The notes under the pieces were generated by a model. That model had not been told where the DNA came from. It did not search any database and saw only the letters and a program-made list of their open reading frames with translations. A DNA stretch of 64,000 nucleotides from the NCBI GenBank assembly GCA_023134705.1, contig JAGLUN010000051.1, forward strand, positions 3,362 through 67,361, written 5' to 3'. The position numbers were made by a program, and so were the translations under genes. The DNA is from Candidatus Omnitrophota bacterium. GTDB lineage: Bacteria; Omnitrophota; Gorgyraeia; Duberdicusellales; 4484-171. This document shows positions 1 through 64,000 of this stretch, in pieces. Positions within the stretch are counted from its first letter, which is position 1. The number at the start of each line of letters is the position of its first letter.

Positions 1-1
1 T

Positions 2-1156
2 AAAAGGCTGAAAAAACACTTAATTATTAACAATAGTCTGCCTAAAACCATACTCGGTAAAATTAAACGCTACGAAGTAGAAAAAAAGTACGCTCATATA
101 ACAGAAGAGAAAGAAGAAAGAACAAAAGAATTATCACCTCAGGATTTAGAATTGTTAGCTTCCCCCATTTGCGGCAGAACTTTAGCCTATTTTTCCGCTG
201 AATTAAAACGGCCGCTTAACTTAGACGATCATTTAGAGCTGGACCTGGGTTTGGATTCTTTAGAACAGATAGGTTTATTTTTCGGATTTCAAGACGCTCT
301 TAGTGTAGAAATAAGCGAGGAGCAATTTCTCGGCGTATCCACTATCCGCGGCGTTTTAAAAAAGATAAAGGCTTCTTCTGAAGCAGCATCTTTAAAAGAA
401 ACAGCCCTAAACTGGCGGGAGATTTTACATTCGCCGGTTAAAGAAGACATAAAAGCATCCATATCTTTACGGCAATCTTCTACCGCAAAAGTCATTAATA
501 TTATTTTTTTGTGGATGCTGAAATTCATAACCCATACGGTTTTTCCTCTGAGAGTAAACGGTAAAGAGAATTTGCCGGAGAAAGGCCCTTTTATTTTATG
601 CCCTAACCATACCAGTTACCTGGACGGATTGATCCTGGCTTCTTCTCTGGATTCCTCTGCCCTTTTTAAGACTTACTTCCTGGGGTTTGCCGCTTATCTC
701 AAGCATCCTTTAATTGTTTGGACAAACAAGCTTTTGAGATTAATTCCTATAGATACTGCTTCAAGCTTAATGGACAGTTTAAAAATGTGTGCTTTTATTT
801 TGGGTGAGTCTAAAATATTATGCATGTTCCCGGAGGGGATCCGTTCCACTAATGGTAAACTCGGGGAGTTTAAGCGGGGGGTCGGAATCCTTGTTAAGGA
901 ATTGAATGTTCCGGTAGTTCCCGTGTATATCCGGGGTACTTATGAGGCCTGGCCTTTTTTTAAAAGACTGCCGAAATTGAATAAACTAAGCCTTTCTTTC
1001 GGTAAATTGTTAACCCCTGGGGAACTTGCCTCAGGAGGAGAATATAAGGTTGACATTTATAAAAATATAGTTGATAATTTAAAGCGAGAGATTTTGAATT
1101 TACAAAAAGAAAATGTGGTAGAAAGTAAAAATGAAATTGGGATTAATAAAAATTAA
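2..1156 (+). CDS. 3' part of a fusion protein: AMP-binding (acyl-CoA/acyl-ACP synthetase) C-terminus + phosphopantetheine-binding ACP domain + PlsC-type lysophospholipid acyltransferase (Aas-like). The 5' end lies outside the window.
   Basis: The open frame from position 2 reads LPKTILGKIKRYEVEKK, the C-terminal signature of AMP-binding enzymes. It is followed by LGLDSLEQIGL (PP-binding DSL serine), then the acyltransferase motifs NHTSYLDG (HxxxxD) and FPEGIRSTNGK (PEGTR). It is in frame with the listed ORF 152..1156. Confidence 0.6.
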   Translation, partial: KRLKKHLIINNSLPKTILGKIKRYEVEKKYAHITEEKEERTKELSPQDLELLASPICGRTLAYFSAELKRPLNLDDHLELDLGLDSLEQIGLFFGFQDALSVEISEEQFLGVSTIRGVLKKIKASSEAASLKETALNWREILHSPVKEDIKASISLRQSSTAKVINIIFLWMLKFITHTVFPLRVNGKENLPEKGPFILCPNHTSYLDGLILASSLDSSALFKTYFLGFAAYLKHPLIVWTNKLLRLIPIDTASSLMDSLKMCAFILGESKILCMFPEGIRSTNGKLGEFKRGVGILVKELNVPVVPVYIRGTYEAWPFFKRLPKLNKLSLSFGKLLTPGELASGGEYKVDIYKNIVDNLKREILNLQKENVVESKNEIGINKN

Positions 1157-1571
1157 ACACCTCCTTTCAAGAGACAAAAGGAAGACCGAACGCCTTATAC
1201 TGGGGGGGAATCTTTGGTATCGGCTTGGTTTTTCTCAGAAATGGACGGGCCCGTTGCCTATAGAAAATATCAGCGGCGGCGGAATTAACTTCAGATATAA
1301 AAAAAGCTTTAAGAAAAATACCGTGATAAATCTTATGATAAGTTTTCTTGGTGAAAGCGAACCTATAATCGTAAAAGGTAAAGTGACCTGGTGTAAGGCA
1401 ATGACCCCTCGCAAAACTTTAAACAATGAAGTTTTACCGGGGGGCTACAAAACAGGCGTTAAGTTCTTCAAGATGGATTATAATGACCGCCGCAAATTCA
1501 TAGATTACTTTAGCGAAAAGGTCATTACTAAATACCTGGATGCCGAAGGGAGAATGGAATCAGAAAAATGA
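1131..1571 (+). CDS. PilZ-domain protein (putative c-di-GMP receptor)
   Basis: RDKRKTER (RxxxR) is followed about 25 aa later by ENISGGG (D/NxSxxG), the two PilZ c-di-GMP binding motifs. The protein is small (146 aa) and its start overlaps the preceding gene. Confidence 0.55.
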   Translation: MKLGLIKIKHLLSRDKRKTERLILGGNLWYRLGFSQKWTGPLPIENISGGGINFRYKKSFKKNTVINLMISFLGESEPIIVKGKVTWCKAMTPRKTLNNEVLPGGYKTGVKFFKMDYNDRRKFIDYFSEKVITKYLDAEGRMESEK

Positions 1572-2410
1572 GTTTAGTAAAAACTACTGCGATAATATCC
1601 AGCGAGACGGATTTACAGACTTTTCTTAAATCTGTCGAGTATAGAGTTGTACGGAATAAAGAAGAGCTAAAGAAATCCTGCGCTCTCGTGTATAACGAAT
1701 ACATCAAAAGAGGTTATATGGAAAAAAATTTTTCCGGGTTAAGGATTTCAATCTATAACGCTTTTCCTCAAACAACTACTTTCATTGCCATTGTCGAACA
1801 CGAAGTCATAGCCACAGCTACTATAATACCTGATCTTTCTTTTGGGCTGCCGATGGAAACGACATACCATGAAGAACTTGAGAGATTCCGGAAGGAGAAC
1901 AAAAAGATTTGTGAGATATCTATGTTGGCCAGTGACACTGACCTTTTTAGCAGCGGAGCTTCAATGATGCTTCAGTCTAAAAAAATGTTTTTTATTTTCT
2001 TTTTATTCAAACTTATATTCGATTACGCCAAAAATATCCTTAACCTGGATAATATATGTATTACAATAAATCCCAAACACAATCTCACTTATGATTTTTT
2101 ATTATTTAAAAATATGGGTGGATTAAAAACATATTGCGATGCCAATGGGGCACCCGCGATAGCAAAATCCCTGGATTTAAATTCTATTGAAAAGGAATGT
2201 CAGGAAAAGAAAAAAGAAGGTATAGCCAGGATGTTTTTCCGGAGAAAAACCGATCCTGAGAAATTTTCCGGCAAATTTATGTTCAGCCTTCAGGATTTAA
2301 AATATTTTTTCACCGAGAAAACAGATATTTTTAAAAACGCCACCCCTTTTCAACTAGATTGCCTTAAACGCTGCTATCCCGCTTACGACTTCTCAACGAT
2401 TATCCCTTAA
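1568..2410 (+). CDS. GNAT-fold acyltransferase resembling the PEP-CTERM/exosortase-associated N-acyl amino acid synthase (FeeM-like) family
   Basis: 280 aa with a 4-bp start overlap with the PilZ gene. It sits next to an acyl-activating/ACP/acyltransferase gene, which is the context described for exosortase-associated N-acyltransferases. The family assignment rests on overall resemblance, not on a diagnostic motif. Confidence 0.4.
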   Translation: MSLVKTTAIISSETDLQTFLKSVEYRVVRNKEELKKSCALVYNEYIKRGYMEKNFSGLRISIYNAFPQTTTFIAIVEHEVIATATIIPDLSFGLPMETTYHEELERFRKENKKICEISMLASDTDLFSSGASMMLQSKKMFFIFFLFKLIFDYAKNILNLDNICITINPKHNLTYDFLLFKNMGGLKTYCDANGAPAIAKSLDLNSIEKECQEKKKEGIARMFFRRKTDPEKFSGKFMFSLQDLKYFFTEKTDIFKNATPFQLDCLKRCYPAYDFSTIIP

Positions 2411-2654
2411 GGAACGATAAAGAAAAAAATAATCATGAAACCACAGAGGACACCGAGAAATACTCTGGGAGAAGAGATGTCTCCCCCCTTTTGAAGATAT
2501 TAACCACAAAGAACCCAAAGAGCACAAAGTGAATGTTGATGAGTTAAAAAATAAAATTAACCCGCCAAAGGACGGATTTCGCTGGATACTTAATAAAGTG
2601 CTCAACCGCCGAAGGGGCAAATGGGAAAATATTTAAACCACAAGATTACACAGA

Positions 2655-2698
2655 TTCACCCTGTTAGATAATATAATTGAACCATCTAACGGGGTGAA
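2655..2698. other. Strong hairpin: 15-bp stem TTCACCCTGTTAGAT / ATCTAACGGGGTGAA with a 14-nt loop
   Basis: The inverted repeat is read directly from the sequence, with one T/G wobble position. It lies in the spacer between the two copies of the duplicated module. Confidence 0.6.
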
Positions 2699-3057
2699 CA
2701 CAGAAAAAAAGACACAGATAAACGCGGATTTTTTTAATTATGATTTAAAAGCGATATTTTCATATCAATCTTGTGAGAATCTCGTGAAAATTTTGTGGTT
2801 AAAAAATAATCCGCGTTAATCAGCTTAATACATTCCAATATGTGTTCTATCAATACTTTAACGTCTTTTTTCATAAAATAATCTCTTCTTCTTCTAATAT
2901 CTTTTCCTTAAGGAGAGAGTGAAGAGAAATATAGGTAACGATATTTTTACCTCCGGACAAAAATATAAGGTTGACATTTATAAAAATATAGTTGATAATT
3001 TAAAGCGAGAGATTTTGAATTTAAAAAAAGAAAGTGTGGTAGAAAATAAAAATTAAA

Positions 3058-3488
3058 TTGGGATTAATAAAAATTAAACACCTCGATTCAAGAGATAAAA
3101 GGAAGACCGAACGCCTTATGCTGGAGGGAAATCTTTGGGATAGGCTTGGTTTTTCTCAGAAATGGACCGGCCCTTTGCCTATAGAAAATATCAGCGGCGG
3201 CGGAATTAACTTCAGATATAAAAAAAGCTTTAAGAGAAATTCCGTGATAAATCCTATGATAGGTTTTCTTGGTGAAGGCGAACCTATAATCGTAAAAGGT
3301 AAAGTGACCTGGCCTAAGGCAATGCCTCCAGGCAAAACTTTAAACAATGAATTTTTACCGGGGGCTGCAAAACAGGCGTTAAGTTCTTCAAGATGGATTA
3401 TAATGACCGCCGCGAATTCATAGATTACTTTAGCGAAAAGGTCATTATTAAATACCTGGATGCCGAAGGCAAAATGGAATCAGAAAAA
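3058..3488 (+). pseudogene. PilZ paralog disrupted by a frameshift (G6 to G5 homopolymer) inside the duplicate copy
   Basis: It is identical in frame to the PilZ at 1131..1571 up to codon 101. From there the reading frame shifts, and the original C-terminus continues in another frame up to 3488. This could be a real pseudogene or a homopolymer sequencing error. Confidence 0.5.
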
Positions 3489-4300
3489 TGAGTTTAGTGA
3501 AAACTACTGCGGCAATATCCCGCGAGACGGATTTACGGACTTTTCTTGGACCTGTCGAGTATAGAGTTGTACGGAATAAAGAAGAGCTAAAGAAATCCTG
3601 CGCTCTCGTGTATAAAGAATACATAAAAAGAGGTTATATGGAAAAGAATTTTTCCGGGTTAAGGATTTCGATCTATAACGCTTTTCCTCAAACAACTACT
3701 TTCATTGCCATTGTCGAACAGGAAGTCATAGCCACAGCTACTATAATACCTGATCTTCCTTTTGGGCTGCCGATGGAGAAGACATACCATGAAGAACTTG
3801 AGAGATTCCGGAAGGACAACAAAAAGATTTGTCAGATATCTATGTTGGCCAGTGACAGCGAGCTTTTTAGCAGCGGAGCTTCAATGATGCTTCAGTCTAA
3901 AAAAATGTTTTTTGTTTTCTTTTTATTCAAACTTATGTTCGATTACGCTAAGAATATCCTTAACCTGGATAATGTATGTATTACAATAAATCCCAAACAC
4001 AATCCCACTTATGATTCTTTATTATTTAAAAATATGGGCGGATTAAAAACATATTCCGATGCCAATGGGGCACCCGCGATAGCAAAATTCCTGGATTTAA
4101 ATTCTGTCGAAACAGCCAGGATGTTTTTCTGGAGAAAAGCCGATCCTGAGAAATTTTCCGGCAAATTTATATTCAGCCATCAGGATTTAAAATACTTTTT
4201 CACCGAGAAAACAGATATCTTTAAAAACGCCACCCCTTTTCAACTAGATTGCCTTAAACGCTGCTATCCCGCTTACGACTTCTCAACGATTATTCCTTAA
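3488..4300 (+). CDS. Divergent paralog (270 aa, intact) of the GNAT-like N-acyl amino acid synthase-like protein
   Basis: It aligns over its full length to 1568..2410 with scattered substitutions and one 10-aa deletion. The frame is intact. Confidence 0.4.
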   Translation: MSLVKTTAAISRETDLRTFLGPVEYRVVRNKEELKKSCALVYKEYIKRGYMEKNFSGLRISIYNAFPQTTTFIAIVEQEVIATATIIPDLPFGLPMEKTYHEELERFRKDNKKICQISMLASDSELFSSGASMMLQSKKMFFVFFLFKLMFDYAKNILNLDNVCITINPKHNPTYDSLLFKNMGGLKTYSDANGAPAIAKFLDLNSVETARMFFWRKADPEKFSGKFIFSHQDLKYFFTEKTDIFKNATPFQLDCLKRCYPAYDFSTIIP

Positions 4301-4380
4301 GGATTTCACTTTGGATTATAATTTAAACTTTTATTTTCGGTTTTCTATTTTATGGTGTCTTGAATCTGGTATCTATTCAG

Positions 4381-4640
4381 AATTGATATTACGAGTATCT
4401 AGCATCCAGTATCGAGCTTCGCGTATCGCGTATCGAGCATCGCGTATTGCGTATCGAGTATCTAGCATCGAGGATCCAGGATCCAGGATCGAGGATCTAA
4501 AAGATTGTTCCTCATCTTTCGTCCCTCGTCCAAGTGAACGAAGTGAACGGTCGTCTCTCGTTCCTCGTTTTTCCTGTCCCCTCTCTTCTGTTCTCTAATT
4601 TTTATCTTCTAACGAGCATCTAGGATCAAGGATCTAAAAG
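4381..4640. repeat. Family-A composite intergenic repeat: CGCGTATCG-type octamer array, GATCCAGG/GATCGAGG units, then a CGTCCCTCGTC tract
   Basis: Tandem 8-9 bp units are read directly. The same composite recurs at 5521, 7834, 24496, 51271 and 57420. Confidence 0.8.
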
Positions 4641-4776
4641 GTTACATAAAGTTACTTAAAGTTACATAAGGTTACTTAAAGTTGCTTTAACGTGAAGCAA
4701 CCTTCCCTAACCTTAAGTAACGTTCTCAAAGTAACCTTCTTTAAGTAACCTTATTAGCCATCGACCATTGACTTCC
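4641..4776. repeat. Family-B element: imperfect palindrome built from GTTAC units phased every 10-11 bp, ending in GCCATCGACCATTGACTTCC
   Basis: The left arm is GTTACATAAAGTTACTTAAAGTTACATAAGGTTACTTAAAGTTGC. The centre is TTTAACGTGAAGCAACC. The right arm is the reverse-complement GTAACC units. Confidence 0.8.
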
Positions 4777-4801
4777 TTTGGGGTGTAGGGATAGAAGGGG
4801 C

Positions 4802-5143
4802 TTATTTCAAATATTCTTTTATTTTCAGCATTTTATTTTTTATATCCGGGATGTCCCGTAGTACAACTTCTAAAGTTAATTTCAAATCTATGCCGAAATA
4901 TTCATGTATAAGGATATCCCTCATACCGGCAATCTTTTTCCATGGAATCTCCGGATATTTTTCTTTTATGTCATCGGAAATATTCTTAACTGCTTCCCCG
5001 ATAATTTCGATACGGCGAATAACGGAATCCTGAAGCTGGACAGAGCCAAAAAAGTCATTGTCTGTTTTATCCCGCATATACTTTTCAACCAGCTCAATAG
5101 ATTCCAATATATGTTCTATCAATACTTTAACGTCTTTTTTCAT
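4802..5143 (-). CDS. hepT: HepT-like HEPN toxin (DUF86) of a HepT/MntA toxin-antitoxin pair
   Basis: It carries the Rx4HxY motif (RDILIHEY) and is 113 aa. It overlaps the upstream partner by 4 bp. Confidence 0.75.
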
Positions 5144-5427
5144 AAAATAATTTCTTGTTCTTCTAATATCTTTTCTTTAAGGAGGGGGTGAAGAGAAGCG
5201 TAGGTGACGATATCTACTTTTCTCCCCAGTAACTCCTGAAGTTCCAATTTTAAACCTACCAGATCTAATAAACTTTTTTTTTCTCCAAACTCAATAAGCA
5301 AATCAATATCACTTTCCTTTGTGATTTCGTTTCTTACAACCGAACCAAAAAGGGCGGCTTTTTTTACATTATGCTTTTTCAGTATTTTGTGAAAAACCTT
5401 TTTTATTTCATCAATCTGGATATCCAT
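5140..5427 (-). CDS. mntA: MntA-like minimal nucleotidyltransferase antitoxin
   Basis: It carries [17 protein letters not shown] (the GS...DxD nucleotidyltransferase motif). It is 95 aa and translationally coupled to hepT. Confidence 0.75.
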
Positions 5428-5636
5428 AAGTAGATTTGCTAAGGCACCCGTGAATAATAATGAAACAACTTAGTCCGATTATATAATAGCTTTATGTGCT
5501 TGTCAATAAAACCAGCGTTTTCTATTCGCGTATCGCATATCGAGGATCTAACAGATTATTCCTCCTCTCTCGTCCTTCATCTCTATATTCTTTACGAGTA
5601 TCGAGCATCGAGGATCTAGCATCAAGGATCTAAAAG

Positions 5637-5672
5637 GTTACATAAAGTTGCATAAAGTTACATAAGGTTGCG
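5637..5672. repeat. Family-B forward arm (GGTTACATAAAGTTGCATAAAGTTACATAAGGTTGCG) on the left of the four-helix-bundle gene
   Basis: It has the same phased GTTAC units as 4641..4690. The matching reverse arm lies at 6108..6225, on the other side of the gene. Confidence 0.7.
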
Positions 5673-6128
5673 TTTTTTTCGCAGCTTTGCGCCGGGGACT
5701 TTCCATGTTCCTTCCCGCTCCATCTTATACAAAGATTTAAGATATTGTCCAGTCATATAAGTCGCGCTTTGAAATAATTTCGAAAATGCGTCGAATTCTT
5801 TTTTGCTAATCAATCCGTCATCTTTGCAATCTTCAACATCGCCGCTTAATTCTTCTAAAGAACCCAGACTAATTCTAATGCTATGGATATATTCACCTAG
5901 AGTTCCTTTTCTATATCCCTCCCGTATATTTTGTTTTGCGCTTCTTGCGGCATCTCTCATTTGCGAAATCAGTCTTAGATGTATTGTTGAAAATCTTTTC
6001 GTTATTTTATGAATGAACTTACGTATTTGATAAATATCCTGATAAAATTTTAGCTTTTCATAGGCCAGAGTTTCCCGTCTTTCGTGTATTCTTTCGTCCA
6101 TTTCCTCTCTAACCTTCCCTAACCTCAA
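5658..6128 (-). CDS. Four-helix-bundle protein of the 23S rRNA intervening-sequence-associated family
   Basis: It carries ARSAKQNIREGYRKGT and SIRISLGSLEEL, the family core motifs (compare SxxNIAEG ... SxxExxxxL). It is 156 aa. Confidence 0.65.
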   Translation of the reverse strand: MRLGKVREEMDERIHERRETLAYEKLKFYQDIYQIRKFIHKITKRFSTIHLRLISQMRDAARSAKQNIREGYRKGTLGEYIHSIRISLGSLEELSGDVEDCKDDGLISKKEFDAFSKLFQSATYMTGQYLKSLYKMEREGTWKVPGAKLRKKRNLM

Positions 6129-6225
6129 GTAACTTTCTTAACGTAACCCTCTCAACGTAACCTTCTCTAACTTTAAGTAACTTTCTCAATGTACCCTTCC
6201 CCATGTAACCTTATGTACCCTTCCC
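6108..6225. repeat. Family-B reverse arm (GTAACC/TAACC units) on the right of the four-helix-bundle gene
   Basis: The sequence AACCTTCCCTAACCTCAAGTAACTTTCTTAACGTAACCCTCTCAACGTAACCTTCTCTAAC is nearly identical to 7783..7830 and 53880..53960. Confidence 0.75.
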
Positions 6226-6860
6226 TATCTAATGCGATAGCCCTCTACTATCTTCTCGAATTTTTTTTGAACACAAGAACGAATTCTTAAATTGGTTATT
6301 TTCCTTATCCATCCTTTCGCGTTCTTTAAATGAAATTGCTCTGAAAAATGCAGCTCAGGAAAATATCCAAACTGTTTTTTTTTACGGCAAGACAAATACA
6401 GGCTGTCAATTAAGGCCTTTTCAGGCTCAGCGATTAAGAATTCACCTTTTCCTTTAGACCAACAGAACCCGTCAAAGAATGAGGGGGCAATACGATGAAA
6501 AGAAAACACGCCTATTTTTGTTGATATAACTTTTGTATGAACCAGGGATGCGAGAGTAATTACTTGAGGTATTTGTTCAACTATTCCATAAAGATGTAGA
6601 GCACTCACAAAAGAAACATATGCCCTATGCCGGGGAAGTAGAAAAGGGATAATATTATAAGGGCTTACATATTTATCCCCCTTCTCATACCACAGGCCCC
6701 TATAAACTTTTACAAGAACACTCTCTTTTTCCAAATTATTCAAGGCCTGCGTTACAACAGACAAAGATTTACCGGAAAGGGCAGCGATTTCACGCGTCGT
6801 AAAAACTTTTCGGCCTAACTGCTTAATAAACTTTAAAACGGAACTTCTACGTTTTTCCAT
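6225..6860 (-). CDS. abiEi: AbiEi-like antitoxin/transcriptional regulator (N-terminal wHTH)
   Basis: It sits immediately downstream of an AbiEii-type nucleotidyltransferase and overlaps it. It has an N-terminal wHTH-like segment and is 211 aa. Confidence 0.5.
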   Translation of the reverse strand: MEKRRSSVLKFIKQLGRKVFTTREIAALSGKSLSVVTQALNNLEKESVLVKVYRGLWYEKGDKYVSPYNIIPFLLPRHRAYVSFVSALHLYGIVEQIPQVITLASLVHTKVISTKIGVFSFHRIAPSFFDGFCWSKGKGEFLIAEPEKALIDSLYLSCRKKKQFGYFPELHFSEQFHLKNAKGWIRKITNLRIRSCVQKKFEKIVEGYRIR

Positions 6861-7623
6861 TTATCAACTCATCTATAAAATTACACACCTTCAGTTTAAT
6901 CCCATCCCATACAGAACGCGTATCATACACATTCTGATCTTCGACAGAGAGATAAGAAACCACACTATCACGAAACTGTTCAAAACTGATTTCAAGTACA
7001 TTCTGATACGCCTTTTTTAAAATATTCTTTTCAATAAGTAATGCCCGGCTCTTGTCATATTGTGAACTCAAAAGATGAAGGTCAAAAACATCTCTTGCTT
7101 GAAGAAAAGCCCTTGTAACTAATGCTTTTATCTTTTGGCTCACCATAGAATCCGCGTCATAGTGAGGAACTAAAATCGGCGGCAGCTTATAGGCCCGCAA
7201 TACAGTATCCATAACTTCTTCTACCCGTACGCCTTCTTTAAAACCTCTCCTTGAAAATTCAATTTTAATAAATAAATCCTCTCCGCTTGCGGTTATCAAA
7301 TGGACTTTAAATGGCTGGGTAGTTTGTGTTTGCTTTGCTTTTTTTATATCCGGAGGAATTATCTTTTCAATACCAAAAGGTCTAAGTGTGTCCTGAAATG
7401 ATTGGGAATTAAGGACATTCATTACCATTTCAATAAGAGTATCAACGGCTACCCTTTCTACATCCAAATCTATATCTTCTGAGTAACGAATACTGTGAAA
7501 GAAAAAGCGCAAATTTACTCCACCCTTTAAAACATAGGTATCGGGTTTGAGCTTTCTCCCAAGCCATCGTAAGAATTCTAAATGAAATACCTCTCTTACT
7601 TGTAACGGGCTGTTTATTAGCAT
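6847..7623 (-). CDS. abiEii: AbiEii/AbiGii-family nucleotidyltransferase toxin (DUF1814)
   Basis: It carries LKGGVNLRFFFHSIRYSEDIDLDVE, matching the family signature LKGGTxL...R.SEDIDL. It is 258 aa. Confidence 0.7.
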   Translation of the reverse strand: MLINSPLQVREVFHLEFLRWLGRKLKPDTYVLKGGVNLRFFFHSIRYSEDIDLDVERVAVDTLIEMVMNVLNSQSFQDTLRPFGIEKIIPPDIKKAKQTQTTQPFKVHLITASGEDLFIKIEFSRRGFKEGVRVEEVMDTVLRAYKLPPILVPHYDADSMVSQKIKALVTRAFLQARDVFDLHLLSSQYDKSRALLIEKNILKKAYQNVLEISFEQFRDSVVSYLSVEDQNVYDTRSVWDGIKLKVCNFIDELINGKT

Positions 7624-7690
7624 TATAATTATGTATTATAGTTTAGTTATAACTAAATTTCAATACATTACTAAAAAGGTTAGATAAACG

Positions 7691-7833
7691 ATTACATAAA
7701 GTTATTTAAAGTTGCATTAACGTTACGTAACCTTCTTAACGCAACCTTCCCTAACCTTAAGTAACCTTCTCTAAGTAGCCTTCTCTACGTAACCTTCCCT
7801 AACCTCAAGTAACTTTCTTAACGTAACCTTCTC
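7691..7833. repeat. Family-B palindromic element with a short forward arm and a long reverse arm
   Basis: The sequence runs ATTACATAAAGTTATTTAAAGTTGCATTAACGTTACGTAACC, followed by phased GTAACC units. Confidence 0.8.
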
Positions 7834-7925
7834 ATCTCACTTGTATCTCTATATTCTTTGCGAGTATCTAGCATCGAGCATCCAGCATCTAAAGTGTTAT
7901 CCCTCATCTTTCGTCCCTCGTCTCT
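7834..7925. repeat. Family-A repeat segment (GCATCGAGCATCCAGCATC units, then CGTCCCTCGTC)
   Basis: It has the same units as 4396..4560. Confidence 0.7.
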
Positions 7926-8106
7926 TGAATTCCGGTGACTCAATGCTTAATTATTAACCACAAGATTGTAGAATCTGCAACAAACTTTTTAAAATCCTTT
8001 TCAAAATTCTCTTTTAGTGCTATTCTATAATTGTTTTACAAAGAAACGTAATAGTTTAATTATTCATTTTATGGGAGAGTAAACATTTAGGAGAAATTAG
8101 TTTTAT

Positions 8107-9681
8107 ATGGAAAAATATCTTATCTATAGCTTTTCAGGTGAACTGGACGATATATCTCATTTATTTCCTAACGAGAGATTAGCGCATATTGCGTCTATAA
8201 TAAATGCTTTAGGGAAAGAAGTTGCGATTTGGGATAGGGGGAATATTGATACACTAATTGCCTATGGAGCAGAAAAGATTAAGGAATTTGGAGATTTAGC
8301 TTTCGAAGATTTAAGCGATGATTATTTGAGCCTTGTTGAAAAAGAAGCAAGCAAAATAATTGAAGGTGGATTTGGTATGATTTTCCTTAATCTATGGCAG
8401 GGTTCCGGATTTAAGTTCTCAATGGACTTGGCAGAATTTTTAAAGACAAAGAGTGATGTTAAAATCTATGGGATTGGCCAGAAAGTCGATTGGTTTAAAG
8501 AGGATATTTTAAAAATAGCACCCTATATAGACGGCCTGATTTTAGGTTTAGGATTTGAGGCTATAGAAAGGATGATGGCCGGAGAAAAAGTAGAAACCAT
8601 TCCTAATTTGATATTGAGAGCAAAAGGGGGGGATTTGGTTTTTACTCTCAGAGAGGCCGTAACCAATATAAATACTCTCCCTCTACCCATTTATAATTCC
8701 AGAATATATACGGGAATTGGGGGGAAGATTCCTCTTTATCATATTGCCTTGTCTAATCAAGCCTGCCCTGGAAGATGTACTTTTTGTGAAAGGCCGGAAA
8801 ATTACGGGAGAAAGATTGTAAGAAGAGATATAAATATGGTAATAGATGAGCTTAGATATTTAATGGATAGCTGCAATGCGAGGTATTTTAGAATAGCTGA
8901 TTCGACTCCTCCGCCTCAATCCCTGACTGAACTCGCGAAGGCTATCATTTCCTCCGGCCTCCATAAGAAAGGCATTCATCTGTCAGCCTTCTCAAGAATA
9001 GATATAAATAGAAAAGAAGATTTCCCGGTTCTAAAAAAGGCGGGATTTGAAACTTTGTTCTTTGGTATAGAGTCGTTGGATAACGGAAATTTAGAGCGGA
9101 TAAATAAATGCATAACTTATACAGATATAAAAACTACTTTAGAAGAAGCATGTAAGGCAGATCTCTTTGTTGTCGGTAGTTTTATCTTTCCTATACCCGG
9201 GGAAACTAAAAAATCAATGGAAAATACACTCACAAGGCTTAATGAAATTAAAAAATACCTAAATTCTGCATTATTACAGCCTGCCGGAGTATATCCTTCA
9301 ACTGATTGGGGAAGAAATCCTAAAAAATACGGGATATTGCTTTCGCCAGATTATGTTAAGGAAGCTTTAATATATCCTATAAAACTTCTTATACCTATGA
9401 GATTCTGGACTCCCTTTCCATTTACCTACCGTATAATGGAAAAAGAAGCTGAAGATGTCAAATTTGAAGATATCATTTTAGTTTTTGAGCAGTTCTATAA
9501 AGCAGTAAGGACAGAAATAGGCATTCCAGGGATTCAAGATTATGGTCTCCTCATTGCCAAGATGCTTAAAAAGGATCCTCTTGAATTCACAAATGAAAGC
9601 ATAAAATATATGGTTACAAGGGATTATGCTAAAATAAAACAGATTGTAGAAGAAACTCAAAGAGGTCTTTCATGCCAGTGA
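8107..9681 (+). CDS. B12-binding-domain radical SAM protein (class B)
   Basis: It carries CPGRCTFCE (CxxxCxxC) in mid-protein. The N-terminal third is Rossmann-like and cobalamin-binding-like. It is 524 aa. Confidence 0.6.
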   Translation: MEKYLIYSFSGELDDISHLFPNERLAHIASIINALGKEVAIWDRGNIDTLIAYGAEKIKEFGDLAFEDLSDDYLSLVEKEASKIIEGGFGMIFLNLWQGSGFKFSMDLAEFLKTKSDVKIYGIGQKVDWFKEDILKIAPYIDGLILGLGFEAIERMMAGEKVETIPNLILRAKGGDLVFTLREAVTNINTLPLPIYNSRIYTGIGGKIPLYHIALSNQACPGRCTFCERPENYGRKIVRRDINMVIDELRYLMDSCNARYFRIADSTPPPQSLTELAKAIISSGLHKKGIHLSAFSRIDINRKEDFPVLKKAGFETLFFGIESLDNGNLERINKCITYTDIKTTLEEACKADLFVVGSFIFPIPGETKKSMENTLTRLNEIKKYLNSALLQPAGVYPSTDWGRNPKKYGILLSPDYVKEALIYPIKLLIPMRFWTPFPFTYRIMEKEAEDVKFEDIILVFEQFYKAVRTEIGIPGIQDYGLLIAKMLKKDPLEFTNESIKYMVTRDYAKIKQIVEETQRGLSCQ

Positions 9682-10349
9682 AAGTAGTAGAGGTAAAAGA
9701 AGTAACTAAAGATTTTTATTTAGGGAAAACCGTAATTCAGGCATTATGGAAGCTGAGCATTAATGTGGAAGATGGTGAGTTTATAGCCATCGCCGGCCCT
9801 TCAGGAAGCGGTAAAACTACGCTTCTTAATCTTATCGGCTGTATTGATAACCCGACTTCCGGAACTATAAAAATTGATGACGTGCAGGTAAACAATCTTT
9901 CCTCTAATAGATTAGCCGAACTACGAGCCTCTAAAATAGGTTTTATATTCCAAAGTTTTAATTTGATTCCTGTACTTTCAGGATTTGAAAATGTAGAATA
10001 TCCCCTTTTGAAAAAAAGAATGAATAAAGATGAACGGAAAAAAAGGGTTACTGCTGTTTTAGAAAATGTGGGATTGGAAAAATTTATCGAGCATAGACCC
10101 GATGAATTAAGCGGCGGCCAACGGCAAAGAGTAGCTATAGCCAGAGCTTTGGTTTCTAATCCTAAGATTATATTGGCGGATGAACCAACGGCTAATCTGG
10201 ATCATTCCACAGGAATAGATATTTTGAACCTTATGAAAAAAATAAATAAACTTTCAGGAACTACTTTTATCTTTTCTACGCATGACCCTAAAATAATAAA
10301 TATAGCGGACCGGATAATAAATCTATTTGACGGACAACTTTCAAAATAA
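9672..10349 (+). CDS. ABC transporter ATP-binding protein (MacB/LolD type)
   Basis: It has Walker A GPSGSGKTT, the signature LSGGQRQRVAIARAL and Walker B ILADEPT. Confidence 0.85.
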   Translation: MPVKVVEVKEVTKDFYLGKTVIQALWKLSINVEDGEFIAIAGPSGSGKTTLLNLIGCIDNPTSGTIKIDDVQVNNLSSNRLAELRASKIGFIFQSFNLIPVLSGFENVEYPLLKKRMNKDERKKRVTAVLENVGLEKFIEHRPDELSGGQRQRVAIARALVSNPKIILADEPTANLDHSTGIDILNLMKKINKLSGTTFIFSTHDPKIINIADRIINLFDGQLSK

Positions 10350-10356
10350 TCTGTAA

Positions 10357-11586
10357 TTGTTAGATATTATGTGTCTTAAGATAGCCATACGAAATGTCTT
10401 TAGAAATAAAGTAAGGACGATAATTACTCTTTTGGCAATAACTTTTGGTTGTATGTCTTTAATTTTAATCGGTGGTTTTATCCATGACGCTTTGACTACT
10501 TATAGAGACAGCATTATATATAGCCGTTTAGGGCACATACAAATTGCCAAAAAGGGTTTTTTTAAAGAAGGGACAATTAAACCCTTCGATTACATGATTG
10601 ATAATCCTGAAGAATTGAGGGAAGCACTCGATTCTTTAGACCACATAGAAAGAATAACTCCCCGGCTTCAATTTGTAGGCCTTCTCAGCAAGGGAGAAAC
10701 AACGTTTCCTTTTTTGGCCGAAGGAATCGATCCTGCCGGAGAGAAGTCTTTAAGTTCATACATTGAATTTGAAAAGGGTGAAAATCTTTCCAAAGGGGAT
10801 AATTACACGATTATTTTAGGAAAAGGCCTTGCGCGGGCAATCGGGGCGGACGTTGGTGACGATATGATTATACTTACCAATACAATCGAAGGTGGAATGA
10901 ACGCTCTTGACGTTAAAGTAAAAGGTATTTTTTACACTTCTTCAAAAGAATATGATGATCATTTTTTAAGAATACCGGTTCGGACAGCCCAATATTTACT
11001 TCAGACAGAGAAAGTTCAGAAATTTATCGTTATCTTAGATAAAACGGCAAACCTTAAAAAAGTCACAAATAGACTTGACGATTTTTTTGTAAAAAACAAT
11101 CTTCCTCTTGAATATAAAACTTGGTTTGACCTGGCGGAATTTTATAATAAACTTGTCGCGGTATATGAACGCCAGCTTAAAGTAATCAATATTATCATTT
11201 ACATTATTGTTATTTTAAGTATCAGCAACACTATGAGTATGGCCATATTTGAACGCACAAGAGAGATAGGTACGATTATGGCGTTAGGCGCTAAAAGGCA
11301 TGAAGTCTTATTCCTTTTTATTTTAGAAGGGGCTGTCTTAGGCGCCATAGGCAGTTTATTAGGTATCGGAGGCGGTATCTTTTTTGCCCATCTAATTTCC
11401 TGGATAGGTATTCCTATGCCTCCCGGCCCGGGCATCTCAGTAGGTTGGATAGGTAAAATCGCGGTAGTACCCGCGGTAGTATGTATATCTTTTTTTCTTT
11501 GTATGATTTCTGCAGTAATTTCTTCATTCTATCCCGCGTTTAAAGCAAGTAGACTTAATGTGGCGGAAGCTTTGCGCTATGTATAA
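10357..11586 (+). CDS. FtsX-like ABC permease (MacB/LolCE family) with a large periplasmic domain
   Basis: It has an N-terminal transmembrane segment, a periplasmic domain and three C-terminal transmembrane segments. It is 409 aa and directly follows the ATPase. Confidence 0.7.
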   Translation: MLDIMCLKIAIRNVFRNKVRTIITLLAITFGCMSLILIGGFIHDALTTYRDSIIYSRLGHIQIAKKGFFKEGTIKPFDYMIDNPEELREALDSLDHIERITPRLQFVGLLSKGETTFPFLAEGIDPAGEKSLSSYIEFEKGENLSKGDNYTIILGKGLARAIGADVGDDMIILTNTIEGGMNALDVKVKGIFYTSSKEYDDHFLRIPVRTAQYLLQTEKVQKFIVILDKTANLKKVTNRLDDFFVKNNLPLEYKTWFDLAEFYNKLVAVYERQLKVINIIIYIIVILSISNTMSMAIFERTREIGTIMALGAKRHEVLFLFILEGAVLGAIGSLLGIGGGIFFAHLISWIGIPMPPGPGISVGWIGKIAVVPAVVCISFFLCMISAVISSFYPAFKASRLNVAEALRYV

Positions 11587-12385
11587 AAGAGTATTTCTTC
11601 TAATAGCTGTTGTTTTTATCATTCCTGCAGGAGTTTTTGCTGTTTTTCCACAAGAAACTTTACCCACTATTGAACCCACCAGCGAAGTTAATGGAGTTAA
11701 GCGTATATCCTTATTTACTCCGGAGGAAATTTTAGAAAAATCAGACATGATAAGATCCCCAAATTTTGATTTTTCAGTTGAAGTAATAATTACCAGTTTT
11801 AGATCTAACAGAGAAACAACTGTCAGCCGTTATGAAACTATGATAAAAGAAAAAGATAAAACTTTGGTGAAAAGCGTCTATCCCCCGCGAGATAAAGGAA
11901 GAATCATTCTTATGCGTGGTTGGGATTTATGGATTTATTTACCTACTGTTTCCCGCCCGATCCGTATTTCACCGCGTGAAAGATTATTTGGAGAGGTATC
12001 ATATGGTGATATTGCCCGTATTAACTTTACTCACGATTATAATCCCGTTTTACTGGGGATAGAAAAAATAGACGAGAAAGAATATTATGTTCTTGAGCTT
12101 AATGCCGAAAATGAAAGGGTAACCTACCATAAAGTTATTTATTTCGTCGAAAAAAACACATTCAATCCATTTAAGGCGGAATTTTACGCTGTTTCGGGTA
12201 TCCTTCTTAAGGAGTGTTTGTATGAAGATTATCGTTATGTGTTAGGAGAATCCCGTCCGATGAAGCTCATTATTACCGATAAGCTTGTTAAAGGAAAAAA
12301 ATCAATAATGGAATATAAAAATATGACAAAAGCCGATTGGCCGGAAAAGATATTTAACAAATTTTACCTGAAGAAATTGAAATAA
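11579..12385 (+). CDS. LolA-like / DUF1329-like outer-membrane lipoprotein-sorting family protein (secreted)
   Basis: It has the signal peptide MYKRVFLLIAVVFIIPAGVFA. Its size and position after a MacB-like pair fit this family. The family call rests on resemblance. Confidence 0.4.
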   Translation: MYKRVFLLIAVVFIIPAGVFAVFPQETLPTIEPTSEVNGVKRISLFTPEEILEKSDMIRSPNFDFSVEVIITSFRSNRETTVSRYETMIKEKDKTLVKSVYPPRDKGRIILMRGWDLWIYLPTVSRPIRISPRERLFGEVSYGDIARINFTHDYNPVLLGIEKIDEKEYYVLELNAENERVTYHKVIYFVEKNTFNPFKAEFYAVSGILLKECLYEDYRYVLGESRPMKLIITDKLVKGKKSIMEYKNMTKADWPEKIFNKFYLKKLK

Positions 12386-12479
12386 AAAGGAAAGGTTTCG
12401 AGTTTGTTTTTTCGTTTTTTGGAAAACAGCATTTGAATTTATAAAAAGTATTTTTTTGTCTAATCTATTTATATCCGAA

Positions 12480-13829
12480 ATGAGAAAGACTTATGGATAT
12501 ATAATTATATTAACTCTCGTTTCTTTAATGCCTTTTTTCTCGAATGGAAAAGAACTTCCTCAAATTTTGTTGAAAGAAGAATCTCGGGAATTTGAGCCTC
12601 TTCCCTTTCCTTTTTCTGTTTCTCCTCCTTCCGGCTTCTTAAAAAGCGAATTTGCCTGCAGGGTTGTATCTTCTACAGAATGGACTAAAATGCGCAATAT
12701 TTTTCAAACATCTCTCCGGGGAGAATTGTTTGAAAATATAAAATTTAAATTTACCGGCCGCGCCTTCTATGATGCTGTATTCGCTTTAACTAACAATTTT
12801 TCAAGCGGAGTAAAAGATGACCATGGCCATGAAATTTGTTTAAGAGAAGCGTTTCTTGATTTTCCTTTGGGGGGGTGGGATTTTAGAATAGGTAAACAAC
12901 AAATTGTCTGGGGTGAAGCTGTGGGGATATTCCTTGCCGATATTGTAAACGCTAAAGATTTAAGAGAATTCATCTTGCCGGATTTTGACTTTATTCGGTT
13001 ATCACAATGGGCGGTTAACGCCGAATATTACTTAGAGAAATTTCATTTCGAACTAATATGGCAGCCTATTCTTGAATTTAATGAATTAGGTGTTCCTGGT
13101 TCTGAATTCGCTTTATCATTTCCTCCAAAACCGTTACCTTACATAATTACCGAAACAGATACTCCCGCTAATAGTTTAAAGAACGGCGAAGCTGGAATTC
13201 GTTTGTCTCATTCCGCTGAAACTTTTGATACAAACCTTTTTTATCTTTATTGTTTTGAAGATAATCCTATTTGGTTTCGTTCGATTGCTTCCACGTCAGC
13301 CGGGGCTACTTCTTTTGTTAACCTTCGATATAAACGTCAACATCAGATTGGCCTGACTTTTTCCAAAGAGTTAATTCCATTCATGGTAAGGGGAGAGTTC
13401 CTTTATACGACACCTAAGTATTTATCTGTATTAGACGCAACAGATGAAGATGGGGTAATTAAAAAAGAGATATTGGACTATGTACTGGGCATGGATTATA
13501 CGTTTTTTAAAAAAGTAGATTTTAATATGCAATTCGTTCAACACCTGATTTTTAATTACGACTCCCGTCTTCCCGAAGACCAAACAACAAGTTATTTATC
13601 ATTGCGGGCTGCTGCCGGATTTTTAAACAATGCGATTGAACCCGAAGTGTTTTTTATGTCCAATTTGTCCCAATCTGATTATCTGTTCCGCCCAAAGGTG
13701 AAATTCAATGTGAATGATGCCTGGCAGGTAAACGTTGGCGGCGATTTCTTTGGCGGGAAAACAATGAGTTTCTTTGGCCAATTTAAGGATAGAGACAGGG
13801 TATATTTAGAAGCCAAGTATGCTTTTTAA
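12480..13829 (+). CDS. DUF1302-like outer-membrane beta-barrel protein
   Basis: It has a signal peptide, the RIGKQQIVWGEA motif, alternating beta-strand-like segments and a C-terminal ...KYAF aromatic end typical of outer-membrane barrels. The start may be at 12456. Confidence 0.4.
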   Translation: MRKTYGYIIILTLVSLMPFFSNGKELPQILLKEESREFEPLPFPFSVSPPSGFLKSEFACRVVSSTEWTKMRNIFQTSLRGELFENIKFKFTGRAFYDAVFALTNNFSSGVKDDHGHEICLREAFLDFPLGGWDFRIGKQQIVWGEAVGIFLADIVNAKDLREFILPDFDFIRLSQWAVNAEYYLEKFHFELIWQPILEFNELGVPGSEFALSFPPKPLPYIITETDTPANSLKNGEAGIRLSHSAETFDTNLFYLYCFEDNPIWFRSIASTSAGATSFVNLRYKRQHQIGLTFSKELIPFMVRGEFLYTTPKYLSVLDATDEDGVIKKEILDYVLGMDYTFFKKVDFNMQFVQHLIFNYDSRLPEDQTTSYLSLRAAAGFLNNAIEPEVFFMSNLSQSDYLFRPKVKFNVNDAWQVNVGGDFFGGKTMSFFGQFKDRDRVYLEAKYAF

Positions 13830-13964
13830 AAATATGCCTTTTACGACAGATAATTAATGAGGATCCCCAATAGGGAATTGTTTGTTCCTATTTGTGAAGA
13901 TTTTGTTTGTAATTATTCGTAAAGTAATATAAAAAACATGGAAAATCGATAAGGAGGTTAATCT

Positions 13965-14669
13965 ATGTTTCAAAAAAAAGTGTTTATTATAAATACCATA
14001 ATTATAGGTATTCTTTTTGCTATTTCTAGTCTACTATCAGGGCTAATCTACAATGCTTTACGAATAATGAGCGGCCTCTATTTTAATCTATTTTTTATAT
14101 TTATCCTGCTGATTTCCGTAATGATATTTTATGTAATTTTCCTTTTATTCATCATTATCTACTATCGTACACTTTTAGCTTTTATCCCTCACCAAGAAGA
14201 TACAGTTTATTTGACTGAGAAAATTCCTTATCAGACCAGACAGCAATTAAGGACTATTCTTACCGGTGTAGCTTCAGACATAGCCACGCCTATATTATAC
14301 TATTTTTCTGATTGGCTGAAATTATTTGGTGCAAAAGTTGGAAAGAATTTTGTTCTCCGGGGAAAAGTTTGTAATCCTGAGTTGCTTGAAATTGGAAATA
14401 ACGTGCTTATTGGAAATAGCAGCTTCATTACTGCTCATTTGAAAGATGGAGTTCGGCTTATTTTCAAAAAAATAAAAATAGGGCATAATTGTACTATCGG
14501 GGTTAAAAGTATACTTTTTCCCGGGGTGGAGATTGGTGATAATTCAATTATTGGCGCCTATTCATTACTCCCGAAAGATATGAAAATTCCTCCTAATCAG
14601 GTTTGGGCCGGGATACCGGCAAAGAAAATAAAAGATATTGAAATTAAACACAGCCATTTAGATAAATAA
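13965..14669 (+). CDS. Membrane-anchored hexapeptide-repeat (LbH) acyl/acetyltransferase
   Basis: It has two N-terminal transmembrane helices. The C-terminal half carries I/L/V-G-x-N hexapeptide repeats (IGNNVLIGNSSFI, IGHNCTIGVKSILFPGVEIGDNSIIG). Confidence 0.5.
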   Translation: MFQKKVFIINTIIIGILFAISSLLSGLIYNALRIMSGLYFNLFFIFILLISVMIFYVIFLLFIIIYYRTLLAFIPHQEDTVYLTEKIPYQTRQQLRTILTGVASDIATPILYYFSDWLKLFGAKVGKNFVLRGKVCNPELLEIGNNVLIGNSSFITAHLKDGVRLIFKKIKIGHNCTIGVKSILFPGVEIGDNSIIGAYSLLPKDMKIPPNQVWAGIPAKKIKDIEIKHSHLDK

Positions 14670-14671
14670 GA

Positions 14672-15895
14672 ATGAAAACTATAGCAATGATTCCTAACGG
14701 ACATATTTTATCTCACCTTGTGAGGCTTTTGGTAATTGCCAGGGAATTACGCTCAAGGGGGCATAAAGTGATTTTTGCCGGCTCCGGTAAATATATGCAA
14801 ATAGCCGAAGATGAAGGGTTTGACGTATCCCTTCTTCTTGAAGCCGAGCATGAAAAATTAATGGCCGCCGTTAGAAAAAATAAAATAAACTTTATAAGTT
14901 TTAATGAGCTGGAACCCTTAGTTAAGGCAGATATAGAATTCTATAACAAAGTAAAGCCCGATTTAGTTCTTTCGGATGGAAGAATAAGCGCTATTGTTTC
15001 CAGCAGAATCCGTAAGGTACCGCATGGAGCCGTGGTTAACGCTTCTTCAACCGGCTATAGGGCTATTCCTTATGTGCCTTTATTCCCGTTTCTTTCAAAG
15101 ATACCTTTTAAAAAAAACTTCATATTCCAGGAATTGAACGTAAAGATTGAATGCGCGGTGTTTGATTTGTTTATGAGGGCATATACTAAGTTAAGCCGCA
15201 AATATAAATTAACCAGGCCTGTAAAGACGTCACAATTTTTAACCGGCTCTGATTTCACCTTACTTCCCGATATCCCTGAATATTTTCCTACATGTAATCT
15301 TCCCGAAAATTTCCATTATATCGGGCCGCTTCCCTGGGAAAGTAAACTTCCCCCTCCTTCCTGGATTAATGCGCTTAAAAAAGATTCCCCGGTAATTTAC
15401 ATAACTATGGGGTCCACAACTCCGGAAGATATTTATCAGTATATCCAGCGGGTTTTTACGAAATTGGATTACCAGGTTGTGCTTACTACCGGCGGCCAGG
15501 TGAGAAGCGAAATTATATCTTCAATGTCCGTTCCCGGAAAGATATTTGTAGAAAACTACGTAAATGGGGATCTTGTTATGCAAAAGAGTAATGTAGTAAT
15601 CTGCCATGGCGGGAATGGAACCATTTATCAAGCTATAAAAAATGGCGTTCCGATTGTAGGGATTCCCACTCACCACGACCAGGCATATAACATGAAAAGA
15701 GTGGAAAATCTGGGGATAGGGATAAAAGTCAGTTATGAACAATTTACAAAAGCTCCTTTGTCTTTGTTGAACGATTTAAAAAGAATTTTTTCTAATAATT
15801 CTTTCAGGGAAACAATTAGCAAATACCAAAAGATAGTGAATGCGTACACTCCGGCAAAAACAGCAGTTAACATTATAGAAGAGAGGTATATGTGA
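14672..15895 (+). CDS. GT1-family UDP-glycosyltransferase (MGT/UGT-like)
   Basis: It carries VICHGGNGTIYQAIKNGVPIVGIPTHHDQAYN, matching the UGT signature HGGxGT ... P ... DQ. It is 407 aa. Confidence 0.7.
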   Translation: MKTIAMIPNGHILSHLVRLLVIARELRSRGHKVIFAGSGKYMQIAEDEGFDVSLLLEAEHEKLMAAVRKNKINFISFNELEPLVKADIEFYNKVKPDLVLSDGRISAIVSSRIRKVPHGAVVNASSTGYRAIPYVPLFPFLSKIPFKKNFIFQELNVKIECAVFDLFMRAYTKLSRKYKLTRPVKTSQFLTGSDFTLLPDIPEYFPTCNLPENFHYIGPLPWESKLPPPSWINALKKDSPVIYITMGSTTPEDIYQYIQRVFTKLDYQVVLTTGGQVRSEIISSMSVPGKIFVENYVNGDLVMQKSNVVICHGGNGTIYQAIKNGVPIVGIPTHHDQAYNMKRVENLGIGIKVSYEQFTKAPLSLLNDLKRIFSNNSFRETISKYQKIVNAYTPAKTAVNIIEERYM

Positions 15896-15902
15896 TATGT
15901 AA

Positions 15903-16754
15903 AATAAGAAATTATCAAGGCAAAAATTTACCGGAGAAAGGCTTCTCTCCGGTAAAACTACCCCTTACTTTTTGGAAGAACATGCCTGCCGTTACAAATT
16001 CATAAAGGATATTATAAAAAATAAAGTTGTACTTGATGTGGGATGTGGTGAAGGGTATGGAGCTTAGTATTTGTCTTATTATGCTCAAAAAGTTGTTGCT
16101 ATAGATTTATCCCAAGAAACTATTGTTTATGCCCGGCAAAAATACGTAAGAAATAATTTAGATTTTTTTACTATGAACTCCTGTAGATTAGGATTTGATA
16201 ATGGAACATTTGATGTTATCTGTTCGTTCGAAATGATTGAACATGTTTTAGATGCCGGGGATTATCTCAAGGAAGCACAACGAGTATTAAACCAGGAAGG
16301 TATATTTATAGTTTCGACTCCCAACAAAAACAATTATCTTTTACACGGAAAAAATGAATTTCACGTCAAAGAATATTCTCTTGATGAATTCAGAAGTGCC
16401 TTGCAAAAATACTTCTCAAAGGTCGAGTTTTTTGGGCAAATATGCGGTTCCCGTTTTAGAAAATATTATAATTATGCTTTAGCAGGAATTTTTTTGAAGT
16501 TTAAAATCTTAACCTATATGCAAAATTTTCTTTCTTCATTTGCTAAACCTAAAGTTATCACGTTAGATGAGGTAAAACCCGTTATTTTCAGTTTTCAAAG
16601 CATGAAGTGTGGAAAGCTGATTTTTTTATCGCAAAATGCAAGAAGGAAGCCCGCTAAAAACGAACTTCCTTCTTTAGTTTTTAAATTTAAGCGATGTCTA
16701 TCTAACTTAAGCTTTAAGCTTAGATTTTCTTGCTTTTCCTTCTTTTTCCCATAA
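15903..16754 (+). pseudogene. Class I SAM-dependent methyltransferase interrupted by an in-frame TAG (16065..16067) and lacking a canonical start codon
   Basis: In one frame it reads QKFTGERLLSGKTTPYFLEEHACRYKFI...VVLDVGCGEGYGA*YLSYYAQKVVAIDLS...FDVICSFEMIEHV. Motif I is intact but followed by a stop. There is no ATG/GTG/TTG between the upstream TAA at 15900 and motif I. Confidence 0.5.
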
Positions 16755-17667
16755 AAGCAAATCCAAAGAGACCGAATCCCAGAAGAATAAGAGTACACGG
16801 TTCAGGTGTTCCGTATGCCCGTATAGGATCGGAACTTGTGACTTGCCATCCGTTGCTACCAGTTGATAAATCATGGTGGAGCCATATATCCGCAATAGCA
16901 TTGAGGGGACCTATTGTAAATTGACCTGGTACAAATGCACCTTGTCCACTTCCACCTAGTATTTCCAGATAACCATCACCATATCCTGTGTTAACTATGT
17001 TTGGGGTTGCCGGATAGACATTTATTGAACATTTGTAAACTATTTCCGGGGTACCATCGTGATCAAGATCAAGATATGGCACAAATCTTGAGGTTAACCA
17101 GAGGTTATTTGGTGCATCATCAATACCAGGGTAAGAATCATGTGATATCCCTTCTACCCATGCTCCTGGACCAGCTTGAGGTGCATTACCAGCGAGAGTA
17201 TTCCAGTCTGCACTCGTATCCTGCCATAGATCTGCTCGACCTGTATACCCTTGGGTTGTATACCTATTTCCTGCTTCGTAGTAAAATACTTGGGTCACGC
17301 TCCCATCAATTTCCGGAGTCCATGTTTGCGCGGCTAAAACGATATCATACATCATGAATCCAAATTCATCTGTTAAACTAGGGGTCCATACTGGAGATAG
17401 TCCGCTAGTTGACCATCCTGGTGGACCGTCAGCATGCCATACACTCTCAATGTTTCCCACACTTCGATCTTCATCTCCTATTACAAGAGGAGCACCAATA
17501 CCAACCGGAGACCACTCCTGCTCAGTATCATTCCAACGGAAATTTCCACTTGCATCTGTCATATGGAGAGCTATCGGCCCTTGAGGAATAATAATCGCTT
17601 CTGCCTTGGGAACTGCCCAGCATAAACTTATGGCGATTGCCATTACGATTAAACCTATTTTCTTCAT
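16720..17667 (-). CDS. Secreted PEP-CTERM-anchored protein (exosortase substrate)
   Basis: It starts at MKKIG with the RBS GGAGGTG and a signal peptide. Its C-terminus GTPEPCTLILLGFGLFGFAFMGKRRKSKKI has the PEP motif, a transmembrane helix and a basic tail. Confidence 0.8.
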   Translation of the reverse strand: MKKIGLIVMAIAISLCWAVPKAEAIIIPQGPIALHMTDASGNFRWNDTEQEWSPVGIGAPLVIGDEDRSVGNIESVWHADGPPGWSTSGLSPVWTPSLTDEFGFMMYDIVLAAQTWTPEIDGSVTQVFYYEAGNRYTTQGYTGRADLWQDTSADWNTLAGNAPQAGPGAWVEGISHDSYPGIDDAPNNLWLTSRFVPYLDLDHDGTPEIVYKCSINVYPATPNIVNTGYGDGYLEILGGSGQGAFVPGQFTIGPLNAIADIWLHHDLSTGSNGWQVTSSDPIRAYGTPEPCTLILLGFGLFGFAFMGKRRKSKKI

Positions 17668-17821
17668 CTTTCTTTCACCTCCTTCTTTTTTAGATTTTTT
17701 GTGACTTGAATTGTCACTCTTTGTGAATAAATTTTTACGTCCCATTTTACTTCTCCCTCCTTTCTTCTTTTGTGTTTTGTTTTTTCATTATTTGTTATTT
17801 TCCTGCTATTCGCTTTAGTTT

Positions 17822-17839
17822 AAGCAAGAGGCGTGCCAG
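17822..17839 (-). promoter_or_regulatory. Sigma-54 promoter (-24 TGGCAC / -12 TTGCT) for the PEP-CTERM gene
   Basis: The minus strand reads CTGGCACGCCTCTTGCTT, a perfect TGGCAC-N5-TTGC. Confidence 0.6.
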
Positions 17840-18035
17840 ATAGGGGTTTTTGTTAGTATTTTTTTATACACGCAGATTTTTTCGTATCGCGTATCGAGTA
17901 TCGCGTATTGCGTAAAGAAAGTCGATAGTTAATAGCTGATAGTGGGAAAAGTAAGGCGTTAAATAGTTTTACGAGTTAGCGAGTTGAACGAGTTTAACGA
18001 GTTTTAATGAAAAGGATAGAGGTTTTTTATGAAAA

Positions 18036-18140
18036 ATTGTAAAGTTTTTCGAATGTGTAAAGGAAAGCGACAGATTTCGTGGAAATATGCTTTGTGAAAT
18101 GTACTTCCTGAAATACATGGAAATATAGTTGAAATAAATT
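18036..18140 (-). promoter_or_regulatory. Upstream activator-like region with direct repeats of the TGAAATA/GGAAATA type; candidate enhancer for the sigma-54 activator
   Basis: It reads GGAAATATGCTTTGTGAAATGTACTTCCTGAAATACATGGAAATATAGTTGAAATAAAT. The same block is present at 19413..19630, 20690..20740 and 58040..58125. Confidence 0.45.
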
Positions 18141-18192
18141 GTCTGCCATAGGCTCTTCCAAAGGCAGATCCTCCTCATTATGGTGGGAAAAT

Positions 18193-18208
18193 CACGGGCA
18201 TGCCCGTG
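18193..18208. promoter_or_regulatory. Perfect 16-bp palindrome CACGGGCATGCCCGTG
   Basis: It is read directly. An identical copy lies at 19654..19669, at the same relative position in the next intergenic module. Confidence 0.5.
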
Positions 18209-18296
18209 GGGTGTTCCATTAACTTAATTCCCCCTTCTCCCTCGCGCCTATTTCTAAATTGGGATTTGTTTGTGAAGTATGAAGTGTAGAACACAA

Positions 18297-18336
18297 ACAA
18301 AAAGACAGAAGCTTTTATGCTTCTGTCTTTTTTATC
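18297..18336 (-). terminator. Intrinsic terminator hairpin (GACAGAAGC / GCTTCTGTC stem, flanking T/A runs) after the PEP-CTERM gene 18379..19134
   Basis: A 9-bp perfect stem with a 6-nt loop is flanked by T6 on the plus strand and by TTTTTGTTTGT on the minus-strand transcript. Confidence 0.6.
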
Positions 18337-18340
18337 TATT

Positions 18341-18395
18341 CTTCACGCGATACGCAACATGCGATATGCGATACGCATTTACGCGATACGTTTTC
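18341..18395. repeat. Family-A CGCGATACG array overlapping the last codons of the PEP-CTERM gene
   Basis: It reads CACGCGATACGCAACATGCGATATGCGATACGCATTTACGCGATACG. Confidence 0.7.
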
Positions 18396-19134
18396 TCCGC
18401 CTGAATCCCGCACCAGCTAATCCTATAAGCCCGGATCCAAGAAGAAGTATGGTTGCCGGTTCGGGGATAGGAGCTGTGTCGGCATCGTGGGAATATGGAG
18501 CGAAAACATCCTTCGACGTCCCGTTATCTTTATAGTAGGTGCCTGTAAGGTCAAAATGGATAAAAGAAAATATGGGGTTATAACTTATATCGTAAACCTG
18601 AATCTGTCCTAAGTCTTGTCCGTCACTTTCTGCAGGATTCCCCGGATTATAAGACAGGTCATAATTGTAAACAGTTGTCATTACGGCAAGAGGTGTAAAT
18701 AAAAAATCGTCGAGCTCCATAGAGGCATAATAAGTGAGATATATTCCATGAGGAGAAGTCCCTTCAGGTTGTCCGAAAGTTTCAAAATCATCTTTAAAGA
18801 GCTTTATGCCACCAATAGTGATAATCGGTGTTGTCTCTTCTTCAGTTGTCTCTTCTTCATAGGAAAGGTATTGATTTTCAAGGAGTGATATATGAAGTTT
18901 GACCTCGGTTATCTCAGTAAGAGTCCCATTTTTAGAGGCGCCCACGGCCCAGAGTTCAAAAGGATTATCGGTAGTAATCCATGTGTCTTCGCTTTTATCG
19001 GGAAACCAAGGGCTAACTTCATAATAAGTAGAATTAGGAATATAGAGTTGCAGTGCAGAAACAGCAAAAGCCGGAGTTGTAATGCCAAATACTAAAAATA
19101 GAAGCATTAAACCTTTCAACATACTTTTTTTCAT
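18379..19134 (-). CDS. Secreted PEP-CTERM-anchored protein
   Basis: It has the signal peptide MKKSMLKGLMLLFLVFGITTPAFA. Its C-terminus is IPEPATILLLGSGLIGLAGAGFRRRKRIA. Confidence 0.8.
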   Translation of the reverse strand: MKKSMLKGLMLLFLVFGITTPAFAVSALQLYIPNSTYYEVSPWFPDKSEDTWITTDNPFELWAVGASKNGTLTEITEVKLHISLLENQYLSYEEETTEEETTPIITIGGIKLFKDDFETFGQPEGTSPHGIYLTYYASMELDDFLFTPLAVMTTVYNYDLSYNPGNPAESDGQDLGQIQVYDISYNPIFSFIHFDLTGTYYKDNGTSKDVFAPYSHDADTAPIPEPATILLLGSGLIGLAGAGFRRRKRIA

Positions 19135-19192
19135 CTTTCTGTTTCCTTATTTTAGTTTTTCATCTAAAAATATACATTTTTCACCTTTAGGT

Positions 19193-19210
19193 AAGCAAAA
19201 AATGTGCCAA
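19193..19210 (-). promoter_or_regulatory. Sigma-54 promoter (TGGCAC-N5-TTGCT) about 60 bp upstream of the PEP-CTERM start
   Basis: The minus strand reads TTGGCACATTTTTTGCTTAC. Confidence 0.6.
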
Positions 19211-19756
19211 AAGGGGAATTTTGGGGGATGTTTTTTATAAACGATGCTTGATCCTCGATGCTGGATGCTAGATACTAGTAAAGAATAGAGATAAAAGTGA
19301 GATGATAAGGACGAGGGATGAGAAAAGCAAAAATTAGACTCAAGACTTAAGACTCAATAGAGAAAGTCATAAGGTCATAAAGCCAAAAGTTGCCGAAATT
19401 TGGGGGAAAATTGTAAAACTTTTCGAATGTGTAAAGGAAACCGACATGTTTCGGGGAAATATGCTTTGTGAAATGTACTTCCTGAAATACATGGAAATAT
19501 AGTTGAAATGAATAGAGATATATAGAAATATATAGTCCGCCAAGGCGGATCCGCCTCCGGCGGAAAATATATTGAAATATGGTTGAAATAAATTGTCTGC
19601 TATAGGCTTTTCCAAACAAAGGCAGATTCTTCTCGTATGTATGGCGGGAAGATCACGGGCATGCCCGTGGGATGTTCCATTAACTTAATTCCCCTCTCCC
19701 TCGCGCCTATTTTTAAATTGGGATTTTGTTTGTGAAGTATGTAGTGTGTGACATAA

Positions 19757-19795
19757 ACAAAAAGGCAGGAGCTTTTATGCTTCTGCCTTTTTTAT
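19757..19795 (-). terminator. Intrinsic terminator hairpin (AGGCAGGAGC / GCTTCTGCCT) after the PEP-CTERM gene 19857..20567
   Basis: It is a near-perfect stem with a following T-run. It is homologous to the hairpin at 18297..18336. Confidence 0.55.
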
Positions 19796-19856
19796 CTATT
19801 CTTCACGCATTAAGCGATGACCGAAGGGAATCCTGAGTATCCCCGACGGATACGCG

Positions 19857-20567
19857 TTACGAGGTATGTTTTTTTTGCCTGAATCCCGCGCCAATCAATC
19901 CCAAAAGCCCGGATCCAAGAAGAAGAATGGTTGCGGGTTCGGGGATGGGCGGAGTGCCTCTATATTCCAATCGAAAGGGAGTGTCTATATCAGCATGCCA
20001 GTTCCAACGATTATTACGTTCGTCTAGGTGATAGAATCCATCTCCGGTAGCAACCTTTGGTAAACGAAAGTCCGTATCGTCTGTTGTTGTGGCGGCATTT
20101 GAACCATTTAATCCGTAAAAACTAAGCCAATACTCACCGGAAGGAAGACCTAATGGAGTTGGGAGTGTGAATTCAATATCGTAAATTTTGTCAATAGTGG
20201 AAAAAGGGGCTATAGAACTTTGTAAAGCAGTGTAGTCACCAGGTATGAGTATTTGTTCATAAAAAGGAGAGGAAGTATCTGGCTTTCCAGAGCTAGAGTC
20301 GTTGTTAAAAATTGAAAATGTAAATTTTTCGAGTGAATAGTTTATAGTTATGCCTTCTTGAAACCAAACGGTATCTATTGTTGAATCCTGAGGAAGTGTG
20401 AAATCGTCGTAAATGCGCCACTTAGAAGGTGTAAAAGCTTCAGATGAGCGAAGACCTCCAGCAGATGTTCCGATGCCATTATCATAAATAATAATTGCGT
20501 CAGCCGTGCATGTGGAAATTATAATTACAAACATAGTTATAAAGAATATTAATATTCTTTTTCCCAT
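19857..20567 (-). CDS. Secreted PEP-CTERM-anchored protein
   Basis: It has a signal peptide. Its C-terminus is PIPEPATILLLGSGLLGLIGAGFRQKKHTS. Confidence 0.8.
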   Translation of the reverse strand: MGKRILIFFITMFVIIISTCTADAIIIYDNGIGTSAGGLRSSEAFTPSKWRIYDDFTLPQDSTIDTVWFQEGITINYSLEKFTFSIFNNDSSSGKPDTSSPFYEQILIPGDYTALQSSIAPFSTIDKIYDIEFTLPTPLGLPSGEYWLSFYGLNGSNAATTTDDTDFRLPKVATGDGFYHLDERNNRWNWHADIDTPFRLEYRGTPPIPEPATILLLGSGLLGLIGAGFRQKKHTS

Positions 20568-20624
20568 TCTGATGCCTCCTTTTTTAAATCTTCATCTAAA
20601 AATATACATTTTCCACTTTGTAAC

Positions 20625-20642
20625 AAGCAAAAAATGTGCCAA
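20625..20642 (-). promoter_or_regulatory. Sigma-54 promoter (TGGCAC-N5-TTGCT)
   Basis: The minus strand reads TTGGCACATTTTTTGCTTGTT. The spacing to the ATG is the same as for the promoter at 19193..19210. Confidence 0.6.
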
Positions 20643-20741
20643 ATGAGGATGGATAGACGCAAATTATGAGATACGGTGAGATTGATAGCAATAATATAGT
20701 GGAAATATATAGAAATAGGTTGAAATATAGTTGAAATACAA

Positions 20742-20868
20742 GGTTACTTAAGGTTAGGGAAGGTTACGTAGGAAAGTTACATTGAGAAGGTTGCTTAAAG
20801 AAGGTTACTTCACGTCAACGTAACCTTAAGTAACTTTAAGTAACTTTATGTAACCTTATTTTAATTAA
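20742..20868. repeat. Family-B palindromic element in the opposite orientation
   Basis: It reads AAGGTTACTTAAGGTTAGGGAAGGTTACGTAGG...CACGTCAACGTAACCTTAAGTAACTTTAAGTAACTTTATGTAACC. Confidence 0.75.
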
Positions 20869-20931
20869 CTTCTGCAATCTTTTTTATCTATTTTTCCCGC
20901 GATACACAATACGCGATACGCGTTACGTTTT

Positions 20932-22296
20932 TCATCCAATTCCGTATTTCTTCATCAAATCATACAGGGTGGGGCGGGTGACTCCGAGCATCTTCGCGGC
21001 CAGGCTTACATTCTCTTTGCTTTCATCTAAGGCTTTTTTGATAAGCTGAATTTCCATATTCTCGCGGGCTTCTTTTAAAGAAAGTTTCCCTGAATTTGAA
21101 TCTTCTCTATCGCCTCCGCCAAAGCCAAGCTCTGAAGAAATAATAAAAGAATTCTCTGCCAGGATAAAAGCTCTACGGACTCTATTTTCCATTTCTCTTA
21201 CATTACCCGGCCAGCTATAACTGTTCATTAAATCTTTACATTCTTTAGTAAAGCCCTTTATGGATTTGACCGGAGATTCTTCGCGATACTTATTAAGGAA
21301 ATAAGCAGCTAAAAGCAGTACATCTTCTCCTCTTTCCCGCAAAGGGGGGATTTGAAAGTTTATAACACTTAGCCGGTAATATAGATCTTCTCTGAACAGG
21401 CCTTGTTTAATCTTTTTCTTTAAATCGCTGTTAGTCGCGGCAATGATTCTTAGATTGAGCTCTATCGGATTATTCCCTCCAACGCGTTCTATAACATGTT
21501 CCTGGAGAAATCTTAAAATTTTCACCTGTAATCCAAGACTCATCTCACCGATTTCATCTAAGAAAACCGTGCCGGTATCAGCTATTTCCAATTTCCCAAT
21601 CCTTTTTATATGAGCATCGGTAAACGCGCCTTTTTCGTGGCCGAATAGTTCACTTTCTAAAAGATTCTCGGGAATCGCTCCGCAGTTTATTACCACAAAA
21701 GGGTGTTTTCCTCTTGGACTTAGGTAATGGATTGCTTTTGCCACTAATTCTTTTCCTGTGCCGCTTTCTCCGGTAATTAAAACCGCGGCATCGGTAGGCG
21801 CTACTCTTCTTATCAATTTAAAAACTTCTTTTATCGCCGGAGAACTGCCTATCATATCTTCAAATTTAAACTTATTCTGTAATTGTTCGGATAAACGCCG
21901 GTTTTCTTCCTCTAATTCCCGCAAGTATACGGCTCTTTTTAATATCACTTTTAATTCTTCGATTTTTACCGGCTTTGAATAATAATCAAACGCTCCTTTG
22001 TTTATAGATTCCAAGGCAATATCTTTTGTGTCATTTCCGGTTATCATAATTACTTTAATAAAAGGGTCATTATTTTTAATTTCCTCTAAAATTTCTATCC
22101 CTTCTTTCCGGTTTTTATTTAACGGGTCTAAATTAATGTCTAAAGCCGCTAGTTCAAATTTTTGTTCTCTAATTACTTTCAAGGCTTCCGGTTTATTTGA
22201 AGCAGTCAGGACTCCATAATCTCCTTCTAAAGCCCATTTTAGCTGTTTAAGGATACCTTCATCGTCGTCGACGATCAAAATTTTAGTTTTTGCCAT
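20932..22296 (-). CDS. prsR: Sigma-54-dependent response regulator (NtrC family; PEP-CTERM-box regulator PrsR type)
   Basis: It has a receiver domain (ILIVDDDEG ... D54-like), an AAA+ domain (GESGTGKE Walker A, and GAFTDA, a variant of GAFTGA) and a C-terminal Fis-type HTH. It lies downstream of prsK and next to sigma-54-promoted PEP-CTERM genes. Confidence 0.8.
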
Positions 22297-22476
22297 AGTT
22301 TACTCCATTTCTTAGTTTATCGAGTTTATCGAGTTCAATTGTCACGAATTCGATAGATTATGAGTAGTTAGTAGTTTGTTTAAAAAAATATGTTATCAGA
22401 CCGCTCACCAAAATATATCCTTCTCCCAAACCAACTACAAACTACAATGCACTTTTAAATTGAACTCGCTAACTTC

Positions 22477-24495
22477 TCACACTTGGGGCAATCTCACTTT
22501 AAACACTGTCCCCTCTCCCTCAACGCTTTCCGCCTCAATCTCCCCTCCATGTGCCTCGATAATAGTCTTGCATTGATAAAGGCCTACACCCATTCCCTTT
22601 TCTTTGGTGGAGCTAAAGGCTTTAAAAAGTTCATTCTCAATGAAATCTTTGGACATGCCGGTGCCGGTATCTTTAAATCGAATCTCGGCGAAGTTCCTCC
22701 CCGATTTACTGTCAATTCCCGGTTGTCCGGTATAAATCCCGGTGGAAATTATAAGATTTCCTTCGCCAGGCATGGCTTCCAGGGCGTTTATTAAAAGATT
22801 AAGAATGACTTTATTCATATAACGGCGGTCAACACATATTTCTATTGATTCCTCCACGTCTATAGTAAGCCGCGTATTCTTAAATCTGTCTTTTCCTAAG
22901 TCCCTTAAGGCTTCATTAATCAAATATGACAATTTATGTTTTTCCTTATTTATTGCTAAGTCTCCGCGCAATGTTTTAAATTCATTAATTAAACGTTTCA
23001 TTTTCCCGATAGCGTTTTCCAGCGTAAAAAAAGCGTCTTCCCGGAATTCAGGATTATTGAATTTATCTTTATTAGAAACAAGGAGTGAAAGGCTGTTAAC
23101 ATAATTCTTAACGTCATGGATAACGAATGAGGATAGTTTATAAATTGATTCTTTTTTCTCGGCTTCCCGTAATTTTTGATAAGCCCAGCAGTTTAAAATA
23201 ACGCTGGACGCCTGCAGTGATAAAACCTTAAGAAGTTCTTTGTCCAAGAAGTTGTTATCATTTAAAGACATCCCGATCAATCCGATAATTTCCTTATCTC
23301 CATATAAAGGCATTGCCGCTTCAATCTTGTTTTCTTTAAAAAAAACTTTTGCTTTGGGAAATTTGTTTTTATCCGGAGAAGAACTGTTAAAAGTTTCGTT
23401 AAAGTTAAAGGCTTCTCCCTGCCTTAGAAGCCGGTCACAAAATCCTTCTTCAAAAGGTGTCTCTTTTTCAAAGACAAAAACCCGGACAGCGGAAACATTC
23501 ATAATTTTTGAAATCGCGTCCTGGATGTTTTTCTTTATTTTTTCGACATCAGTAACGAGAGAAATTTTATAAGTAAAATCTTCCCAGATTTTTTGCCAAT
23601 CATATTTTTGGCGGGTTAAATACCTTAATAGGAATGTTCTTAACCGCTCCCGGAAAGATAATGAGAAGATAAGAAATAGTAAAGCGAAAAATATAAAAAG
23701 CGCGGTTAGAAAAGAAAACAGAACATTCAGATTCCAGCCAAAAGTCTGGAACAGTTTGATGAACGCGCCGATGAAAAATAGATAGCCTCCGACAAGGAAA
23801 AGAGTCAAAGAGGCATGAATTACGGTTTTTTCTTTTACTGCTTCGATAGAAAAACCTTTTTGAGAGGCAAAAAGAAAAATCAATCCGCCGGCAAAGACGC
23901 TTATTGACGAATAAGTTAAAACTCCAATATGTATCTCAAAAAATAATACCGCGTAGGTAGCCAGAACAACATACGGAGTAAGTAAAAATAAAGCGCTTGT
24001 AAAAAGCAATCCCAGCCTCTTTTGTCTTAAAAAGTATAAGCTTCTTTCTATATTGGAAATTGAAAAACTCAAATCAAAAATAAGAAAAATAAAAAAATAT
24101 TGCGCTAATTGAGGGAGTGTCGGGAATAAGTCATTCCCCGGTAAAATTATAAAAGGCTTTATCCACCAGAGCAGGAAAAACATCAAGGAAATAAGTCCTA
24201 AAACCGGGGTTAAAATCAGCCGGTTAAAAACATACCGTTTAGAGGGTAGCAATGATACGCTGAAAATAAGCCAAAATAAGGATATAAGGCAAAATCCCAG
24301 GCCGAATATCTTATCCGCGAAAGGGACCTCAAAAAAGAAGGAAAACTTGGCGATTTCCAAAACTACAAGGCTTAAAATACAAAATGCCGCCAGAAGATTG
24401 GTAATGCTCTTGCGCTTGAAAAGATTAAAGGTAGAAAACCCCAGCATAAAGATATTTACAATCGCAATTATTGATAAAATTGTTTGATCAAACAT
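22477..24495 (-). CDS. prsK: Multi-pass membrane sensor histidine kinase (PrsK-like PEP-CTERM-system kinase)
   Basis: It has about 10 N-terminal transmembrane helices, a GAF-like segment, an H-box VIHDVKN and an HATPase domain (GTGMSKDF, GMGVGL). It is 672 aa. Confidence 0.7.
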   Translation of the reverse strand: MFDQTILSIIAIVNIFMLGFSTFNLFKRKSITNLLAAFCILSLVVLEIAKFSFFFEVPFADKIFGLGFCLISLFWLIFSVSLLPSKRYVFNRLILTPVLGLISLMFFLLWWIKPFIILPGNDLFPTLPQLAQYFFIFLIFDLSFSISNIERSLYFLRQKRLGLLFTSALFLLTPYVVLATYAVLFFEIHIGVLTYSSISVFAGGLIFLFASQKGFSIEAVKEKTVIHASLTLFLVGGYLFFIGAFIKLFQTFGWNLNVLFSFLTALFIFFALLFLIFSLSFRERLRTFLLRYLTRQKYDWQKIWEDFTYKISLVTDVEKIKKNIQDAISKIMNVSAVRVFVFEKETPFEEGFCDRLLRQGEAFNFNETFNSSSPDKNKFPKAKVFFKENKIEAAMPLYGDKEIIGLIGMSLNDNNFLDKELLKVLSLQASSVILNCWAYQKLREAEKKESIYKLSSFVIHDVKNYVNSLSLLVSNKDKFNNPEFREDAFFTLENAIGKMKRLINEFKTLRGDLAINKEKHKLSYLINEALRDLGKDRFKNTRLTIDVEESIEICVDRRYMNKVILNLLINALEAMPGEGNLIISTGIYTGQPGIDSKSGRNFAEIRFKDTGTGMSKDFIENELFKAFSSTKEKGMGVGLYQCKTIIEAHGGEIEAESVEGEGTVFKVRLPQV

Positions 24496-24700
24496 GATTT
24501 TTTCGTATGCTTATCGCGTATCGAGTATCGCGTATCGAGCATCCAGTATCTAAAAGCTCGTCCCTCGTCTCTTCGTCCCTCATTTTTCGTTTTTCCTGTC
24601 CTCTATTCTCTGATTTCTGTCTTCCAACGAGTATCCAGCATCGAGCATCTAGCATCTAAAGTTGGCCATCGGTTCCTTCGCCCATTGACTTTCTTTTAAC
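24496..24700. repeat. Family-A composite repeat (CGCGTATCGAG array, CGTCCCTCGTC tract, GCATCGAGCATCTAGCATC units, then a variant of the GCCATCG...CCATTGAC terminus)
   Basis: It is read directly and is collinear with 4396..4776. Confidence 0.8.
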
Positions 24701-26208
24701 TCCGTCCCGTCTCCTATATAAAAATCATCAATCCAAAGAGTATCTTTCTGATACCGATCTTCATGTATATAAAATTGAAATACTTTCAAATATTTTAAGG
24801 AGGGCAAAACGTTTTTCACAATAGCTCGCACATCGATATACATTTCATGCCATTTCCCGTCATTGATTAAATGAATGTCCCTCAGATCTATCCAATCATT
24901 ATATAGTGTTTTAACGCGTATTTTGAACGGCACCCCTTCAGAAATCATATACGCGAAACTGACTATCGGATAATTCTCGAGATTCCAAAGGTCTAATTGG
25001 ATGATGTTATATACCCGCTCTGCCCCAGAAGCTTTAAATTTTACTTTTTGAGCATTCCTATGCGGAGATATTATTTTGGTATTTACAGTTGTATCTACCG
25101 TTCCGGAGTTTTCAAACTTTCCGGGAGAAGGTTTTAAATTATCAAAAATAAACATCGTGTTATCATTTGCCAGTCGCTTCCGTGATTCTTCTTCCGAAAC
25201 TACCGTAGGATTTCTTCCAATTAATTTAACATCAGCGACTACCGGACGATGATCCGACCCTATATCAGGTCCGACCTGACAACGAATAACCTTCCAATTA
25301 CCATCACACAATAGATGGTCAATGCGTACCCCATGCCAACTGGTGTATTTTGTATACCCAAACCCAAAGCCTGCTTTTGAAAAAGTATTGGTAAGCGATG
25401 GCCAATACTTTTTATAAATAGGATTAATTTCTGACATATTAAAATCCCCGCCTACCAAAACCGTTTTGTATGAAGAAATCCATCGTGACATAATAGCAGA
25501 ATCTTTAGCCTGTAACTTCGTAACGCTTCTCATTTTTGATAGACCTCTTACTCTATTATCCATAAAAGCGGCTAAACCTTTTCTTGGCGTCACCAAATGC
25601 ACATTAAAAAAATGTATGGGCCCCATAACCCCTTCTAATTCATATTTCCCAACTAAACCACCATCCCCATCTAATTTTTGTATATTTTTCACAACAGCAT
25701 TCTTGATTTTTAATCGACTTGCTATCCCTAGAGATCCTTGAAATGATAAGTACCATTGATTTTGAGGCAATATTTCTTTTAAAGCATTCTGATCTTGCCA
25801 GTAGACCTCTTGCAGTGCAATAATATCAGGACGTGTTCTCGAAATAAAGTCACATAAAGAAGTTGCGTTAAGATTTTCACCAATATTAAAAGTCATAATT
25901 CTAAGATTAGTACATGATTGCTCATTCTTTTGGCTTAGTATGGAAAAGGGTATGTTAAATTTCATAATGCAAAAAGTAATTATTAAAAAAGAGAGGCTGT
26001 GAACTATAATTACTCCCTTTCTCTTTACCAGCAACCCCGTTATAAAAAGAAATCCAACAGGAAAATAAAGAACCCACAGGGGCGCCATTAAAAATATATT
26101 GGCCAGCCACCATAGTGCTGTTGGCCAATATGGGATGGTGCACAAAATGCAAAGCATTATCAGGTATAGGACTGAAAATAACCAAACTAATAATTTTATT
26201 ACTTTCAT
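24649..26208 (-). CDS. Endonuclease/exonuclease/phosphatase (EEP)-family protein with an N-terminal membrane anchor and an extra C-terminal domain
   Basis: It has about three N-terminal transmembrane helices, then the EEP motifs LRIMTFNIGENL, IIALQEV and GSDHRPVVADV. Confidence 0.55.
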   Translation of the reverse strand: MKVIKLLVWLFSVLYLIMLCILCTIPYWPTALWWLANIFLMAPLWVLYFPVGFLFITGLLVKRKGVIIVHSLSFLIITFCIMKFNIPFSILSQKNEQSCTNLRIMTFNIGENLNATSLCDFISRTRPDIIALQEVYWQDQNALKEILPQNQWYLSFQGSLGIASRLKIKNAVVKNIQKLDGDGGLVGKYELEGVMGPIHFFNVHLVTPRKGLAAFMDNRVRGLSKMRSVTKLQAKDSAIMSRWISSYKTVLVGGDFNMSEINPIYKKYWPSLTNTFSKAGFGFGYTKYTSWHGVRIDHLLCDGNWKVIRCQVGPDIGSDHRPVVADVKLIGRNPTVVSEEESRKRLANDNTMFIFDNLKPSPGKFENSGTVDTTVNTKIISPHRNAQKVKFKASGAERVYNIIQLDLWNLENYPIVSFAYMISEGVPFKIRVKTLYNDWIDLRDIHLINDGKWHEMYIDVRAIVKNVLPSLKYLKVFQFYIHEDRYQKDTLWIDDFYIGDGTELKESQWAKEPMANFRC

Positions 26209-26339
26209 CTAATTTCTGCTTTATAGGATTAGTGTTTTAATAGGAGTAGATATCCAAAGGCATTTCGCTCCCAGACATTCTCATATATAATCATAATTAT
26301 TTAAAAAAATCTAATATTTATATAACTATTGATATTCAT

Positions 26340-27428
26340 TTAAATTCTCTTTTTTAATATATAATCACGATATTTTGAAGGATCGCCATCCATTCCATCC
26401 TCTGCTGCTTTTATAGTATTATACATTTCTCTCGCTGTAACATAATGAAGCTTATACTGCATACCATCATTATATTTTTCATCAAGATATGAAAGCATCT
26501 TACGCATTGGATCACCTAAAAGGGTATCCCAATTGTGCTCTTGTGTTCCATGAGTATACACTTTAACAAATATCCATCCCGGCCTTCCTTTTACATGAAT
26601 ACCTTGTTTTATCCACAAGTCTATCCTATCTTCTATAGGATTATTTGAGTAAGAAATCTCGCCATTTTCAATGCGAGGTAAAATGCCCCATTTACGCCTT
26701 TTCCAATTTAAGGCAAGAGGCCCCTGAATTATCATCAGATCTCCTGAAGGCTTCCCTCCAACTTTAACATCAACGCCATCATTATGCGATTTTGGTTTGC
26801 ATGGATCATCTTTAGCATAATAAATGCTGTTTATCTTCCTGGTCTGAGATACATCTGGTGCGGATGGCAATGTAAAATCAGCATAACATCCTGTTTCTTT
26901 CAATATTATTAGTTCATTATTTACCCCACACCATTTATCATCTCCACGAGAATTATCCAATGCCCAGTTGCCATGTATAAAACCATATCTAATATTTCCT
27001 TCATTATCTTTTGACAACAAACCATGTTTTGAAAGATTTTCTTTAAAACTTTCTACCTTTCTCTTAAGACCTTCACCTGTATCGTTATGATGATGTAAAT
27101 GTATTTCTATTTCTCCAAACCCACTCTCAGATATTCTCTTTAACTTATCAATATGCTCTTTTCTATATTCTTCTTCCGGATAAAAAAATGTATATTGAAA
27201 CGGCCTTCCACTGTTATCTTTAAACTCGCTTGCTATTTTAGGAAAATCATTAACCCATTTATCAACACGTTTAACTTCTGTATCATACGAAGGATTGTTC
27301 CAACGAGGCTCAAAATGATCTACCATACAAAACATAATGTGAGTAGGTGACTCTTTACAAACATCATTTGTATTCATTAATTTTTGTTTTATATAATCTG
27401 CCAGCCAAATATGGGTATTTTTAAACAT
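26340..27428 (-). CDS. Hypothetical protein, possibly a metal-dependent carbohydrate esterase or hydrolase (His-rich site)
   Basis: It is 362 aa and carries MVDHFEP and EIHLHHHND motifs. It is embedded in the glycan locus. No firm family assignment is possible from sequence alone. Confidence 0.25.
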   Translation of the reverse strand: MFKNTHIWLADYIKQKLMNTNDVCKESPTHIMFCMVDHFEPRWNNPSYDTEVKRVDKWVNDFPKIASEFKDNSGRPFQYTFFYPEEEYRKEHIDKLKRISESGFGEIEIHLHHHNDTGEGLKRKVESFKENLSKHGLLSKDNEGNIRYGFIHGNWALDNSRGDDKWCGVNNELIILKETGCYADFTLPSAPDVSQTRKINSIYYAKDDPCKPKSHNDGVDVKVGGKPSGDLMIIQGPLALNWKRRKWGILPRIENGEISYSNNPIEDRIDLWIKQGIHVKGRPGWIFVKVYTHGTQEHNWDTLLGDPMRKMLSYLDEKYNDGMQYKLHYVTAREMYNTIKAAEDGMDGDPSKYRDYILKKRI

Positions 27429-28590
27429 TATCAGTTCTTTCTCTCATTAATATTTCTATTATTCTACTAGATGCCTTACCATCTCCATAAGGACTAACCG
27501 CTTTTGACATTTTAAAATATTCAGAGCTATTATGTAATAACAACTCTGTTTCACTAACTATTCTTTCTGAATTTGTTCCTATAAGCTTTGCAACACCCGC
27601 TTCAACCCCTTCTGGACGTTCTGTTTCTGATCTTAAAACTAATACAGGCTTACCTAAAGCAGGCGCTTCTTCTTGTATCCCTCCTGAATCAGTAATAACA
27701 ATATGTGCTTTATTTAAAAGCCTTACCAAATCAAAATACTCCACTGGTGAAAATAAATGTATTCTATCCTTATTTGCCAAAATTTTATCAACAACATTTT
27801 TTACATTAGGATTAAGGTGTACTGGATATATAATCTCTACATCCTCGTTTTTTTTTACAATTTGCATCAAGCCTGCACATATATTTTCTAAAGGCTTACC
27901 AAAATTTTCTCTCCTGTGAGCTGTCACAAGAATTAACTTGTTCCCATTAAGAAACGAAGTGTCTATATTAGATGGATATCCTTCAATATTCTTCAATATC
28001 ATTTGCAATGCATCTACCACACTATTCCCAGTTACAAAAATACTGTCTTTATCAAAATCTTCTTTTAGTAATGCATTCTTTGCACCTTCTGTAGGCGCAA
28101 AATTATATGTTGCTAATTTACCTATAATATTGCGATTAGCTTCTTCTGGAAAAGGATTATAGATATTATTGGTTCTTAACCCTGCCTCTATATGACCAAC
28201 AGGAATCTTTTGATAAAATGCTGCAAGAGCAGCTGTCATAGCAGTTGTAGTATCCCCTTGCACCAGAACTACATGTGGCTTAACCTCCTTAAGAGTAGCG
28301 CTTAGCGCTACCAAAGCTTTAGCTGTAAAAGAATCTAATGTTTGGTTCTTCTCCATTAAGTCAAGATCAATATCAGGTTTTATGTTAAATAATGCTAAGA
28401 ACTGATCCAACATCTCCCGATGTTGCGCTGTAACACACACCATAGAAGTAAATGCATCAGGATGTTTTTCTAGTTCTTTTATAACAGGAGCCATCTTTAT
28501 GGCTTCTGGCCTTGTACCAAACACAAAAAGAACTTTTTTAACCATATCCTTATTTTTTGTATTATTTAAGTTATAAATAGGTTTTAACAT
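27421..28590 (-). CDS. wecB: UDP-N-acetylglucosamine 2-epimerase (non-hydrolysing)
   Basis: It carries VLFVFGTRPEAIKMAPV, HVEAGLRT and DSGGIQEEAPALGKPVLVLR. Confidence 0.85.
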   Translation of the reverse strand: MLKPIYNLNNTKNKDMVKKVLFVFGTRPEAIKMAPVIKELEKHPDAFTSMVCVTAQHREMLDQFLALFNIKPDIDLDLMEKNQTLDSFTAKALVALSATLKEVKPHVVLVQGDTTTAMTAALAAFYQKIPVGHIEAGLRTNNIYNPFPEEANRNIIGKLATYNFAPTEGAKNALLKEDFDKDSIFVTGNSVVDALQMILKNIEGYPSNIDTSFLNGNKLILVTAHRRENFGKPLENICAGLMQIVKKNEDVEIIYPVHLNPNVKNVVDKILANKDRIHLFSPVEYFDLVRLLNKAHIVITDSGGIQEEAPALGKPVLVLRSETERPEGVEAGVAKLIGTNSERIVSETELLLHNSSEYFKMSKAVSPYGDGKASSRIIEILMRERTDNV

Positions 28591-29657
28591 TTTGCCAGAG
28601 ACTCCTTGTTGTTTTCTTTCGCTACGGGCCTAACCGCTGATGAAATGCCAGGGCCAAACTTAGCACAATCTTTAATATTATCCCAATTAGTATCAAACCA
28701 CTGGATCGTTTCCTTTAAGCCATAGTCAAAGTCCTGAATAGGGTCAAATCCGAGTACCTTTCTGGCTTTTTCATTGGAAGCGAGCAATCTTGTTTTTGTA
28801 TCCCATTTCCTCCTAGGCAAATACCTGATCTCCTTATCGCTACCCGCAAACTTATTTACCTTATTAGCGAGATCTATTATCTTTATTTCCTTACCAGCGG
28901 CCAGATTAAACGCCTCGCCTATCGCTTCTTTCATATACCCCATGCGTAAAAGACCATCCACTATATCTCCTACATACGTAAAATCTCTTGTCTCTTCTCC
29001 AGTACCTGTTATAGGTAAAGATTGTCCTTGCATAGCCCAGTATATAAAGTTAGGTATTACATTCCTATATTGGCCCGGTACTTCACCTGCTCCATATGAA
29101 TTAAAAAATCTTGCTTTTGAAATAGGTAACCCCTTCATCTTATAAAAATAATTCATGTATAGCTCGCCAAGCATTTTAGTAATCTGATAAGGAGTGCCCA
29201 TATACATACTTGCGCCTAGATCCTCCTTAAAAGGCATTGGTGCATCACTTGGATAAATAGAGCACCCCGATGATGCATATACTAGTCTCTCGAGTTTTCC
29301 ATACATAACACCATACTGTAGAAGCTTTAGTGTACCCAGGCCATTTATATTAAGATCCTTTTCCGGATAATCAACTGAATTTTGATTTGCAAAAAAAGCA
29401 GCCAGATGAAATATAATCTGCGGCTCTTCATTAAAAACTCTTTTAAGGTCGACCTCATCTACCACATCGCCTTGTACAAAAAGAAGCCCTTGCTCATTCT
29501 GAGGCAGATTCCATGTATAGCCGGAACTTAAATCATCAAGCACGATAACCTGGGCTTTTAACTCCAACAATTTTCTTACAAGAATCGAACCCACAGCACC
29601 TGCTCCTCCTGTAACCAGGACTTTTCTACCTTCGTAATAATTTAGATATTCCTTCAT
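28584..29657 (-). CDS. Extended-SDR NAD-dependent nucleotide-sugar epimerase/dehydratase
   Basis: It carries VLVTGGAGAVGS (GxxGxxG) and YQITK (the YxxxK catalytic pair). It is 357 aa. Confidence 0.7.
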   Translation of the reverse strand: MKEYLNYYEGRKVLVTGGAGAVGSILVRKLLELKAQVIVLDDLSSGYTWNLPQNEQGLLFVQGDVVDEVDLKRVFNEEPQIIFHLAAFFANQNSVDYPEKDLNINGLGTLKLLQYGVMYGKLERLVYASSGCSIYPSDAPMPFKEDLGASMYMGTPYQITKMLGELYMNYFYKMKGLPISKARFFNSYGAGEVPGQYRNVIPNFIYWAMQGQSLPITGTGEETRDFTYVGDIVDGLLRMGYMKEAIGEAFNLAAGKEIKIIDLANKVNKFAGSDKEIRYLPRRKWDTKTRLLASNEKARKVLGFDPIQDFDYGLKETIQWFDTNWDNIKDCAKFGPGISSAVRPVAKENNKESLAKC

Positions 29658-29672
29658 TTTTATCCCCTTTGT

Positions 29673-30896
29673 TTAAGCTGTTTTTAATTTTCGATATATT
29701 TCCAGACATTTTGTCAGAGAAAAATTTTCTACTACATAATCTCTTCCATTATTTGCAAATTCTTTACAAAGCCTCTTATCTAAATATATTTTTCTTATAG
29801 CTTCTGCCAAGCCTTTACAATCACCCGCATCTACGCAAATACCGCATTTACTTTCTTTTATTATTTTTGGAGCATCGCCTCCCAATGGTAAACTCGCGGC
29901 AACAGCTCTTCCTGCAGACATAATGCTTAAAAGTTTAGATGGCACTACCGGAGTCTTCACTTCCTTATGCAGATTGACTAAACATGCATCAGATGCAGCA
30001 AGTAATCTAACATACTTTTCTTTAGGTAACATTGGTAAGAATCTGACATTCTTAAGCTCTTTTGCCTTTACCTTTTCCTGCAAACGCTCTTTTTCTACAC
30101 CATATCCTACAATTAAAAAAATTATATTATCTTTTTTTAAATATTCAGCGCTTTCTATCACTGTATCCAAATCCTGAGAATAACCTATCACACCTGCAAA
30201 AGATACAATAAATTCTCCATTAAGTAAAAATTCTTTACGAAACTCAAGATCTATCGGCTTTGGCTGTATCATGTCCGTATCTATCCAGTTTGGGATAGTA
30301 ATAACACTGGATGGCTTTACACCTTTTGATATAACATGGTTTCTGTTCCCTTCTGAATGTACCGTAACAATATCTGCTTTGTTGTAAATGAATGACTCTA
30401 ATTTTTCTAGCTTTCCTATCATAGCTTTATTGGTCAATACCCCTAAATCTATTGCACTCTGTGGAAAAAGATCCTGCACATTGCATATAAACGGTTTTTT
30501 ATTTATTTTACTTAAACCATAAGCCGTCAATCCTAAAGGTAAAGGCGGCGAATAAACCAAAATCCGATCATAAGAAGCCTTCTTGATAAATAAACCTCTT
30601 ATAAAAAATAAAAACGCCATTATCAGGTGGTCCATACCCCTGGCTATTGGAATATAACGAGGAAGAGATAGAAGCCTCATTCGCACTACCTTTATGCCTT
30701 CCATCTCCTCTACCATAGATAATCTACCTTTATATTTCTCAGGAAGGTCCTTAGAATTAATATTGTATCTAGGAAATCCCGTAAGAACGGTCACCTTATC
30801 CCCTTTTTCTACAAGTTTTTTTCCCAGTTCAAAAAACAAAAATGAAGCTGACCCTATCTCAGGGGGAAAATACGCATTTATCATTAACCATTTCAT
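29673..30896 (-). CDS. GT4-family glycosyltransferase
   Basis: It has a GT-B fold and a C-terminal EX7E-like region (ESKCGICVD). It is 407 aa. Confidence 0.65.
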   Translation of the reverse strand: MKWLMINAYFPPEIGSASFLFFELGKKLVEKGDKVTVLTGFPRYNINSKDLPEKYKGRLSMVEEMEGIKVVRMRLLSLPRYIPIARGMDHLIMAFLFFIRGLFIKKASYDRILVYSPPLPLGLTAYGLSKINKKPFICNVQDLFPQSAIDLGVLTNKAMIGKLEKLESFIYNKADIVTVHSEGNRNHVISKGVKPSSVITIPNWIDTDMIQPKPIDLEFRKEFLLNGEFIVSFAGVIGYSQDLDTVIESAEYLKKDNIIFLIVGYGVEKERLQEKVKAKELKNVRFLPMLPKEKYVRLLAASDACLVNLHKEVKTPVVPSKLLSIMSAGRAVAASLPLGGDAPKIIKESKCGICVDAGDCKGLAEAIRKIYLDKRLCKEFANNGRDYVVENFSLTKCLEIYRKLKTA

Positions 30897-30905
30897 ACAA
30901 TACTC

Positions 30906-32090
30906 CTAAATATTTTCTATTTTTAATGAACTTACATCTGTAATACTGTTATAAAAATCGATTATTTTTTCTACATTCTTTCTCCATGTGTGGTTATTGG
31001 AGACCTTTTTACGACCTGCCGCACCCATCTTTGTGCTTAATTCAGAGTCGCTTAATAAGTTTATCAAGGCATTCTTCAAGCCTTCTGCGTCTTTACGATT
31101 AAAAAGTATCCCTTCTTGGCCATCACTAATAACTAATTTTATATTCTTTAATCTCGGCCCAACAACAGGCTTCTGCATTGCCATATATTCAAACATCTTT
31201 ACCGGAGAAGTATAAGCAGCTGCGTCAGGCACTACTGCTATATCAAACATATTAATATAAGCAGGTAATACATCATAAAGCACCCTACCTGTAAATATCG
31301 CTCTCTCATCTAAGTGTTCTTCCTTTATGCGTTGCTTTATAACTTGATATGTCTGCCCCCCGCCTATCAACATCACCTTTACATCCTTATTCTTTTCTAA
31401 AAGTAACTTAAAACTATCTAACAACAAATCAAGCCCGTGCCAAGGAGCAAAACACCCTACCCATCCAATGATCCTATCTTTTTTGGTTATGCCATATTTA
31501 TCAAGTATTTTTTTATCTGACTCCATTGGCTTAAAATGCTCAATATCAACAGCATTAGGTAAAACTAATATCTTTTCCTTATCTATACCATGAGATAAAA
31601 TATCATGTTTAAGATGATCTGATATCACATAAATTATCGCTGCTCTCTTGAATATTAAATGTTCTAAAAAACTTTCTAAAAACCTAAACACACCTGTTCT
31701 TTTGGGGTATATCTCGCTCCTTGTCGTAAAATTAACTTCCAAAAATAAAGGCTTCCTAAAAAATATTGAAATAAAACAACCAACCATACTCAATAAAGCA
31801 TATCTTTCATAAACAATATCGTATTTATTCCTTATTTGATATACTACAAGCCTCAAAATAGCAGGGATATTATACAACACTTCCAGCATCTCAAATAAAA
31901 TTCTTGGCATTTTAGTCGCAATCCTTTTATCTTTATCTGATAATTTTTTAGATTCAAAATCTACATTACAGCCTGCATATGAGATTACATCTACTTGATA
32001 GCCAAGAGACTTGAATCCATCAACTATGCCTTTTATATGAGTTCCATCGGCTCCACTACAACGTGTTTTATGGTGATACATTACTTTCAT
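30906..32090 (-). CDS. GT4-family glycosyltransferase
   Basis: It carries FEYMAMQKPVV and GILFN (the GT4 C-terminal domain). It is 394 aa. Confidence 0.65.
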   Translation of the reverse strand: MKVMYHHKTRCSGADGTHIKGIVDGFKSLGYQVDVISYAGCNVDFESKKLSDKDKRIATKMPRILFEMLEVLYNIPAILRLVVYQIRNKYDIVYERYALLSMVGCFISIFFRKPLFLEVNFTTRSEIYPKRTGVFRFLESFLEHLIFKRAAIIYVISDHLKHDILSHGIDKEKILVLPNAVDIEHFKPMESDKKILDKYGITKKDRIIGWVGCFAPWHGLDLLLDSFKLLLEKNKDVKVMLIGGGQTYQVIKQRIKEEHLDERAIFTGRVLYDVLPAYINMFDIAVVPDAAAYTSPVKMFEYMAMQKPVVGPRLKNIKLVISDGQEGILFNRKDAEGLKNALINLLSDSELSTKMGAAGRKKVSNNHTWRKNVEKIIDFYNSITDVSSLKIENI

Positions 32091-32107
32091 AATTTTATTC
32101 TCTTATC

Positions 32108-33484
32108 CTATAAGTTGTCTTTCGCGACTTTTGATACAACAAAGCGTCTTTTACCTGATTTTGGAACTTCTATTTGAGCTACATAACTAAGACTAAAGTT
32201 TACTCCCTCACCTAAAAGTATATTTAAAGACTTCTTTATATGCTCTTCAAATTCACCATTATATAATTCATTTTTCACTATTATTACTTCAATATTTGAA
32301 ATTGACTTCTGAACTATCTGATATTGATCAATGCCTTTAAATGCCCTGAATATATTTGTAAAATTCGGCGCTGTAAGCACTCTATTTGGTAAAATTACCA
32401 TATCAGCGACTCTCCCTTCAACCTTCCCTAGTAAAGGGAGTTTAATTCCGCATCTACAGTAATTTTCAACTGCCATAAAACCAGCGTCTCCTATTTCGTA
32501 TCTTATCAATGGAAAAGCAAAATTATTAAAATCTGTGATAACGATCTTCCCGAGTTCACCTGGTTTTTTCTGCATTCCATTACTATCCGAGATCTCTAAG
32601 TGAAATATGTCAGAATTTACATGATAACCGTTATGTAGAGGGCATTCTGCTGCAATGTAAAATTCTGCAGCTCCATAATGATCGAAAACTTTGTCTTTCC
32701 CAAACACATCATTGAGTAATTCCCTCTGATATTCTTGAAGTGTTTCGGAACTAGTGATTATTGCTTTTACAAAATTAAAACATGCCCCTGGATGATTTTT
32801 CTTGATAAATTTTGCAAGTTGATATACACCACTTGCATACCCCCATACGCTTTCTGGTTTCCATGATACGATCTGTTTATAATAATTACCTAAAATCTGT
32901 TCTGTCAAAAAAGCAATCGGCATATTCTTGCTATTAAGCAACCAAAGTTTAAGCTTGCCTATTGTTTTTTGTCTTTTGGTATATTCATAATGAGAACCTG
33001 TCATTTGCGCATTTCTGCCACCCAATCTTAATCCTGCCCAACTGCCATTTCTTAACATCGCTGCTCTTCTCCATCCCAAAGATATTCTGTCGCAAAAAAA
33101 ATGCAGCGGCTCACCTGTAGATCCGCCAGTATTAGCCTTTACAAACCTTGCAGCAGGAACATTTTCACACTTAATCTCATCAATGTTACTATTAATATTT
33201 TTTTTGGTTAAAATAGGAATATCTTGAAAAAATTTTTCATCTTTTATTGGCAACTTAATATCTTCCAGCCTTTTTTTATAAAAAGAAGAATTCTTCCTTG
33301 CGTGATTAAGTATAATATTTAACTTATCAATCCGCCATTTTCTCAGAACATTTTTATCCCAATATTGCGATCTATTAAGCTGTTTCAATTTACCAACGCT
33401 CCTATCGCCTCTAAGAAAATCTGCAGCATAAAATAAAAATTTATGCGCTAACACGCTACTCATCTTAAGTAAACCTCCGTCCAT
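32108..33484 (-). CDS. CapK/PaaK-like adenylate-forming ligase (phenylacetate-CoA ligase family) of capsule loci
   Basis: It carries TGGSTGEPLHFF (the AMP-binding P-loop variant of this family). It is 458 aa. Confidence 0.6.
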   Translation of the reverse strand: MDGGLLKMSSVLAHKFLFYAADFLRGDRSVGKLKQLNRSQYWDKNVLRKWRIDKLNIILNHARKNSSFYKKRLEDIKLPIKDEKFFQDIPILTKKNINSNIDEIKCENVPAARFVKANTGGSTGEPLHFFCDRISLGWRRAAMLRNGSWAGLRLGGRNAQMTGSHYEYTKRQKTIGKLKLWLLNSKNMPIAFLTEQILGNYYKQIVSWKPESVWGYASGVYQLAKFIKKNHPGACFNFVKAIITSSETLQEYQRELLNDVFGKDKVFDHYGAAEFYIAAECPLHNGYHVNSDIFHLEISDSNGMQKKPGELGKIVITDFNNFAFPLIRYEIGDAGFMAVENYCRCGIKLPLLGKVEGRVADMVILPNRVLTAPNFTNIFRAFKGIDQYQIVQKSISNIEVIIVKNELYNGEFEEHIKKSLNILLGEGVNFSLSYVAQIEVPKSGKRRFVVSKVAKDNL

Positions 33485-35640
33485 TCATCTTTGATGTTAT
33501 CCCAGGAGAATTCGTTAACTAATTCTCTAGCGTTTATTATAAGCTGCTTAGCCAAATCTTTATTTTCAAGTAATTCGAATATTCTTTCCGACATCCTTAC
33601 ATGATCATTACTCTCAACCATTAATCCAGTTACGCCGTCTTTTATTAAATATTTTAATCCTCCAACATTAGTTGAAATAACCGGCAACCCTGATGCAAAC
33701 GCCTCTAAAACCGAAACTGGCATATTATCAACGCTTGATGGATTAATAAAAAAATCCGCTTGCGCATAAAAAGATGAGATATTATTATTATCAACTCGAC
33801 CTAAAAAATCTACTGACTCAGATAATCCTAATTCGTCTACTAACCGCTCGAGATTCTCTCTGTCATTCCCATCGCCTAACAATCTAAGCCGCGCTGATTT
33901 GTACTTTTCTTTAATAATAAAAAAAGCCCTGATCGCGCACTGTATGTTATATATTTTTTCCATATTTCTTGTTACTATAAAATTCGGTAAAAAATCCTCT
34001 CTTTTCTTAAACTCGAGCTTCTCAAAATTGCAAATGTTCGGTATAACCTTTACGTCTATTTTATATTCATTAAAAATATCTTTCAAAAAATCTGAGGGCA
34101 CGACAATTTCATCGCTTAACTTCATTATAAGTTTGATCAAAAAAGAATATTTCTTTAAAAAGTCTTCCGCAGCCCCTCCATGATAATGAATAATAGATTT
34201 TTTTCTAAAAAACTTTGTTACAATTACTGCTGGAGCTGTGTATAAAAAGTAATCCAGGTAAGAATTACTGAATACATGCACAATACCTACTCTTGGCACT
34301 ATTCTTAAAAGATTCAGCACATAATAAAAAAACCTGACAACTGTTCTTAATATCTTGATCTTGCTGAGGTATTTAAAATTCTTATTTCTCATAACAGACT
34401 GCACAAAAAATCCTTCTTTCTGCATTTTTTCAACAAATAACCTTGCCTGTAAACCCATTCCGCCATCTGGAGGAGGAAATTCTCCTGCCACGCATATCCT
34501 TTTATTTGTTGATTTTTTAAATATAGATTTATAAATATCCTGATATTCACTGACCATATGTTCAAAAGTAAAAAACTCTTCTATTCTTTTTCTCCCCTTT
34601 TCTCCCATTTTTTTAGATATATCCAAGTCCCGCGTAAGCTCACATAATGCCCCGGCTAATAAGTCCGGCCTGCCAGAGGGAACAACTAATCCGGTCTCTC
34701 CATGAATAACTACCTCCGCATTACCATCCACATCTGTCGCAACAACAGGTAAAGATGATGCCATGGCCTCTAAAATAACAACCGGAAGACCTTCTCTTTT
34801 TGAAGATAAAACAAAAATATCCATTATGCTCATAAGATCAGCTATATCCCGTCTATTGCCTAAAAATATTACTTTTTCAGAAAGTTCTAATTTACGGGCC
34901 AACTCCTCTACTTTACTTTTCAAATGGCCATCCCCTATCAAAAGCAAATAAGAGCATGGTATTTTTTCTGCTACCTGCTTATAAGATTTTAATAGTGTTT
35001 CATGATCTTTATTTTCAAAAAACCGTGCTATATTTCCTATAACTACATAATCTTTTTTTAGTCCTAAATTAGTTTTAATTGTATCCCTGCCATTAATCAC
35101 TTCAAAATCCTTTGCACGAACAGCATTATATATAACCTTTATCTTTTCTGAATTAATCCTGGATTTCTCTACCATATGTTTCTTAACACTTCCTGCGACA
35201 GTAGTTATAACGCTTGTAAACTTAGAGAGGTTTCTTTCTATAAAAGACCATCTCTTCACATGATAATTGTTATAATCACTTGCCGTATGCTGTGTATGGA
35301 CTATCGGTATTCCAGCTATTTTTGCTGCTATTCCTCCATAAAGCCAATTTGTAGGATTATGTGTATGAACTATATCAATAAAATTAGCCTTTAATACTTT
35401 TGCTAATCTAATAGATAAAAGCCAATCAAACCCATATTTTTTATCTACTTCAATTACTTGTATACCATCCTTTATATATTCTTTTTTAAGCTTTCCGTCT
35501 TTCATAAACACAAATATCAGCGGCTCAAAGAGATTCCTATCTAGTTTTTTACCTATCTCAAGGATTAAAGTCTCAACCCCACCAATATCCAGGGAATAAT
35601 TAACAAATCCTATTCTGATTTTTTTATTCATAATAAGCAC
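33460..35640 (-). CDS. Fusion of two GT4 glycosyltransferase modules (726 aa)
   Basis: It has two complete GT-B units, each with an E-rich C-terminal sugar-donor motif (EGLPVVILEAMASSLPVVATDVDG and SVLEAFASGLPVISTNVGG). Confidence 0.65.
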   Translation of the reverse strand: MLIMNKKIRIGFVNYSLDIGGVETLILEIGKKLDRNLFEPLIFVFMKDGKLKKEYIKDGIQVIEVDKKYGFDWLLSIRLAKVLKANFIDIVHTHNPTNWLYGGIAAKIAGIPIVHTQHTASDYNNYHVKRWSFIERNLSKFTSVITTVAGSVKKHMVEKSRINSEKIKVIYNAVRAKDFEVINGRDTIKTNLGLKKDYVVIGNIARFFENKDHETLLKSYKQVAEKIPCSYLLLIGDGHLKSKVEELARKLELSEKVIFLGNRRDIADLMSIMDIFVLSSKREGLPVVILEAMASSLPVVATDVDGNAEVVIHGETGLVVPSGRPDLLAGALCELTRDLDISKKMGEKGRKRIEEFFTFEHMVSEYQDIYKSIFKKSTNKRICVAGEFPPPDGGMGLQARLFVEKMQKEGFFVQSVMRNKNFKYLSKIKILRTVVRFFYYVLNLLRIVPRVGIVHVFSNSYLDYFLYTAPAVIVTKFFRKKSIIHYHGGAAEDFLKKYSFLIKLIMKLSDEIVVPSDFLKDIFNEYKIDVKVIPNICNFEKLEFKKREDFLPNFIVTRNMEKIYNIQCAIRAFFIIKEKYKSARLRLLGDGNDRENLERLVDELGLSESVDFLGRVDNNNISSFYAQADFFINPSSVDNMPVSVLEAFASGLPVISTNVGGLKYLIKDGVTGLMVESNDHVRMSERIFELLENKDLAKQLIINARELVNEFSWDNIKDEWTEVYLR

Positions 35641-36936
35641 TCAAATGATTTCCTTAATAGCTATAAGCCATATTCCTATAGTTATAAAAATAGTCAAAGC
35701 TACCAACATACCCCAGTCATTAAAACTAATATTAAAATTAAAATTTTTTATATGATTTTTAGCAGATAAAACAAAGCTTGCTGATAAAGCACATAAAATA
35801 TATAAAATATCAAGCTCCATTAAAACAAACGTAGTAGCTACTGCAAAACCTACAATGGTCAAAAAAAGTACTCGCGACATAAGAAGAAACTCATCATTCA
35901 ATTTATTCCTATATCTATTAAAAATTTTAAAAAGATTTTTAAGTGGCCAATATAACAATGATAGATAAATTAACAAACCGGGAAATCCCATTTCTGATAA
36001 GTTTTCAACATAATTACTATGCGAAAAATATTCTGTCTGCACTCTAAATTGCCCTTTCCCTATGCCAAAAATAGGATTAGACTTTGCCATATAAAAAGCT
36101 TGCTCCCATGTCCACGTTCTCTCATGAGCAGATTTCTCTTCAGAATTCAAGACCTTCATCCTCTCTGGAACAGAATTATATATTATTGGCAAAACTAATA
36201 AACAAATAATTAAAGCTTTTCTTGCCTTAAATCTTACAATGAAAAACATCGCTACAATACACATAAAGGCAATAAACCCGCCTCTCGACTTAGTAAGACA
36301 AATTCCATAGCTTAGCAAAGCAAAAATAACTGTGTACGTCATTTTTTGAAGACTTTTATTTTTTTTTCTAAAAATATTTTCTAGACAAAAAGGTATGCAA
36401 AATAAAAATGGAAAACATAATACATTAGGGCCATCCCACAAACCAATCCAAAAACTCCTGCCACCGTACTTATGAAAGTCCATCAATGATGTTTGATGCA
36501 TCATATTTGAATTTGTATGAAGCGCTTGCCTGGCCCATCCCACCCCAGTAATACTTTGATGGATAGATTGAACTCCTAAAATACTACAAAGCAAAACTGA
36601 GAAAAAAAGAACTTTTTTGATCTTTTTTGGAGAATCTACTATAAATACAAACATTACAAAAACACAAAACCTTTTAAAGAGATTAACAAATTGTTGTGTT
36701 CCTGCATCAAAATTACCATTTACAATATTTGTGATAAAACCAAAACAAATAAATGCGAAAAGAAACCATCCTACTGGAGTTATATCTTGTCTTTTATTTT
36801 TACTAGCATTAGCAAAAGCAATAAACAATCCTGCGATAACAATAAAATCATTCACTGGCCAGCCATATACCAAGGATCCTTGCCAATCTTGAGGCCGTAT
36901 AAATAATGTTATTAGAAAGAAATAAATCGCAATCAT
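35641..36936 (-). CDS. O-antigen ligase/polymerase-like (Wzy-type) polytopic membrane protein
   Basis: It has about 10-12 transmembrane helices with a large periplasmic loop and is 431 aa. It could alternatively be a PEP-CTERM-locus O-antigen-ligase-like protein. Confidence 0.5.
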   Translation of the reverse strand: MIAIYFFLITLFIRPQDWQGSLVYGWPVNDFIVIAGLFIAFANASKNKRQDITPVGWFLFAFICFGFITNIVNGNFDAGTQQFVNLFKRFCVFVMFVFIVDSPKKIKKVLFFSVLLCSILGVQSIHQSITGVGWARQALHTNSNMMHQTSLMDFHKYGGRSFWIGLWDGPNVLCFPFLFCIPFCLENIFRKKNKSLQKMTYTVIFALLSYGICLTKSRGGFIAFMCIVAMFFIVRFKARKALIICLLVLPIIYNSVPERMKVLNSEEKSAHERTWTWEQAFYMAKSNPIFGIGKGQFRVQTEYFSHSNYVENLSEMGFPGLLIYLSLLYWPLKNLFKIFNRYRNKLNDEFLLMSRVLFLTIVGFAVATTFVLMELDILYILCALSASFVLSAKNHIKNFNFNISFNDWGMLVALTIFITIGIWLIAIKEII

Positions 36937-36952
36937 ATTTGATCCAATATTT

Positions 36953-37924
36953 TTAACTTCTATTTGTTAAAAAACTCTTAATTCTTTTGAAAATTAAAAT
37001 AATACTAGGACTTAGATAAGTTAAAACCAAATATTTAAGGGTCTTGAGTTTAAACTTAAATTTTAAAGACCGCTTAAACTCTTTTCTGGCTTCGTCGTTT
37101 TTGTTAACACAAAATAACTTATAACCTATAGTAAAATGATTTTTTGCCAGTCTATATGGCAAAAGTTGATTTAACTTTTTCCGCACATCTGGAAATGCAC
37201 AAATTGTCTTCTCAATTGCCTTGTCTACCCAGAAATACGTATTTCTGACATCCCTTGTTATATGACTATTATGCCTGCGCACCTGCACCAGAGGTAAATC
37301 AATGTAACCTGTTATTTTACGCCCCTTGGTCAAACGCAACCACAAGTCATAATCTTCCGACATTGACAAGGACTCATTAAACACGCCTCCTTTTTTAAAG
37401 CTTTCTCGCTTAAGCAAAACCGAAGATGTCCGAATAAAGTTTTCTCTGAATAGAGAAAAAAAGATGTCTCCAGCGAAACATTTTTTAAACTTATTTGTAT
37501 ATCCTGAGTTATTTACATTGGCTTGCAGGTCAAAGGAACTATAATCAGTATGTATTAACTCAAGAGTAGAATTATTTTTAAATAGTTTTATTTGCGTTTC
37601 AATCTTTTTATCGACCCATCTATCGTCAGCATCTAAAAATGCTACGTATTCGCCCTGAGCATATTCAATGCCTTTGTTTCTCGCTGCTGCCGGCCCTCTA
37701 TTCTCCTGATAAATATAGCATATATTCATTGGTGATTTTGTGGCATGTTGACTTTGTGGCCCCATATATTTTTCAACTACTTCTTTTGTACTGTCTGTAG
37801 ATCCATCATCCACAATAATAATTTCGATATCTCGGTATGTTTGAGCCAAAACAGATTCAATTGCTTGCCCGATATACAGCTCACTATTAAACGCAGGTAT
37901 AATTACATTCACTGATCCCATCAT
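36953..37924 (-). CDS. GT2-family glycosyltransferase
   Basis: It carries VNVIIPAFNSELYIGQAIESVLAQTY, IIIVDDGSTD and FLDADD. Confidence 0.75.
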   Translation of the reverse strand: MMGSVNVIIPAFNSELYIGQAIESVLAQTYRDIEIIIVDDGSTDSTKEVVEKYMGPQSQHATKSPMNICYIYQENRGPAAARNKGIEYAQGEYVAFLDADDRWVDKKIETQIKLFKNNSTLELIHTDYSSFDLQANVNNSGYTNKFKKCFAGDIFFSLFRENFIRTSSVLLKRESFKKGGVFNESLSMSEDYDLWLRLTKGRKITGYIDLPLVQVRRHNSHITRDVRNTYFWVDKAIEKTICAFPDVRKKLNQLLPYRLAKNHFTIGYKLFCVNKNDEARKEFKRSLKFKFKLKTLKYLVLTYLSPSIILIFKRIKSFLTNRS

Positions 37925-38104
37925 CGCTCTTTACCTACATAATCTCTTTAACTGCTATTAAATACACGACTACAATAACCAGAAACATCCCAATAGACAC
38001 CGGAAAAGCATCTTTAATCCTGAACTGCAAACTAAAGTTTTGTAATTCTCTCCTGGCAATATTTACACACTCCGCCTATATTCTGTCATAGATCAATATT
38101 ACCA

Positions 38105-38123
38105 CCAACTTTGTTGGTGGACA
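38105..38123 (-). terminator. Perfect hairpin CCACCAAC-TTT-GTTGGTGG just downstream of the FkbM methyltransferase gene
   Basis: The inverted repeat is read directly. There is no strong U-run, so its terminator function is uncertain. Confidence 0.3.
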
Positions 38124-38137
38124 ATACAAGGTGTGTA

Positions 38138-38872
38138 TCAAGTTAATTCCTTAACCATTACACAATCATATTCTATAATTACTAGATTCCTTTTGTCTCG
38201 AGAGACTGGATAGAGACCGGAAACCCTAAAGCCTAGTTCATTATATTTCTTTAAAACATGAATATAGTCAGGCGCGTCTTTATATATTTGCTTAAACGAC
38301 AATTCTGACTGTATTCCGAAAATATTGTTTATGCTTTTTTGAGCCCCTTTAATAACTTCCAAATCGAAACCTTGCGTATCCATTTTTAGAAAAACGCAGG
38401 GCTTATTTATGTCTTTGAGGATTTTAAAAAGTATTGAGTCTATGGTTTTTACCTGGACATTTTCGGCATGATCAATATCAAGAGAATCTTTGAACCTTTC
38501 TTTTGAGTAAGATACCGGGGTTAAAAATGACGAAAAGTCATCAGATTTCATAACTTTAATAGTTTTAGTCGATTCCTCACTACCCAGGGCAAAATTATAA
38601 GCTTTCCATTTCGGATCATTTTTACAACACAAAGATAATTCTTTAAAAGAGTGTTGAACAGGTTCAAATGATATTATTTGCCCTAAAAACCCATTTCTTC
38701 TTAATCGCCTTCCGAACTCTCCTTTATGCGCACCAACATCTATAACACAATTGACATTCAGAATTTTAAAAAGATTAAAAACGTGACGATCAATTACTAA
38801 ATGGTTATCTTTTATTTTGACGCGATACAAATCATAACCAAAAAAGTTTGCGATTTGTTTGATCAATTTCAT
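38138..38872 (-). CDS. FkbM-family SAM-dependent methyltransferase
   Basis: It carries VIDVGAHKGEF (motif I) and is 244 aa. It is a typical sugar O-methyltransferase of glycan clusters. Confidence 0.65.
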   Translation of the reverse strand: MKLIKQIANFFGYDLYRVKIKDNHLVIDRHVFNLFKILNVNCVIDVGAHKGEFGRRLRRNGFLGQIISFEPVQHSFKELSLCCKNDPKWKAYNFALGSEESTKTIKVMKSDDFSSFLTPVSYSKERFKDSLDIDHAENVQVKTIDSILFKILKDINKPCVFLKMDTQGFDLEVIKGAQKSINNIFGIQSELSFKQIYKDAPDYIHVLKKYNELGFRVSGLYPVSRDKRNLVIIEYDCVMVKELT

Positions 38873-38984
38873 TTTTGTCCTTTTGAAAAATTCAAAATTA
38901 ATAATTAAAATACTTTTCGAACATATGAAAAAGAATCGTTCATATTAATTACCTATAGTTATTGTCTTACACTCCTCTATTTTC

Positions 38985-39181
38985 CTAATAAAAATATTTA
39001 ATTCTGTCAGAATATTTTTTGAGATATTCTTCTAATACTTCTTCGGTATTATCTGTGAGACTACATCAACAACAATAATTTCAAAATCCTGAAAGGTTTG
39101 ATACAACATTGATTCTATCGCTTCAGTTATATGTTTTGCACAGTTATAAGTAGGAATTATTACACTTACTAAAGATTTCAT
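38985..39181 (-). pseudogene. Remnant 5' fragment of a GT2 glycosyltransferase gene (frameshifted and truncated)
   Basis: The minus strand reads [39 protein letters not shown], then shifts frame. After an apparent 4-nt loss the other frame continues as [23 protein letters not shown] and stops. Confidence 0.5.
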
Positions 39182-39192
39182 TTTTGCATCCT

Positions 39193-40698
39193 TTAAGGTA
39201 ACAATACCGCTTTTTTAAAATACTTTCTTTCCATTTTATTAAAACCGAAAGAAAAGATAAGAATAATAAATAATAAAAATCCACAGCAAGATAAAATTAT
39301 TAAATTCAAATAATTTGGTACTATAAAAACTTTGAACAACTGCCAAAATAAAACAAGAATAAATAAAGATTTAAATGTTATCGGTATTAATATGTTAAAG
39401 TAAAACTTAGTCGGTTTAAAATCTATAATTTTACAAATATATATTGGTTGTACAAATAATTTTACTATTAACATAGGGATAGCTTGTCCAAGGGCAACGC
39501 CAATTAAACCAAACCTCCTTACAAGTAATAAGCTAAGTATAAGATTGCTAAGCCCCTCTAGACTATTAGCTATAGCAAAGTACTTATGTTTTGAAATACC
39601 ATACAGTAACCCCCATGCTGAACTTTGCATTAAGGCAAAGATTGTAGGTATAATTAATATTAGAAGGATAGGGTAAGCGTTTGTATACTCCTTGCCAACC
39701 CACCGTTCAAGGAAGGCCTTGCCAAGTAATATTATAAATCCTCCTATAAAAAATGATAAATAGCCACTTATTTTTGTAATCAATACATATTTTTCTTGTA
39801 TGGATTTATAATCTCCTTTTCCATCATACTGGCTAAATACAGGCATCATCAATCCTGTTGAATTAGAGATAAACATTGTAAAATATCTTATAAGATTTGC
39901 AGCTACAGCATAAATAGTCACATAATTTAAGCCCATAAAACCTGCAATAACAAAATTGCTGACTTTGAAGTTTAATTGATTCGCAATTTGTATTATAAAA
40001 CTAGTAAAGCTATATTTAAAAAAAGGTTTTAATAATGACATATCTATAAATTTCCTAGATAAAACTATGTAGTTAAACATCTTTTTAACCATAATAAATT
40101 TAACAAGATAACCAGAAGCTTCAAGACCGAAAGTAATTATTGCTAGAGCCAAAATCCCATATCCAGCCTTTAAGAAAACAACCACTAAGGCAGTTCTTAA
40201 TATTAACTTGCTAAATTCTATAGTAGCGTATAAATCATATCTAACGTGTGAGAGGAGAATTCCAGAAAAAACACGCATAGGAAATCCAAATGCCATGCTT
40301 ACTCCCAATACAACTATTAATTGTCTAAAAAGAACTACATCTGATGGTCTTTTTACAAAAAATGGCGCTAATGCAACAATCACAACCGTAATAAGTAAAC
40401 TTAATACTCCTATAAAATTAAAAAGCAACAATGAAGTATTAATACTCTTGTTTGCTGCAGTAAAATCCTGTGAACCAATTGCTTTTGAAATAAATCTCTG
40501 GGCTGCAAAAACTAAACCAAAATCAAAAATTCCATAAAAGCCTAAAAAAGAACCAGCAATCATCCAAAGCCCATACATTTTATCGCCTAAAGAATGTATT
40601 ATGAACGGCATAAGAAGTATACCTATTAATGCGCTAGCAATAAAATTAGATGTTCCTACTACAGATCCTCTAATTAAAGCTTTTGCTTTCCTACTCAT
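39193..40698 (-). CDS. wzx: Wzx-type oligosaccharide flippase (polysaccharide biosynthesis protein, MOP superfamily)
   Basis: It has about 12-14 transmembrane helices and is 501 aa. Its position in the glycan cluster fits a flippase. Confidence 0.6.
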
Positions 40699-40738
40699 TA
40701 TCTCTCCTTATAATGTTGCAACAATGCCATCTATTGTA

Positions 40739-41905
40739 TTATAAGATCTCATACAACTGCAGATGCTGATTAATAACTTTTCCAATAGCAAATTTTTCTT
40801 CAATCATCCGTCTTCCCAATACCCCCATTTCAAGTGACAGGTTTTTACTATTTAAAAGTGATTTAATTGCATCACCTAAAGCAACATGATCCCCAGCTGG
40901 CACCAGAACACCATTTGTACCATGCTTAACAAGCTCTGGTATACCTCCAACAGCACTTGCAACAACGGCTTTGCCAGCTGCCATTACTTCAAGGATGGTA
41001 TATGGCAAGGCTTCTTTTAGGGATGGGTGGACAAGAAAATCAGAAGCACACAGTATTTCAGGAACGTCACTTCGTCGGCCAGTAAAATAAATATTCTCTT
41101 GCACACCAAGTTCATCTACTAATTCTGTTAGATTTTTTTGAAAATAGCCTTCGCCCACAACGATAAACATGACCTCTGGAGCATATTTTGTAACCATGGG
41201 AATGGCACGAATCAAATATTCTAGCCCCTTCGCCGGTATCAACATTGAAACAGTCGTTATAAAAAATAATCTATTTACTATATTTAAGTTTGGGAAAATC
41301 TCTGCCATAGTTTTTTTGGATTGAAATTTATCAAGATTAACACCATTATAAATAACCATGATTTTACTTTCCGACACTCCCTTGGCAATCAATTGTTTCT
41401 TCACTTCTTTTGACACAGCACAAATTTTGTCAACAACATGAGAAAGTAAACCTATTTTTGAAATATATTTTTTTAGTGTTTTAAGCAAAAAACTACCACT
41501 TGCATTGTGTATTTCAGAGTGCTGATACCAAATTAACTTAGGCAAGCATAACATTAATGCATTAAGCATTTTTATAACAAAAATAGTTGATTCAAAGCAA
41601 AAATGAAATGTTGCCAGATCTATTTTTTTAGATTTTATTAGATTAGCTATAGAAAAAGCTATCCAAATATTATGTTTTCTTTTGTCAAATTTGTCAGCCC
41701 ACCAATTGTTTAATACGGTATATTTAAATCCTACATCCTTTAACTTGGTTTTGACCAGTTCACATGGCTCGATAGGAAGCACAAATTCTGCAATCACATC
41801 GCGTTTTACGCATTCTTGTAAAAACATGCGATGAAACTCCGCCATTGAATCCAAGCGCTTCATATAATAGTCCATTACGATCAGAATTCTTTTATTTTTA
41901 TCCAT
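40739..41905 (-). CDS. GT4-family glycosyltransferase
   Basis: It carries EALPYTILEVMAAGKAVVASAVGGIPELV. Confidence 0.7.
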   Translation of the reverse strand: MDKNKRILIVMDYYMKRLDSMAEFHRMFLQECVKRDVIAEFVLPIEPCELVKTKLKDVGFKYTVLNNWWADKFDKRKHNIWIAFSIANLIKSKKIDLATFHFCFESTIFVIKMLNALMLCLPKLIWYQHSEIHNASGSFLLKTLKKYISKIGLLSHVVDKICAVSKEVKKQLIAKGVSESKIMVIYNGVNLDKFQSKKTMAEIFPNLNIVNRLFFITTVSMLIPAKGLEYLIRAIPMVTKYAPEVMFIVVGEGYFQKNLTELVDELGVQENIYFTGRRSDVPEILCASDFLVHPSLKEALPYTILEVMAAGKAVVASAVGGIPELVKHGTNGVLVPAGDHVALGDAIKSLLNSKNLSLEMGVLGRRMIEEKFAIGKVINQHLQLYEIL

Positions 41906-41911
41906 AAGCGT

Positions 41912-42961
41912 TTAGCCTTTAAATAGCTCAACAAATTTTGAAATCTTTTTTGAAAACATATATACAAAGTTGTAGAAAACCTTCGGAATCTCTAACCTTA
42001 TATAATAGTGCATGTTGCGTTTATTTCCGTCTACGCAAGCCAACCATTCTCTATCATTTATTTTGAGTGCCGACAAATGATGCATGCCATCTTTATTCCA
42101 ACCAGTATTTGAAAATTTTAATATTGGGTATTTATTTATCTCTTTTTCAATATATTTGTTTGTAGTAAGCTCTAGAATCTCAAATCCCCTTAATGAACTA
42201 CCATATCTCGGATAACCATTTTGAGCTACTCGTATCAATTTTCCATTTATATTGAGAATATTACCGCCTGATCTCGTTTTAGAACGGTCATTTTTGATTA
42301 TTGGACTTTTAGGATGTAAAGTCCAAGGACCATCTGGTGTAAGTGCATAATAAAGATTTAATGTCGATGGCGATATGGTTGTAAATAACCACCATTTGTC
42401 ATTATAATAAAAAATTGTTGAATCAACAAAATCGTTTCCTGTAAGAATTTTTTTTACTAGCTTCCATTTATACGGAAAGTTTTCGGATTTATACAACCTA
42501 ATGGATTTGTCCTCTGCGGATTCCGGAATCATATAATATTGATTTTCATACTTGAATACACATGGGTATGAAAGATGGAAAGGCTCTTTTAAAACTACTT
42601 TTTGATACTCCCAGTTAATCCCTTCTATGCTTGTAGCTAATCCAATATTACCTCCCTTGGATGTCAAAGTCTCAAAAAACATGTAGTAGGTTCCTTTTTC
42701 AAAAACTAAAAATGGATCTGCAACAAACTTAGTATTCCTGCAACCTACATTCTTCATTGATAAAACAGGATTTAATATACCGGGATAAGGCGTTAACTGA
42801 AATGAGGAGTTATCCGATAATATTTTATATATACCAATACTCCATTCATCGCCCTCTTTTGCGTTCAAGCTTATAGGTAGAAACTGAGTTTTAGCACCAA
42901 TGCTCACCAAAACAAATACAGCTAAAGAAAATATAAAAATGATTTTTAATGTTTTATTCAT
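41912..42961 (-). CDS. Secreted five-bladed beta-propeller protein of the GH43/GH130-like (glycoside hydrolase or glycan-modifying) fold
   Basis: It has a signal peptide. The motif ADPFLVFEKGTYYMFFE is typical of the first blade of GH43-like propellers. It is 349 aa. Confidence 0.4.
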   Translation of the reverse strand: MNKTLKIIFIFSLAVFVLVSIGAKTQFLPISLNAKEGDEWSIGIYKILSDNSSFQLTPYPGILNPVLSMKNVGCRNTKFVADPFLVFEKGTYYMFFETLTSKGGNIGLATSIEGINWEYQKVVLKEPFHLSYPCVFKYENQYYMIPESAEDKSIRLYKSENFPYKWKLVKKILTGNDFVDSTIFYYNDKWWLFTTISPSTLNLYYALTPDGPWTLHPKSPIIKNDRSKTRSGGNILNINGKLIRVAQNGYPRYGSSLRGFEILELTTNKYIEKEINKYPILKFSNTGWNKDGMHHLSALKINDREWLACVDGNKRNMHYYIRLEIPKVFYNFVYMFSKKISKFVELFKG

Positions 42962-42967
42962 AAGTTT

Positions 42968-43975
42968 TTAAAAATTATTTTGCAAAATAACATCGATTAC
43001 AGAATAAATGTGCTTATAATTCCACTTGTCTTTCTGTAGATGCTCATCAATAAGTTGTTGTCGATATCTTCTAGTAATGGTATTTATCCAAAACATAATC
43101 AACATAGGTCTTATAAATTGGTCAGAAATCATAAGCCTGCCTAAATACTTATCAATTATTTTTTGCTCAAGCATGCTAAATTTAGAGCTTATAGGGCCAT
43201 TGCAAAATACATGCAAGAGCTGTTGCCTTTTCATAATTCCCTTTTTATCTATTAAAAGATAGAATACATCTAAAAGTGGCAATCCCTCCAGTCCCGAGAG
43301 ATCCCAGTCTATAATGCCTTCTATATGCCATGTTTTAGTATTAACGAGTATGTTTTCTACCTTATAATCTCCGTGCATCCATACAGTCTTAAATTTTTTA
43401 TCAATTAATTGTTTTTTAATATTTTGTTTTATCGTTTTAAGTTTTTCTCGATATTCATCATTTAGATACAAATTTAATCTCTCAAAGTCTCTGCCAAATA
43501 ATCGTTTAAAATTGGATTCCGTTATAGTAATATCTTTTGCTGTTTCCTGATGGAATTTGGTTATAAAATCCGCTGCTTTTACTACCAACTCATCCATCTT
43601 TTTGATCGGTAGACCTATGGCAACTCCGGGCAATTTTTCTTCACAATAGTATTTTTTCCCTTGGAATTCGCCTTCTTGTAAAATTCGCGGAGTTAAGTTT
43701 GCTATATTTGTTTTTTGTGTTTTTTTCAACATTATCTTATTTACTCTACATCTTATAGCGCTTAACCTATCCAATGGCATGCGAAGTATGTTTTTTTTAG
43801 TTATAATAATAAGAGTATTTGGCTTCCCAATAAAAATCCTCTTAACATTCTTAAGGCCTAAATCTTTAATAATAGCATTGCCCAAAGAATTATTCTTAAG
43901 TAAAGGATTATTAAAAATACTTGCCTTAATAGATTCTTTAAAAATCAAAATTCTGTCTTTAAACTCACTAAGCAT
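42968..43975 (-). CDS. Protein-kinase-like (aminoglycoside/choline-kinase type) phosphotransferase
   Basis: It carries HGDYKVENILV (the catalytic loop HGDxxxxN) and IIDWDLSG (DxD). Confidence 0.5.
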   Translation of the reverse strand: MLSEFKDRILIFKESIKASIFNNPLLKNNSLGNAIIKDLGLKNVKRIFIGKPNTLIIITKKNILRMPLDRLSAIRCRVNKIMLKKTQKTNIANLTPRILQEGEFQGKKYYCEEKLPGVAIGLPIKKMDELVVKAADFITKFHQETAKDITITESNFKRLFGRDFERLNLYLNDEYREKLKTIKQNIKKQLIDKKFKTVWMHGDYKVENILVNTKTWHIEGIIDWDLSGLEGLPLLDVFYLLIDKKGIMKRQQLLHVFCNGPISSKFSMLEQKIIDKYLGRLMISDQFIRPMLIMFWINTITRRYRQQLIDEHLQKDKWNYKHIYSVIDVILQNNF

Positions 43976-44070
43976 AACACTCCTGGGATTGCCTTACTCC
44001 TTTTTATACCTGCTACTAATCCTACATATCCCAACCCAATTGTACAAATATTCATAACAATGTTCTATTT

Positions 44071-44742
44071 TTAACCTTTTGTTTTGATGAACTTATTTGA
44101 GATCTTTATTCCTTTTGTTATTATATGTACAAACGGAGAACTTTTTTTGGTAATATGTTCTGCTAAACTTAAATTTAAAAGAAATTCTTCTTTGCTATTA
44201 AAGGACTGGATTTTTAAAACGGTACTATCTATCTCATCTCTTGTATGAGCATCGCTTCCTGATATCTTTATTTTTTTTTCTTTTTCAGCTAACTTGAGAG
44301 CTCTTTCATTATCTTTTGCATATAAATTCCTTGAATTAAAGACCTCCAGAATATCAACGCTATCTATTATTCTATTTAAGGCATTCTCTCTTAATCTTTC
44401 TTTTCTAAATGAGTCGTATGGATGCGGGATACAAACAATACCATTTTGGCATCTTATTTGTTCTATAGTCTTTTCCGGGCTCATTCCGGAACATATCTCT
44501 TTATCTAAGAATAAGCCCATAACTTCACCTTCAGTAGTATTTATTTCCTCTCCCACTATTATCTGTAATCCTTCTGGTGCTACTTTCTTTAACTCAATAG
44601 CCCCCTTTATAGTATTGTGATCTGTAATTATAATTGAGCTTATGTTCTTATGTATGCAAAATTCTATTACTTCCCTTAAAGAAGTCCTGCAGTCTAAAGA
44701 GAATTCAGTATGGATGTGAAATGCACACTTTATAATGCTCAT
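44071..44742 (-). CDS. PHP-domain metal-dependent phosphoesterase
   Basis: It carries FHIHTEFSLD, IIITDHNT and SGSDAHT, the PHP His/Asp metal ligands. It is 223 aa. Confidence 0.55.
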   Translation of the reverse strand: MSIIKCAFHIHTEFSLDCRTSLREVIEFCIHKNISSIIITDHNTIKGAIELKKVAPEGLQIIVGEEINTTEGEVMGLFLDKEICSGMSPEKTIEQIRCQNGIVCIPHPYDSFRKERLRENALNRIIDSVDILEVFNSRNLYAKDNERALKLAEKEKKIKISGSDAHTRDEIDSTVLKIQSFNSKEEFLLNLSLAEHITKKSSPFVHIITKGIKISNKFIKTKG

Positions 44743-45992
44743 TTTGAACCACCTTTATTGCATACTAAAGGTCTAATAATTTTCTCTATTGTCAAAGATG
44801 CCAAAATAATAATAAAAGGAATTGCCAGCAATCGATACCTGGTAGTAGAATACGTAAGCATAATTACCAGCGAAATAGATATGATCCAAAAATGGAATAG
44901 CCACCACTCGACATTCATATCTTTTATAAGGATTATGATAGCTGGTATCGCTAAAATAATTAAACCAGCATACCAGACAAGCCATACTATTCTAAAAATC
45001 GTTTCAGGGGTTAATTGAGTTAAGTCCATATTATGATAAGGAACTCTCCATAATAAATATAGTTTCTTTAGAGATAATCTTACGGATCTAATAGGATCTT
45101 CTAAGATAAATTCGATCCCTTTCTTATACCCCTCACTACCTGCTCTTAATTCTAAACGCGATAGCTCCTCATCTGTGGCATTTTCTAATGTATCAGGCCA
45201 TATGACACCTGGCGCTAATCTCCAGAGAAAATCACCATTAGCATCAGGGTTATTACCCATGTAAAAATTTATTCCACCATTAGTAGATACAGGGACTATT
45301 TTATGCAATATCGCATAATTCCTTATTATCCATGGCGACATCGTAACCATCATAAAAATAGCAATAACCAAAAACTTCTTTATGGATTTTTTTACTTTTC
45401 CCGGAGAAGGGGAAGATATGAATATCCACACAGAAATAGGGGCAATAAAAAGAAATGCTGTCTCTCGTGTAAGAGCAGAAAGCCCCAACAAAATACCGCT
45501 AATTATTCCATCTTTATTTGCAGAATGTCTCATAAATCTGTAAAGGAATAAAATAGCTGACATAAATAAAAACAAAAATAATGTCTCGCTCCATAATTCT
45601 CCTGGATACCTAATAAACTGAGGATAAAAAGCAAATAAACCAGCAGCTATTAAAGCTGTTAACTTATTAGAAAGTAATTTGGTTAATAAATAGATCACTA
45701 TACAAGTCAATATACTTAATATCGCCTGAATCACTTTCACTGCAAGATAGTTATAGCCGAATAGTTTATAGATGCCTGCTAAAAAATAAGGATATGCAGG
45801 CGGCCTATACGCAAACAGCTGGCCATTACGATAAGAACCTTCTTCTATTATATGTTTGGCTGCTTTATCATAATAATAAGGATCGCTTTTTATCTCTTTA
45901 GGTGAGTAAGCAAATATCCAAAAAAGCCTTAAGAAAAAGGCAAACGTCAAAGCAACAAACAATATTTTCTTAGTTGATATATCCTTAAACAT
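44739..45992 (-). CDS. GT-C fold polyprenyl-phosphate-sugar-dependent glycosyltransferase (ArnT/PMT, GT83/GT39-like)
   Basis: It carries FAYRPPAYPYFLAGIYKLFG in the first periplasmic loop, matching ArnT YRPPLYPxF. It has about 11 transmembrane helices. Confidence 0.6.
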   Translation of the reverse strand: MFKDISTKKILFVALTFAFFLRLFWIFAYSPKEIKSDPYYYDKAAKHIIEEGSYRNGQLFAYRPPAYPYFLAGIYKLFGYNYLAVKVIQAILSILTCIVIYLLTKLLSNKLTALIAAGLFAFYPQFIRYPGELWSETLFLFLFMSAILFLYRFMRHSANKDGIISGILLGLSALTRETAFLFIAPISVWIFISSPSPGKVKKSIKKFLVIAIFMMVTMSPWIIRNYAILHKIVPVSTNGGINFYMGNNPDANGDFLWRLAPGVIWPDTLENATDEELSRLELRAGSEGYKKGIEFILEDPIRSVRLSLKKLYLLWRVPYHNMDLTQLTPETIFRIVWLVWYAGLIILAIPAIIILIKDMNVEWWLFHFWIISISLVIMLTYSTTRYRLLAIPFIIILASLTIEKIIRPLVCNKGGSK

Positions 45993-46004
45993 TCATTTCC
46001 CTTT

Positions 46005-46349
46005 CTATTGCCCCATTGATAACAAACAAATACCGGAAACTACCAAAAGAACTCCCCCAATTTGATGTAACTTTAAAAATTCTCCAATAAAAAAATATGC
46101 CAAAAGTACAACTAATAGATTAGAGCCTCCAATAACAACCGGAAAAGCAACTAATAACTTGACATGTTTCAATACAACCAAATACATGACAGTGCTAATG
46201 ACATAACAAGATAGTCCTATCCATATAAAATAATTCGTCGTTAAGTTTTGTAAGGAAAAAGATCCTGAAGCTTTCTTTAAACATAACTGGCCAGCCGAGG
46301 TTAATATAATTGTTAAAACCATAATAGTATTTATAATCCAATTTGACAT
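46005..46349 (-). CDS. Small 4-TM EamA/SMR-like protein (ArnE/ArnF-type polyprenyl-phospho-sugar flippase subunit)
   Basis: It is 114 aa with four hydrophobic helices. It sits between the ArnT-like and UbiA-like genes. Confidence 0.5.
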   Translation of the reverse strand: MSNWIINTIMVLTIILTSAGQLCLKKASGSFSLQNLTTNYFIWIGLSCYVISTVMYLVVLKHVKLLVAFPVVIGGSNLLVVLLAYFFIGEFLKLHQIGGVLLVVSGICLLSMGQ

Positions 46350-46365
46350 ATTAAATGCTCCTTAA

Positions 46366-47334
46366 TCAATGCATTAAGATGCTAAAAGTTACAAGAAGCC
46401 AAAGCACTATTGGGACAATAAAAGCTTTGTCTTTTAATATAATATCAACCGGTCCTATCCCATTACCTTCCTGCGTCTTAAACATATAACGAAATAAACA
46501 ATATATAACCATAGGCACAGTATACATAAAAGCAGTTGAGTGATGCCTGGCAACGGTTTCAGGATCTACTACAAAAAGGATATAAGACAATATACATATA
46601 GCGTTCATTATAGATAGCGCTGAATTTAGCTTTTCCTTGCTATACACGATCAAAGTAGGCCTGGCATCAGATCTTTTTATTGTCCCATTGCTAAGCCACT
46701 CTAACTCTGCACGTCTTTTTCCAAATGCGAGAAATAAGCTAAGAGAAAAACCACAAACCATAAACCATCTGGACGGTTCAACGCTTATAACATAGCAACC
46801 TGCGATAAATCTGAGCATAAAACCTATAGAAATCGATAACACATCGGCTATTACTTTATGTTTTAAATATGTACTATATATTACATTATTGAATACATAG
46901 GCTAACATGATTAAAAATACTACTTTATCTAGCGTAAATGCTAAACCCAGCCCTGAGCTCAAAAGAATTATCCCTACAAATATAGCTGTAGTTTTAGAAA
47001 TATTACCAGATGCAATAGGCCTTAACTTCTTTTTTGGATGAACTTGGTCTTTTTTTATATCTACGATATCATTAAGTATATAAATACTACTTGAAATAAT
47101 ACTAAAGGCGAAAAAACAATATATAGCCTGTATAACAGAATGAAGATCAAGAAATAATCTAGAAAAAACTAAGGGTGCCAAGACAAATACATTCTTAATC
47201 CAATGATGGATACGTAATTGTTTAGCCCAAATAGCAAGTAAATTATTACTCACTTTTGTAATTCCGGGGATACGATACCCAATTGTTAACCATAAAATTT
47301 TCATGAGATTCTTTTTTGTTTCAATATATTTCAA
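46366..47334 (-). CDS. UbiA-superfamily polyprenyl-phosphate phosphoribosyl (sugar-phosphate) transferase, resembling decaprenyl-phosphate phosphoribosyltransferase
   Basis: It carries ILNDIVDIKKDQVHPKKKLRPIASG, matching the NDxxDxxxD...RPxxxG motif of DPPR synthases. It has about 8 transmembrane helices. Confidence 0.55.
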   Translation of the reverse strand: MKYIETKKNLMKILWLTIGYRIPGITKVSNNLLAIWAKQLRIHHWIKNVFVLAPLVFSRLFLDLHSVIQAIYCFFAFSIISSSIYILNDIVDIKKDQVHPKKKLRPIASGNISKTTAIFVGIILLSSGLGLAFTLDKVVFLIMLAYVFNNVIYSTYLKHKVIADVLSISIGFMLRFIAGCYVISVEPSRWFMVCGFSLSLFLAFGKRRAELEWLSNGTIKRSDARPTLIVYSKEKLNSALSIMNAICILSYILFVVDPETVARHHSTAFMYTVPMVIYCLFRYMFKTQEGNGIGPVDIILKDKAFIVPIVLWLLVTFSILMH

Positions 47335-47347
47335 CTTTCTTGTGATC

Positions 47348-48448
47348 TTATGACTTTGCGCCCTTGCGACTTTCTCTATTGAGTCTTATGTCTTCTGTTT
47401 TCTGTACTTTGTCCTTCACAACCTGCATTCCTTCCTGCAATCGTTGCCCATACATCTTTTTATAGTAATTAAGGTACTCCCCTGACTTAATTTTCATCCA
47501 CCAGCCTTTATTCTGCCTATACCACTCAATTGTTTTTTCTATGCCTTCTTCGAACTTGTATTTAAGCTGCCAGCCTAATTCATTCTTAATTTTAGTTATA
47601 TCCATAGCATACCGTCTATCATGGCCAAGCCTATCTTTTACATAAGTAATTAAGGATTTAGGTTTATTCAAATGTTTTAATATTATTTTTGCTATATTTA
47701 TATTAGTTTCCTCTGAATTTCCTCCGGCATTATAGACTTCTCCTATCCTGCCTTTATGCAAAACAACATCTATTGCCCGGCAAAAATCTTCGGTATAAAT
47801 CCAGTCTCTAACGTTTAAACCGTCTCCGTATAATGGAATGGGTTGATTATCTAAAACATTTGAAATAGTTAAGGGGATATATTTCTCCGGGAATTGATAA
47901 GGCCCGTAGTTATTTGTGCAGCGGACAATTGTTGCCGGAAATTTGAATGTTTCCACATAAGACCGGACTAACAAATCTGAACTTGCTTTTGATGCTGAAT
48001 AAGGACTATTTGGTTGTATTGGCGTTAACTCAGTAAATACCCCTGTCGGACCAAGAGAACCATATACTTCATCAGTCGAAATATGGATAAATTTCTCAAT
48101 ATTGTTTTCTTTTGCCGCTTCTAATAAAACATGAGTGCCAACGATATTTGTTTTTATAAAAGGAATGGAATCTGTAATAGACCGGTCAACGTGTGATTCA
48201 GCGGCAAAATGAACTATAAATGAAATTCCTTCTTCTTTTATTAGATTACTTACCAATTTTCTATCCTCAATCCTTCCCTTAATAAATTTATAATTTGGAT
48301 TACCTTCTATGCTTTTTAAATTTTCTAAGTTACCGGCGTAAGTCAATGCATCTAAATTAATTATCTTATAATCATAATTGTTAAGCATATAATGAATGAA
48401 ATTCGAGCCTATAAATCCACAGCCACCGGTTATTAATATATTTTTCAT
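47348..48448 (-). CDS. rfbB: dTDP-glucose 4,6-dehydratase
   Basis: It carries ILITGGCGFIGSNF and YSASKASSD. It has the full-length RfbB architecture. Confidence 0.85.
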   Translation of the reverse strand: MKNILITGGCGFIGSNFIHYMLNNYDYKIINLDALTYAGNLENLKSIEGNPNYKFIKGRIEDRKLVSNLIKEEGISFIVHFAAESHVDRSITDSIPFIKTNIVGTHVLLEAAKENNIEKFIHISTDEVYGSLGPTGVFTELTPIQPNSPYSASKASSDLLVRSYVETFKFPATIVRCTNNYGPYQFPEKYIPLTISNVLDNQPIPLYGDGLNVRDWIYTEDFCRAIDVVLHKGRIGEVYNAGGNSEETNINIAKIILKHLNKPKSLITYVKDRLGHDRRYAMDITKIKNELGWQLKYKFEEGIEKTIEWYRQNKGWWMKIKSGEYLNYYKKMYGQRLQEGMQVVKDKVQKTEDIRLNRESRKGAKS

Positions 48449-48452
48449 AGTA

Positions 48453-48500
48453 TATTTGATTACACAGATTATTGCTAGATTACACAGATTTCTGTTCGAT
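48453..48500. repeat. Array of GATTACACAGAT-type units (left flank of the GxxExxY gene)
   Basis: It reads GATTACACAGATTATTGCTAGATTACACAGATTTCTGTTCGATTGCTCAGATT. Confidence 0.7.
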
Positions 48501-48508
48501 TGCTCAGA

Positions 48509-48889
48509 TTAAAGAACAAACCTTTTAACTCCACAACTTTTATTGCCGAAATTAACTAATAATCCGACTTTCAAATTAGATGCTCTTAAATAAGAAAGTA
48601 TCTGGTATTTAAAAACATCGGGAATATTGCCTGTTAAGGCTTTAACTTCAACTATAACTTTATCTTCTATGATTAAGTCTAATCTAAGTCTGCCAACATT
48701 CTCTCCTTGATACGAAATCGTAAAACTTTTCTCAGTCTGATACCTTAAGCCTTCCTGTTTTAAAGCTATCTCTAAGGCATTATGGTATATACGCTCATTA
48801 AATCCCGGCCCTAATTCAGAATGAACCCTATAACAACAACCTATTATTTTTTCTGTAAGTGAATCATTATCTTTCATCTGTGTAATCAT
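48509..48889 (-). CDS. GxxExxY-family protein (PD-(D/E)xK-like small selfish/insert gene)
   Basis: It carries LGPGFNERIYHNAL (G..E..Y) and the family end ...GVKRFVL. It is 126 aa. Confidence 0.65.
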   Translation of the reverse strand: MITQMKDNDSLTEKIIGCCYRVHSELGPGFNERIYHNALEIALKQEGLRYQTEKSFTISYQGENVGRLRLDLIIEDKVIVEVKALTGNIPDVFKYQILSYLRASNLKVGLLVNFGNKSCGVKRFVL

Positions 48890-48965
48890 TTTTCATAATC
48901 TGCGTAATCATTTATTATAATCTGTGCCATCATTTTTTATTATCTGTGTAATCTTCCTTTTAATC
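48890..48965. repeat. Array of ATCTGTGTAATC-type units (right flank, inverted relative to the left flank)
   Basis: It reads ATAATCTGCGTAATCATTTATTATAATCTGTGCCATCATTTTTTATTATCTGTGTAATCTTCCTTTTAATCTGTGTAATCA. Confidence 0.7.
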
Positions 48966-49850
48966 TGTGTAATCATTTATTCTAATAAATTTATCGGTAG
49001 ATTCCTCCCATTTTGGGATAGCGATATCTAATGTTTTTTTGATTTTTAAATTCGACATAGCGGAAAACATCGGCCTCTTTGCTTTTGTTTTAAAAGTATC
49101 TATTGAAACGGGAACAATTATATTTTCAGTACCCATTCTATTAATAAAATATCTGGCTAATTCATGTCTTGAAGCATAGCCGGTATTAGTTAGATGGAAT
49201 AAGCCCGTTATGCCTTTTTCTAAACTTAATAATGTAACATTTACAATATTTTCTGTATATGTAGGAACTGAGACTTCATCAGATGTTATTTTAAGCACTT
49301 TAGATTTTTCAGCCCACTGTCTTAACTTGTATAAAAAGTTTTGTTTCCCCTTTCCGATAACCCAACTTAATCTGAATATCAAAAAATCAGATAAACACTC
49401 TTTGATTGCCTGTTCTCCCTCTAATTTGCTTTTACCATATACATTAAGAGGATTTGTCATGTCTTCTTCTACATATAAATCCTGTTTTTGTCCATCAAAC
49501 ACATAGTCTGAACTATAGTGGACTAAAAATATTTTATTTTCTTTACAGATTCTTGCTAAATTCTCGACAGCCTGACTATTTACTAAATGTGCTAATTTTG
49601 AATTTTCTTCGGCTTCATCAACTAGATTATATGCGGCGCAATTAATAATGACATTGGGTTTAGCTTCATTTATTATTGTTCTTGTCTTTGTGAAATCAGT
49701 AATATCCCATTCTTCTTCCGATGGAGCAGCAAAATCAATTTTTCTTTCATGGAAAATTTTCTGAAATTCTTTACTTAATTGCCCTGAAGCGCCTGAAATT
49801 AAAAATTTATTATTCTTCATCGTAAATAAAGCTTTTTTTAATGTTATCAA
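48960..49850 (-). CDS. rfbD: dTDP-4-dehydrorhamnose reductase
   Basis: It has a Rossmann N-terminus (LISGASGQL), is 296 aa and lies in the rfb gene order. Confidence 0.8.
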   Translation of the reverse strand: MITLKKALFTMKNNKFLISGASGQLSKEFQKIFHERKIDFAAPSEEEWDITDFTKTRTIINEAKPNVIINCAAYNLVDEAEENSKLAHLVNSQAVENLARICKENKIFLVHYSSDYVFDGQKQDLYVEEDMTNPLNVYGKSKLEGEQAIKECLSDFLIFRLSWVIGKGKQNFLYKLRQWAEKSKVLKITSDEVSVPTYTENIVNVTLLSLEKGITGLFHLTNTGYASRHELARYFINRMGTENIIVPVSIDTFKTKAKRPMFSAMSNLKIKKTLDIAIPKWEESTDKFIRINDYTD

Positions 49851-50376
49851 AAGAAGGATAAACTGAATCTTTTTCTGATAAAATAGGACTTTCTACCGGC
49901 CAATCAATCTTTAAGGTATCGTCATTCCAAATTATCCCTCTCTCGTGCTGAGGTGAATAAATATTCGTGCATTTATATATAACTTCTGTTATCTCAGATA
50001 ATGTACAAAATCCGTGGGCAAATCCTGAGGGGATATATAGCATTTTTTTATTTTTTGAAGATAGATTAACCCCTATCCATTTACCATAAGTTGGAGACCC
50101 TGTTCTTATATCTACGGCTACATCAAAGATTTCTCCGGAAATAACTTGAATGGTTTTACCTTGAGCAAAGGGGGAAATCTGATAATGTAAACCCCTTAAA
50201 ACTCCTTTTTGAGTTGATTTTGAATAATTATCCTGAATAAATCTTTCTTTTATTCCAAATTCTATAAAATCTGAATACTTATAGGTTTCCATAAAGAAAC
50301 CTCTGCCATCAGGAAAGACTTTAGGTTCAATTAAAACAAGTCCGGGAATATCTAATTTTTTAAAACTAAACGGCAT
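49810..50376 (-). CDS. rfbC: dTDP-4-dehydrorhamnose 3,5-epimerase
   Basis: It carries [11 protein letters not shown] and is 188 aa with a cupin fold. Confidence 0.85.
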
Positions 50377-51259
50377 AACTACATCCCTTATTCATATTTT
50401 CCTTAATAATTCTCAACAAGTACTCACCGTATCCGGCGTTTACATTCTTAGCTATAATTTGTAATTGGTTTTGGTTGATAAAGCCCATCTTATACGCTAT
50501 CTCTTCAATACATCCGATTTTTAGGCCTTGCCGTTCTTCAATGGTTTTAATAAACATTGAGGCATCAAGCAATGAATTATGAGTCCCTGTATCAAGCCAG
50601 GCGTATCCTCTGCCTAATAATTTGACTTTTAACTGCTTCCTCTGTAAATAGGTATTGTTAACATCAGTAATTTCTAACTCTCCTCTCTGGGAAGGCTTGA
50701 TTTTCTTTGCTATTTTTACAACCGAGTTATCATAAAAATATAATCCGGTAATCGCCCAGTTGGACTTAGATTTTTTAGGTTTTTCTTCTATAGAAATTAC
50801 ATTATTGTTATCATCAAACTCTACTACACCGTAACGTTGGGGGTCTTTTACGTAATACCCAAAAACAGTAGCCCCTTGTTTCTGTGAAACTGTTTCCTTT
50901 AAAACCTCTGAAATACCGTGGCCAAAAAATATATTATCTCCCAACACTAAACACACTGAATTCTTACCAATAAATTCTTCTCCTATAATGAATGCCTCGG
51001 CTAAACCTTTGGGTTCTTTCTGTTGGGCGTATTGAATGTTTAAGCCAAAATCTTCTCCGCTATTTAATAAATCCGTAAATCTCGGCAAAGCCTCAAGCGT
51101 TGAGATAATAAGTATATCCCTGATTCCTGCCAGCATTAATACCGATAATGGATAATAAATCATCGGTTTGTCATAAACAGGCAAAAGCTGCTTACAAACG
51201 GCTTTTGTTACCGGATATAATCTTGTTGCTTTACCGCCTGCTAATATTATTCCTTTCAT
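50366..51259 (-). CDS. rfbA: Glucose-1-phosphate thymidylyltransferase
   Basis: It carries [39 protein letters not shown]. Confidence 0.9.
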
Positions 51260-51270
51260 TCTTTAGCTTC

Positions 51271-51420
51271 TCTCTATTATCGTATATCGTATCGCGTATT
51301 GCGTATCGAGTATCGAATATCTATCATCTACTCTCCATTTTCTGTTCTCGCCCTACATTTCTCGTCCTTCGTCTTTTCGTCTCTCGTCCCTCGTTTCTTA
51401 TCCCCCTTCACTTCCGTCCA
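51271..51420. repeat. Family-A composite repeat
   Basis: It has the CGTATCGCGTATTGCGTATCGAGTATCG array, then the TCGTCC/CTCGTCCCTCGT tract. Confidence 0.8.
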
Positions 51421-52757
51421 ACACTCACATAAGTAAATCCTAATCTTTTCATCCTCTCCGGCTCATAGATGTTCCGGGTGTCAATTAGTACCGGTTTTTT
51501 TAACAATTTTTTTGCTTTTGCTAAGTCGAGATACCGGAATTCGTTCCATTCGGTAAGGATAACCAGAGCGTCGCTGTCTTCCATAACCTCATAGGCGTCA
51601 TTACAATACCTGATATCCTTCAGTACTTTTTTTGCCGCGTTCATTGCCACCGGGTCAAACGCTTTTATTTGAGCGCCGTCTTTTTTTAAACCTTCGATTA
51701 TAGTAATAGCCGCGGATTCCCGAATATCATCAGTGTTAGGTTTAAAGGCTAAGCCTAATATGCCAATGGTTTTATTTTTAAGATTGCCTATTATCTTTTT
51801 GATTTTTTCTATCATCCATTTTTTTTGCCGCTCATTTACCGCTACAGTTGCTTTCACGATTTTTAAGTCATAACCCACGTTTTTGGCAATATCAATTAAA
51901 GCAAGGGTATCTTTTGGGAAGCAGGACCCTCCGTAGCCGGGGCTGGCATGAAGGAATTTAAAGCCGATTCTTCTATCGAGCCCGATGCCTTTAGCAATCA
52001 TGTTTACGTCAGCTCCTACCTTTTCGCAGATATTAGCCATTTCATTGATGAATGAAATTTTTGTCGCCAGAAACGCGTTTGCCGCGTATTTAATCATCTC
52101 GGATGTTTCGAGTGTGGTGAATACCATGGGGGTTTCGAATAAATAAAACGGCCGGTAGATATCTTTCATAATCGCTCTTGCCTGATCACTTTCCGTGCCT
52201 ACGACAATCCTATTCGGACGCATAAAGTCTTCGATTGCCGAACCTTCCCTCAGGAATTCAGGATTTGATACCAGGTCAAAATCCGGCATCCGGGGATCAA
52301 TATCCGGATTCTTAGCTAATCGTTCCGGAGAAAATTTTTCATCTAATGTTTTCTGAATCATTACGCGGACATTGGCGCAGGTTCCCATTGGAACAGTGCT
52401 TTTCATCACAATAACTTTATACTCATCCATATGTTCAGCTATTGCTACGGCAACCGCGTTTATGTTTGATATGTCAGGCGCGCCATCACCGCTATTAGGT
52501 GTATTTACCGCGATATAAAGAGCTAAAGACGATTGGATGCTTTCTTCTAAATTTGTAGTAAAGCTTAGCCGTTTTTCTTTTAGATTCCTATGGACTAATT
52601 CCTCTAACCCCAGTTCATAAATGGGAATAATGCCTTTTCGCAGTTTCTTGATTTTTTCCTCATCTTTATCCACGCATATTACCGTATGCCCGAAATCCGC
52701 CAGACAGGTTCCTGTTACTAAGCCCACATAGCCGGCACCAAAAATTGAGATATTCAT
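51408..52757 (-). CDS. ugd: UDP-glucose 6-dehydrogenase
   Basis: It has the N-terminal NAD-binding motif FGAGYVGLVTG and the catalytic segment GGSCFPKD. It is 449 aa. Confidence 0.85.
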   Translation of the reverse strand: MNISIFGAGYVGLVTGTCLADFGHTVICVDKDEEKIKKLRKGIIPIYELGLEELVHRNLKEKRLSFTTNLEESIQSSLALYIAVNTPNSGDGAPDISNINAVAVAIAEHMDEYKVIVMKSTVPMGTCANVRVMIQKTLDEKFSPERLAKNPDIDPRMPDFDLVSNPEFLREGSAIEDFMRPNRIVVGTESDQARAIMKDIYRPFYLFETPMVFTTLETSEMIKYAANAFLATKISFINEMANICEKVGADVNMIAKGIGLDRRIGFKFLHASPGYGGSCFPKDTLALIDIAKNVGYDLKIVKATVAVNERQKKWMIEKIKKIIGNLKNKTIGILGLAFKPNTDDIRESAAITIIEGLKKDGAQIKAFDPVAMNAAKKVLKDIRYCNDAYEVMEDSDALVILTEWNEFRYLDLAKAKKLLKKPVLIDTRNIYEPERMKRLGFTYVSVGRK

Positions 52758-52760
52758 GTT

Positions 52761-53720
52761 TTAAACCGCCTCCTTCTTTCCAAGCGAAATTTTTTTTGAA
52801 AAATATTCTATTGTTCTTTTTAAACCCTCATCGATATCAATCCGGGGTTTCCATTTTAAAATTTTAGTTGCTTTTGTGATATCGGGTTTTCTTCTTTTGG
52901 GATCGTCTTGGGGCAATTTAAAAAATGTTATTTTTGACGATAAGCCGGTTATTTCCATTACTTTTTTCGCGAGCTCAAGCATCGTATATTCACTTGGATT
53001 CCCTAAATTAATAGGTAACAAATATTTAATGTCCATGAGTTTTAAAATTCCTTCAATTAAATCATCCACGAAACAAAAGGATCTGGTTTGCGTACCCTTT
53101 CCATATATTGTTAATGCCTTCCCTTTCAAAACCTGCACAATAAAATTAGAAACGACTCTTCCATCATCAAGCTGCATATTCGGCCCATAGGTATTGAAAA
53201 TACGGACAATTCGAATTTCAATATTATGTTGACGGTGATAGGCGTAGGTTAATGCTTCAGCCCCTCTTTTGCTTTCATCATAACAACTACGCTCACCAAT
53301 CGTATTGACATTACCCCAATATTCTTCAGGCTGCGGATGAATTAGCGGGTCTCCATACACTTCAGAAGTCGATGCGAGAAAAAACTTTGCCTTCTTGAGC
53401 TTTGCTAATCCTAAACAATTATGTGTACCTAAAAGCCCGGATTTTAAGGTCTTAATCGGATGCGCGAGATAATCGTTAGGGGAAGCAATCGCGGCAAAAT
53501 GTAAAACCCAGTCAATATCTTCTTCTATTACAAACGGCTTTGATATATCATGCTCAATAAGTGTGAAGTTGTTGTTCCCTATCAATCCCCGCACATTTTC
53601 CTTGGATCCGGTGATAAAATTATCTATACATACTACCCGATCCCCTCGATCGAGAAACTTCTTGCATAAATGGGATCCAATAAAACCCGCGCCGCCGGTA
53701 ATTAAGATTTTCATTTTCAA
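52761..53720 (-). CDS. UDP-glucuronate decarboxylase (UDP-xylose synthase)
   Basis: It carries ILITGGAGFIGSHL and YDESKRGAE, and closely resembles UXS-type SDRs. It is 319 aa. Confidence 0.75.
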   Translation of the reverse strand: MKMKILITGGAGFIGSHLCKKFLDRGDRVVCIDNFITGSKENVRGLIGNNNFTLIEHDISKPFVIEEDIDWVLHFAAIASPNDYLAHPIKTLKSGLLGTHNCLGLAKLKKAKFFLASTSEVYGDPLIHPQPEEYWGNVNTIGERSCYDESKRGAEALTYAYHRQHNIEIRIVRIFNTYGPNMQLDDGRVVSNFIVQVLKGKALTIYGKGTQTRSFCFVDDLIEGILKLMDIKYLLPINLGNPSEYTMLELAKKVMEITGLSSKITFFKLPQDDPKRRKPDITKATKILKWKPRIDIDEGLKRTIEYFSKKISLGKKEAV

Positions 53721-53740
53721 TCTCCTTTGAGTATCAAGTA

Positions 53741-53990
53741 TTGCGTATCGTGTGAAGAAAGGTTACATAAAGTTACTTAAAGTTAAGGTTACTTAAAGTT
53801 ACATAAGGTTACTTAAAGTTGCTTAAGGTTGCGTTAACGTGAAGTAACCTTCTCAAAGCAACCTTCTCTAACCTTCCCTAACCTCAGGTAACTTTCCCAA
53901 AGTAACCTTCTCTGCGTAACCTTCTTAATGTAACCTTCTTAATGTAACCTTCTCTAAGTACCTTATCAGCTATCGACCATCGACTTCCTT
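53741..53990. repeat. Family-B element (the largest copy) with the terminus CAGCTATCGACCATCGACTTCC
   Basis: It reads AAGGTTACATAAAGTTACTTAAAGTTAAGGTTACTTAAAGTTACATAAGGTTACTTAAAGTTGCTTAAGGTTGCGTTAACGTGAAGTAACC, followed by nine reverse GTAACC/TAACC units. Confidence 0.85.
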
Positions 53991-54016
53991 TTTGTGAGTT
54001 TGTGACATAGAACACT

Positions 54017-55342
54017 TCAGAGTCTCCAGTACAACAATCCTGAGTCTTTGAATGTTTCTTTGTTGAAGATGCCTTTAACATCAATCACTACGCCTTTACT
54101 GCCTTTGCGCGATACATGGTTTTTTATGGCTTCGGGTGTTAGTTTTTCCCGGAAAAGGTCGTGGTTCACCGCGAGTATTATGCCGTCAGCCTTAATCTCA
54201 GGGGTGTATCCGGTTAAATCTATGTTGTATTCTTTTTTTACCTCTTCTTTATCAGCTAAAGGGTCGCAGATAATGACTTCTACTCCATAGACTTTTAGCT
54301 CTTGGATTATGTCAATTACCCGGGAATTGCGGATATCACTGACATTCTCCTTAAAAGTGATTCCGCAAAGGAGAATTTTTGCTCCTTTGACCGGTTTATC
54401 AGCTTCAATGAGGTTTTTTATTACGGCTTCGGCAATATATTTGCCCATACCGTCATTTATTCTTCGTCCGGCAAGTATAATTTGGGGATTATAGCCTAAT
54501 TCTTCAGCTTTGAAAGTTAAGTAGTAAGGGTCTACTCCGATGCAATGGCCGCCTACCAGTCCGGGAAACATTTTGATGAAATTCCATTTAGTTGCCGCGG
54601 CATTTAATACCGATAAAGTATCAATGCCGGCTTTTTGAAAAATTATCGCCAGTTCGTTCATAAGCGCGATATTGAGATCTCTCTGAGTGTTCTCTATGAT
54701 TTTCGCGGCTTCGGCGCATCTAATAGACTCGGCTTTATACACTCCGGCTTCGATAATCAATTCGTAAACTTCAGAAATTTGCTTAAGTGTTTCCCGGTCA
54801 CAGCCGGATACTACCTTTATAATATTTGTAAGTGTATGTTCTTTATCCCCGGGATTAATGCGTTCGGGAGAATAGCCGGCTTTAAAATCTTGTTTATACT
54901 TAAGCTTTGAATGTTGTTCTAAAAGCGGTATGCAAAGGTCTTCGGTCACTCCGGGATAAACTGTTGATTCAAAAACAACAATAGCGCCTTTTTTTAAGTT
55001 TTTACCCACGATTTTCGAAGCATTCAGGAGGTAGGAGAGATCAGGCCGCTTATTTTTGGTTATCGGTGTAGGCACAGCTACAATAATGAAATCAGCTTGT
55101 TTCAGTTTTTTTTCGTCGTCTGTAAATTCCAGGAAAGACGCGGATTTGATTTCATCGGGGGTTGTTTCGTTGTTTGAGTCAATTCCCTTTTGTAAATTAG
55201 CTATCCGCGTTTGTTTTAAGTCAAACCCGATAGTATGCGTAATTTTACCGAATTCGACAGCCAGAGGAAGTCCGACATAACCAAGCCCCACAACCGCGAC
55301 TTTCGCTTTTTTTGTTTTGAGCTTTTCAGATAAATTCATCAT
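54017..55342 (-). CDS. UDP-N-acetyl-hexosamine 6-dehydrogenase (WecC/TviB/WbpA family nucleotide-sugar dehydrogenase)
   Basis: It has the N-terminal motif VVGLGYVGLPLA and the catalytic Cys region GGHCIGVDP. It is 441 aa. Confidence 0.7.
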   Translation of the reverse strand: MMNLSEKLKTKKAKVAVVGLGYVGLPLAVEFGKITHTIGFDLKQTRIANLQKGIDSNNETTPDEIKSASFLEFTDDEKKLKQADFIIVAVPTPITKNKRPDLSYLLNASKIVGKNLKKGAIVVFESTVYPGVTEDLCIPLLEQHSKLKYKQDFKAGYSPERINPGDKEHTLTNIIKVVSGCDRETLKQISEVYELIIEAGVYKAESIRCAEAAKIIENTQRDLNIALMNELAIIFQKAGIDTLSVLNAAATKWNFIKMFPGLVGGHCIGVDPYYLTFKAEELGYNPQIILAGRRINDGMGKYIAEAVIKNLIEADKPVKGAKILLCGITFKENVSDIRNSRVIDIIQELKVYGVEVIICDPLADKEEVKKEYNIDLTGYTPEIKADGIILAVNHDLFREKLTPEAIKNHVSRKGSKGVVIDVKGIFNKETFKDSGLLYWRL

Positions 55343-55510
55343 CTCTCACCTTTTTTTATTTAACCACATTTTTTTTGACAGGATTAACTGGATTAACAAG
55401 ATAAAATTTCATATTTAACCACAAGATTACACTAGATCTTGATACTTTAAAATCTTCTTAACAATTTAATCGCGGATTATTTTTTTACCACGAAGTTCAC
55501 GAAGGTTTTA

Positions 55511-55957
55511 TCATAGAACAAATCTTTTTATTCCTAATTTTAATTTTTCAACGTTAAAATTAAGCAATAACCCAACTTTAATTTTTGCCAATTTCATATA
55601 AGTTAGTATTTGAGCTTCGTGTATGCCTAAAATTTTATCAACGCTTTTTAATTCTATAATAAGCTTATTTGCTATAAGAATATCGATACGATATCCACAA
55701 TCTAATTTAATCCCGTTATATTCTATCGGTAAAGAACATTGTAGAGTAAACGGTATATCTGATAGTTTTAATTCATGAGCTAAACATTGTTCATAAGCCG
55801 ATTCAAGTAAGCCTGGTCCAAGAGCCCGGTGTACTTTTATGGCACAACCTATAACTTTATTTGATAATTCATCAAATTTTACTTCGTGTCCTTCGTGTTT
55901 AAAATATTTATTTACCGGCACTTCTTCCATACTCATCTTCCAGCCTCTGGATATCAT
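55511..55957 (-). CDS. GxxExxY-family protein (second copy)
   Basis: It carries LGPGLLESAYEQCL and the end GIKRFVL. The start is probably internal (M8 or M10), so the overlap with manC may be shorter. Confidence 0.6.
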   Translation of the reverse strand: MISRGWKMSMEEVPVNKYFKHEGHEVKFDELSNKVIGCAIKVHRALGPGLLESAYEQCLAHELKLSDIPFTLQCSLPIEYNGIKLDCGYRIDILIANKLIIELKSVDKILGIHEAQILTYMKLAKIKVGLLLNFNVEKLKLGIKRFVL

Positions 55958-57368
55958 CTTCTTCCAGATATTTTCCGCATTGCACCTCTATGATTTTTAA
56001 AGGGATATCTATGGGATTTTCCAAGCAATGAATGCCTTTTTTGGGGATATAAGTGCTTTCATTGGTGTTAAGGTAGAGAGTGTTTTTTTTGTTGGTTATT
56101 TTCGCTTCGCCTTCCACTACTACCCAGTGTTCGCTTCTTTGTATATGTCTCTGGAGGCTCAGTCTTTTATGGGGTAATACTTCCACAAGTTTAACTTTAA
56201 ATCCAATGCCGGAATTTAAAACCGTGTAAGTTCCCCAGGGCCTTTTTACTTTCGTATGAATTGAATGTTCTTTACGTCGGTTTTGTTTGAGGATACGGAC
56301 TATTTCTTTTACTTCTTCCGCTCTTGACTTGTCACAAACAAGAAGAGCGTCCGGCGTATCGCTGATAATCAGGTCTTTTAAGCCAATAGTAGCAATCAGC
56401 CTTGGCTCACCGAATACCGCTGTATTTTTGCTCCCTATATCTATGGAATCCGCCTGGATTGTATTACCGTTTTTATCTTTAGCTAAAAGTTCAGCTAAAG
56501 CCGGCCAGGAACCCAAATCCGACCAGCCAATATCTTTCGCGGCCACTACCGCGGTTCGCTTGGATTTCTCTAATATCCCGTAGTCAAGCGAAATAGCCGG
56601 TATTCGTTTCCATGTTTTTTCGTTTATATCCGCGGTATCTATTTTCTTTAGTTTCGCGGCAAGTTCCGGCAAATAAGCTGTTATTTCATCCAAAATGACT
56701 TTTGCTTTCCAGATAAACATTCCACTGTTCCAGAAATATTTTTTGTCCTTAAAATACTTCTCGGCTTTAACCCTATCCGGTTTTTCCACGAATTTCTCAA
56801 CACGATATGCTTTGTATTTCGCCTGTCTGTTTTTACTCTTTAGGTCTATGGTCTGTGGTCTATGGTCTATGGTCTGTATTTTAATATACCCATACCCTGT
56901 ATGAGGCATAGTTGGCGGAATCCCCAGAGTAACCAGATAATCTTTTCCTGCTAATATCTCTGCCTGTTTCAATACACCTAAAAAACTTGTGTTATTCGAA
57001 ATAAAGTGGTCTGAGGGGAAAACAAACATTATCGCGTCAGGGTCTTGTTTAATTATAAACCTTGCGGCTAAACCAATAGCCGGAGCAGTGTTTTTCCCTT
57101 CAGGCTCAAGAATGATATTCGCCTCCGGTATGAAAAAATTTTCAACCTGTCTTTTTATCTCGAAGTTATGCCGGCAATTGGCGACAATATAAATGTTTTT
57201 TGGCGCGATAAAGGGTGTAATCCGTTTCACGGTCTGTTGAAGTAAGGATTTATTGCCTTTGAGTTTTAAAAATTGCTTTGGTTCCAACTCCCGGCTTAAC
57301 GGCCAAAAACGGCTGCCTACTCCGCCAGCCAGAATTACCGCGTACTTGTTATTTGATATTTCGTTCAT
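55908..57368 (-). CDS. manC: Mannose-1-phosphate guanylyltransferase / mannose-6-phosphate isomerase (bifunctional, with a cupin C-terminus)
   Basis: It carries AVILAGGVGSRFWPLS and FVEKP. The C-terminal cupin carries GEAKI...YIPKGIHCLENP. Confidence 0.85.
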   Translation of the reverse strand: MNEISNNKYAVILAGGVGSRFWPLSRELEPKQFLKLKGNKSLLQQTVKRITPFIAPKNIYIVANCRHNFEIKRQVENFFIPEANIILEPEGKNTAPAIGLAARFIIKQDPDAIMFVFPSDHFISNNTSFLGVLKQAEILAGKDYLVTLGIPPTMPHTGYGYIKIQTIDHRPQTIDLKSKNRQAKYKAYRVEKFVEKPDRVKAEKYFKDKKYFWNSGMFIWKAKVILDEITAYLPELAAKLKKIDTADINEKTWKRIPAISLDYGILEKSKRTAVVAAKDIGWSDLGSWPALAELLAKDKNGNTIQADSIDIGSKNTAVFGEPRLIATIGLKDLIISDTPDALLVCDKSRAEEVKEIVRILKQNRRKEHSIHTKVKRPWGTYTVLNSGIGFKVKLVEVLPHKRLSLQRHIQRSEHWVVVEGEAKITNKKNTLYLNTNESTYIPKKGIHCLENPIDIPLKIIEVQCGKYLEEDDIQRLEDEYGRSAGK

Positions 57369-57620
57369 ATATCGTCAATGGTTAATAGTCGATAGTCAAT
57401 GGTCGATAGTCTATGGGGAGAAAGTAACGCGTATTGCGTATCCTTCGGGGATACTCAGGATTCTCTCCTTCGACTGTGCTCAGGACAAGTTTCGGTCATC
57501 GCATATCGAGCATTCAGCATCCAAACTTTCTGACTTCTGTCCTCTGACTTCTGAAGCCTGTCTCCTCCCACTTCTCTATCGAGCATCTAAACTTTCTATT
57601 TACTGCCTTCTTCCCTCTGA
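57361..57620. repeat. Family-A composite repeat with GTCGATAGTCAATGG units
   Basis: It has TCGTCAATGGTTAATAGTCGATAGTCAATGGTCGATAGTCTATGG, then CGTATTGCGTATCC and GAGCATTCAGCATCC/GAGCATCTAAAC units. Confidence 0.75.
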
Positions 57621-57678
57621 AGTTTTAGGCCTTGAGTCTTGGGTCTTGGGAAGAAGGCTTTTTCTCCCCTGTCCTGCT

Positions 57679-57999
57679 TCATCCTTTGTTTTTTTTCTTT
57701 CTTTTCAACGCGGAAAGGACTAATCCTCCTAATCCGATTCCAAAAAGGGTTAAAGTTGCCGGTTCAGGATTAAGACCAACAAAATCATTGCCACTGCCCG
57801 AATTACTAGTGCCGCCTAAATCATCTGTATAGCCTGGATCATTTGAGTAATCAAGATCAACAAAATCACCGCCGCTGCCCGAATTATTTGAGTAATCGGC
57901 ACCGGAAAAAGAAACCGAATCAGAATCGCTGCCCCCTCCTCCGCTTTTACAGCCAATAAAGCAAACTGCTACTGTCAAAATCAGTATAAATCTTAACAT
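57679..57999 (-). CDS. Small low-complexity PEP-CTERM lipoprotein (Gly/Ser/Asp-rich)
   Basis: It has the RBS GGAGGTGATCC. The signal peptide carries the lipobox FIGC. Internal repeats are SGSGGDFVDLDYSN and SGSGNDFVGLN. The C-terminus is NPEPATLTLFGIGLGGLVLSALKRKKKNKG. Confidence 0.65.
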   Translation of the reverse strand: MLRFILILTVAVCFIGCKSGGGGSDSDSVSFSGADYSNNSGSGGDFVDLDYSNDPGYTDDLGGTSNSGSGNDFVGLNPEPATLTLFGIGLGGLVLSALKRKKKNKG

Positions 58000-58039
58000 T
58001 ATGGATCACCTCCTTTTGAATAGTCTATGGTCGATATTC

Positions 58040-58140
58040 ATTGAAATATGCTTCGCGAAATATACTTCGTGAAATATACTTCATGAAATATATAGATATA
58101 GATAGAAATAAATGGAAATATGTTGAAATAAATAGTCCGC
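58040..58140 (-). promoter_or_regulatory. GAAATAT direct-repeat block (14-bp period) upstream of the small PEP-CTERM gene, homologous to the blocks at 18036 and 19413
   Basis: It reads CGCGAAATATACTTCGTGAAATATACTTCATGAAATATATAG...GGAAATATGTTGAAATAAATAGTCCGCCATTGGCGG. Confidence 0.45.
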
Positions 58141-58179
58141 CATTGGCGGAAAATATAATTGGAATACATCTTTATTGCT

Positions 58180-58578
58180 TTAATCTTCATTTTTGGCCTT
58201 AGTTTTTGATTTGTATGTTGAACTTATAAAGTTATTTAATTTGATTGATAATTTCTTGCTCAATTTTTCCATTTTGTTAAAAATATCTTTATCGATAATC
58301 TTTCGTTCATGGAGTAAAGATAACCAATGTTCACACGATTCACTTAAAGACGCACGGCTGGTATAATAGAACTTAATCCTATCTAAGAAGTGATATCTTT
58401 TATACCCTTCAGCAATGTTTGCCCCTACAGAATCGATAGATTCAATAAATTGATCTCCCATAATCTTCTTTTCATGCCAATTCAATGCGCTATAGATTTC
58501 CCATGCAATTCCTGATAATTCTCTGGATATCCTGTAAACCTCTAAATCCTTCAGTTCTATATATTTCTTTATATCCAT
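58180..58578 (-). CDS. Four-helix-bundle protein (23S IVS-associated family), second copy
   Basis: It carries SVGANIAEGYKRYH and YYTSRASLSESCEHW. It is 132 aa. Confidence 0.65.
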   Translation of the reverse strand: MDIKKYIELKDLEVYRISRELSGIAWEIYSALNWHEKKIMGDQFIESIDSVGANIAEGYKRYHFLDRIKFYYTSRASLSESCEHWLSLLHERKIIDKDIFNKMEKLSKKLSIKLNNFISSTYKSKTKAKNED

Positions 58579-58603
58579 TCTATATCTATATATTGATATA
58601 TCT

Positions 58604-59581
58604 CTACCCTTTCACCAGTTGGCTTTTAAAATATTCGACTGTTCTCCTAAGGCCTTGTTCAAAATCAACTATGGGTTTGAAGCCAAGCATTGACTTGATT
58701 TTAGAAACATCGGCTAAGGTTTTGAATACGTCTCCTTTGCGTACAGGTAAAAATTCCGGTTGGATATTTTTGCCGATGATTTTATTGAGTGAGTCAACTA
58801 TGCTTAATACAGTGTTGTCTTTTCCGTTGGCAACGTTAAGAATCGTATTGCGTATCGCGTATTGCGTATCGCGTAAAGGGACGGTGGCGGCAAGGATGTT
58901 GGCTTCAACTACGTTATCAATATAAGTAAAATCACGGGATTGTTTGCCATTACCAAAAATCGGCGGTTGTTCATTATTAAGAATGCAATGGATAAATTTA
59001 GGGATAACTACAGCGTATTCGTCGTCTAATGCCTGCCTTGGGCCGAACACGTTAAAGTAACGCAGGCTTACTGTTTCCAGGCCGAAGTTCTCGCTGAAAA
59101 TCCGGCAGTAATATTCACCGGCTAATTTAGTCAAAGCGTAAGGAGAAATAAGTAACGGATAGGCGGTTTCCTTCTCAGGGAATTTGTCGGTATCTCCATA
59201 AACAGAACTTGATGACGCAAAGACCAAACGTTTCGTCCCGCACTCTCCACCGGCTTTAAGCATATTTAAAGTGCCATTAATATTTACCTCGTTATATTCA
59301 TAAGGGTTATTCATTGATTTAGGTACACTGCGTAAGGCGGCCTGGTGGAATATAATTTCGATACCTTTACAGGCTCTTAGACAAGTATCATAGTCACAGA
59401 TATCGCCTCTGATTAGTCGATAGTCGATGGCCGATTGTCCATAGCTGGATACAAAAGAGAGGTTCTCTTCTTTTCCGGAAGAGAAGTTATCAAGTACAAC
59501 CACGTCATTTCCTTCCTTCAGTAATCGTTCAACAATATGTGAACCGATAAATCCTGCTCCGCCGGTTACCAATGCTTTCAT
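58604..59581 (-). CDS. NAD-dependent UDP-sugar 4-epimerase (GalE/WbpP-like extended SDR)
   Basis: It carries ALVTGGAGFIGSH and YALTKLAGE and is 325 aa. The codons 58849..58880 are a family-A repeat unit (see findings). Confidence 0.75.
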   Translation of the reverse strand: MKALVTGGAGFIGSHIVERLLKEGNDVVVLDNFSSGKEENLSFVSSYGQSAIDYRLIRGDICDYDTCLRACKGIEIIFHQAALRSVPKSMNNPYEYNEVNINGTLNMLKAGGECGTKRLVFASSSSVYGDTDKFPEKETAYPLLISPYALTKLAGEYYCRIFSENFGLETVSLRYFNVFGPRQALDDEYAVVIPKFIHCILNNEQPPIFGNGKQSRDFTYIDNVVEANILAATVPLRDTQYAIRNTILNVANGKDNTVLSIVDSLNKIIGKNIQPEFLPVRKGDVFKTLADVSKIKSMLGFKPIVDFEQGLRRTVEYFKSQLVKG

Positions 59582-59832
59582 TGTTTTCTCCTTATTTAAT
59601 AGATATTGTCAAAATTATTTAAGTTTAAATAACCAATCACCAAGATATACCCTTACGGGCACAGGCAAGATACAAACAAATTCCAATCTTCAATAATCAA
59701 TAACCAAAATACCTGATTTTGTTGAATTTTTTGGTTATTGAAATTTGGTCATTGGTTATTGTTTGGTTATTGTTTCTTGTGTCTTGGTTATTCATTCCTT
59801 CTGTGCCCTCTGTGGTTTTTTCATAACTTATC

Positions 59833-60567
59833 CTAAAATGTAAAAACCGCTTCGGTATAACTGTCTAAATCTCCGATATCGAACCAATCACCCTGGAAAG
59901 TATATCCATAGACACTATCCCGTTGGGAAAGCCATTCTAAATAACTTCCTATTTTGTCAAGATCATTGTCAGCTTGGAAATATTCTTTAATAAGAGAGAC
60001 TTTTTCTTTGGGGAAAAAGTAAAGGCATGTTGAAATAAGCTGTGAGCCGTTTAATTGATTGGGTTTTTCGAAAAACTCAATAACTTTTGACGTATTATCC
60101 ATTTTTACTATGCCGAATTTATTCGCTTTTAATTTTCCATTCAGGTTATAAACGCCAATCACATTGTTTGGCCGTAGTTTTTTAGTAAAATCCACGAATT
60201 CATCAAGGGAGAAAGAGAATAAATTATCTCCGCCGAGTACCAATAAATCATCGTCAATATTTTCCTTTTCACAAACAAAGGCTAAATCTTTTACCGCGCC
60301 TAACTTATCTTTGTGATTTAAAGAGCCGTCATTAATGAGTTTAATCGGTGTTTCGGAATTGAAGTTGTCAAGCCATTGTTGGAATTGTTTGAAAAAACGG
60401 TTATTGCTAACAATAAATATTTCTTCTACTTCTTCTATTAACTGAACTTTATTTACAATAAATTCAATAATAGGTTTACCCCGTATAGGAAGAAGAGGCT
60501 TCGCCCGTTCTTTGGTTAAAGGATATAACCTTGTTCCATAACCAGCCGCTAGGATTATTGCTTTCAT
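59833..60567 (-). CDS. Sugar-phosphate nucleotidyltransferase (NTP_transferase domain only)
   Basis: It carries MKAIILAAGYGTRLYPLTKERAKPLLPIRGKPII and is 244 aa. Confidence 0.7.
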   Translation of the reverse strand: MKAIILAAGYGTRLYPLTKERAKPLLPIRGKPIIEFIVNKVQLIEEVEEIFIVSNNRFFKQFQQWLDNFNSETPIKLINDGSLNHKDKLGAVKDLAFVCEKENIDDDLLVLGGDNLFSFSLDEFVDFTKKLRPNNVIGVYNLNGKLKANKFGIVKMDNTSKVIEFFEKPNQLNGSQLISTCLYFFPKEKVSLIKEYFQADNDLDKIGSYLEWLSQRDSVYGYTFQGDWFDIGDLDSYTEAVFTF

Positions 60568-60590
60568 AAGTTTCGTATCCTCCGGGAATA

Positions 60591-60800
60591 CTCAGGATTC
60601 CCTTCGGTCATTTCGTATTGCGTATCGCGTATCGCGTATTGCGTTATAAATTCCTTTTACTAACTTTATACCTTTTTTCCAAACTCTTAAATCTCTAAAA
60701 TATTTTATTTTGTCTTCCATTTTGTCATATTTGTGTTTTGTACGCGATACGCGATACTCGTTACGCGATACGCTATTATTGCTTTCATAAATTTCGTATT
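60591..60800. repeat. Family-A arrays in inverted orientation bracketing a 5' fragment (about 60650..60740) of a four-helix-bundle gene
   Basis: 60611..60645 reads CGTATTGCGTATCGCGTATCGCGTATTGCG. 60745..60790 reads GTACGCGATACGCGATACTCGTTACGCGATACG. 60650..60740 is about 90 percent identical to 61092..61180. Confidence 0.75.
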
Positions 60801-60803
60801 GCG

Positions 60804-61163
60804 TTATAATTTTTTTGCTAAATTAGTAATCATTCTACAAATATGGTCGATTATTTCTGTTAATTCGTTTTCTTTGTCTTCTTTTATGTAAGACAATTCT
60901 TTTGTAATTATCACCTGGGTTTCTAATTCCGCGCAGGAACCTAAAGATATATTGAGAAATTGTTTGTATTCTTTGTTATGTTTTCGTCTAAAACCCTCTG
61001 CTATGTTAGAAGGGATAGAAATGGCACATCTTCTCATTTGAGAAGAAAGTCCATATTGTTCTTCTTTAGGGAAACTTTTCGTTGTTTTATAAATTTCTTT
61101 TACTAGCTCTATACCTTTTTTCCAAACTCTTAAATCTCTAAAACGTCTTATTTTGTCTTCCAT
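60804..61163 (-). CDS. Four-helix-bundle protein (23S IVS-associated family), third copy
   Basis: It carries RRCAISIPSNIAEGFRRKH and NISLGSCAELETQ. It is 119 aa. Confidence 0.7.
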   Translation of the reverse strand: MEDKIRRFRDLRVWKKGIELVKEIYKTTKSFPKEEQYGLSSQMRRCAISIPSNIAEGFRRKHNKEYKQFLNISLGSCAELETQVIITKELSYIKEDKENELTEIIDHICRMITNLAKKL

Positions 61164-61214
61164 ATTGTCATATTTGTTTGTACGCGATACGCAATACGCG
61201 TTACGCGATACGAA

Positions 61215-61706
61215 TCACGCGATACGCGTTACAATATTTTTAAAGAATATAATTGCTCCCACAATTACCGCGTTTATTGAGGCTAAGAGGACCCCGGCAG
61301 CGGCAATGTCTTTAACCAGTTTAACCGAAGGATGATATTTCTTGCCGTTTAAAAAGTCTAAGCTTAACTCTAAAGCCGTGTTAATAATTTCACAAGCAAT
61401 AACAAAGATCATGGCTAAAAACAAAATTGCCATTTCTAAATAAGAAACCTTAATCAAAAGACTTAAGACAATGACCGATAATCCCGTAATAATATGTATA
61501 CGGATGTTCCTTTGGCTTTTTAAAGCGAATTTAAGCCCTTCCCAGGCACAAACAAAGCTGCTCAATAAATTTCTTCGTTTATTAAAAATATTTAAGGGAT
61601 AATTGTTAACCTCTAATGAAGAAGCATTAGCGGTTAAGGGATTAGGTCCGGAATGATTATTTTTTACAACTTCATCCATCCCTTGACCAAGATTAATCTC
61701 CGGCAT
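61215..61706 (-). CDS. dgkA: Diacylglycerol/undecaprenol kinase (DgkA family)
   Basis: It carries EIINTALELSLDF and VKDIAAAGVLLASINAVIVG, and has three transmembrane helices. The start is assigned at the internal Met to avoid the upstream overlap. The ORF could extend to 61772. Confidence 0.55.
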   Translation of the reverse strand: MPEINLGQGMDEVVKNNHSGPNPLTANASSLEVNNYPLNIFNKRRNLLSSFVCAWEGLKFALKSQRNIRIHIITGLSVIVLSLLIKVSYLEMAILFLAMIFVIACEIINTALELSLDFLNGKKYHPSVKLVKDIAAAGVLLASINAVIVGAIIFFKNIVTRIA

Positions 61707-61716
61707 AGTTATTGTT

Positions 61717-62352
61717 CTATTCATTATTCCTCCCTTCGGCGCTTGTAAGCTTTGATTTCTGATTGGAATCACGTGATTTTAATATTCTTGCTGGCACTCC
61801 CACTACTACAGCGTTATCAGGAACATTCTTATTCTTTGTCACTACTGCCCCGGCTCCGGTTATCGCGCCTTTACCTATTTTTAGAGGAGCGACTAAAATT
61901 GAGCCGCTTCCGATAAAAGCTCCTTTTTTAATTGTTGTTTTATGTTTTTGTTTGCCGTCGTAATTAGCGATAATTGTTCCCGCGCCGATATTTACCCTTT
62001 CTTCAACCATGGTATCGCCCAGATAAGTCAGGTGCTTGACTTTGCTTCCTTTAGAAATTGTACTGCGATTTAATTCCACAAAATTTCCCACAATGACTTC
62101 ATCTTTAACTCTGGTCCCTTTGCGTATCCGGGCAAAAGGGCCAATCTGACAGTTTTTGCCGATCTTAACATCGGTTTCTATGACAGTTAAAGGATTTATT
62201 GTTGTTCCTTTACCAATAGTTACGCCGTCAGCAATGTAAGTAGTTAAGGGGTCAATAATCTTCACCCCGCGTTTTATTAATTTATAAAGGCGACTTAACC
62301 GCTCTTTATTTTGGGCTATTATTTGTTCTCCGGGATTAAAATTGTTTTTCAT
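61717..62352 (-). CDS. Stand-alone GlmU-type left-handed beta-helix acetyltransferase domain (GlcN-1-P N-acetyltransferase-like)
   Basis: It carries GPFARIRKGTRV, HLTYLGD, IGAGTIIANYDGKQKHKTTIKKGAFIGSGSILVAPLKIGKGAITGAGAVV, which is collinear with the C-terminal domain of GlmU. No N-terminal uridyltransferase domain is present. Confidence 0.6.
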   Translation of the reverse strand: MKNNFNPGEQIIAQNKERLSRLYKLIKRGVKIIDPLTTYIADGVTIGKGTTINPLTVIETDVKIGKNCQIGPFARIRKGTRVKDEVIVGNFVELNRSTISKGSKVKHLTYLGDTMVEERVNIGAGTIIANYDGKQKHKTTIKKGAFIGSGSILVAPLKIGKGAITGAGAVVTKNKNVPDNAVVVGVPARILKSRDSNQKSKLTSAEGRNNE

Positions 62353-62386
62353 ATTTTACTCCTCGTTATCCGGTTATTTCCGTATT

Positions 62387-63787
62387 TCAAGCATGTAAGC
62401 CGGTTTCCTCCGGCTCTATCCCGATTTCTCCTTTTATCCGGGCAGCTAAACTCTGCGCTATTTCCGTAATTAAACCCTGGTCTTTACCTTCAACCATGAT
62501 TCTTGCTAAGGGCTCGGTTCCTGAATACCTGACTAAAAGCCTTCCGTTATCTTTTAGCCGGGTATTAGAATCACATATAGCTCCCCAGACCGAAGGGATA
62601 GATTCAAAAGGTTTTTTTTCTTTTACTTTTACATTCAATAAGATTTGGGGCATCTTTTTAAAACATTTTGAAAGCTCATTTAACGAGGTGTTTTGTTCTT
62701 TCAATATTTTAAGAATTTTTAGCGCCGTAAGCAGGCCGTCAGGTGTGGGAGAATGATCTAAAAGAATGATGTGTCCTGATTGCTCACCGCCTAAGTTAAG
62801 ATGGTTCTTAATCATAGATTCCAAAACGTATTTATCACCTACGTTGGTAAAAATAACCTTGCCGCCTAACTTTTCTATCGCCAGTTTTAAACCGTAGTTA
62901 CTCATTACTGTGGTAACGATTGTAGCTTTAGGGAGCCTTTGATTCTTTAATAAATAACCGGCAATTATAGCTAAGATATAATCACCGTCTAAGATATCCC
63001 CTTTATTATCAATAAGAATCATTCTGTCTCCGTCACCGTCAAAAGCGAAGCCGATATCAGACCCGGTATTTACGACTAATTCTTTAAGGAGCGCCGGATT
63101 CATTGCTCCTCCTTTGTTTATATTTTCACCGCACGGGGAATCGTTTATAGATATAACCCGGGCTTTTAATTGTTCAAAAAGTTTTTTGGCAAAAAGAGCG
63201 GTAGCTCCACAGCCACAATCCAGACAAATGTTTATCCCCTCTAAATTTAAATTCCCCAGTATTGACTTCAGAAAATTGAGGTAAAGAGAGTTAGCCGGTT
63301 CAAGCGAAGATACTTCTCCCCGTTTCTGACAGGTTAAATCAACAAAACTGTGAATCAAATTGTTAAATATTATTTCCTCAATCCAGTCTTCATCCTGAGG
63401 TGAAACTTTATACCCCCCGGAACCAAAAAATTTAATGCCGTTATCTGTGGGTTCATTATGAGAAGCGGAAATCATAATTCCCATATCCGCGGAAAGCTCT
63501 TTTACCAAAAAAGCCAGCCCGGGGGTAGGAATTATTCCGGCTAAAAGGACATCTACCCCGTAGGAGCTGATGGCATCAGATAATATGCTTTCGATCCTAT
63601 AGCCGCTTAACCGGGTGTCCTTGCCGATAATTACTTTCATCGGGAGGTTGCTGCCCTTCCTTTTATAATGAAGCAGGCGGGCTATACTGCCTCCTATTTT
63701 GAAAACCATGCCGTCAGTTAGAGGATAAATCCCCGGGGTACCTCTTATCCCGTCTGTGCCGAATAATTTTTCGTGTTTTTGTTCCAT
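62387..63787 (-). CDS. glmM: Phosphoglucosamine mutase (phosphohexomutase family)
   Basis: It carries FGTDGIRG and ISASHNEPTDNGIKFF (the phosphoserine loop). It is 466 aa. Confidence 0.75.
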   Translation of the reverse strand: MEQKHEKLFGTDGIRGTPGIYPLTDGMVFKIGGSIARLLHYKRKGSNLPMKVIIGKDTRLSGYRIESILSDAISSYGVDVLLAGIIPTPGLAFLVKELSADMGIMISASHNEPTDNGIKFFGSGGYKVSPQDEDWIEEIIFNNLIHSFVDLTCQKRGEVSSLEPANSLYLNFLKSILGNLNLEGINICLDCGCGATALFAKKLFEQLKARVISINDSPCGENINKGGAMNPALLKELVVNTGSDIGFAFDGDGDRMILIDNKGDILDGDYILAIIAGYLLKNQRLPKATIVTTVMSNYGLKLAIEKLGGKVIFTNVGDKYVLESMIKNHLNLGGEQSGHIILLDHSPTPDGLLTALKILKILKEQNTSLNELSKCFKKMPQILLNVKVKEKKPFESIPSVWGAICDSNTRLKDNGRLLVRYSGTEPLARIMVEGKDQGLITEIAQSLAARIKGEIGIEPEETGLHA

Positions 63788-63799
63788 ATTTAAACCTCG

Positions 63800-64000
63800 C
63801 TAACTATTTTTCTGGTGGTAATAATAATAGTAACCGCAAAAATCGGGTGTCCGGTGATCAGTTTTGGTAAGGATAAATCCCAGAAATTTATTATGCGCCT
63901 GTTCAAGAAGCTCTTTTGCCTTTTCCACAATATGGGCCTTTGTGCGCTGTGCCTGAACCACTATAATAACGCCTTCGGTTTGAAGCCCTAAGACCCGGGC
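63800..64000 (-). CDS. C-terminal end of a BY-kinase (Wzc/EpsG-type chain-length-determinant tyrosine kinase). The N-terminus lies outside the window.
   Basis: The partial frame reads ...VIIVVQAQRTKAHIVEKAKELLEQAHNKFLGFILTKTDHRTPDFCGYYYYYHQKNS*. The C-terminal Tyr cluster is characteristic of BY-kinases. Confidence 0.55.
   Translation of the reverse strand, partial: ARVLGLQTEGVIIVVQAQRTKAHIVEKAKELLEQAHNKFLGFILTKTDHRTPDFCGYYYYYHQKNS

Follow-up and report, generated by a model that had tools for sequence, protein, structure and literature searches.

Small open reading frames (ORFs) that lie between inverted repeats inside a host transcript are found in the intervening sequences (IVSs) of 23S rRNA, for example in Leptospira and Coxiella (PMC4990558). 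At the boundary of these elements lies a 28-bp inverted-repeat stem, a substrate of RNase III, and their ORFs encode proteins of the S23p/four-helix-bundle family PF05635 (PMC4990558). The function of the ORF is unknown, the distribution of the elements is sporadic, and a horizontal acquisition is assumed; a mobile-element origin has been proposed, not demonstrated, and has remained an open question since the 1990s (PMC4990558).

Here we describe a cassette of related design that separates rfbD from rfbB in an Omnitrophota bacterium, within a 64-kb stretch of DNA (64,000 nucleotides, referred to throughout as the window) that is itself part of a 75-kb metagenome scaffold. Like an IVS, the cassette has a small ORF and inverted repeats and would lie within a host transcript, and PF05635 relatives with the same bracket are present in the same window. 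It differs from an IVS in that its host is an mRNA operon and not an rRNA helix, as it sits between protein-coding genes and has no Rfam match; in that its ORF encodes a predicted PD-(D/E)xK nuclease; and in that phased arrays of a 12-nt core, with non-complementary spacers and no wobble signature, take the place of the continuous 28-bp stem.

Several other systems bear a resemblance. REPtrons reportedly consist of RAYT genes between inverted REP/REPIN sequences; RAYTs are HUH/Y1 enzymes and mainly vertically inherited, and the REPs are themselves hairpins. A single nuclease-type gene, short inverted flanking repeats, gene-less doublets and a repeat type that tracks the protein clade are common to REPtrons and cassettes, whereas the cassette protein is a PF13366 member with a Cas4/RecB-like fold and not an HUH/Y1 (IS200/IS605-like) transposase, which led us to reject the identity, and the cassette units are not hairpins and are shared across phyla. 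Tn7 and Mu have several transposase-binding sites per inverted end, and MITE derivatives are known. The cassettes likewise have phased, mirrored sites at each end, gene-less derivatives and several copies per genome, but lack a target-site duplication, a DDE enzyme or any known transposase, measure only ~0.5 kb, are strongly co-oriented with host genes and in many copies carry non-inverted hairpins outside the arrays. Homing endonuclease genes that stand free between the genes of phages are not flanked by inverted repeats and home to a single cognate site; they too are small, promoter-less nuclease genes between co-oriented host genes, whereas the cassettes occupy many unrelated sites and are nearly absent from phage records and viral contigs. 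Integron cassettes, finally, are promoter-less single ORFs that are co-oriented, read from outside and bounded by imperfect inverted repeats. In contrast to these, the GxxExxY cassettes have no attC-type single site and form no cassette arrays at one platform; they are dispersed among unrelated genes, alone or with a few kb between them. Our literature search found no description of the cassette architecture, which may exist in sources outside the literature searched.

The order on the minus strand of the window is rfbA, rfbC, rfbD, five units, the GxxExxY gene, three inverted units and rfbB, with rfbC, like its neighbours, matched to an NCBIfam equivalog. The features are as follows.

50366-51259, minus strand: rfbA, in the upstream flank (NCBIfam equivalog)
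48960..49850, minus strand: rfbD, dTDP-4-dehydrorhamnose reductase, the upstream host gene (NCBIfam equivalog), its last five codons cassette-derived
48963..48974, minus strand: upstream unit 1, GATTACACAGAT, within the 3' end of rfbD, whose stop codon TAA follows at 48960-48962
48942..48953, minus strand: upstream unit 2, GATTACACAGAT, from the pattern search
48920..48931, minus strand: upstream unit 3, degenerate, GATGGCACAGAT, from the pattern search
48898..48909, minus strand: upstream unit 4, GATTACGCAGAT, from the pattern search
48876..48887, minus strand: upstream unit 5, GATTACACAGAT, its last two bases (AT) forming, with the following G, the start codon at 48877-48875
48509..48877, minus strand: GxxExxY gene, 122 aa plus stop, TIGR04256/PF13366, predicted Cas4/RecB-like PD-(D/E)xK nuclease
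48498..48509, plus strand: downstream unit 1, inverted and degenerate, GATTGCTCAGAT, with one base in common with the TAA stop
48478..48489, plus strand: downstream unit 2, inverted, GATTACACAGAT, from the pattern search
48458..48469, plus strand: downstream unit 3, inverted, ending 9 nt before the rfbB ATG
47348..48448, minus strand: rfbB, dTDP-glucose 4,6-dehydratase, the downstream host gene (NCBIfam equivalog)

A pattern search allowing up to two mismatches returned 14 matches to GATTACACAGAT in the 64 kb, against 5.7 expected from shuffles, and 8 of the 14, including five of the six exact copies in the window, fall within 48458..48974. On the plus strand these are three forward GATTACACAGAT-type units and five reverse-complement units around the gene; in gene orientation, a five-unit array with a period of 21-22 nt precedes it and three inverted units with a period of 20 nt follow. 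TRF agrees, with period 20 x 2.7 copies at 48458-48511 and period 22 x 5.3 copies at 48862-48977. The preliminary description of this locus had reported inverted arrays of a 12-bp unit around the GxxExxY gene, and described them correctly, with limits that were slightly short at both the outer and the inner ends. This is the only copy of the GATTACACAGAT-type cassette in the window.

The unit-embedded start codon of the window copy recurs, with the same geometry, in most related loci. It is also the start chosen in the NCBI model of an identical protein, filed under Candidatus Omnitrophica, which begins at the ATG at 48877 and gives 122 aa; the alternative ORF, of 126 aa, begins at the preceding ATG at 48889, which overlaps a unit. 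This protein is present on one further contig, itself identical and of the same sample set, and the RfbB of the window was found on its source contig only. No promoter or terminator within the cassette rose above the shuffled background, and neither Rfam (gathering thresholds) nor a tRNA scan gave a match in the window. Judging from this arrangement, the cassette is probably co-transcribed with the rfb genes.

Related loci, which we refer to by L numbers, bear on the earlier claim that an insert splits an otherwise canonical rfb block. The two closest RfbB homologues whose gene context could be recovered are those of L109 and L110. In L110, whose RfbB is 85% identical to that of the window, the rfbD stop and the rfbB start overlap as ATGA without a cassette, and RfbD ends in KFVKIFREDIL-stop as opposed to INDYTD-stop in the window. 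In L109 (RfbB 87% identical), a decayed copy lies between rfbD and rfbB: the RfbD C-terminus, RKNGYTD-stop, is a fusion of the same type as in the window, and is followed by degenerate units, an 84-aa GxxExxY ORF missing its 5' part, and two inverted units, the first of which is the unusual variant ATCTGAGCAATC also seen in the window. A native-looking Shine-Dalgarno sequence stands between these inverted units and rfbB. In L083, a more distant relative, rfbA-C-D-B are contiguous. The claim is borne out by this set of an empty, a decayed but occupied and a contiguous locus: by comparison with them, the window block is a discrete insertion and not part of the rhamnose pathway, and the insertion point is placed just 5' of the rfbB ribosome-binding region. 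Since the RfbD fusion, the units, the ORF remnant and the odd variant of L109 all match the window, the insertion is, on this evidence, common to two lineages, intact in the one and decaying in the other. Read against L110, it is an insertion that broke the ancestral ATGA overlap, and with it the translational coupling of rfbD and rfbB, and replaced the C-terminus of RfbD. The tree of the three loci (window, L109 and L110) is a trichotomy, with RfbB identities of 84-87% and lineages that are about equidistant, and for this reason gain at the rfb site is not separable from precise loss. A check for target-site duplications had been proposed at the outset; none is visible at the window copy, at full copies elsewhere or in mini-elements, where only AT-rich chance direct repeats were seen, and the empty site of L110 has no duplicated segment.

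The protein was assigned with a wide margin to TIGR04256 (132.7 bits, cut-off 35, 7.8e-39) and to PF13366, PDDEXK_3 (127.5 bits, cut-off 22, 4.2e-37). Residues G25, E28, Y31, D67, E77, K79, Q92 and Y96 are invariant in the clade alignment and in a divergent alignment, and the catalytic residues remain so even at 35-58% identity among family members; E28, D67, E77, K79, Q92 and Y96 form what we take to be the RecB/Cas4-type motif set, including QxxxY. An AlphaFold2 model built with the clade alignment (pLDDT 85) and the fold search made with it agree on a Cas4/RecB-like PD-(D/E)xK fold with a restriction-endonuclease-like alpha/beta core, the outcome that the preliminary description had anticipated for such a model. 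Many family representatives contain two GxxExxY domains, which hints that the working unit is dimeric. The protein is under strong purifying selection, as codon position 3 is 45% identical compared with 83% at position 2, and the family is large, with ~28,000 clusters at 50% identity matching the clade profile. Solved structures gave no sequence match, and the window protein matched neither phage families of known function nor, in profile searches, known transposase families; PADLOC defence models returned no family at E <= 0.01 for either GxxExxY protein or for either of two four-helix-bundle proteins.

With the clade alignment as query against one genome per species, 80 loci were recovered, 73 of which have enough flank for unit counts. 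A forward unit lies within 100 bp upstream in 70 of these 73 and an inverted unit downstream in 60, with both present in 59; units in the wrong orientation were counted upstream at 5 loci and downstream at 6. If the inverted arrays belonged to the element, as first proposed, they should be conserved around other GxxExxY genes, and the 59 of 73 loci leave that proposal standing. The usual layout is two units per side: those upstream sit near -31 and -10 relative to the ATG, those downstream at -1 and +19 relative to the stop. Unit number varies around this, with 5 + 3 in the window and fewer in L109; therefore, copy number drifts. Record titles name Omnitrophota, Ratteibacteria, WOR-3, Nitrospirota, Deltaproteobacteria, Planctomycetia, Elusimicrobia, Atribacteria, Bacteroidota, Clostridia and others, the MAG labels of related loci span a dozen or more phyla, and one of the 80 loci is in the complete genome of Velamenicoccus archaeovorus. 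Cassette proteins are 56-73% identical across phyla, and the closest relatives of the window protein belong to other phyla.

The bounds of the element are given by copies within single genomes. In one WOR-3 MAG, the similarity of two copies (91% over 424 bp) is confined to -60..+96 around the ORF, and because it ends at these points the element measures ~520 bp; in one Omnitrophota MAG, two copies are 95% identical over 431 bp. The copies with 91-95% identity at different sites of one MAG are the pairs L031/L061 and L052/L055. Gene-less U-U-D-D elements, some with both outer hairpins (described below), lie elsewhere on the same contigs, and the gene is truncated in L014, L053, L061 and L109. 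From these alignments we regard it as firm that the cassette is discrete and shared across phyla, with conserved, mirrored and phased unit arrays. The family appears to spread between phyla, duplicate within genomes, leave gene-less unit pairs and decay in place.

The same design recurs with other units. A second GxxExxY gene in the window, noted earlier as interrupting another interval, was confirmed by its profile match.

55489..55957, minus strand: second cassette, with its GxxExxY gene at 55511-55957 (55511..55957; match 1.3e-44)

This gene has two CACGAAG copies upstream (55882-55897, minus strand, translated HEGHE) and two inverted copies downstream (55489-55504, plus strand), amounting to 4 of the 7 CACGAAG copies in the 64-kb window. 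Other GxxExxY clades use CACGGAA, CGCTAAT or CGCAAAG, so that unit type tracks protein clade (CACGAAG, CACGGAA, CGCTAAT, CGCAAAG, CACAGAGGA). Bacteroides finegoldii has three contiguous CACAGAGGA units per side, with the potential to form a 26-bp stem with three mismatches, two of which would be G·U in the sense RNA. In Treponema saccharophilum, the GxxExxY gene is bracketed by a single inverted repeat. Three PF05635 (four-helix-bundle) genes in the window are bracketed in the same way, each by a unit of its own, as are five PF05635-like genes at other loci, one of them a weak match. Because these unrelated four-helix-bundle genes have the same bracket, the design common to both families argues for either a role that needs inverted symmetry alone or a shared trans-acting machinery.

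Are the units sites on DNA or halves of an RNA stem? The consensus of the 12-13-nt unit, tGATTACAcaGATTaaa, is drawn from a logo of 277 units with 95-100% conservation at the GATT..C..GATT positions and variable positions in the middle; the units were called by similarity to the consensus, which inflates this apparent conservation somewhat. In 28 loci whose ORFs are free of gaps, the units have a pairwise identity of 0.86, which rises to 0.93 when two of the variable middle positions are left out; codon positions 1/2/3 of the ORF in the same loci reach 0.71/0.83/0.45, and the unit cores are thus more conserved than codon position 2. The units repeat every 18-24 bp (means 21.1 and 20.6), which puts the GATT cores at ~0, 9, 21 and 30 bp, or about one for each helical turn. 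The two arrays have lineage-specific variants in common. Pairing between the two arrays shows no preferred register, as nested and crossed arrangements are equally good (7 versus 8 wins, with 32 ties), and mismatches between paired units are as often G·U (32-36) as A·C (33-34). Covariation between the two arrays did not point to any defined duplex, spacer complementarity is no higher within a locus than between loci (P = 0.57), and the duplex energies of sense and antisense strands do not differ (p = 0.18). The predicted minus-strand fold of 48445-48985 pairs three upstream with three downstream units and closes the ORF (z = -6.7); such an array-closed fold of the window region is expected of any inverted repeat. 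Since the spacers are non-complementary, G·U is about as frequent as A·C, the period is ~21 bp, the cores are conserved and the energies are equal, the comparisons make it more likely that the units are phased DNA sites recognised by a protein than that they form a plain RNA stem.

Outside the arrays, a large subset of loci carries two conserved, non-inverted hairpins. On the left, AGACATCC-loop-GGATGTCT stands right behind the stop codon of the upstream gene; on the right, GGTATAAT-loop-ATTATACC abuts the AGGAG (Shine-Dalgarno) of the gene that follows. Compensatory changes occur in both: GGTATAAT/ATTATACC, GGTATAAC/GTTATACC and GGCATAAT/ATTATGCC on the right, and AGACATCC/GGATGTCT, AAACATCC/GGATGTTT and GGCATCC/GGATGCC on the left, where A·C exceeds G·U within the AGACATCC family (by a hand count with too few cases to be decisive). 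No further occurrence of the right-end motif was found in the ~650 kb of DNA fetched. The window copy has neither outer hairpin, but has extra units. As these conserved hairpins lie outside the arrays in many loci, the arrays are not always the termini of the element.

The genomic context combines a bias in orientation with low present-day mobility. In 51 of 57 loci the cassette and the genes on either side of it all point the same way, compared with an expectation of 73% derived from the 85% background co-orientation in the same loci (p = 0.002). The downstream genes include rpsD, phoU, rimO, rfbA (twice), pyrR, recR, gcvH and a fakA/degV context among others; the copies upstream of rfbA are those of L033 and L049, in addition to the copy between rfbD and rfbB in the window. 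One protein, identical in the 24 contigs that carry it, is always placed between fakA and degV, and another has a single fixed context in 8 contigs; the contigs come from different samples in both cases. Syntenic copies persist between species (L006/L011 and L063/L065). Because identical proteins are always at the same site, current mobility is low and movement rare at best. Carriage on plasmids is rare (7 plasmid records, mostly large replicons) and on phages or viruses nearly nil (one phage genome and one viral contig).

The initial suggestion of a small transposable or homing cassette therefore holds in part. A discrete insertion, copies at several sites and gene-less derivatives agree with it; classical homing does not fit, because the cassettes are inserted at numerous unrelated places and carry the repeats within themselves and not across an empty target, and we rejected a homing endonuclease gene on these grounds. 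For an IS/MITE-type transposable element, inverted units on both sides (59 of 73 loci), presence and absence at an orthologous site and multiple sites per MAG were all seen; no target-site duplication is visible at the copies examined, and the one enzyme encoded is a predicted nuclease.

Taking these lines together, the best joint explanation, to which we would give an even chance, is an insertion-derived nuclease cassette whose units are phased recognition sites on double-stranded DNA, likely those of its own dimeric nuclease. A promoter-less 122-aa nuclease gene, bracketed exactly by tGATTACAcaGATTaaa arrays, would be read from the rfb transcript. The units would be sequence-specific sites on double-stranded DNA (candidate unit GATTACACAGATT), and their binding partner may be the cassette's own nuclease, which as a dimer would bind both flanks in mirror orientation, as at transposon ends; this binding could drive excision or integration. 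We know of no established precedent for a 120-aa PD-(D/E)xK protein as a lone transposase. Also weighing against this explanation are the lack of a visible target-site duplication, the fixed positions of identical proteins, the hairpins outside the arrays, the bracket common to unrelated four-helix-bundle genes and the contiguous units of B. finegoldii. DNA-site and RNA-level roles are not mutually exclusive, as the arrays could serve the propagation of the element and the hairpins its tolerance by the operon. A bolder form of this explanation, which we put forward tentatively and with some doubt, is that GxxExxY cassettes may represent a new class of minimal autonomous mobile elements of ~0.5 kb, in which a 120-aa dimeric nuclease would recognise phased GATT-type arrays at both ends and, without target duplication, excise the element or insert it just 5' of ribosome-binding sites in operons.

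The main rival, rather unlikely in our judgement, places the function at the level of RNA, and explains co-orientation, the hairpins and a design common to two unrelated families. As in an IVS, upstream and downstream units would pair in the rfb transcript and loop out the nuclease ORF, and RNase III would cut, making the insertion harmless; in relatives, the outer hairpins would then shield the mRNA ends so created, 3' in the upstream and 5' in the downstream message. The PF05635 neighbours with the same bracket in the same genomes belong to the IVS family, with its 28-bp stem and RNase III cleavage (PMC4990558). Such a device would also account for the predicted fold that closes the ORF at z = -6.7, the orientation of the cassettes along their neighbours, the compensatory changes in both outer hairpins and the positions of these hairpins after the upstream stop codon and at the downstream Shine-Dalgarno. 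The near-continuous 26-bp duplex of the B. finegoldii flanks, with G·U pairs in the sense strand, points the same way, as do unit sequences that are wholly different between cassette lineages while their inverted symmetry is kept. However, the GATTACACAGAT clade has no wobble signature, G·U and A·C being similarly frequent, and the few cases counted in the left hairpin include more A·C than G·U; the folding energy has no strand asymmetry and the pairing no preferred register. The non-complementary spacers also limit the helices to 12 bp, with internal loops of ~8 and 10 nt between them. RNase III substrates are usually ~20 bp. Unit cores, moreover, are conserved in sequence and do not drift by compensation, and the window copy lacks the outer hairpins altogether.

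Two further readings dispense with an active element. The cassette could be a domesticated regulator, a reading that we consider quite unlikely: the arrays would be operators for the GxxExxY protein or a host protein, controlling its own translation and the flanking operon, or the cassette would be kept for a host function (repair, defence or polysaccharide gene control) and no longer be mobile. Strong purifying selection on the protein, a start codon embedded in a unit, positions that are fixed within populations, copies that persist through speciation and recurrence beside rfb genes (L033, L049 and the window) are in keeping with such a role, but the neighbours are otherwise unrelated housekeeping genes (rpsD, phoU, rimO, pyrR, recR, gcvH, fakA/degV), copies decay in place in L109, L061, L014 and L053, gene-less derivatives are scattered on the same contigs, the window protein has its closest relatives in other phyla and no known defence family was matched. 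It is very improbable, on the other hand, that the arrays are a by-product of a repeat-prone genome, that is, slippage-generated tandem repeats without a role whose inversion around a gene is incidental. TRF does list 113 array rows in the 64-kb window, with 7-, 10- or 14-mer arrays in most intergenic gaps of the MAG sequence, and unit copy number does drift (5 and 3 in the window, fewer in L109). Slippage would nevertheless have to produce the same unit, orientation, spacing and ATG/TAA overlap in 59 of 73 loci of unrelated genomes with different base composition, and core positions that are 95-100% conserved.

With these results, the genes of the GxxExxY family, which is large and whose function is listed as unknown, are seen to be discrete cassettes of fixed and conserved anatomy, and the cassettes are linked by design to the ORFs of 23S rRNA intervening sequences. 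As the cassettes alter the ends of host genes, genome annotation and the comparison of polysaccharide loci should treat them as insertions. Experiments are feasible because cultured carriers exist, among them Bacteroides finegoldii and Treponema saccharophilum. If the bolder form of our preferred explanation is true, the intervening sequences of rRNA would be no more than the exposed part of an extensive, hidden mobilome made up of single-ORF cassettes embedded in transcripts across phyla.

Short tandem arrays are present in most of the window's intergenic gaps longer than 50 bp, for example:

4392-4760, 5528-5657, 6110-6222, 7690-7890, 17883-18004, 19243-19357, 20693-20927: array-bearing gaps, first seven examples
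24505-24658, 51278-51398, 53759-53968, 57384-57650, 58042-58135, 60614-60773, 61181-61232: array-bearing gaps, last seven examples

Their repeats include 7-mers (CGTATCG, CGAGCAT and CTCGTCC), 10-mers (GTTACATAAA and GAAATAxATA) and 14-mers (GTAACCTTCTCAAC), and the same composite array modules are met with repeatedly, in either orientation. Four pairs of arrays face each other without an intervening gene:

4641-4760: gene-less facing array pair
7690-7834: gene-less facing array pair
20740-20860: gene-less facing array pair
53759-53968: gene-less facing array pair

In these pairs one arm is of the AAGGTTACATAA type with a period of 10, the other is of the GTAACCTTCTCAAC type with a period of 14, and a conserved centre, TTAACGTGAAG, is common to all four; one pair is reversed relative to the others.

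Gene-less elements also occur in the loci fetched from other genomes, several of which carry intergenic mini-elements of the GATTACACAGAT family, built of two forward units followed by two inverted units (U-U-D-D):

L015:1860-2000; L018:2240-2380; L020:2440-2600 and 6840-6980: gene-less U-U-D-D mini-elements
L051:710-930 and 7650-7890; L072:3160-3280; L005:4366-4560: gene-less U-U-D-D mini-elements

In several of them the ORF is absent and the gap runs almost exactly from inner unit to inner unit. Some still contain both hairpins, left and right, together with the Shine-Dalgarno sequence.

The bracket design extends to three four-helix-bundle genes of the window, which have inverted arrays on both sides, with a different unit for each gene:

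5658-6128, minus strand: PF05635 gene, units GGTTAC/GTAACC
58180-58578, minus strand: PF05635 gene, GATATATC-type units
60804-61163, minus strand: PF05635 gene, units CGTATCG/TACGCGA

PF05635 is the family of the proteins encoded in 23S rRNA intervening sequences (IVS), and one of the three genes has an additional bAvd match. The segment at ~60645-60740 resembles a 5'-terminal piece of another copy of the gene at 60804-61163 (MEDKIKYFRDLRVWKKG...); this fragment is cut short, yet still lies between CGTATCG and TACGCGA arrays, and would be a decayed cassette adjoining the intact one.

A toxin-antitoxin module has array-rich gaps on its two sides:

4802-5427, minus strand: HepT-like RNase and MNT nucleotidyltransferase pair

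Behind each of two adjacent PEP-CTERM genes (18379-19134 and 19857-20567) lies a non-coding segment (18033-18348 and 19407-19808); the segments are 88-93% identical and both contain the hairpin CACGGGCATGCCCGTG. Solitary unit-like sequences at 2637-2657 and 55420-55440, the latter directly downstream of the second GxxExxY cassette, have a longer common context, AACCACAAGATTACACAGATT and AACCACAAGATTACACTAGAT.

Many GxxExxY family representatives carry a tandem pair of the domains in 250-295 aa (P0241, P0244, P0246-P0248 and many others). The bracket design is also found in cultured organisms:

L111:1440-1920: Bacteroides finegoldii cassette, in the order radA, three CACAGAGGA-type units, GxxExxY gene, three inverted units, gene for an FAD-dependent protein
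L112:1430-1900: Treponema saccharophilum cassette, its GxxExxY gene with one inverted repeat only, CACGGATTCG

The window's RfbB has 366 aa versus 337-342 aa in its closest homologues, its C-terminus being ~25 aa longer, and the extension is coded by ACAGAAGAC-like repeats at the 3' end of rfbB (47348-47430). This extension may be a further cassette remnant taken into the ORF, because at the equivalent position of L109 (2560-2663), a relative with a decayed cassette between rfbD and rfbB, similar repeats are followed by an apparent four-helix-bundle gene start. In two other Omnitrophota MAGs (L033 and L049) rfbA lies immediately downstream of a GxxExxY cassette of the same family as the one between the window's rfbD and rfbB; dTDP-rhamnose operons have therefore been struck at different junctions.

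Follow-up and report, generated by a model that had tools for sequence, protein, structure and literature searches.

The PEP-CTERM/exosortase system was proposed in 2006, but to our knowledge the way in which exosortases act on their substrates, the acceptor and the destination of the product have yet to be established. Nor do we know of any member of the enzyme family whose chemistry (the acceptor, or even transpeptidation itself) has been established. A very small open reading frame in the DNA of a Candidatus Omnitrophota bacterium raises this question in an unusually reduced form. It had been described, from the letters of the DNA, as a low-complexity lipoprotein followed directly by a PEP-CTERM sorting signal, and hence as an exosortase substrate lipidated at one end and processed at the other. 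Is this frame a real gene, are both signals present in its product, and what could such a protein do?

The gene and its product

The gene is complete and lies on the minus strand at positions 57679..57999 of the window, i.e., the whole 64-kb stretch of DNA that was analysed. As read from the ORF list and the sequence, it encodes a product of 106 aa (MLRFILILTVAVCFIGCKSGGGGSDSDSVSFSGADYSNNSGSGGDFVDLDYSNDPGYTDDLGGTSNSGSGNDFVGLNPEPATLTLFGIGLGGLVLSALKRKKKNKG) and ends in a stop codon at 57679..57681. It is preceded by a Shine-Dalgarno site, AAGGAGGTGATCC (58003..58015, minus strand), the GGAGG core of which is placed 9 nt before the ATG. Inside this site there is an in-frame TGA (58006..58008), 9 nt 5' of the ATG. 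An N-terminal extension of the protein is thus impossible, and the signal peptide and the lipobox cannot be lost to a different start. The initial annotation had itself raised the possibility of a mis-called start within a longer true ORF, and the TGA rules it out.

An identical protein is present at NCBI under the name 'PEP-CTERM sorting domain-containing protein', from a Candidatus Omnitrophica MAG. A homologue of 119 aa (P0002), 80% identical to the target, was found on a contig of a second metagenome (L083). When the DNA of the two was compared, the promoter region, the ribosome-binding site (including the Shine-Dalgarno site) and the coding frame were found to be conserved, and divergence set in right after the stop codon. 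The differences between the two genes comprised 9 synonymous and 13 non-synonymous changes (pN/pS 0.44), and the change in the Cys17 codon, which belongs to the lipobox, was synonymous. Two indels, of 36 and 3 nt, were both in frame. The strong Shine-Dalgarno site, the upstream stop, the pN/pS value and the in-frame indels together establish the target ORF as a real gene.

A spurious ORF, or the decayed remnant of a larger PEP-CTERM gene left in a repeat-rich intergenic region, might be suspected from the short periodic repeats that abound in the intergenic DNA around the target, from the low complexity of the product and from its very few close homologues. Against this, a strong ribosome-binding site stands before the target, its frame is kept in an independent metagenome, where substitutions include synonymous ones and the indels are in frame, defined sorting signals are matched at both termini, and the same architecture recurs at comparable loci of diverged genomes. 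The pattern of conservation between the target and P0002 effectively refutes a spurious ORF, and we give next to no credence to this explanation.

The N-terminal 17 residues (MLRFILILTVAVCFIGC; 57949..57999, minus strand) form a signal peptide, as indicated by the G+LPPv2 pattern and by an AlphaFold2 helix at residues 2-17. It has a positively charged n-region (Arg3) and a hydrophobic core predicted to be helical, so that, at the level of pattern, an export signal is present and the product is predicted to be Sec-exported. The signal peptide ends in the lipobox FIGC (57949..57960, minus strand; Cys17 codon at 57949..57951), in which F14-I15-G16-C17 come after the 13-residue hydrophobic stretch that follows Arg3. 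The G+LPPv2 pattern was matched, and the PROSITE PS00013 regex failed, solely because of Cys13 at position -4; Phe at -3 is also unusual. No good AxA site was found in the target sequence. The lipobox named at the outset is present, and its G16-C17 pair is invariant in a family of similar mini-proteins and absent from 105 ordinary PEP-CTERM proteins.

Residues 18-77 (57769..57948, minus strand) make up an acidic, low-complexity linker that is predicted to be disordered from its composition and from the AlphaFold2 coil (pLDDT 48-70). Gly, Ser, Asp, Asn and Thr account for 75% of it, and it contains ten acidic residues (all Asp) and a single basic one (Lys). A Gly/Ser/Asp-rich core with two internal repeats had been noticed before, and both were confirmed here. 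The first copy, SGSGGDFVDLDYSN, spans aa 40-53 (57841..57882, minus strand) and the second, SGSGNDFVGLN, aa 67-77 (57769..57801, minus strand). The copies agree at 9 of 11 residues and at 28 of 33 nt, and a self-match of this strength was reached by one of 2000 composition-preserving shuffles of the linker. P0002 carries two full 27-aa units in tandem that match at 24 of 27 residues; compared with it, 12 residues of the first unit are lost in the target.

The remainder of the protein, aa 78-106 (57682..57768, minus strand), is a PEP-CTERM sorting domain that consists of the PEP motif, the hydrophobic helix ATLTLFGIGLGGLVLSAL and the basic tail KRKKKNKG. The HMM TIGR02595, which had been proposed as a check on this domain, scored 20.5 bits (cut-off 16), and PF07589 scored 21.6 bits (cut-off 20.7) over residues 78-103 of 106. 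An AlphaFold2 model built with a 35-sequence alignment showed helices at 2-17 and 80-105 only, with low-confidence coil between them. These two terminal helices and the low-complexity linker agree with the earlier statement that there is essentially no globular domain. The target thus consists of a signal peptide of the lipoprotein type, a disordered acidic linker of about 60 residues that is composed of a degenerate tandem repeat, and a PEP-CTERM domain.

A family of lipobox-bearing mini-proteins

A profile of the target and P0002 was searched with hmmsearch against 1.84 billion cluster representatives, and 38 matches were obtained at E<=1e-3, almost all of them 77-134 aa long. The family members begin with a short signal peptide ending in L-[AST]-G-C, followed by K/R/N/G and then a GGGGS-like stretch. 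The low-complexity linker in the middle is hypervariable. The C-terminus consists of (N)PEP, T-x-x-LFGIGL-x-GLA and a Lys/Arg tail. Across the 35 aligned family sequences, G16, C17, P78, E79 and P80 alone are invariant; for Gly-Cys this is in part a product of the search, because the retrieving profile itself contains the lipobox. No NCBIfam model beyond the generic PEP-CTERM ones matches the family proteins.

A lipobox was seen in 52 of the 70 matches of <=150 aa, and 48 of these 70 passed the strict PROSITE rule; that of P0002 is canonical (LTGC). None of the 79 PEP-CTERM matches longer than 150 aa, which were retrieved through their C-termini, has one. As a second baseline, 26 JGI metagenome loci were chosen with the C-terminal peptide T[LM][VIT]LFGIGL as the sole criterion. 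Their PEP-CTERM proteins are 186-461 aa long and carry AxA-type signal peptides, save a few truncated or doubtful ORFs, and a lipobox was found in none of the 26. Both baselines address the bias of the profile only indirectly. The three larger PEP-CTERM proteins of the window likewise have AxA-type signal peptides. These AxA sites and the two baselines (0/79 and 0/26, i.e., 0/105 ordinary PEP-CTERM proteins) mark the predicted lipobox as a specific trait of the mini class.

In the library searched, no paper was found to connect PEP-CTERM proteins, as a class, with a lipobox. The mini lipobox PEP-CTERM class is rare and apparently undescribed. The PEP-CTERM annotation of the target gene was already known; what is new is the recurrence of a mini-architecture with a lipobox and the conserved position of its genes.

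Genomic setting and regulation

The window has a G+C content of 35.6% and is dominated by an exopolysaccharide cluster on the minus strand, from about 24.6 to 63.8 kb. The glycosyltransferases of the cluster are GT4 enzymes whose best matches are the XrtA/PEP-CTERM-system families stp2/stp3. Its assembly genes encode a Wzy_C (O-antigen-ligase-like) protein and a flippase-like protein, and its sugar-nucleotide genes WecB, RmlABCD, two UDP-sugar dehydrogenases and a TviB-like/TviC-like pair. The target has ManC directly downstream. Upstream of it is the TviC-like epimerase, with one inserted four-helix-bundle gene between them. The order of the module is Wza, Wzz, XrtA-associated-type ATPase, tyrosine kinase, GlmM ... 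TviC-like epimerase, target, ManC. Past the right end of the window, on L001 and L118, there follow a MerR-like gene, Wza, an XrtA-type Wzz, the ATPase and a tyrosine autokinase. The XrtA-type Wzz, ATPase and tyrosine kinase assignments are best matches, and none reaches its equivalog cut-off: the chain-length determinant scored 261 bits (cut-off 279) and the XrtA/PEP-CTERM-system-type ATPase 298.7 bits (cut-off 324.5). At 16.7-24.5 kb there are three larger PEP-CTERM genes, a PrsK-like kinase and PrsR, the last scoring 558 bits, above its equivalog cut-off of 502.6. The association with an exopolysaccharide biosynthesis locus that is typical of PEP-CTERM proteins is thus seen for the target as well.

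No exosortase was found in the 64-kb window when essentially all ORFs of at least 100 aa were scanned with NCBIfam and Pfam, nor in the 7 kb beyond its right end (L001, L118). PrsR, with its score above the equivalog cut-off, and the exosortase close to the family member P0040 (see below) speak indirectly for an exosortase in this genome. Likewise, lgt, lspA and lnt were not found in the window; the only lipoprotein-related genes were LolD/LolCE-like and LolA_like ones at 9672..12385. An Rfam scan of the whole window gave no family at the gathering score.

The contexts of other family members were then compared with that of the target. Five of the six contexts, the target's included, lie inside XrtA-type polysaccharide modules. 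That of P0035 (L088) is the target's own module (Wza, Wzz, ATPase, tyrosine kinase, GlmM, TviB-like dehydrogenase, TviC-like epimerase, mini gene, NTP-transferase). Here the mini gene comes immediately after the TviC-like epimerase, as with the target, and the identities between the two loci are 54% for the ATPase, 57% for GlmM and 70% for the epimerase. P0045 (L117) is located between the tyrosine kinase and GlmM. P0042 (L116) is located between the TviB-like dehydrogenase and a TviC-like epimerase that is 74% identical to the one neighbouring the target. P0040 (L084) has a priming sugar transferase and an unknown gene on one side, and on the other a TPR protein, an exosortase, EpsI, a histidine kinase and a sigma-54 regulator. 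The exosortase of this locus has XrtA as its best match (178.5 bits against a cut-off of 208) and exceeds the cut-off of the generic TIGR02602 (174.6 bits against 105.6). The initial annotation had suggested looking for homologues next to exosortase genes, and P0040, two genes upstream of this XrtA-like exosortase, is such a case. The exception among the six is P0025, from an Omnitrophota MAG, which lies outside an EPS cluster, beside a TPR gene and an OmpR-type two-component pair.

A mini gene was found by regex and HMM in none of 80 GTDB loci around homologous XrtA-type ATPases, and it is missing downstream of the orthologous epimerase in the two nearest loci, L004 and L032. Its absence from 80 of 80 loci indicates that it is not an essential part of the module. 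Where it occurs, it shifts position within the module yet remains there, which argues for functional coupling. The mini family is thus persistently encoded in XrtA-type EPS modules of Omnitrophota-like genomes, and the synteny supports the link to exopolysaccharide and exosortase that had been proposed.

After the upstream four-helix-bundle gene there is a terminator-like hairpin, TCCGCCAATGGCGGA, with a T-rich tail (58136..58150, minus strand), so that the target forms a separate transcription unit of its own. The leader from this terminator to the ATG is 136 nt long, and no GG-N10-GC element of the sigma-54 (-24/-12) type was found in it. Perfect TGGCAC-N5-TTGCT boxes are present only before the three larger PEP-CTERM genes, 58-77 nt upstream of their starts. 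Such an arrangement, with a sigma-54-type box upstream of PEP-CTERM genes, was described by Haft et al. (PMC1569441); in Proteobacteria it was seen for 99 of 167 genes (PMC1569441) and is thus frequent, not obligatory. The target appears to be expressed independently of the sigma-54/PrsR-type promoters from which the three larger genes are driven, which would mean that sigma-54-dependent and other promoters can serve PEP-CTERM genes of one and the same locus. A sigma-70 scan before the target gave one weak match, which overlapped the start codon and was not above the expectation from shuffles. After the stop codon there is an 11-bp inverted repeat whose fold is no better than that of shuffles (z = -0.15); a terminator-like site downstream of the target was not detected.

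In the promoter region of the target, Tandem Repeats Finder detected a tandem repeat with a 14-bp period and 3.6 copies (58042..58092, minus strand). The 12-mer RAAGYAYATTTC occurs there in three tandem copies (58043..58082), and this tandem element is conserved in L083. The window contains seven copies of the 12-mer, all in gene orientation, against 0.11 expected. The other four form two tandem pairs, one before each of two other PEP-CTERM genes and about 250 nt upstream of its sigma-54 box, and about 70 nt around the copies can be aligned between the target and these two upstream regions. The tandem 12-mer may be a site for a shared regulator. It is a lead and not proof, because the pattern was derived from the same sequences and the two other regions are duplicates, 93% identical to each other.

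Possible role and comparison with known systems

We propose that the target is lipidated, serves as an exosortase substrate and links membrane and polysaccharide as a tether, and put the probability of this reading at about 60%. After export, Lgt and LspA would modify Cys17 with diacylglyceryl and remove the signal peptide, and the protein would then be held by its N-terminal lipid and its C-terminal PEP-CTERM helix. An exosortase, assumed to be encoded elsewhere in the genome, would cut at Pro-Glu-Pro and either transfer or release the new C-terminus. The product would be an acidic lipopeptide of about 60 residues, probably glycosylatable, whose linker might be O-glycosylated by the Wzy_C-type enzyme of the locus. 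Located at the interface of membrane and EPS, this lipopeptide could help the polysaccharide stay cell-bound. The only experimental precedent is that of PepA, overexpression of which in Aquincola converted released EPS to cell-bound EPS (PMC9850573). A scaffold or primer for the EPS, as suggested in the initial annotation, is a further hypothesis, in which priming would be favoured by the position of the gene alone.

The lipid end of this proposal is the one most easily questioned. The target could be an ordinary small PEP-CTERM cargo in which Cys17 is not lipidated, with cleavage by signal peptidase I (e.g., after C-K-S) or with some other role for Cys17. Many PEP-CTERM proteins are also rich in Ser, Thr and Gly, and the lipobox of the target is non-canonical, failing the PROSITE regex with its Phe at -3 and Cys at -4; the invariance of Gly-Cys, moreover, is due in part to the search profile. 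However, canonical L-[AST]-G-C boxes are found in P0002 and in most of the family, with 48 of the 70 small matches satisfying the strict PROSITE rule, and the Cys always closes the hydrophobic region, with a Gly-rich tether after it. No such box occurs in the 105 ordinary PEP-CTERM proteins, where AxA sites are found instead, and the target lacks a good AxA site. We consider an unlipidated cargo unlikely on these grounds. Were the lipobox non-functional, the target would be just another short low-complexity PEP-CTERM protein.

The exosortase end can be questioned as well, since AlphaFold2 shows just two terminal helices, which would also suit a stable membrane hairpin of an uncleaved N-terminal helix and the C-terminal helix, with a periplasmic acidic loop. 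Such a protein would not be exosortase cargo; it would assist or regulate the Wza/Wzz/tyrosine-kinase export machinery as a small subunit. The gene is tightly embedded among export and precursor genes and in one case comes right behind the tyrosine kinase; the window and the 7 kb beyond it yielded no exosortase; and the target lacks the sigma-54 promoter of the typical PEP-CTERM genes of the window. This explanation is nevertheless quite improbable in our view. The C-terminus scores above the curated PEP-CTERM cut-offs, Pro-Glu-Pro is invariant throughout the family, for which a mere membrane anchor would hardly account, and one member (P0040) is encoded two genes upstream of an exosortase. 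A hypervariable loop also argues against a specific protein-protein interface.

If the lipidated substrate is the correct reading, the mini family represents an exosortase substrate reduced to two sorting signals and a disordered linker of about 60 residues, a natural minimal model. Lipid-anchored at one end and tagged for an exosortase at the other, such a protein suggests a testable role as a membrane-to-matrix tether; the small size of the protein suits intact-mass spectrometry of both termini. A bolder version, which we put forward as speculation and think doubtful, is that the mini-lipoproteins are Lpp-like covalent tethers of capsule or EPS, formed by lipidation, Lol-type sorting, and exosortase ligation or Wzy_C glycosylation of the linker. 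In one route the exosortase would cleave Pro-Glu-Pro and ligate the new C-terminus to polysaccharide; in the other, the Wzy_C ligase-like enzyme would glycosylate the Ser/Thr/Asn-rich linker. By either route a lipid-anchored peptide-polysaccharide conjugate would fix the matrix to the cell. This family would then represent the smallest natural exosortase substrate, and the acceptor of the exosortase reaction, long sought, would come to light.

Like the PEP-CTERM proteins of the exosortase (EpsH/XrtA) system (Haft et al. 2006, PMC1569441), the target has Pro-Glu-Pro, a hydrophobic helix and an Arg/Lys cluster, together with an N-terminal signal peptide and few recognisable domains (PMC1569441). 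It also resembles them in being a single-gene unit at an EPS locus with PrsK/PrsR, XrtA-type Wzz, ATPase and tyrosine kinase. It differs from them in that its signal peptide is of the lipoprotein type and not the AxA type, and in having only about 60 mature residues. Unlike the three other PEP-CTERM genes of the window it has no sigma-54 -24/-12 promoter, and unlike PEP-CTERM genes generally it is placed among sugar-nucleotide genes, with no large intergenic region before it.

The flocculation-associated PepA of Aquincola and Zoogloea (NF033554; PMC9850573) is likewise a PEP-CTERM protein encoded in or near an EPS/exosortase locus, and P0040 is directly upstream of a TPR gene as pepA is upstream of prsT. 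In contrast to the target, PepA is about 260 aa long and RpoN-dependent. NF033554 scored 14.2 bits with the target, in the C-terminal region only and against a cut-off of 80, and the target is thus not a member of that family.

A precedent for very small dedicated substrates is provided by the PExPT-CTERM targets of exosortase XrtJ (TIGR04200, model length 57). The C-terminal signature of the target differs from theirs, and TIGR04200 gave no match to it at E<=10; P0040 scored 19.1 bits, below the cut-off of 40. We know of no lipobox described for the TIGR04200 family.

Braun's lipoprotein Lpp is a helical coiled coil, the C-terminus of which is linked to peptidoglycan by an L,D-transpeptidase. 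The target, being disordered, has no sequence or structural similarity to it, and an exosortase and a putative EPS would take the places of the L,D-transpeptidase and the peptidoglycan. The analogy is thus one of function only. Both proteins have about 60 mature residues and an N-terminal lipid anchor, which for the target is predicted. In both, the C-terminus would be handled by a transpeptidase-type enzyme, a hypothetical step for the target, so as to link the envelope to an extracellular polymer.

Sigma-54 boxes and a candidate regulatory element upstream of the PEP-CTERM genes

On the minus strand, all three of the window's larger PEP-CTERM genes have a perfect sigma-54 -24/-12 box, TGGCAC-N5-TTGCT, 58-77 nt upstream: the box at 17823-17838 precedes the gene at 16720-17745, that at 19194-19209 the gene at 18379-19134, and that at 20626-20641 the gene at 19857-20567. 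These genes are adjoined by PrsR (20932-22296) and a PrsK-like kinase (22477-24495). Together, the boxes, the PEP-CTERM genes and the PrsR/PrsK-like pair constitute a textbook PEP-CTERM regulon outside Proteobacteria; the motif was not found outside that group by Haft et al. 2006 (PMC1569441).

Tandem 12-mers, RAAGYAYATTTC, with a 14-bp spacing were located on the minus strand at 18082-18107, 19456-19481 and 58043-58082. The seven copies in the window (0.11 expected) were confined to regions upstream of PEP-CTERM genes, and the element is a candidate site for a regulator common to these genes. The copies before two of the larger PEP-CTERM genes are of limited independence, since both lie in duplicated DNA.

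Duplicated, inserted and repetitive DNA

Genes for four-helix-bundle ('23S rRNA intervening sequence') proteins (58180-58578, 60804-61163 and 60592-60720) and GxxExxY/PDDEXK_3 proteins (48509-48889 and 55511-55957) sit as insertions among the polysaccharide genes. The copy at 60592-60720 is truncated, and a 96-nt repeat, 91% identical, occurs at 60639-60734 and 61082-61177; recent duplication or mobility is therefore suggested. Elsewhere, a tandem duplication of ~1.9 kb (1026-2413 vs 2947-4303, 93-96% identity) spans two paralogous genes with a weak match to PRK14852-type hypothetical proteins.

Nearly every intergenic spacer of the window was filled with families of short periodic repeats, on both strands, mostly of 7-nt period, with units such as GTATCGC/GTATCGA, GTAACCT/AAGGTTAC and ATAGTCG. 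Examples are found at 4390-4690, 5520-5680, 6100-6250, 7690-7920, 17880-17920, 20740-20860, 24496-24690, 51267-51340, 53727-53970, 57372-57414, 58840-58880, 60610-60780 and 61163-61240. A few run on into genes: ManC contains such a stretch at 56842-56870, and the coding sequence of the epimerase another at 59414-59442. They resemble the STRR heptamer repeats of cyanobacteria.

A possible lipoprotein or lipid trafficking system, a neighbouring protein and the polysaccharide

In the plus-strand cluster at 9672-13829, genes for a LolD-like ATPase and a LolC/E-like permease are accompanied by genes for a LolA_like protein (PF17131, 150 bits) and an outer-membrane protein of the DUF1302 family. The cluster may serve the trafficking of lipoproteins or lipids, and bears on the question whether lipoproteins of this organism get to the outer membrane.

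Directly upstream of P0040, the mini-protein gene in the exosortase operon of contig L084, lies a gene for a 276-aa protein (2634-3464). The protein, which had no match in Pfam or NCBIfam, may be an uncharacterised partner.

The window also carries, on the minus strand, genes for a TviB-like UDP-GlcNAc 6-dehydrogenase (54017-55342, 492 bits) and a TviC-like epimerase (58604-59581, 233 bits), both scoring under the equivalog cut-off. Among the contexts examined, the mini gene adjoins a TviB-like and/or TviC-like gene in three. The presence of this pair suggests a polysaccharide with N-acetyl-aminuronic acids, such as are contained in the Vi antigen.

Follow-up and report, generated by a model that had tools for sequence, protein, structure and literature searches.

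GAAATAT repeats upstream of the fourth PEP-CTERM gene in an Omnitrophota exopolysaccharide locus: a possible mosaic of intergenic repeat modules

The DNA analyzed here (the window) is a 64,000-nt stretch of a Candidatus Omnitrophota MAG. It contains an exopolysaccharide/PEP-CTERM locus on the minus strand. We added 3.5 kb of sequence beyond its left end and 7 kb beyond its right end, for about 75 kb altogether. The window encodes PrsR (20932-22296; TIGR02915, 558 bits) and a PrsK-like kinase (22477-24495; TIGR02916, 248 bits, below the 300-bit cutoff). It also encodes many glycosyltransferases and sugar-nucleotide enzymes. It contains exactly four PEP-CTERM genes, which are numbered here as genes 1 (16720-17745), 2 (18379-19134), 3 (19857-20567), and 4 (57679-57999). 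No rRNA was found in an Rfam-type scan of the whole window.

Gene 4 is an open reading frame on the minus strand. It encodes a small Gly/Ser/Asp-rich PEP-CTERM protein of 106 amino acids (TIGR02595, 20.5 bits against a cutoff of 16). The N-terminus ends in FIGC, which was read by eye as a candidate lipobox. The Shine-Dalgarno region, AAAAGGAGGTGATCC, was read directly at 58003-58017 on the minus strand. A four-helix-bundle gene (58180-58578, minus strand) encodes a 132-amino-acid member of the 23S rRNA intervening-sequence protein family (TIGR02436, 69.7 bits against a cutoff of 24; PF05635 in the gene calls). The cassette that carries it lies between an epimerase gene and gene 4. The genes from a 61-amino-acid regulator and a Wza homolog down to gene 4 are all co-directional. 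This string starts with a sigma-54 promoter, CTGGCACGGAAAATGC (right flank, L128:2712), about 10 kb upstream of gene 4. In a synteny comparison for gene 4 by way of ManC homologs, the closest relative (71%) has unrelated neighboring genes and so gives no information.

The exact pattern TGGCAC-N5-TTGC occurs only three times in the window, once each for genes 1, 2, and 3. The sigma-54 -24/-12 element of gene 1 is at 17824-17838 on the minus strand, and those of the other two genes are at 19195-19209 and 20627-20641. A position weight matrix was built from six promoters, these three and three from relatives. It scored the window sites at 27.5 to 30.4 bits. The pattern with up to two mismatches had no match on the minus strand of 58000-59700. 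The matrix reached at best -5.8 bits on the minus strand of 57990-58180 and -0.5 bits up to 59700. The initial annotation had found no TGGCAC-N5-TTGC before gene 4, and both scans agree with it as far as 59700. It had also offered a degenerate -24/-12 promoter as one option for this gene. The relaxed matrix scan of 57990-59700 excludes that option.

Genes 1 and 2 have a second upstream feature. In Proteobacteria, a 17-nt motif ending in TTTACA, sometimes repeated, has been described about 63 nt (32 to 92 nt) upstream of the PEP-CTERM sigma-54 motif (Haft 2006; PMC1569441). Two PrsR-type boxes, TGTCGCTTTCCTTTACA and TCGAAAAACTTTACA, are at 18036-18072 on the minus strand, directly promoter-side of a repeat array (c1, below). 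An equivalent pair is at 19410-19446. Exact TTTACA-N12-TTTACA occurs in the window only at 18038-18061 and 19412-19435. We compared the prsR neighborhoods of three Omnitrophota, about 10 kb on each side, whose PrsR proteins are 68 to 72% identical. In all three, the first PEP-CTERM gene after prsR has a TGGCAC-N5-TTGC element preceded by two TGTCG-N6-TTTACA-type boxes. The boxes of one relative (L123) have the same TTTACA-N12-TTTACA spacing as those in the window.

A box matrix made from the relatives only ranked 19428-19446 and 18054-18072 first and third among 128,000 window positions. Upstream of the other two genes it gave no site (1.8 bits for gene 3 and, on the minus strand of 58000-58180, -1.0 bits for gene 4). 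With a matrix made from all ten sites, the best score on the minus strand of 58000-58180 was -2.8 bits. For comparison, genes 1 and 2 score 14 to 25 bits with these matrices. TGT-N11-ACA was absent from the region 58000-58180 upstream of gene 4. A cluster scan found no GAAAT clusters in the relatives' loci (L120 to L123), and Tandem Repeats Finder (TRF) found only unrelated heptamer arrays there. The TGTCG-N6-TTTACA box, which is usually paired, is a candidate enhancer of the sigma-54 activator because it is conserved with sigma-54 promoters in relatives whose loci have no GAAAT arrays. This box is now found in Omnitrophota as well as in Proteobacteria.

The window has the gene class and locus type of the PEP-CTERM regulatory region of Haft 2006. 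It shares with it PrsR, a PrsK-like kinase, three sigma-54 promoters, and paired TTTACA boxes at two genes. The GAAATAT block at gene 4 is also upstream of a PEP-CTERM gene, as is motif 1 of that study, but it has no TTTACA box and no -24/-12 element after it. The block is also missing from the PEP-CTERM upstream regions of relatives that keep motifs 1 and 2.

The repeat block before gene 4 contains GAAATAT at 58043, 58057, 58071, and 58085, which is an exact 14-nt spacing. Another copy starts at 58115. The first part of the block, part A (58042-58092, plus strand), contains 3.6 copies of the 14-nt unit TGAAATATACTTCG (TRF period 14, 89% matches). Repeats of GAAATAT with a 14-bp period had been reported here in the initial annotation, and the exact spacing confirms them. 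Each copy of the unit contains the near-palindrome ATACTTC-NN-GAAATAT. The end of part A is 43 nt from the gene 4 ATG. As minus-strand RNA, part A has a predicted fold of -16 kcal/mol (z -4.6).

TRF also found 5.1 copies of GAAATA units with a period of 10 at 58085-58135. The second part, part B (58105-58135, plus strand), has this 10-nt period and reads GAAATAAATG GAAATATGTT GAAATAAATAG. This part falls within the cassette and, read on the minus strand, forms the T-rich tail 3' of a hairpin. The hairpin is TCCGCC-AAT-GGCGGA, followed by CTATTTATTT, and was found by a terminator scan at 58136-58150 on the minus strand (-9.6 kcal/mol, z -3.0). The sequence TAGTCCGCCATTGGCGGA was found at 58133-58150. 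The hairpin at gene 4 is a single unit, and a doubled form is at 19536-19565 and at about 1697-1726 of the left flank (L124). On the minus strand, the order is the four-helix-bundle stop (58180), the hairpin (58150-58136), the tail CTATTTATTTC, and two more ATTTC units of part B. These are followed by TATCTATATCTATATATT, 3.5 of the 14-nt units of part A, a 25-nt spacer, the Shine-Dalgarno sequence, and the gene 4 ATG.

The combination of TCCGCCAATGGCGGA and CTATTTATTT passes the scan for intrinsic terminators, with a GC-rich stem-loop and then a U-tract. Its tail is interrupted, so its efficiency is uncertain. The hairpin and tail were flagged as terminator-like at both 58150-58136 and 19549-19536. 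The hairpin at 58136-58150 is predicted to be terminator-like for the four-helix-bundle/epimerase transcript, but weak, with a stem of only 6 bp.

The four-helix-bundle gene is enclosed by an inverted repeat. The left arm, AATATATAGATATAGA (58087-58102), is a perfect 16-nt complement of the right arm, TCTATATCTATATATT (58579-58594). The right arm occupies most of the 25-nt gap from the epimerase stop to the four-helix-bundle start. None of 2,000 shuffles of the flanks reached 16 nt. The predicted minimum-energy structure of the minus-strand RNA joins 58556-58594 to 58087-58125, with the gene and the hairpin between them. The same architecture was found around four-helix-bundle genes at 60804-61163, where the arms carry CGTATCG arrays, and at 5658-6128, where they carry AAGGTTAC arrays. 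It was also found around a PD-(D/E)XK gene (48509-48889) and around the four-helix-bundle genes of the relatives L122 and L123. The cassette arms were inverted arrays of short tandem repeats in each case examined. The CGTATCG and AAGGTTAC array families also occur gene-free, in PEP-CTERM upstream regions.

Judged from the sequence, 58087-58150 (the arm, the 10-nt units, and the hairpin) belongs to the four-helix-bundle cassette. The inverted repeat of the cassette excludes the 14-nt-period units of part A (58043-58086). The initial annotation had raised the chance that the whole repeat block was simply part of the four-helix-bundle insert. This holds for 58087-58150 and fails for 58043-58086, which is outside the cassette and recurs at genes 1 and 2. 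The cassette resembles the 23S rRNA intervening sequences with an S23p/four-helix-bundle open reading frame, such as that of Coxiella burnetii (PMC4990558). It has the same TIGR02436-family frame of about 400 nt, inverted repeats, and a predicted loop-out stem. Unlike the rRNA elements, which sit in a 23S rRNA helix, it lies between protein-coding genes of a polysaccharide operon, and its arms are short tandem repeats. RNase III excision is putative for this cassette.

Copies of the block are present elsewhere in the locus. A BLAST search against the window matched 58057-58142 to 19456-19542 with 82% identity over 87 nt (E 2.5e-18). This region is upstream of gene 2, and the homology proposed for it in the initial annotation is sound. 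Weaker matches of the gene 4 block were at 18076-18153 and 20693-20738. Part A has homologs at 18076-18126, 19450-19500, and 5038-5086 of a Cognataquiflexum nitidum contig (L095), with nhmmer E values of 1e-11 to 1e-15. The part B profile matched 18118-18143, 19492-19515, 19572-19597, and 20720-20744 in the window. Outside the window, it matched 1664-1689 of the left flank (L124) and 4856-4880 and 4978-5001 of the C. nitidum contig. Clusters of at least four GAAAT[AG] motifs occurred four times in the window, all on the plus strand, and every PEP-CTERM gene has one of them upstream. The mean in dinucleotide shuffles was 0.005 clusters per window.

Array c1 (18082-18137, plus strand) is upstream of gene 1. 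It contains parts A and B contiguously and has no CCGCC hairpin. Array c2 (19456-19597, plus strand) is upstream of gene 2. Alignment of the two intergenic regions showed that it is c1 with an insertion of about 80 nt. The insertion (about 19510-19590) contains the doubled hairpin TCCGCCAAGGCGGA TCCGCCTCCGGCGGA with a part B copy on each side. The arrays at genes 1 and 2 adjoin the boxes, on the flank away from the promoter. Part A copies are present at both genes, with no four-helix-bundle gene nearby. Array c3 (20702-20740, plus strand) contains four units with a period of 10 to 11 nt. About 60 nt separate it from the gene 3 sigma-54 promoter, which lies downstream. Because gene 3 has this sigma-54 promoter but no PrsR box, the array (about -60 to -100) is its only candidate upstream site.

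A fifth array was found 3.5 kb to the left of the window (L124, 1640-1770). It is nearly identical to the c2 insertion. It occupies an intergenic region from which a sigma-54-driven sugar-transferase gene and an acyl-ligase/acyltransferase operon diverge. It is upstream of a gene that is not a PEP-CTERM gene and has the same orientation as this downstream gene. All five arrays in the 75 kb are therefore upstream of and co-oriented with exopolysaccharide-locus genes, and all four PEP-CTERM genes have one. The chance of this placement is about 0.001 to 0.04 by hand estimates, depending on the assumed independence of the copies. The chance of the gene 4 coincidence alone is about 0.02 to 0.04 by a length-weighted hand estimate in which c1 to c3 may be linked. 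This last estimate uses our own count of about 26 intergenic regions of at least 100 nt. The co-oriented placement hints at selection for a role in cis. As RNA, c3 folds at 0 kcal/mol and c1 has a z score of -0.85. An RNA structure common to all arrays was rejected, as c1 and c3 fold no better than shuffles.

The block belongs with known kinds of intergenic repeats. The STRR sequences of cyanobacteria are intergenic heptamer tandem repeats. The TAACTGA repeats of Beggiatoaceae, Cyanobacteria, and Bacteroidetes (PMC4679880) are of the same form. The block shares with both families short tandem noncoding units, occurrence at several loci, sharing across phyla without a known transfer mechanism, and a frequent position just upstream of genes. 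Its units are short and head to tail, they are noncoding, they occur at five loci, and there is a Bacteroidota copy. It differs from these families in that the unit is either 14 nt (two 7-nt halves, near-palindromic) or 10 to 11 nt, is tied to a GC hairpin, and apparently belongs to one locus. The hairpin resembles REP/BIME palindromic units and intrinsic terminators. It has the same GC-rich 6-bp stem, is single or doubled, is intergenic, and has a T-rich tract and a copy in the operon of another organism. Unlike REP/BIME units, it is always flanked by GAAATA units.

Rather than an activator site, the block at 58042-58150 may be a mosaic assembled from intergenic repeat modules. We give this reading about an even chance. 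The segment at about 58087-58150 would be the downstream edge of a small cassette. It would consist of the inverted-repeat arm, the GC hairpin, and a coding-strand T-rich tail of ATTTC units. In the minus-strand transcript, base pairing of the two arms may leave the four-helix-bundle gene in a loop, as in the 23S rRNA intervening sequences. The hairpin and its tail may serve as a leaky intrinsic terminator and insulator. The units at 58043-58086 would be a further copy of the AT-rich GAAAT short-tandem-repeat module, which appears to have been copied among the noncoding regions of the locus. Several observations weigh against this reading. They are the co-oriented placement of the arrays, the arrangement at gene 3, the position of part A outside the inverted repeat, the short stem and interrupted tail (CTATTTATTT) of the terminator, and the weakness of the sigma-70-like hexamers described below.

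Gene 4 is probably expressed by read-through or from a weak sigma-70-like promoter, because it lacks both a PrsR box and a nearby sigma-54 promoter. Read-through would come from the co-directional string of sugar-nucleotide and export genes. It is plausible because the hairpin and interrupted T-tail are weak (-9.6 kcal/mol). A sigma-70-like promoter may lie in the 14-nt units. Direct reading of part A gave the hexamers TTCACG-17-CATATT, which are a weak match (4/6 each) in a phylum whose promoters are uncharacterized. Gene 4 should be left out of any list of direct PrsR/sigma-54 targets.

The initial annotation had taken the repeats for a candidate enhancer shared among the PEP-CTERM genes. 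The arrays would then be bound by the sigma-54 activator PrsR at all four genes, and gene 4 would respond to this activator through another type of promoter or a degenerate one. In favor of this reading, each of the three sigma-54 promoters in the window has an array, which directly adjoins the boxes in the case of genes 1 and 2. At gene 3 there is an array and no box, and the window encodes no regulator besides PrsR. However, the conserved and independently derived PrsR-type site is the TGTCG-N6-TTTACA box. Relatives keep this box in loci without arrays, and gene 4 lacks it. No sigma-54 element was found over 1.7 kb upstream of gene 4, and we know of no sigma-54 activator that acts on other holoenzymes. 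Direct repeats of 10 to 14 bp also differ from the dyad sites of NtrC-family Fis-type domains. We consider a PrsR enhancer highly improbable.

The arrays could instead be operator or architectural sites of a DNA-binding or DNA-bending protein other than PrsR. It would act through head-to-tail repeats or through A-tract curvature phased at 10 to 11 bp. Such a protein would co-regulate the PEP-CTERM and exopolysaccharide genes, including gene 4. Candidates are the 61-amino-acid stand-alone MerR/BldC-like protein or a nucleoid-associated protein. This reading is possible and, in our judgment, rather unlikely. It fits the placement of all five arrays upstream of and co-oriented with a locus gene, and such clusters are absent from shuffles. 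The arrays are alike in primary sequence and not in structure, which fits a role at the DNA level. The 10- to 11-bp period of part B fits protein binding or intrinsic curvature, and the gene 3 array is at the position expected for an upstream site. The gene for the 61-amino-acid protein heads the sigma-54-driven export operon, behind CTGGCACGGAAAATGC and about 10 kb upstream of gene 4. The best NCBIfam match of the protein is HTH_BldC (E 1.3e-6). BldC itself forms head-to-tail multimers on AT-rich direct repeats, the number of which varies (PMC5859096). The locus shares with BldC-family operators a variable number of directional AT-rich direct repeats, and it contains a small stand-alone MerR-like winged-helix gene. 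However, the BldC match is 28 bits, far under the family cutoff of 77, and BldC sites are contiguous 9-bp AATTNNNN(C) units, whereas the period here is 10 to 14 nt. The same small regulator is present in the relatives (64% identical, apparently on the prsR contigs), yet their prsR-flanking loci (about 10 kb on each side) have no arrays. The promoter of the regulator itself has no array, and homologous modules occur in non-promoter contexts of other organisms. Another alternative is a function of the arrays as RNA. On the coding strand, the AUUUC repeats are G-poor and largely unstructured, with regularly spaced UC dinucleotides, and come after a hairpin. Rho loading or RNA processing at these repeats could shield the tightly regulated PEP-CTERM genes from transcription that starts upstream, and gene 4 may gain a 5' leader hairpin after an RNase III cut of the cassette stem. 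The strand bias is complete and a hairpin precedes every array. Array c3 is predicted to be unstructured, and at gene 4 there are the part A hairpin (z -4.6) and the predicted cassette stem. The minus strand has no G in the first 55 nt of the gene 4 array (c4) or in the 50-nt c3 array, but G-poverty is an automatic consequence of the repeat unit and not independent evidence. The arrays of genes 1 to 3 are upstream of promoters and after strong terminators, so they would be transcribed only through read-through. Rfam matched nothing at gathering thresholds in the whole window or in the C. nitidum contig. With E values up to 1, it gave only weak terminator-type matches near 18264-18375 and 19655-19905. 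We regard an RNA-level element as quite unlikely.

The mosaic reading carries a caution for annotation of PEP-CTERM regulons. A conspicuous repeat that is shared beside sigma-54 promoters would not be the activator site, and the box is the real candidate. In Omnitrophota, noncoding regions may be made up of repeat modules that recombine and of small cassettes similar to rRNA intervening sequences.

We searched for the modules in other organisms. The pattern GAAATRT-N7-GAAATRT-N7-GAAATA was found in at least 118 stretches of genome contigs. Almost all of these, from many phyla, were simple tandem arrays with 7- or 14-nt units. Among the matches listed for this pattern, only that of C. nitidum was homologous. 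A strict part A pattern had no match in metagenome contigs or viral contigs. The part B pattern had seven matches in viral contigs, all within coding sequence without arrays, and these were taken as chance. Among plasmids, BLAST with the c1 block matched nothing but a terminator over 40 nt. The doubled hairpin with one GGAAATAAATAG unit was found between rpe and tkt on an unrelated JGI metagenome contig (L126, 4522-4552). Its orientation is opposite to that of the downstream gene.

The four-helix-bundle cassettes, the TCCGCC hairpin units, and the GAAAT modules could belong to a single intergenic repeat system that is horizontally mobile. This system would move between phyla (Omnitrophota, Bacteroidota, and others) and insert into operons and into long regulatory regions. 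There the pieces would be reused as terminators, insulators, or operator arrays. Such reuse would provide a PrsR-independent upstream module for all PEP-CTERM genes of the locus. We consider this unlikely. The sharing of modules across phyla is the most intriguing loose end. C. nitidum is a Bacteroidota isolate, and its near-identical modules would be a tractable case of a short intergenic repeat spreading between phyla if they reflect transfer and not convergence. Parts A and B lie there between convergent genes that are genuine Cyclobacteriaceae genes. Part A is 89 to 94% identical over 35 to 48 nt, and the two part B copies are inverted relative to it.

The sigma-54 promoters of Omnitrophota PEP-CTERM genes are preceded by TGTCG-N6-TTTACA boxes, mostly in pairs. 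This is the type of box proposed as an enhancer for the sigma-54 activator PrsR, and the TTTACA motif was described for Proteobacteria only (Haft 2006, PMC1569441). In the window, the boxes were found on the minus strand at 18036-18072 and 19410-19446, and a third site resembling them lies at 17909-17927. The loci of three Omnitrophota relatives contain them at L120 11448-11556, L122 11383-11491, and L123 14831-14877.

The upstream regions of the first two PEP-CTERM genes (genes 1 and 2; window 17950-18345 and 19400-19800) share a block of ~330 nt with ~93% identity. Its borders are sharp, with a bidirectional terminator at one end and the second TTTACA box at the other. It contains a perfect 16-nt palindrome, CACGGGCATGCCCGTG (18193-18208 and 19654-19669). 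The third PEP-CTERM gene (gene 3) also has a perfect sigma-54 promoter, and no PrsR-type box was found in its upstream region (20568-20931). The only upstream features there are a GAAAT array and a long hairpin (20740-20860) built from AAGGTTAC and GTAACCTT arrays. A short repeated module, GGGAATACTCAGGATTCCCTTCGGTCAT, occurs in two intergenic regions (60583-60612 and ~19810-19840).

A fifth GAAAT/hairpin array was retrieved from the DNA left of the window (L124 1640-1770), ~1.7 kb from window position 1. A gene encoding an AMP-ligase/acyl-carrier/acyltransferase protein lies ~140 nt downstream, and the DNA separating the two contains a strong sigma-70-like promoter (TTGTAA-16-TATAAT). On the other side of the array is a Bac_transf gene with the sigma-54 element TGGCATAAAAAATGC upstream (L124 1210-1224, minus strand).

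The 14-nt and 10-nt GAAAT modules were also present in a Bacteroidota isolate, Cognataquiflexum nitidum (NZ_JAKZAM010000037.1, L095 4850-5180), with 89-94% identity over 35-48 nt. They lie between convergent genes and adjoin AAGGTTA and GAAAATTG repeats, both of which are also present in the window. A JGI metagenome contig (Ga0182027_10000631, L126 4522-4570) contains the doubled hairpin TCCGCCGGAGGCGGATCCGCCTTTGGCGGA with a GGAAATAAATAG unit between rpe and tkt. This element, hairpin plus unit, extends into what looks like the end of rpe.

Each of the small four-helix-bundle and PD-(D/E)XK genes examined lies between arrays of short tandem repeats in inverted orientation. These cassettes were found in the window (60614-61237, 5624-6222, and 48438-48994) and in relatives (L122 9526-9984 and L123 9497-9963). 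They resemble 23S rRNA intervening sequences but, unlike them, sit amid protein-coding genes of operons. A four-helix-bundle cassette separates two toxin-antitoxin pairs, of the HepT/MNT and AbiEii/AbiEi types (4802-5427 and 6225-7623), which break into the polysaccharide locus.

The Wza/Wzz/ATPase/tyrosine-kinase export genes are headed by a gene for a 61-aa stand-alone MerR/BldC-like winged-helix protein. It is the first gene after a sigma-54 promoter in the DNA right of the window (L128 2712-2975, or ~68.2-68.5 kb in window coordinates). Homologues of 59-72 aa are frequent in Omnitrophota. A pair of genes, one for a PilZ protein and one for a FeeM-like protein (N-acyl amino acid synthase), is duplicated in tandem (window 1131-2410 and 3058-4300), and the second PilZ copy appears degraded.

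Follow-up and report, generated by a model that had tools for sequence, protein, structure and literature searches.

Gene organisation of the locus

The window, by which we mean the whole 64-kb stretch of DNA analysed here, contains an epimerase gene with a manC-like neighbour. Both are predicted to be nucleotide-sugar precursor genes of an exopolysaccharide cluster. Three in-frame arrays of 7-nt units lie in these two genes, and two four-helix-bundle genes belong to the same region:

58604..59581, minus strand: host gene, a 325-aa predicted extended-SDR nucleotide-sugar 4-epimerase (WbpP/WbgU/TviC-like), with GGAG 9 nt upstream of the ATG
58844..58875, minus strand: site 2, an in-frame family-A heptamer array in CDS 58604..59581, coding for residues 236-246 (LRDTQYAIRNT)
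59414..59446, minus strand: site 1, a second in-frame heptamer tract in the epimerase, more degenerate, coding for residues 46-56 (SYGQSAIDYRL)
55908..57368, minus strand: mannose-1-phosphate guanylyltransferase / mannose-6-phosphate isomerase gene (manC-like), host of the third array
56843..56878, minus strand: third in-frame heptamer array, in the manC-like gene (units ACAGACC, ATAGACC, ATAGACC, ACAGACC, ATAGACC), coding for QTIDHRPQTID
57385..57420, no strand assigned: intergenic (ACTATCG/ACCATTG)n array upstream of manC, of the same family as site 1
58180..58578, minus strand: second four-helix-bundle gene, directly downstream of the epimerase, with inverted AT-rich short-repeat arms
60804..61163, minus strand: four-helix-bundle gene (PF05635, 23S rRNA IVS protein, Avd-like), with inverted family-A arrays on both sides

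The N-terminal GxxGxxG NAD-binding motif of the epimerase (G7-G-A-G10-F-I-G13) is invariant in a 56-sequence alignment, and the catalytic residues S123-S126 and Y148-A-L-T-K152 align to SSS and SPYAVTK of WbpP (1sb8). The AlphaFold2 model of the protein (pLDDT 84, pTM 0.87) finds its best structural match in the same WbpP structure (TM 0.91, rmsd 2.3 A), followed by WbgU, the Bordetella capsule-biosynthesis protein 9pmn and 6dnt. Scores against the equivalogs TviC (NF011728, 232.6 bits) and GalE (TIGR01179, 190.6) stay below the respective cut-offs of 760 and 262.3.

Site 2 codes for the coil that links helix 221-233 to strand 246-250 (residues 234-245 of this model), in agreement with the loop location proposed in the initial annotation. 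That relatives possess a shorter and unrelated loop was likewise borne out: it is 6-8 residues shorter in the solved homologues (8 in 6dnt, about 6 in WbpP) and in 66 of the 120 closest homologues, which have a basal loop of 7 residues, typically TPGIKHE. Site 2 is thus an insertion relative to these proteins. As had been supposed, it has not visibly inactivated the gene, since the ORF is intact and the GxxGxxG motif, the serine and the YxxxK motif are all kept. The epimerase probably remains active.

The in-gene tract belongs to the main intergenic repeat family

A string search finds CGTATTGCGTATCGCGTATTGCGTATCGCGTA at a single exact position in the 64-kb window, 58844..58875 on the plus strand. 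The coordinates 58849-58880 of the initial annotation are therefore shifted by +5 nt, positions 58876..58880 being AAGGG. On the sense strand the units TACGCGA and TACGCAA alternate, each occurring twice, and are followed by a partial unit TACG. Tandem Repeats Finder reports 4.6 copies with 88% matches at period 7, and 2.3 copies with 100% matches at period 14. The tract thus contains the at least three head-to-tail copies of a 7-nt unit by which we define a heptamer family. The minus-strand codons C CCT TTA CGC GAT ACG CAA TAC GCG ATA CGC AAT ACG ATT are translated into P235 L R D T Q Y A I R N T246 I. The previously named peptide RDTQYAIRNT is hence right and comprises residues 237-246, and the frame is indeed preserved, being open through the tract within an uninterrupted ORF of 325 aa. 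A 7-nt unit cannot be divided into whole codons, so successive copies fall into each of the three frames in turn, and the resulting peptide repeats every 7 residues (RDTQYAI RNT...).

Site 2 is also foreign to its host in composition. Its CpG frequency is 0.226, compared to 0.050 in the remaining epimerase gene and 0.030 in the window, and it uses the rare codons CGC (8% of Arg codons) and ACG (11% of Thr codons). Overall codon usage is nearly the same, with a mean RSCU of 1.03 in the loop and 1.13 in the epimerase gene, so that the informative features are limited to the single rare codons and the excess of CpG.

A search of the whole window for three successive copies of the family-A unit CGTATYG, with at most two mismatches, gave 22 matches in 9 arrays; 0.00 are expected according to 100 dinucleotide-preserving shuffles. 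Besides site 2 these are the following arrays, for none of which a strand was assigned:

4419..4462: intergenic family-A array within a composite repeat island
17883..17914: intergenic family-A array, paired with an inverted, degenerate array at 18345-18390
20898..20927: intergenic family-A array, inverted
24509..24539: intergenic family-A array
51278..51321: intergenic family-A array with an exact 21-mer in common with site 2
60609..60647: intergenic family-A array with both unit variants of site 2; 3' arm of a four-helix-bundle gene remnant, upstream of a nucleotidyltransferase gene
60741..60773: intergenic family-A array, inverted, 88% complementary to site 2 over 32 nt
61181..61232: intergenic family-A array, inverted; 5' arm of the four-helix-bundle gene 60804..61163, 92% complementary to 58840-58875 over 36 nt

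Family-A is the main, that is the commonest, intergenic repeat family of this genome and is strongly depleted in coding DNA, with eight of its nine arrays outside ORFs, in a fraction that makes up 12.3% of the window (binomial P ~4e-7). With this placement, site 2 is a real exception. Exact 21-mers in common with the arrays at 51288-51308 and 60614-60641 make the tract inseparable from its intergenic counterparts, the likeness that had first drawn attention to it. In the literature we found nothing specific on heptanucleotide repeats in Omnitrophota.

The two other in-gene arrays have different units. Site 1 reads GCTATGG, ACAATCG, GCCATCG, ACTATCG and a partial ACTA on the sense strand. It is located near the 5' end of the epimerase gene; its family is that of the intergenic array at 57385-57420. 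The array in the manC-like gene is an insertion relative to four orthologues, and in it ACAGACC replaces ATAGACC exactly where TAG would be in frame.

Loop inserts recur at two sites among homologues

Inserts in the site-2 loop are found in 49-54 of the 120 closest homologues. Within them, residue identity at lag 7 amounts to 16.8%, compared to about 5% for the remaining lags and for the protein outside the inserts. By parsimony, a minimum of 23 gain or loss steps is needed for site 2 and of 14 for site 1. In four orthologues with 77-84% amino-acid identity (L081, L083, L085 and L082), a heptamer array occupies the position of site 2, in three of them with the same length of 32 nt as in the window gene. 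The reading of the initial annotation thus stands, but the event is not private to the source genome.

In many Omnitrophota, both loops (residues 46-56 and 234-246) are occupied in frame by arrays of heptamers or by short palindromic repeats. The array units at the two sites vary widely among orthologues: TACGCAA, TACACAA, TACGAGA, GCTAACC and CTATGAS occur, as do CTACGAC, ACACCCT, ATCGACT, CTCAATA and AAGTCAC. Arrays at site 1 of L082 reach about 130 nt. Intergenic elements that are not heptamers have entered these loops as well. Palindromic inserts are present at the epimerase loops of L084, L167 and L082, in L084 as an element of roughly 55 nt in both loops. A composite, CCTGAGTATCCCCGAAGG, is found at the epimerase loops of L082 and L168, with an array junction identical to that of an intergenic copy in the window (57442-57459), and the same composite motif lies in frame in another gene of L082. 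Recent changes can be seen in gene pairs with 90-91% identical DNA, which differ by in-frame 33-nt indels exactly at sites 1 and 2. Furthermore, many orthologues without an insert at site 2 keep the same gene neighbourhood.

The loop peptide itself might be selected, for instance for oligomer contacts or partner binding, with the DNA periodicity as a by-product; loop length and an ...IRNT motif are indeed common to several orthologues. We consider this highly improbable, because the loop peptides are extremely diverse across homologues, with the 7-residue period as their only common feature, because the codons are rare and CpG-rich, and because the perfect DNA repeat lacks the synonymous drift that selection on the protein would have tolerated.

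Concerted change with flanking arrays

Fourfold-degenerate sites are only 32-38% identical among the orthologues, which means saturation. Despite these saturated synonymous sites, the arrays of the window gene, L083 and L085 are perfectly periodic. Their units have changed in concert, being TACGCGA/TACGCAA in the window gene, TACGCAA in L083 and TACACAA in L085. L081 has a decayed in-gene array and no intergenic arrays in its 14.7 kb. The in-gene units match the intergenic arrays that flank the gene on the same contig, and these units differ between genomes. Loop 10-mers occur 9.7 times per kb in same-contig flanks versus 2.6 times per kb with contigs permuted; none of 20,000 contig permutations reached the observed match, and roughly 0.15 per kb would be expected by chance.

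The initial annotation had named the same loop sequence in orthologues of unrelated genomes as the sign of ordinary divergence instead of repeat insertion. Carried out here, this check gave arrays at the same position in orthologues, which could look like such divergence. Perfect periodicity next to saturated sites, together with units that match the own genome in each case, argues against it. An origin by ordinary divergence, chance resemblance or faulty assembly, without any repeat insertion, can practically be neglected. The source is metagenome-assembled, repeats can mislead assemblers, and two metagenome contigs (L095 and L097) break at site 1, but a tract of 32 nt fits within one sequencing read, in-frame arrays at the same two codon positions are found in independent assemblies (ENA, JGI and NCBI), and the shuffles gave 0 matches.

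These data also bear on a possible role as contingency locus, in which adding or losing one or two of the 7-nt units would shift the frame and switch off a surface-polysaccharide gene, as in neuO. The tract is coding and its unit is not a multiple of 3, epimerase and manC, both predicted to supply nucleotide-sugar precursors, belong to an exopolysaccharide cluster, site 1 is close to the 5' end of its gene, where L082 has the long arrays mentioned above, and neuO provides a precedent (PMC13001214). However, all repeat-bearing loci recovered by tblastn, 12 of 12, are in frame (P ~2e-6 if two thirds were off). As tblastn does not need an intact ORF, these loci are unbiased with regard to frame, and phase variation of the NeuO type is therefore unsupported. 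Close relatives differ by the in-frame 33-nt indels only; the length of 32 nt is kept across lineages with saturated synonymous sites. Site 2 is, moreover, short and mixed, with 4.6 units of two alternating variants in place of a long uninterrupted tract, and the same arrays abound in intergenic DNA, where no frame exists. We thus give the contingency locus little chance.

Four-helix-bundle genes and complementary arms

Family-A arrays also serve as inverted arms in cassettes with four-helix-bundle genes, and inverted pairs of them surround such genes in several genomes. The arms of the gene at 58180..58578 are located at 58087-58102 and 58579-58594 and are 100% complementary over 16 nt. The region of site 2 is itself complementary to cassette arrays on the same strand, in a co-directional gene block: the complementarity of 58840-58875 amounts to 92% over 36 nt with 61181-61216 and to 88% with 60741-60772.

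These complementarities could point to a functional cis element of RNA or DNA, which would either pair with the cassette arrays on the same transcript (RNase III-type processing, translational control) or bind a factor that recognises the intergenic arrays. The inverted pairs in several genomes, the in-gene units that track neighbouring arrays and the conserved tract length are in line with such an element. Against it speak the many insert-free orthologues with an unchanged neighbourhood, and the acceptance of unrelated repeat types by the loops, which fits tolerance better than a specific function. In the 64-kb window neither an Rfam family nor a tRNA was found. Altogether a cis element appears rather unlikely.

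Two further candidates were considered. Site 2 as the scar of a whole cassette insertion is unsupported, as 0 orthologues have a cassette inside the gene. The adjacent Avd-like genes made us consider the variable region of a diversity-generating retroelement, but no reverse-transcriptase domain was present in the ten neighbouring proteins scanned, nor in the called genes of L081, L082, L164, L166, L168 and L169, and the pattern of variation is wrong: the unit variants of site 2 are G/A alternations within a microsatellite, not a pair of template and variable repeat, which would differ at adenines.

It is unlikely, though worth formulating, that the arrays, instead of being plain microsatellites, are arms of IVS-like cassettes with Avd-like four-helix-bundle genes, served by a dedicated process in several phyla. 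Such a process would copy array sequence between sites, keep the arms complementary and write the current unit into permissive loops nearby, and might possibly involve the Avd-like four-helix-bundle protein or RNA pairing between the arms. If this were true, enzyme loops would be rewritten continuously by a cassette-associated, repeat-homogenising system. Our literature search gave nothing specific on repeats around PF05635/TIGR02436 genes. The link of the arrays to four-helix-bundle (23S IVS / Avd-like) cassettes is a testable lead on very common, unexplained genes and repeats.

Origin and maintenance of the array

The explanation that we favour, with fair though not high confidence, is that site 2 is a tolerated heptanucleotide microsatellite of the main intergenic family, residing in a permissive loop, homogenised with its neighbours and filtered for frame. 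Slipped-strand mispairing, template switching or short-patch recombination with neighbouring same-unit arrays would create arrays and drive their turnover, which would keep each array internally uniform and similar to its neighbours. Slippage or recombination is the probable mode of homogenisation. In genes, selection would purge variants that shift the frame, create stops or disturb the fold; in-gene arrays would therefore survive only in few loops, here 46-56 and 234-246, and only at frame-preserving lengths. The encoded peptide would be a tolerated passenger instead of a selected feature, and site 2 probably lacks a function of its own. Repeat DNA thus appears to rewrite the tolerant parts of the epimerase again and again.

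Three observations fit less easily with this explanation. The equal length of 32 nt in the window gene, L081 and L083 is odd for a turnover by expansion and contraction, so that loop length or the tract itself could be under selection. The 92% complementarity over 36 nt to a nearby cassette arm on the same strand leaves room for a role at the RNA level. Likewise, the recurrence at exactly two loops could result from targeting instead of filtering.

The case illustrates how non-coding repeat DNA turns into protein sequence in an uncultured phylum. The same two enzyme loops are affected in many genomes, by the local repeat each time, and thereby document in nature how repeats turn over and how coding and non-coding DNA evolve in concert. 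From a practical point of view, such tracts explain why Omnitrophota proteins vary in length and contain odd low-complexity loops, and they can interrupt assemblies and lead alignments and trees astray.

Comparison with known repeat systems

The heptanucleotide tract of neuO, (AAGACTC)n in the E. coli K1 phage CUS-3, comprises 3-53 repeats, most commonly 20, and is out of frame in 65.6% of genomes (PMC13001214). As in site 2, a tandem 7-nt repeat lies in the coding sequence of a surface-polysaccharide gene, is translated only at a frame-keeping length, and three units give one peptide heptad. Unlike site 2, which occupies an internal loop, is in frame at all loci examined and takes its unit from a genome-wide intergenic family, the neuO tract is located at the 5' terminus.

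Rickettsia palindromic elements (RPEs) and other intragenic MITEs are mostly intergenic repeats that also occur in frame in unrelated metabolic genes (reviewed in PMC10969869). They have in common with the present case a repeat that is dispersed between genes and found in frame at fold-compatible sites, where it adds a peptide and does not destroy the gene. The likeness is closest for the palindromic inserts of L084, L167 and L082, which are exactly of the RPE type. RPEs, however, are palindromes of about 150 bp inserted as units, whereas site 2 is a 32-nt tandem array without hairpin or internal inverted repeats. Its translation runs through all three frames, its unit is also that of neighbouring arrays, and it changes together with these. 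Site 2 showed neither a target-site duplication nor a signature of transposition.

Heptamer families with a genome-wide distribution have been described as TAACTGA direct repeats in Beggiatoaceae, Cyanobacteria and Bacteroidetes (PMC4679880) and as GGGNATC-type repeats in Xanthomonas and Nostoc, together with heptanucleotides of Calothrix (PMC4692102). They resemble the family studied here as tandem 7-nt repeats enriched between genes and near start and stop codons and depleted in ORFs, and translation of TAACTGA repeats in reverse orientation into peptides with a 7-residue period has been noted (PMC4679880). A recurrent occupation of two loops across a phylum, with concerted change of the flanks, is not described for these families in the sections consulted (PMC4679880, PMC4692102). 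They consist of one dominant unit per lineage, whereas many units coexist here and differ between related genomes.

The Borg elements of Methanoperedens offer a further parallel. They have perfect tandem repeats in intergenic DNA as well as inside genes, and the in-gene repeats evolve fast, extend proteins by disordered segments and are described as having units in multiples of 3 nt. In contrast, the unit considered here has 7 nt, so only totals or higher-order units in multiples of 3 survive, for example the 33-nt unit (4x7+5) in L001.

The repeat tract in the epimerase gene

The 32-mer that the initial annotation had reported within an epimerase gene occurs only once in the window. It does lie inside the coding sequence, but at 58844..58875 and not at 58849-58880, i.e. 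5 nt further left than reported. Tandem Repeats Finder describes it as a 7-nt unit in 4.6 copies, or as the 14-mer CGTATTGCGTATCG repeated perfectly 2.3 times. The surrounding ORF (58604..59581, minus strand) has 325 codons, of which the tract supplies CCT TTA CGC GAT ACG CAA TAC GCG ATA CGC AAT ACG (P235-T246); the peptide RDTQYAIRNT is read in its frame as residues 237-246. The tract is the same repeat as the intergenic family A (unit CGTATYG), as had been proposed, and has exact 21-mers in common with family arrays at 51288 and at 60614. With up to two mismatches, (CGTATYG)x3 yields 22 matches in nine arrays of the window and none in 100 dinucleotide-preserving shuffles. Eight of these nine arrays are located outside ORFs, though non-ORF DNA makes up 12.3% of the window (binomial P ~4e-7). 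Family A is thus strongly excluded from coding DNA and the epimerase copy is an exception. The CpG frequency in the tract is 0.226 versus 0.050 in the remainder of the gene, and it uses rare codons, among them CGC and ACG.

The host protein is 100% identical to P0001, a MAG protein annotated Candidatus Omnitrophica. It is an extended-SDR nucleotide-sugar 4-epimerase with the conserved GxxGxxG, the serine cluster and Y148xxxK152, scoring below the curated cut-offs for both TviC and GalE. The nearest solved structures are 6dnt, WbpP (1sb8) and WbgU, and an AlphaFold2 model (pLDDT 84) superimposes on 1sb8 with a TM score of 0.91. The gene belongs to a co-directional nucleotide-sugar block:

First part: phosphomannomutase, hexapeptide acyltransferase, diacylglycerol kinase, four-helix-bundle gene (PF05635/TIGR02436), nucleotidyltransferase, epimerase
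After the epimerase: second four-helix-bundle gene, PEP-CTERM protein, ManC, PD-(D/E)XK protein, UDP-glucose dehydrogenase

The order nucleotidyltransferase-epimerase recurs in the related loci L081 and L082. Between these two genes the window has a (TTGGTCA/TTGGTTA)n array at 59726-59792, which forms an inverted repeat with 59666-59709 (44 nt, 73% complementary). The small PD-(D/E)XK_3 gene (PF13366, 55511-55957) overlaps the manC 3' end and looks like a stand-alone cassette inserted in the operon, as four-helix-bundle genes do.

Two variable loops

In the model, a helix (221-233) is followed by a coil (234-245) and a strand (246-250), which bears out the loop postulated from the sequence. 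In the model, then, the coil consists essentially of repeat-encoded residues. Judged by the known GalE/WbpP architecture, this loop, here called site 2, is probably peripheral to the active site. It is indeed shorter in relatives, by 8 residues in 6dnt and by ~6 in WbpP. In 66 of the 120 best-matching database homologues the segment is 7 residues long (typically TPGIKHE); in 49-54 it is longer, reaching up to 35 residues. The same alignment also varies at a second place, site 1 (residues 46-56), a coil that joins helix 38-46 to strand 54-59. Inserts at both sites repeat residues at lag 7, with an identity of 16.8% at site 2; other lags, and the rest of the protein, give ~5%. This periodicity is the mark left by a 7-nt unit translated in three frames. 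Also, a C-terminal tail runs past residue 324 in 47 of the 120 homologues, and the N-terminus is extended in 34. In locus L164 (1110-1150), such a tail (e.g. ...QRIVNRV) is coded by a heptamer array which is the 5' arm of the adjoining downstream four-helix-bundle cassette.

The heptamer origin of the inserts was confirmed in the DNA of 30-odd Omnitrophota orthologues.

Arrays at the two loops (L numbers, loci from related genomes)
Site 2, L083: (TACGCAA)x4.6, perfect
Site 2, L085: (TACACAA)x4, perfect
Site 2, L081: decayed heptamer array
Site 2, L001: (TACGAGA) then (GCTAAYC)
Site 2, L088: (CTACGAC)
Site 2, L087: (ACACCCT)
Site 2, L097: (ATCGACT)
Site 2, L166: (CTCAATA)
Site 2, L169: (AAGTCAC)x4 then family A
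Site 1, L082: (TACGCAA)n, ~130 nt
Site 1, L001: (GCTAACC/GCTATCC)n, ~90 nt
Site 1, L083 and L090: (CTATGAS)n
Site 1, window, 59414-59446: degenerate (ATCGACT)-type tract

Fitch parsimony on a neighbour-joining tree requires a minimum of 23 state changes for site 2 and of 14 for site 1, rough figures as the tree is poorly resolved. Two metagenome contigs (L095, L097) stop exactly at site 1, as expected if arrays tangle short-read assemblies. In an Elusimicrobiota MAG (L015, 10140-10215), site 1 of the orthologue holds an in-frame insertion of 75 nt, which contains two GC-rich hairpins and also a TAA in frame; this could mark a pseudogene or an element which is somehow removed or read through.

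Recent changes and further in-frame repeats

Two gene pairs of ~90% DNA identity differ by in-frame 33-nt indels located exactly at sites 1 and 2. Between L001 (2023-2110) and L164 the indel is one higher-order unit (4x7+5 nt; 11 codons, LSANRYPLTTN), a multiple of 3, the gain or loss of which keeps the frame. Between L167 and L166 it is a GCGAGC-rich insert adjoining the array. A contingency switch like that of the E. coli gene neuO, about two thirds of whose alleles are out of frame (PMC13001214), shares with the tract the coding geometry of a 7-nt unit. Such a switch is unlikely here: the tract is short and of mixed units, all 12 repeat-bearing loci are in frame, although their recovery was blind to ORF integrity, and 33 nt is the only length difference among close relatives.

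A third in-frame array was found in the window:

56843-56878, within the manC-like gene 55908..57368 (minus strand): (ATAGACC/ACAGACC)x5, encoding QTIDHRPQTID

It occupies a variable loop and is absent from four orthologues, in which the loop is 8-16 residues shorter. The variant ACAGACC is found precisely at those units where ATAGACC would put a TAG in frame.

Other elements enter the same loops. Within the site-2 array, L082 and L168 hold a composite with CCTGAGTATCCCCGAAGG in it, in one or two copies. In the window this composite is intergenic (57442-57459 and 60579-60596, minus strand; 19832-19849, plus strand) and meets a family-A array at the same junction. The composite is also in frame inside a 29-residue insert of the L082 nucleotidyltransferase gene; its places in L082 are 10813-10870 and 8594-9415. 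In L084 (366-1400), a ~55-nt palindromic element (AAACTGTTTCC...GGAAACTGTTT, peptide QKLFPSELKHSHNQETV) is in frame in both epimerase loops and present in the flank. The composite motif ACCGAAGG..CCTGAGTATYCCCGRAGGATACG adjoins heptamer arrays directly upstream of genes, one copy having a ribosome-binding-site-like GGAGG 9 nt ahead of an ATG. Other tandem repeats of the window, with periods of 10, 14, 20 and 48 nt (GTTACATAAA, GTAACCTTCTCAAT and relatives), form composite intergenic islands with heptamer arrays:

4641-4752
5637-5669
6110-6222
7725-7834
20740-20858
53759-53968

Concerted change with intergenic arrays

Contig by contig, the unit inside the gene is that of the gene-adjacent arrays. 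The 10-mers of both loops occur in the flanks of their own contig at 9.7 per kb versus 2.6 per kb when contigs are permuted, the latter itself raised by related contigs; none of 20,000 permutations matched the observed value. The 10-mers of the conserved core are no more frequent in flanks than chance predicts for their number. Fourfold-degenerate sites of the window gene are only 32-38% identical to those of L081, L082, L083 and L085, that is, saturated. Despite this, the window, L083 and L085 all have perfectly periodic arrays, 32 nt long in both the window and L083, and the three arrays differ through changes found in every unit. Therefore, the in-gene arrays are either regenerated or homogenised, with the neighbouring arrays as obvious partners. 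L081, with its decayed array, has no intergenic arrays on its 14.7-kb contig.

The most economical account would be a repeat family which spreads and homogenises through slippage, template switching or short-patch recombination between nearby arrays. Purifying selection would then act as a filter, letting in-gene copies persist only in tolerant loops when frame-preserving and stop-free; such a filter is supported by three findings, namely that coding DNA excludes the arrays, that in-gene copies lie in loops and that unit variants avoid stop codons. A cis-acting role of the in-gene tract is conceivable: over 36 nt it shows 92% complementarity to the same-strand array 61181-61216, and its length has been conserved.

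Arrays and four-helix-bundle cassettes

Avd-like genes of the 23S rRNA IVS protein type (PF05635/TIGR02436) are flanked by inverted short-tandem-repeat arrays, both in the window and in loci fetched from Omnitrophota, Aminicenantia, Planctomycetota and unclassified bacteria. The arm units, mostly 7-mers, are cassette-specific (family A, AAGTCAC, GAGTATT, CAGGYAW, CGTCTAT; an 8-mer in L152).

Cassettes with inverted arms
Window: 60804-61163
Window: 60609-60773, deleted cassette, 30-codon remnant, family-A arms retained
Window: 58087-58594
L082: 8037-8573 and 9435-9970
L166: 7500-8000
L008: 7650-8110
L037: 7440-7900
L152: 3300-3850

Period-7 arrays number 3.9 per 10 kb in loci with a four-helix-bundle gene versus 0.34 in those without, an eleven-fold difference confounded by taxonomy. 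The array-flanked arrangement suggests that pressure for complementary cassette arms may drive the concerted evolution in the gene loops. Such a link is less likely than frame-filtered repeat spread, but more interesting; a description of array-flanked four-helix-bundle cassettes linked to such concerted evolution was not found in the searchable literature.

Comparison with known systems

The array-flanked cassettes resemble the stem-flanked intervening sequences from which the PF05635/TIGR02436 family takes its name. The in-gene tract works in frame like the Rickettsia palindromic elements (PMC10969869). However, it has no palindromic unit and, hence, does not belong to these or to MITEs. From contingency loci it is separated by its shortness and by the absence of out-of-frame alleles among the loci examined, and is for these reasons not counted among them. 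The window does hold a short (AAGACTC)n array (19336-19357) with the unit of the phase-variable neuO tract, probably a coincidence. The tract is similar to the heptamer repeats dispersed in Beggiatoaceae, cyanobacteria and Xanthomonas (PMC4679880, PMC4692102). What appears to be new is the combination of a 7-nt array, its recurrence in the same pair of loops across a phylum and the concerted change with flanking arrays.
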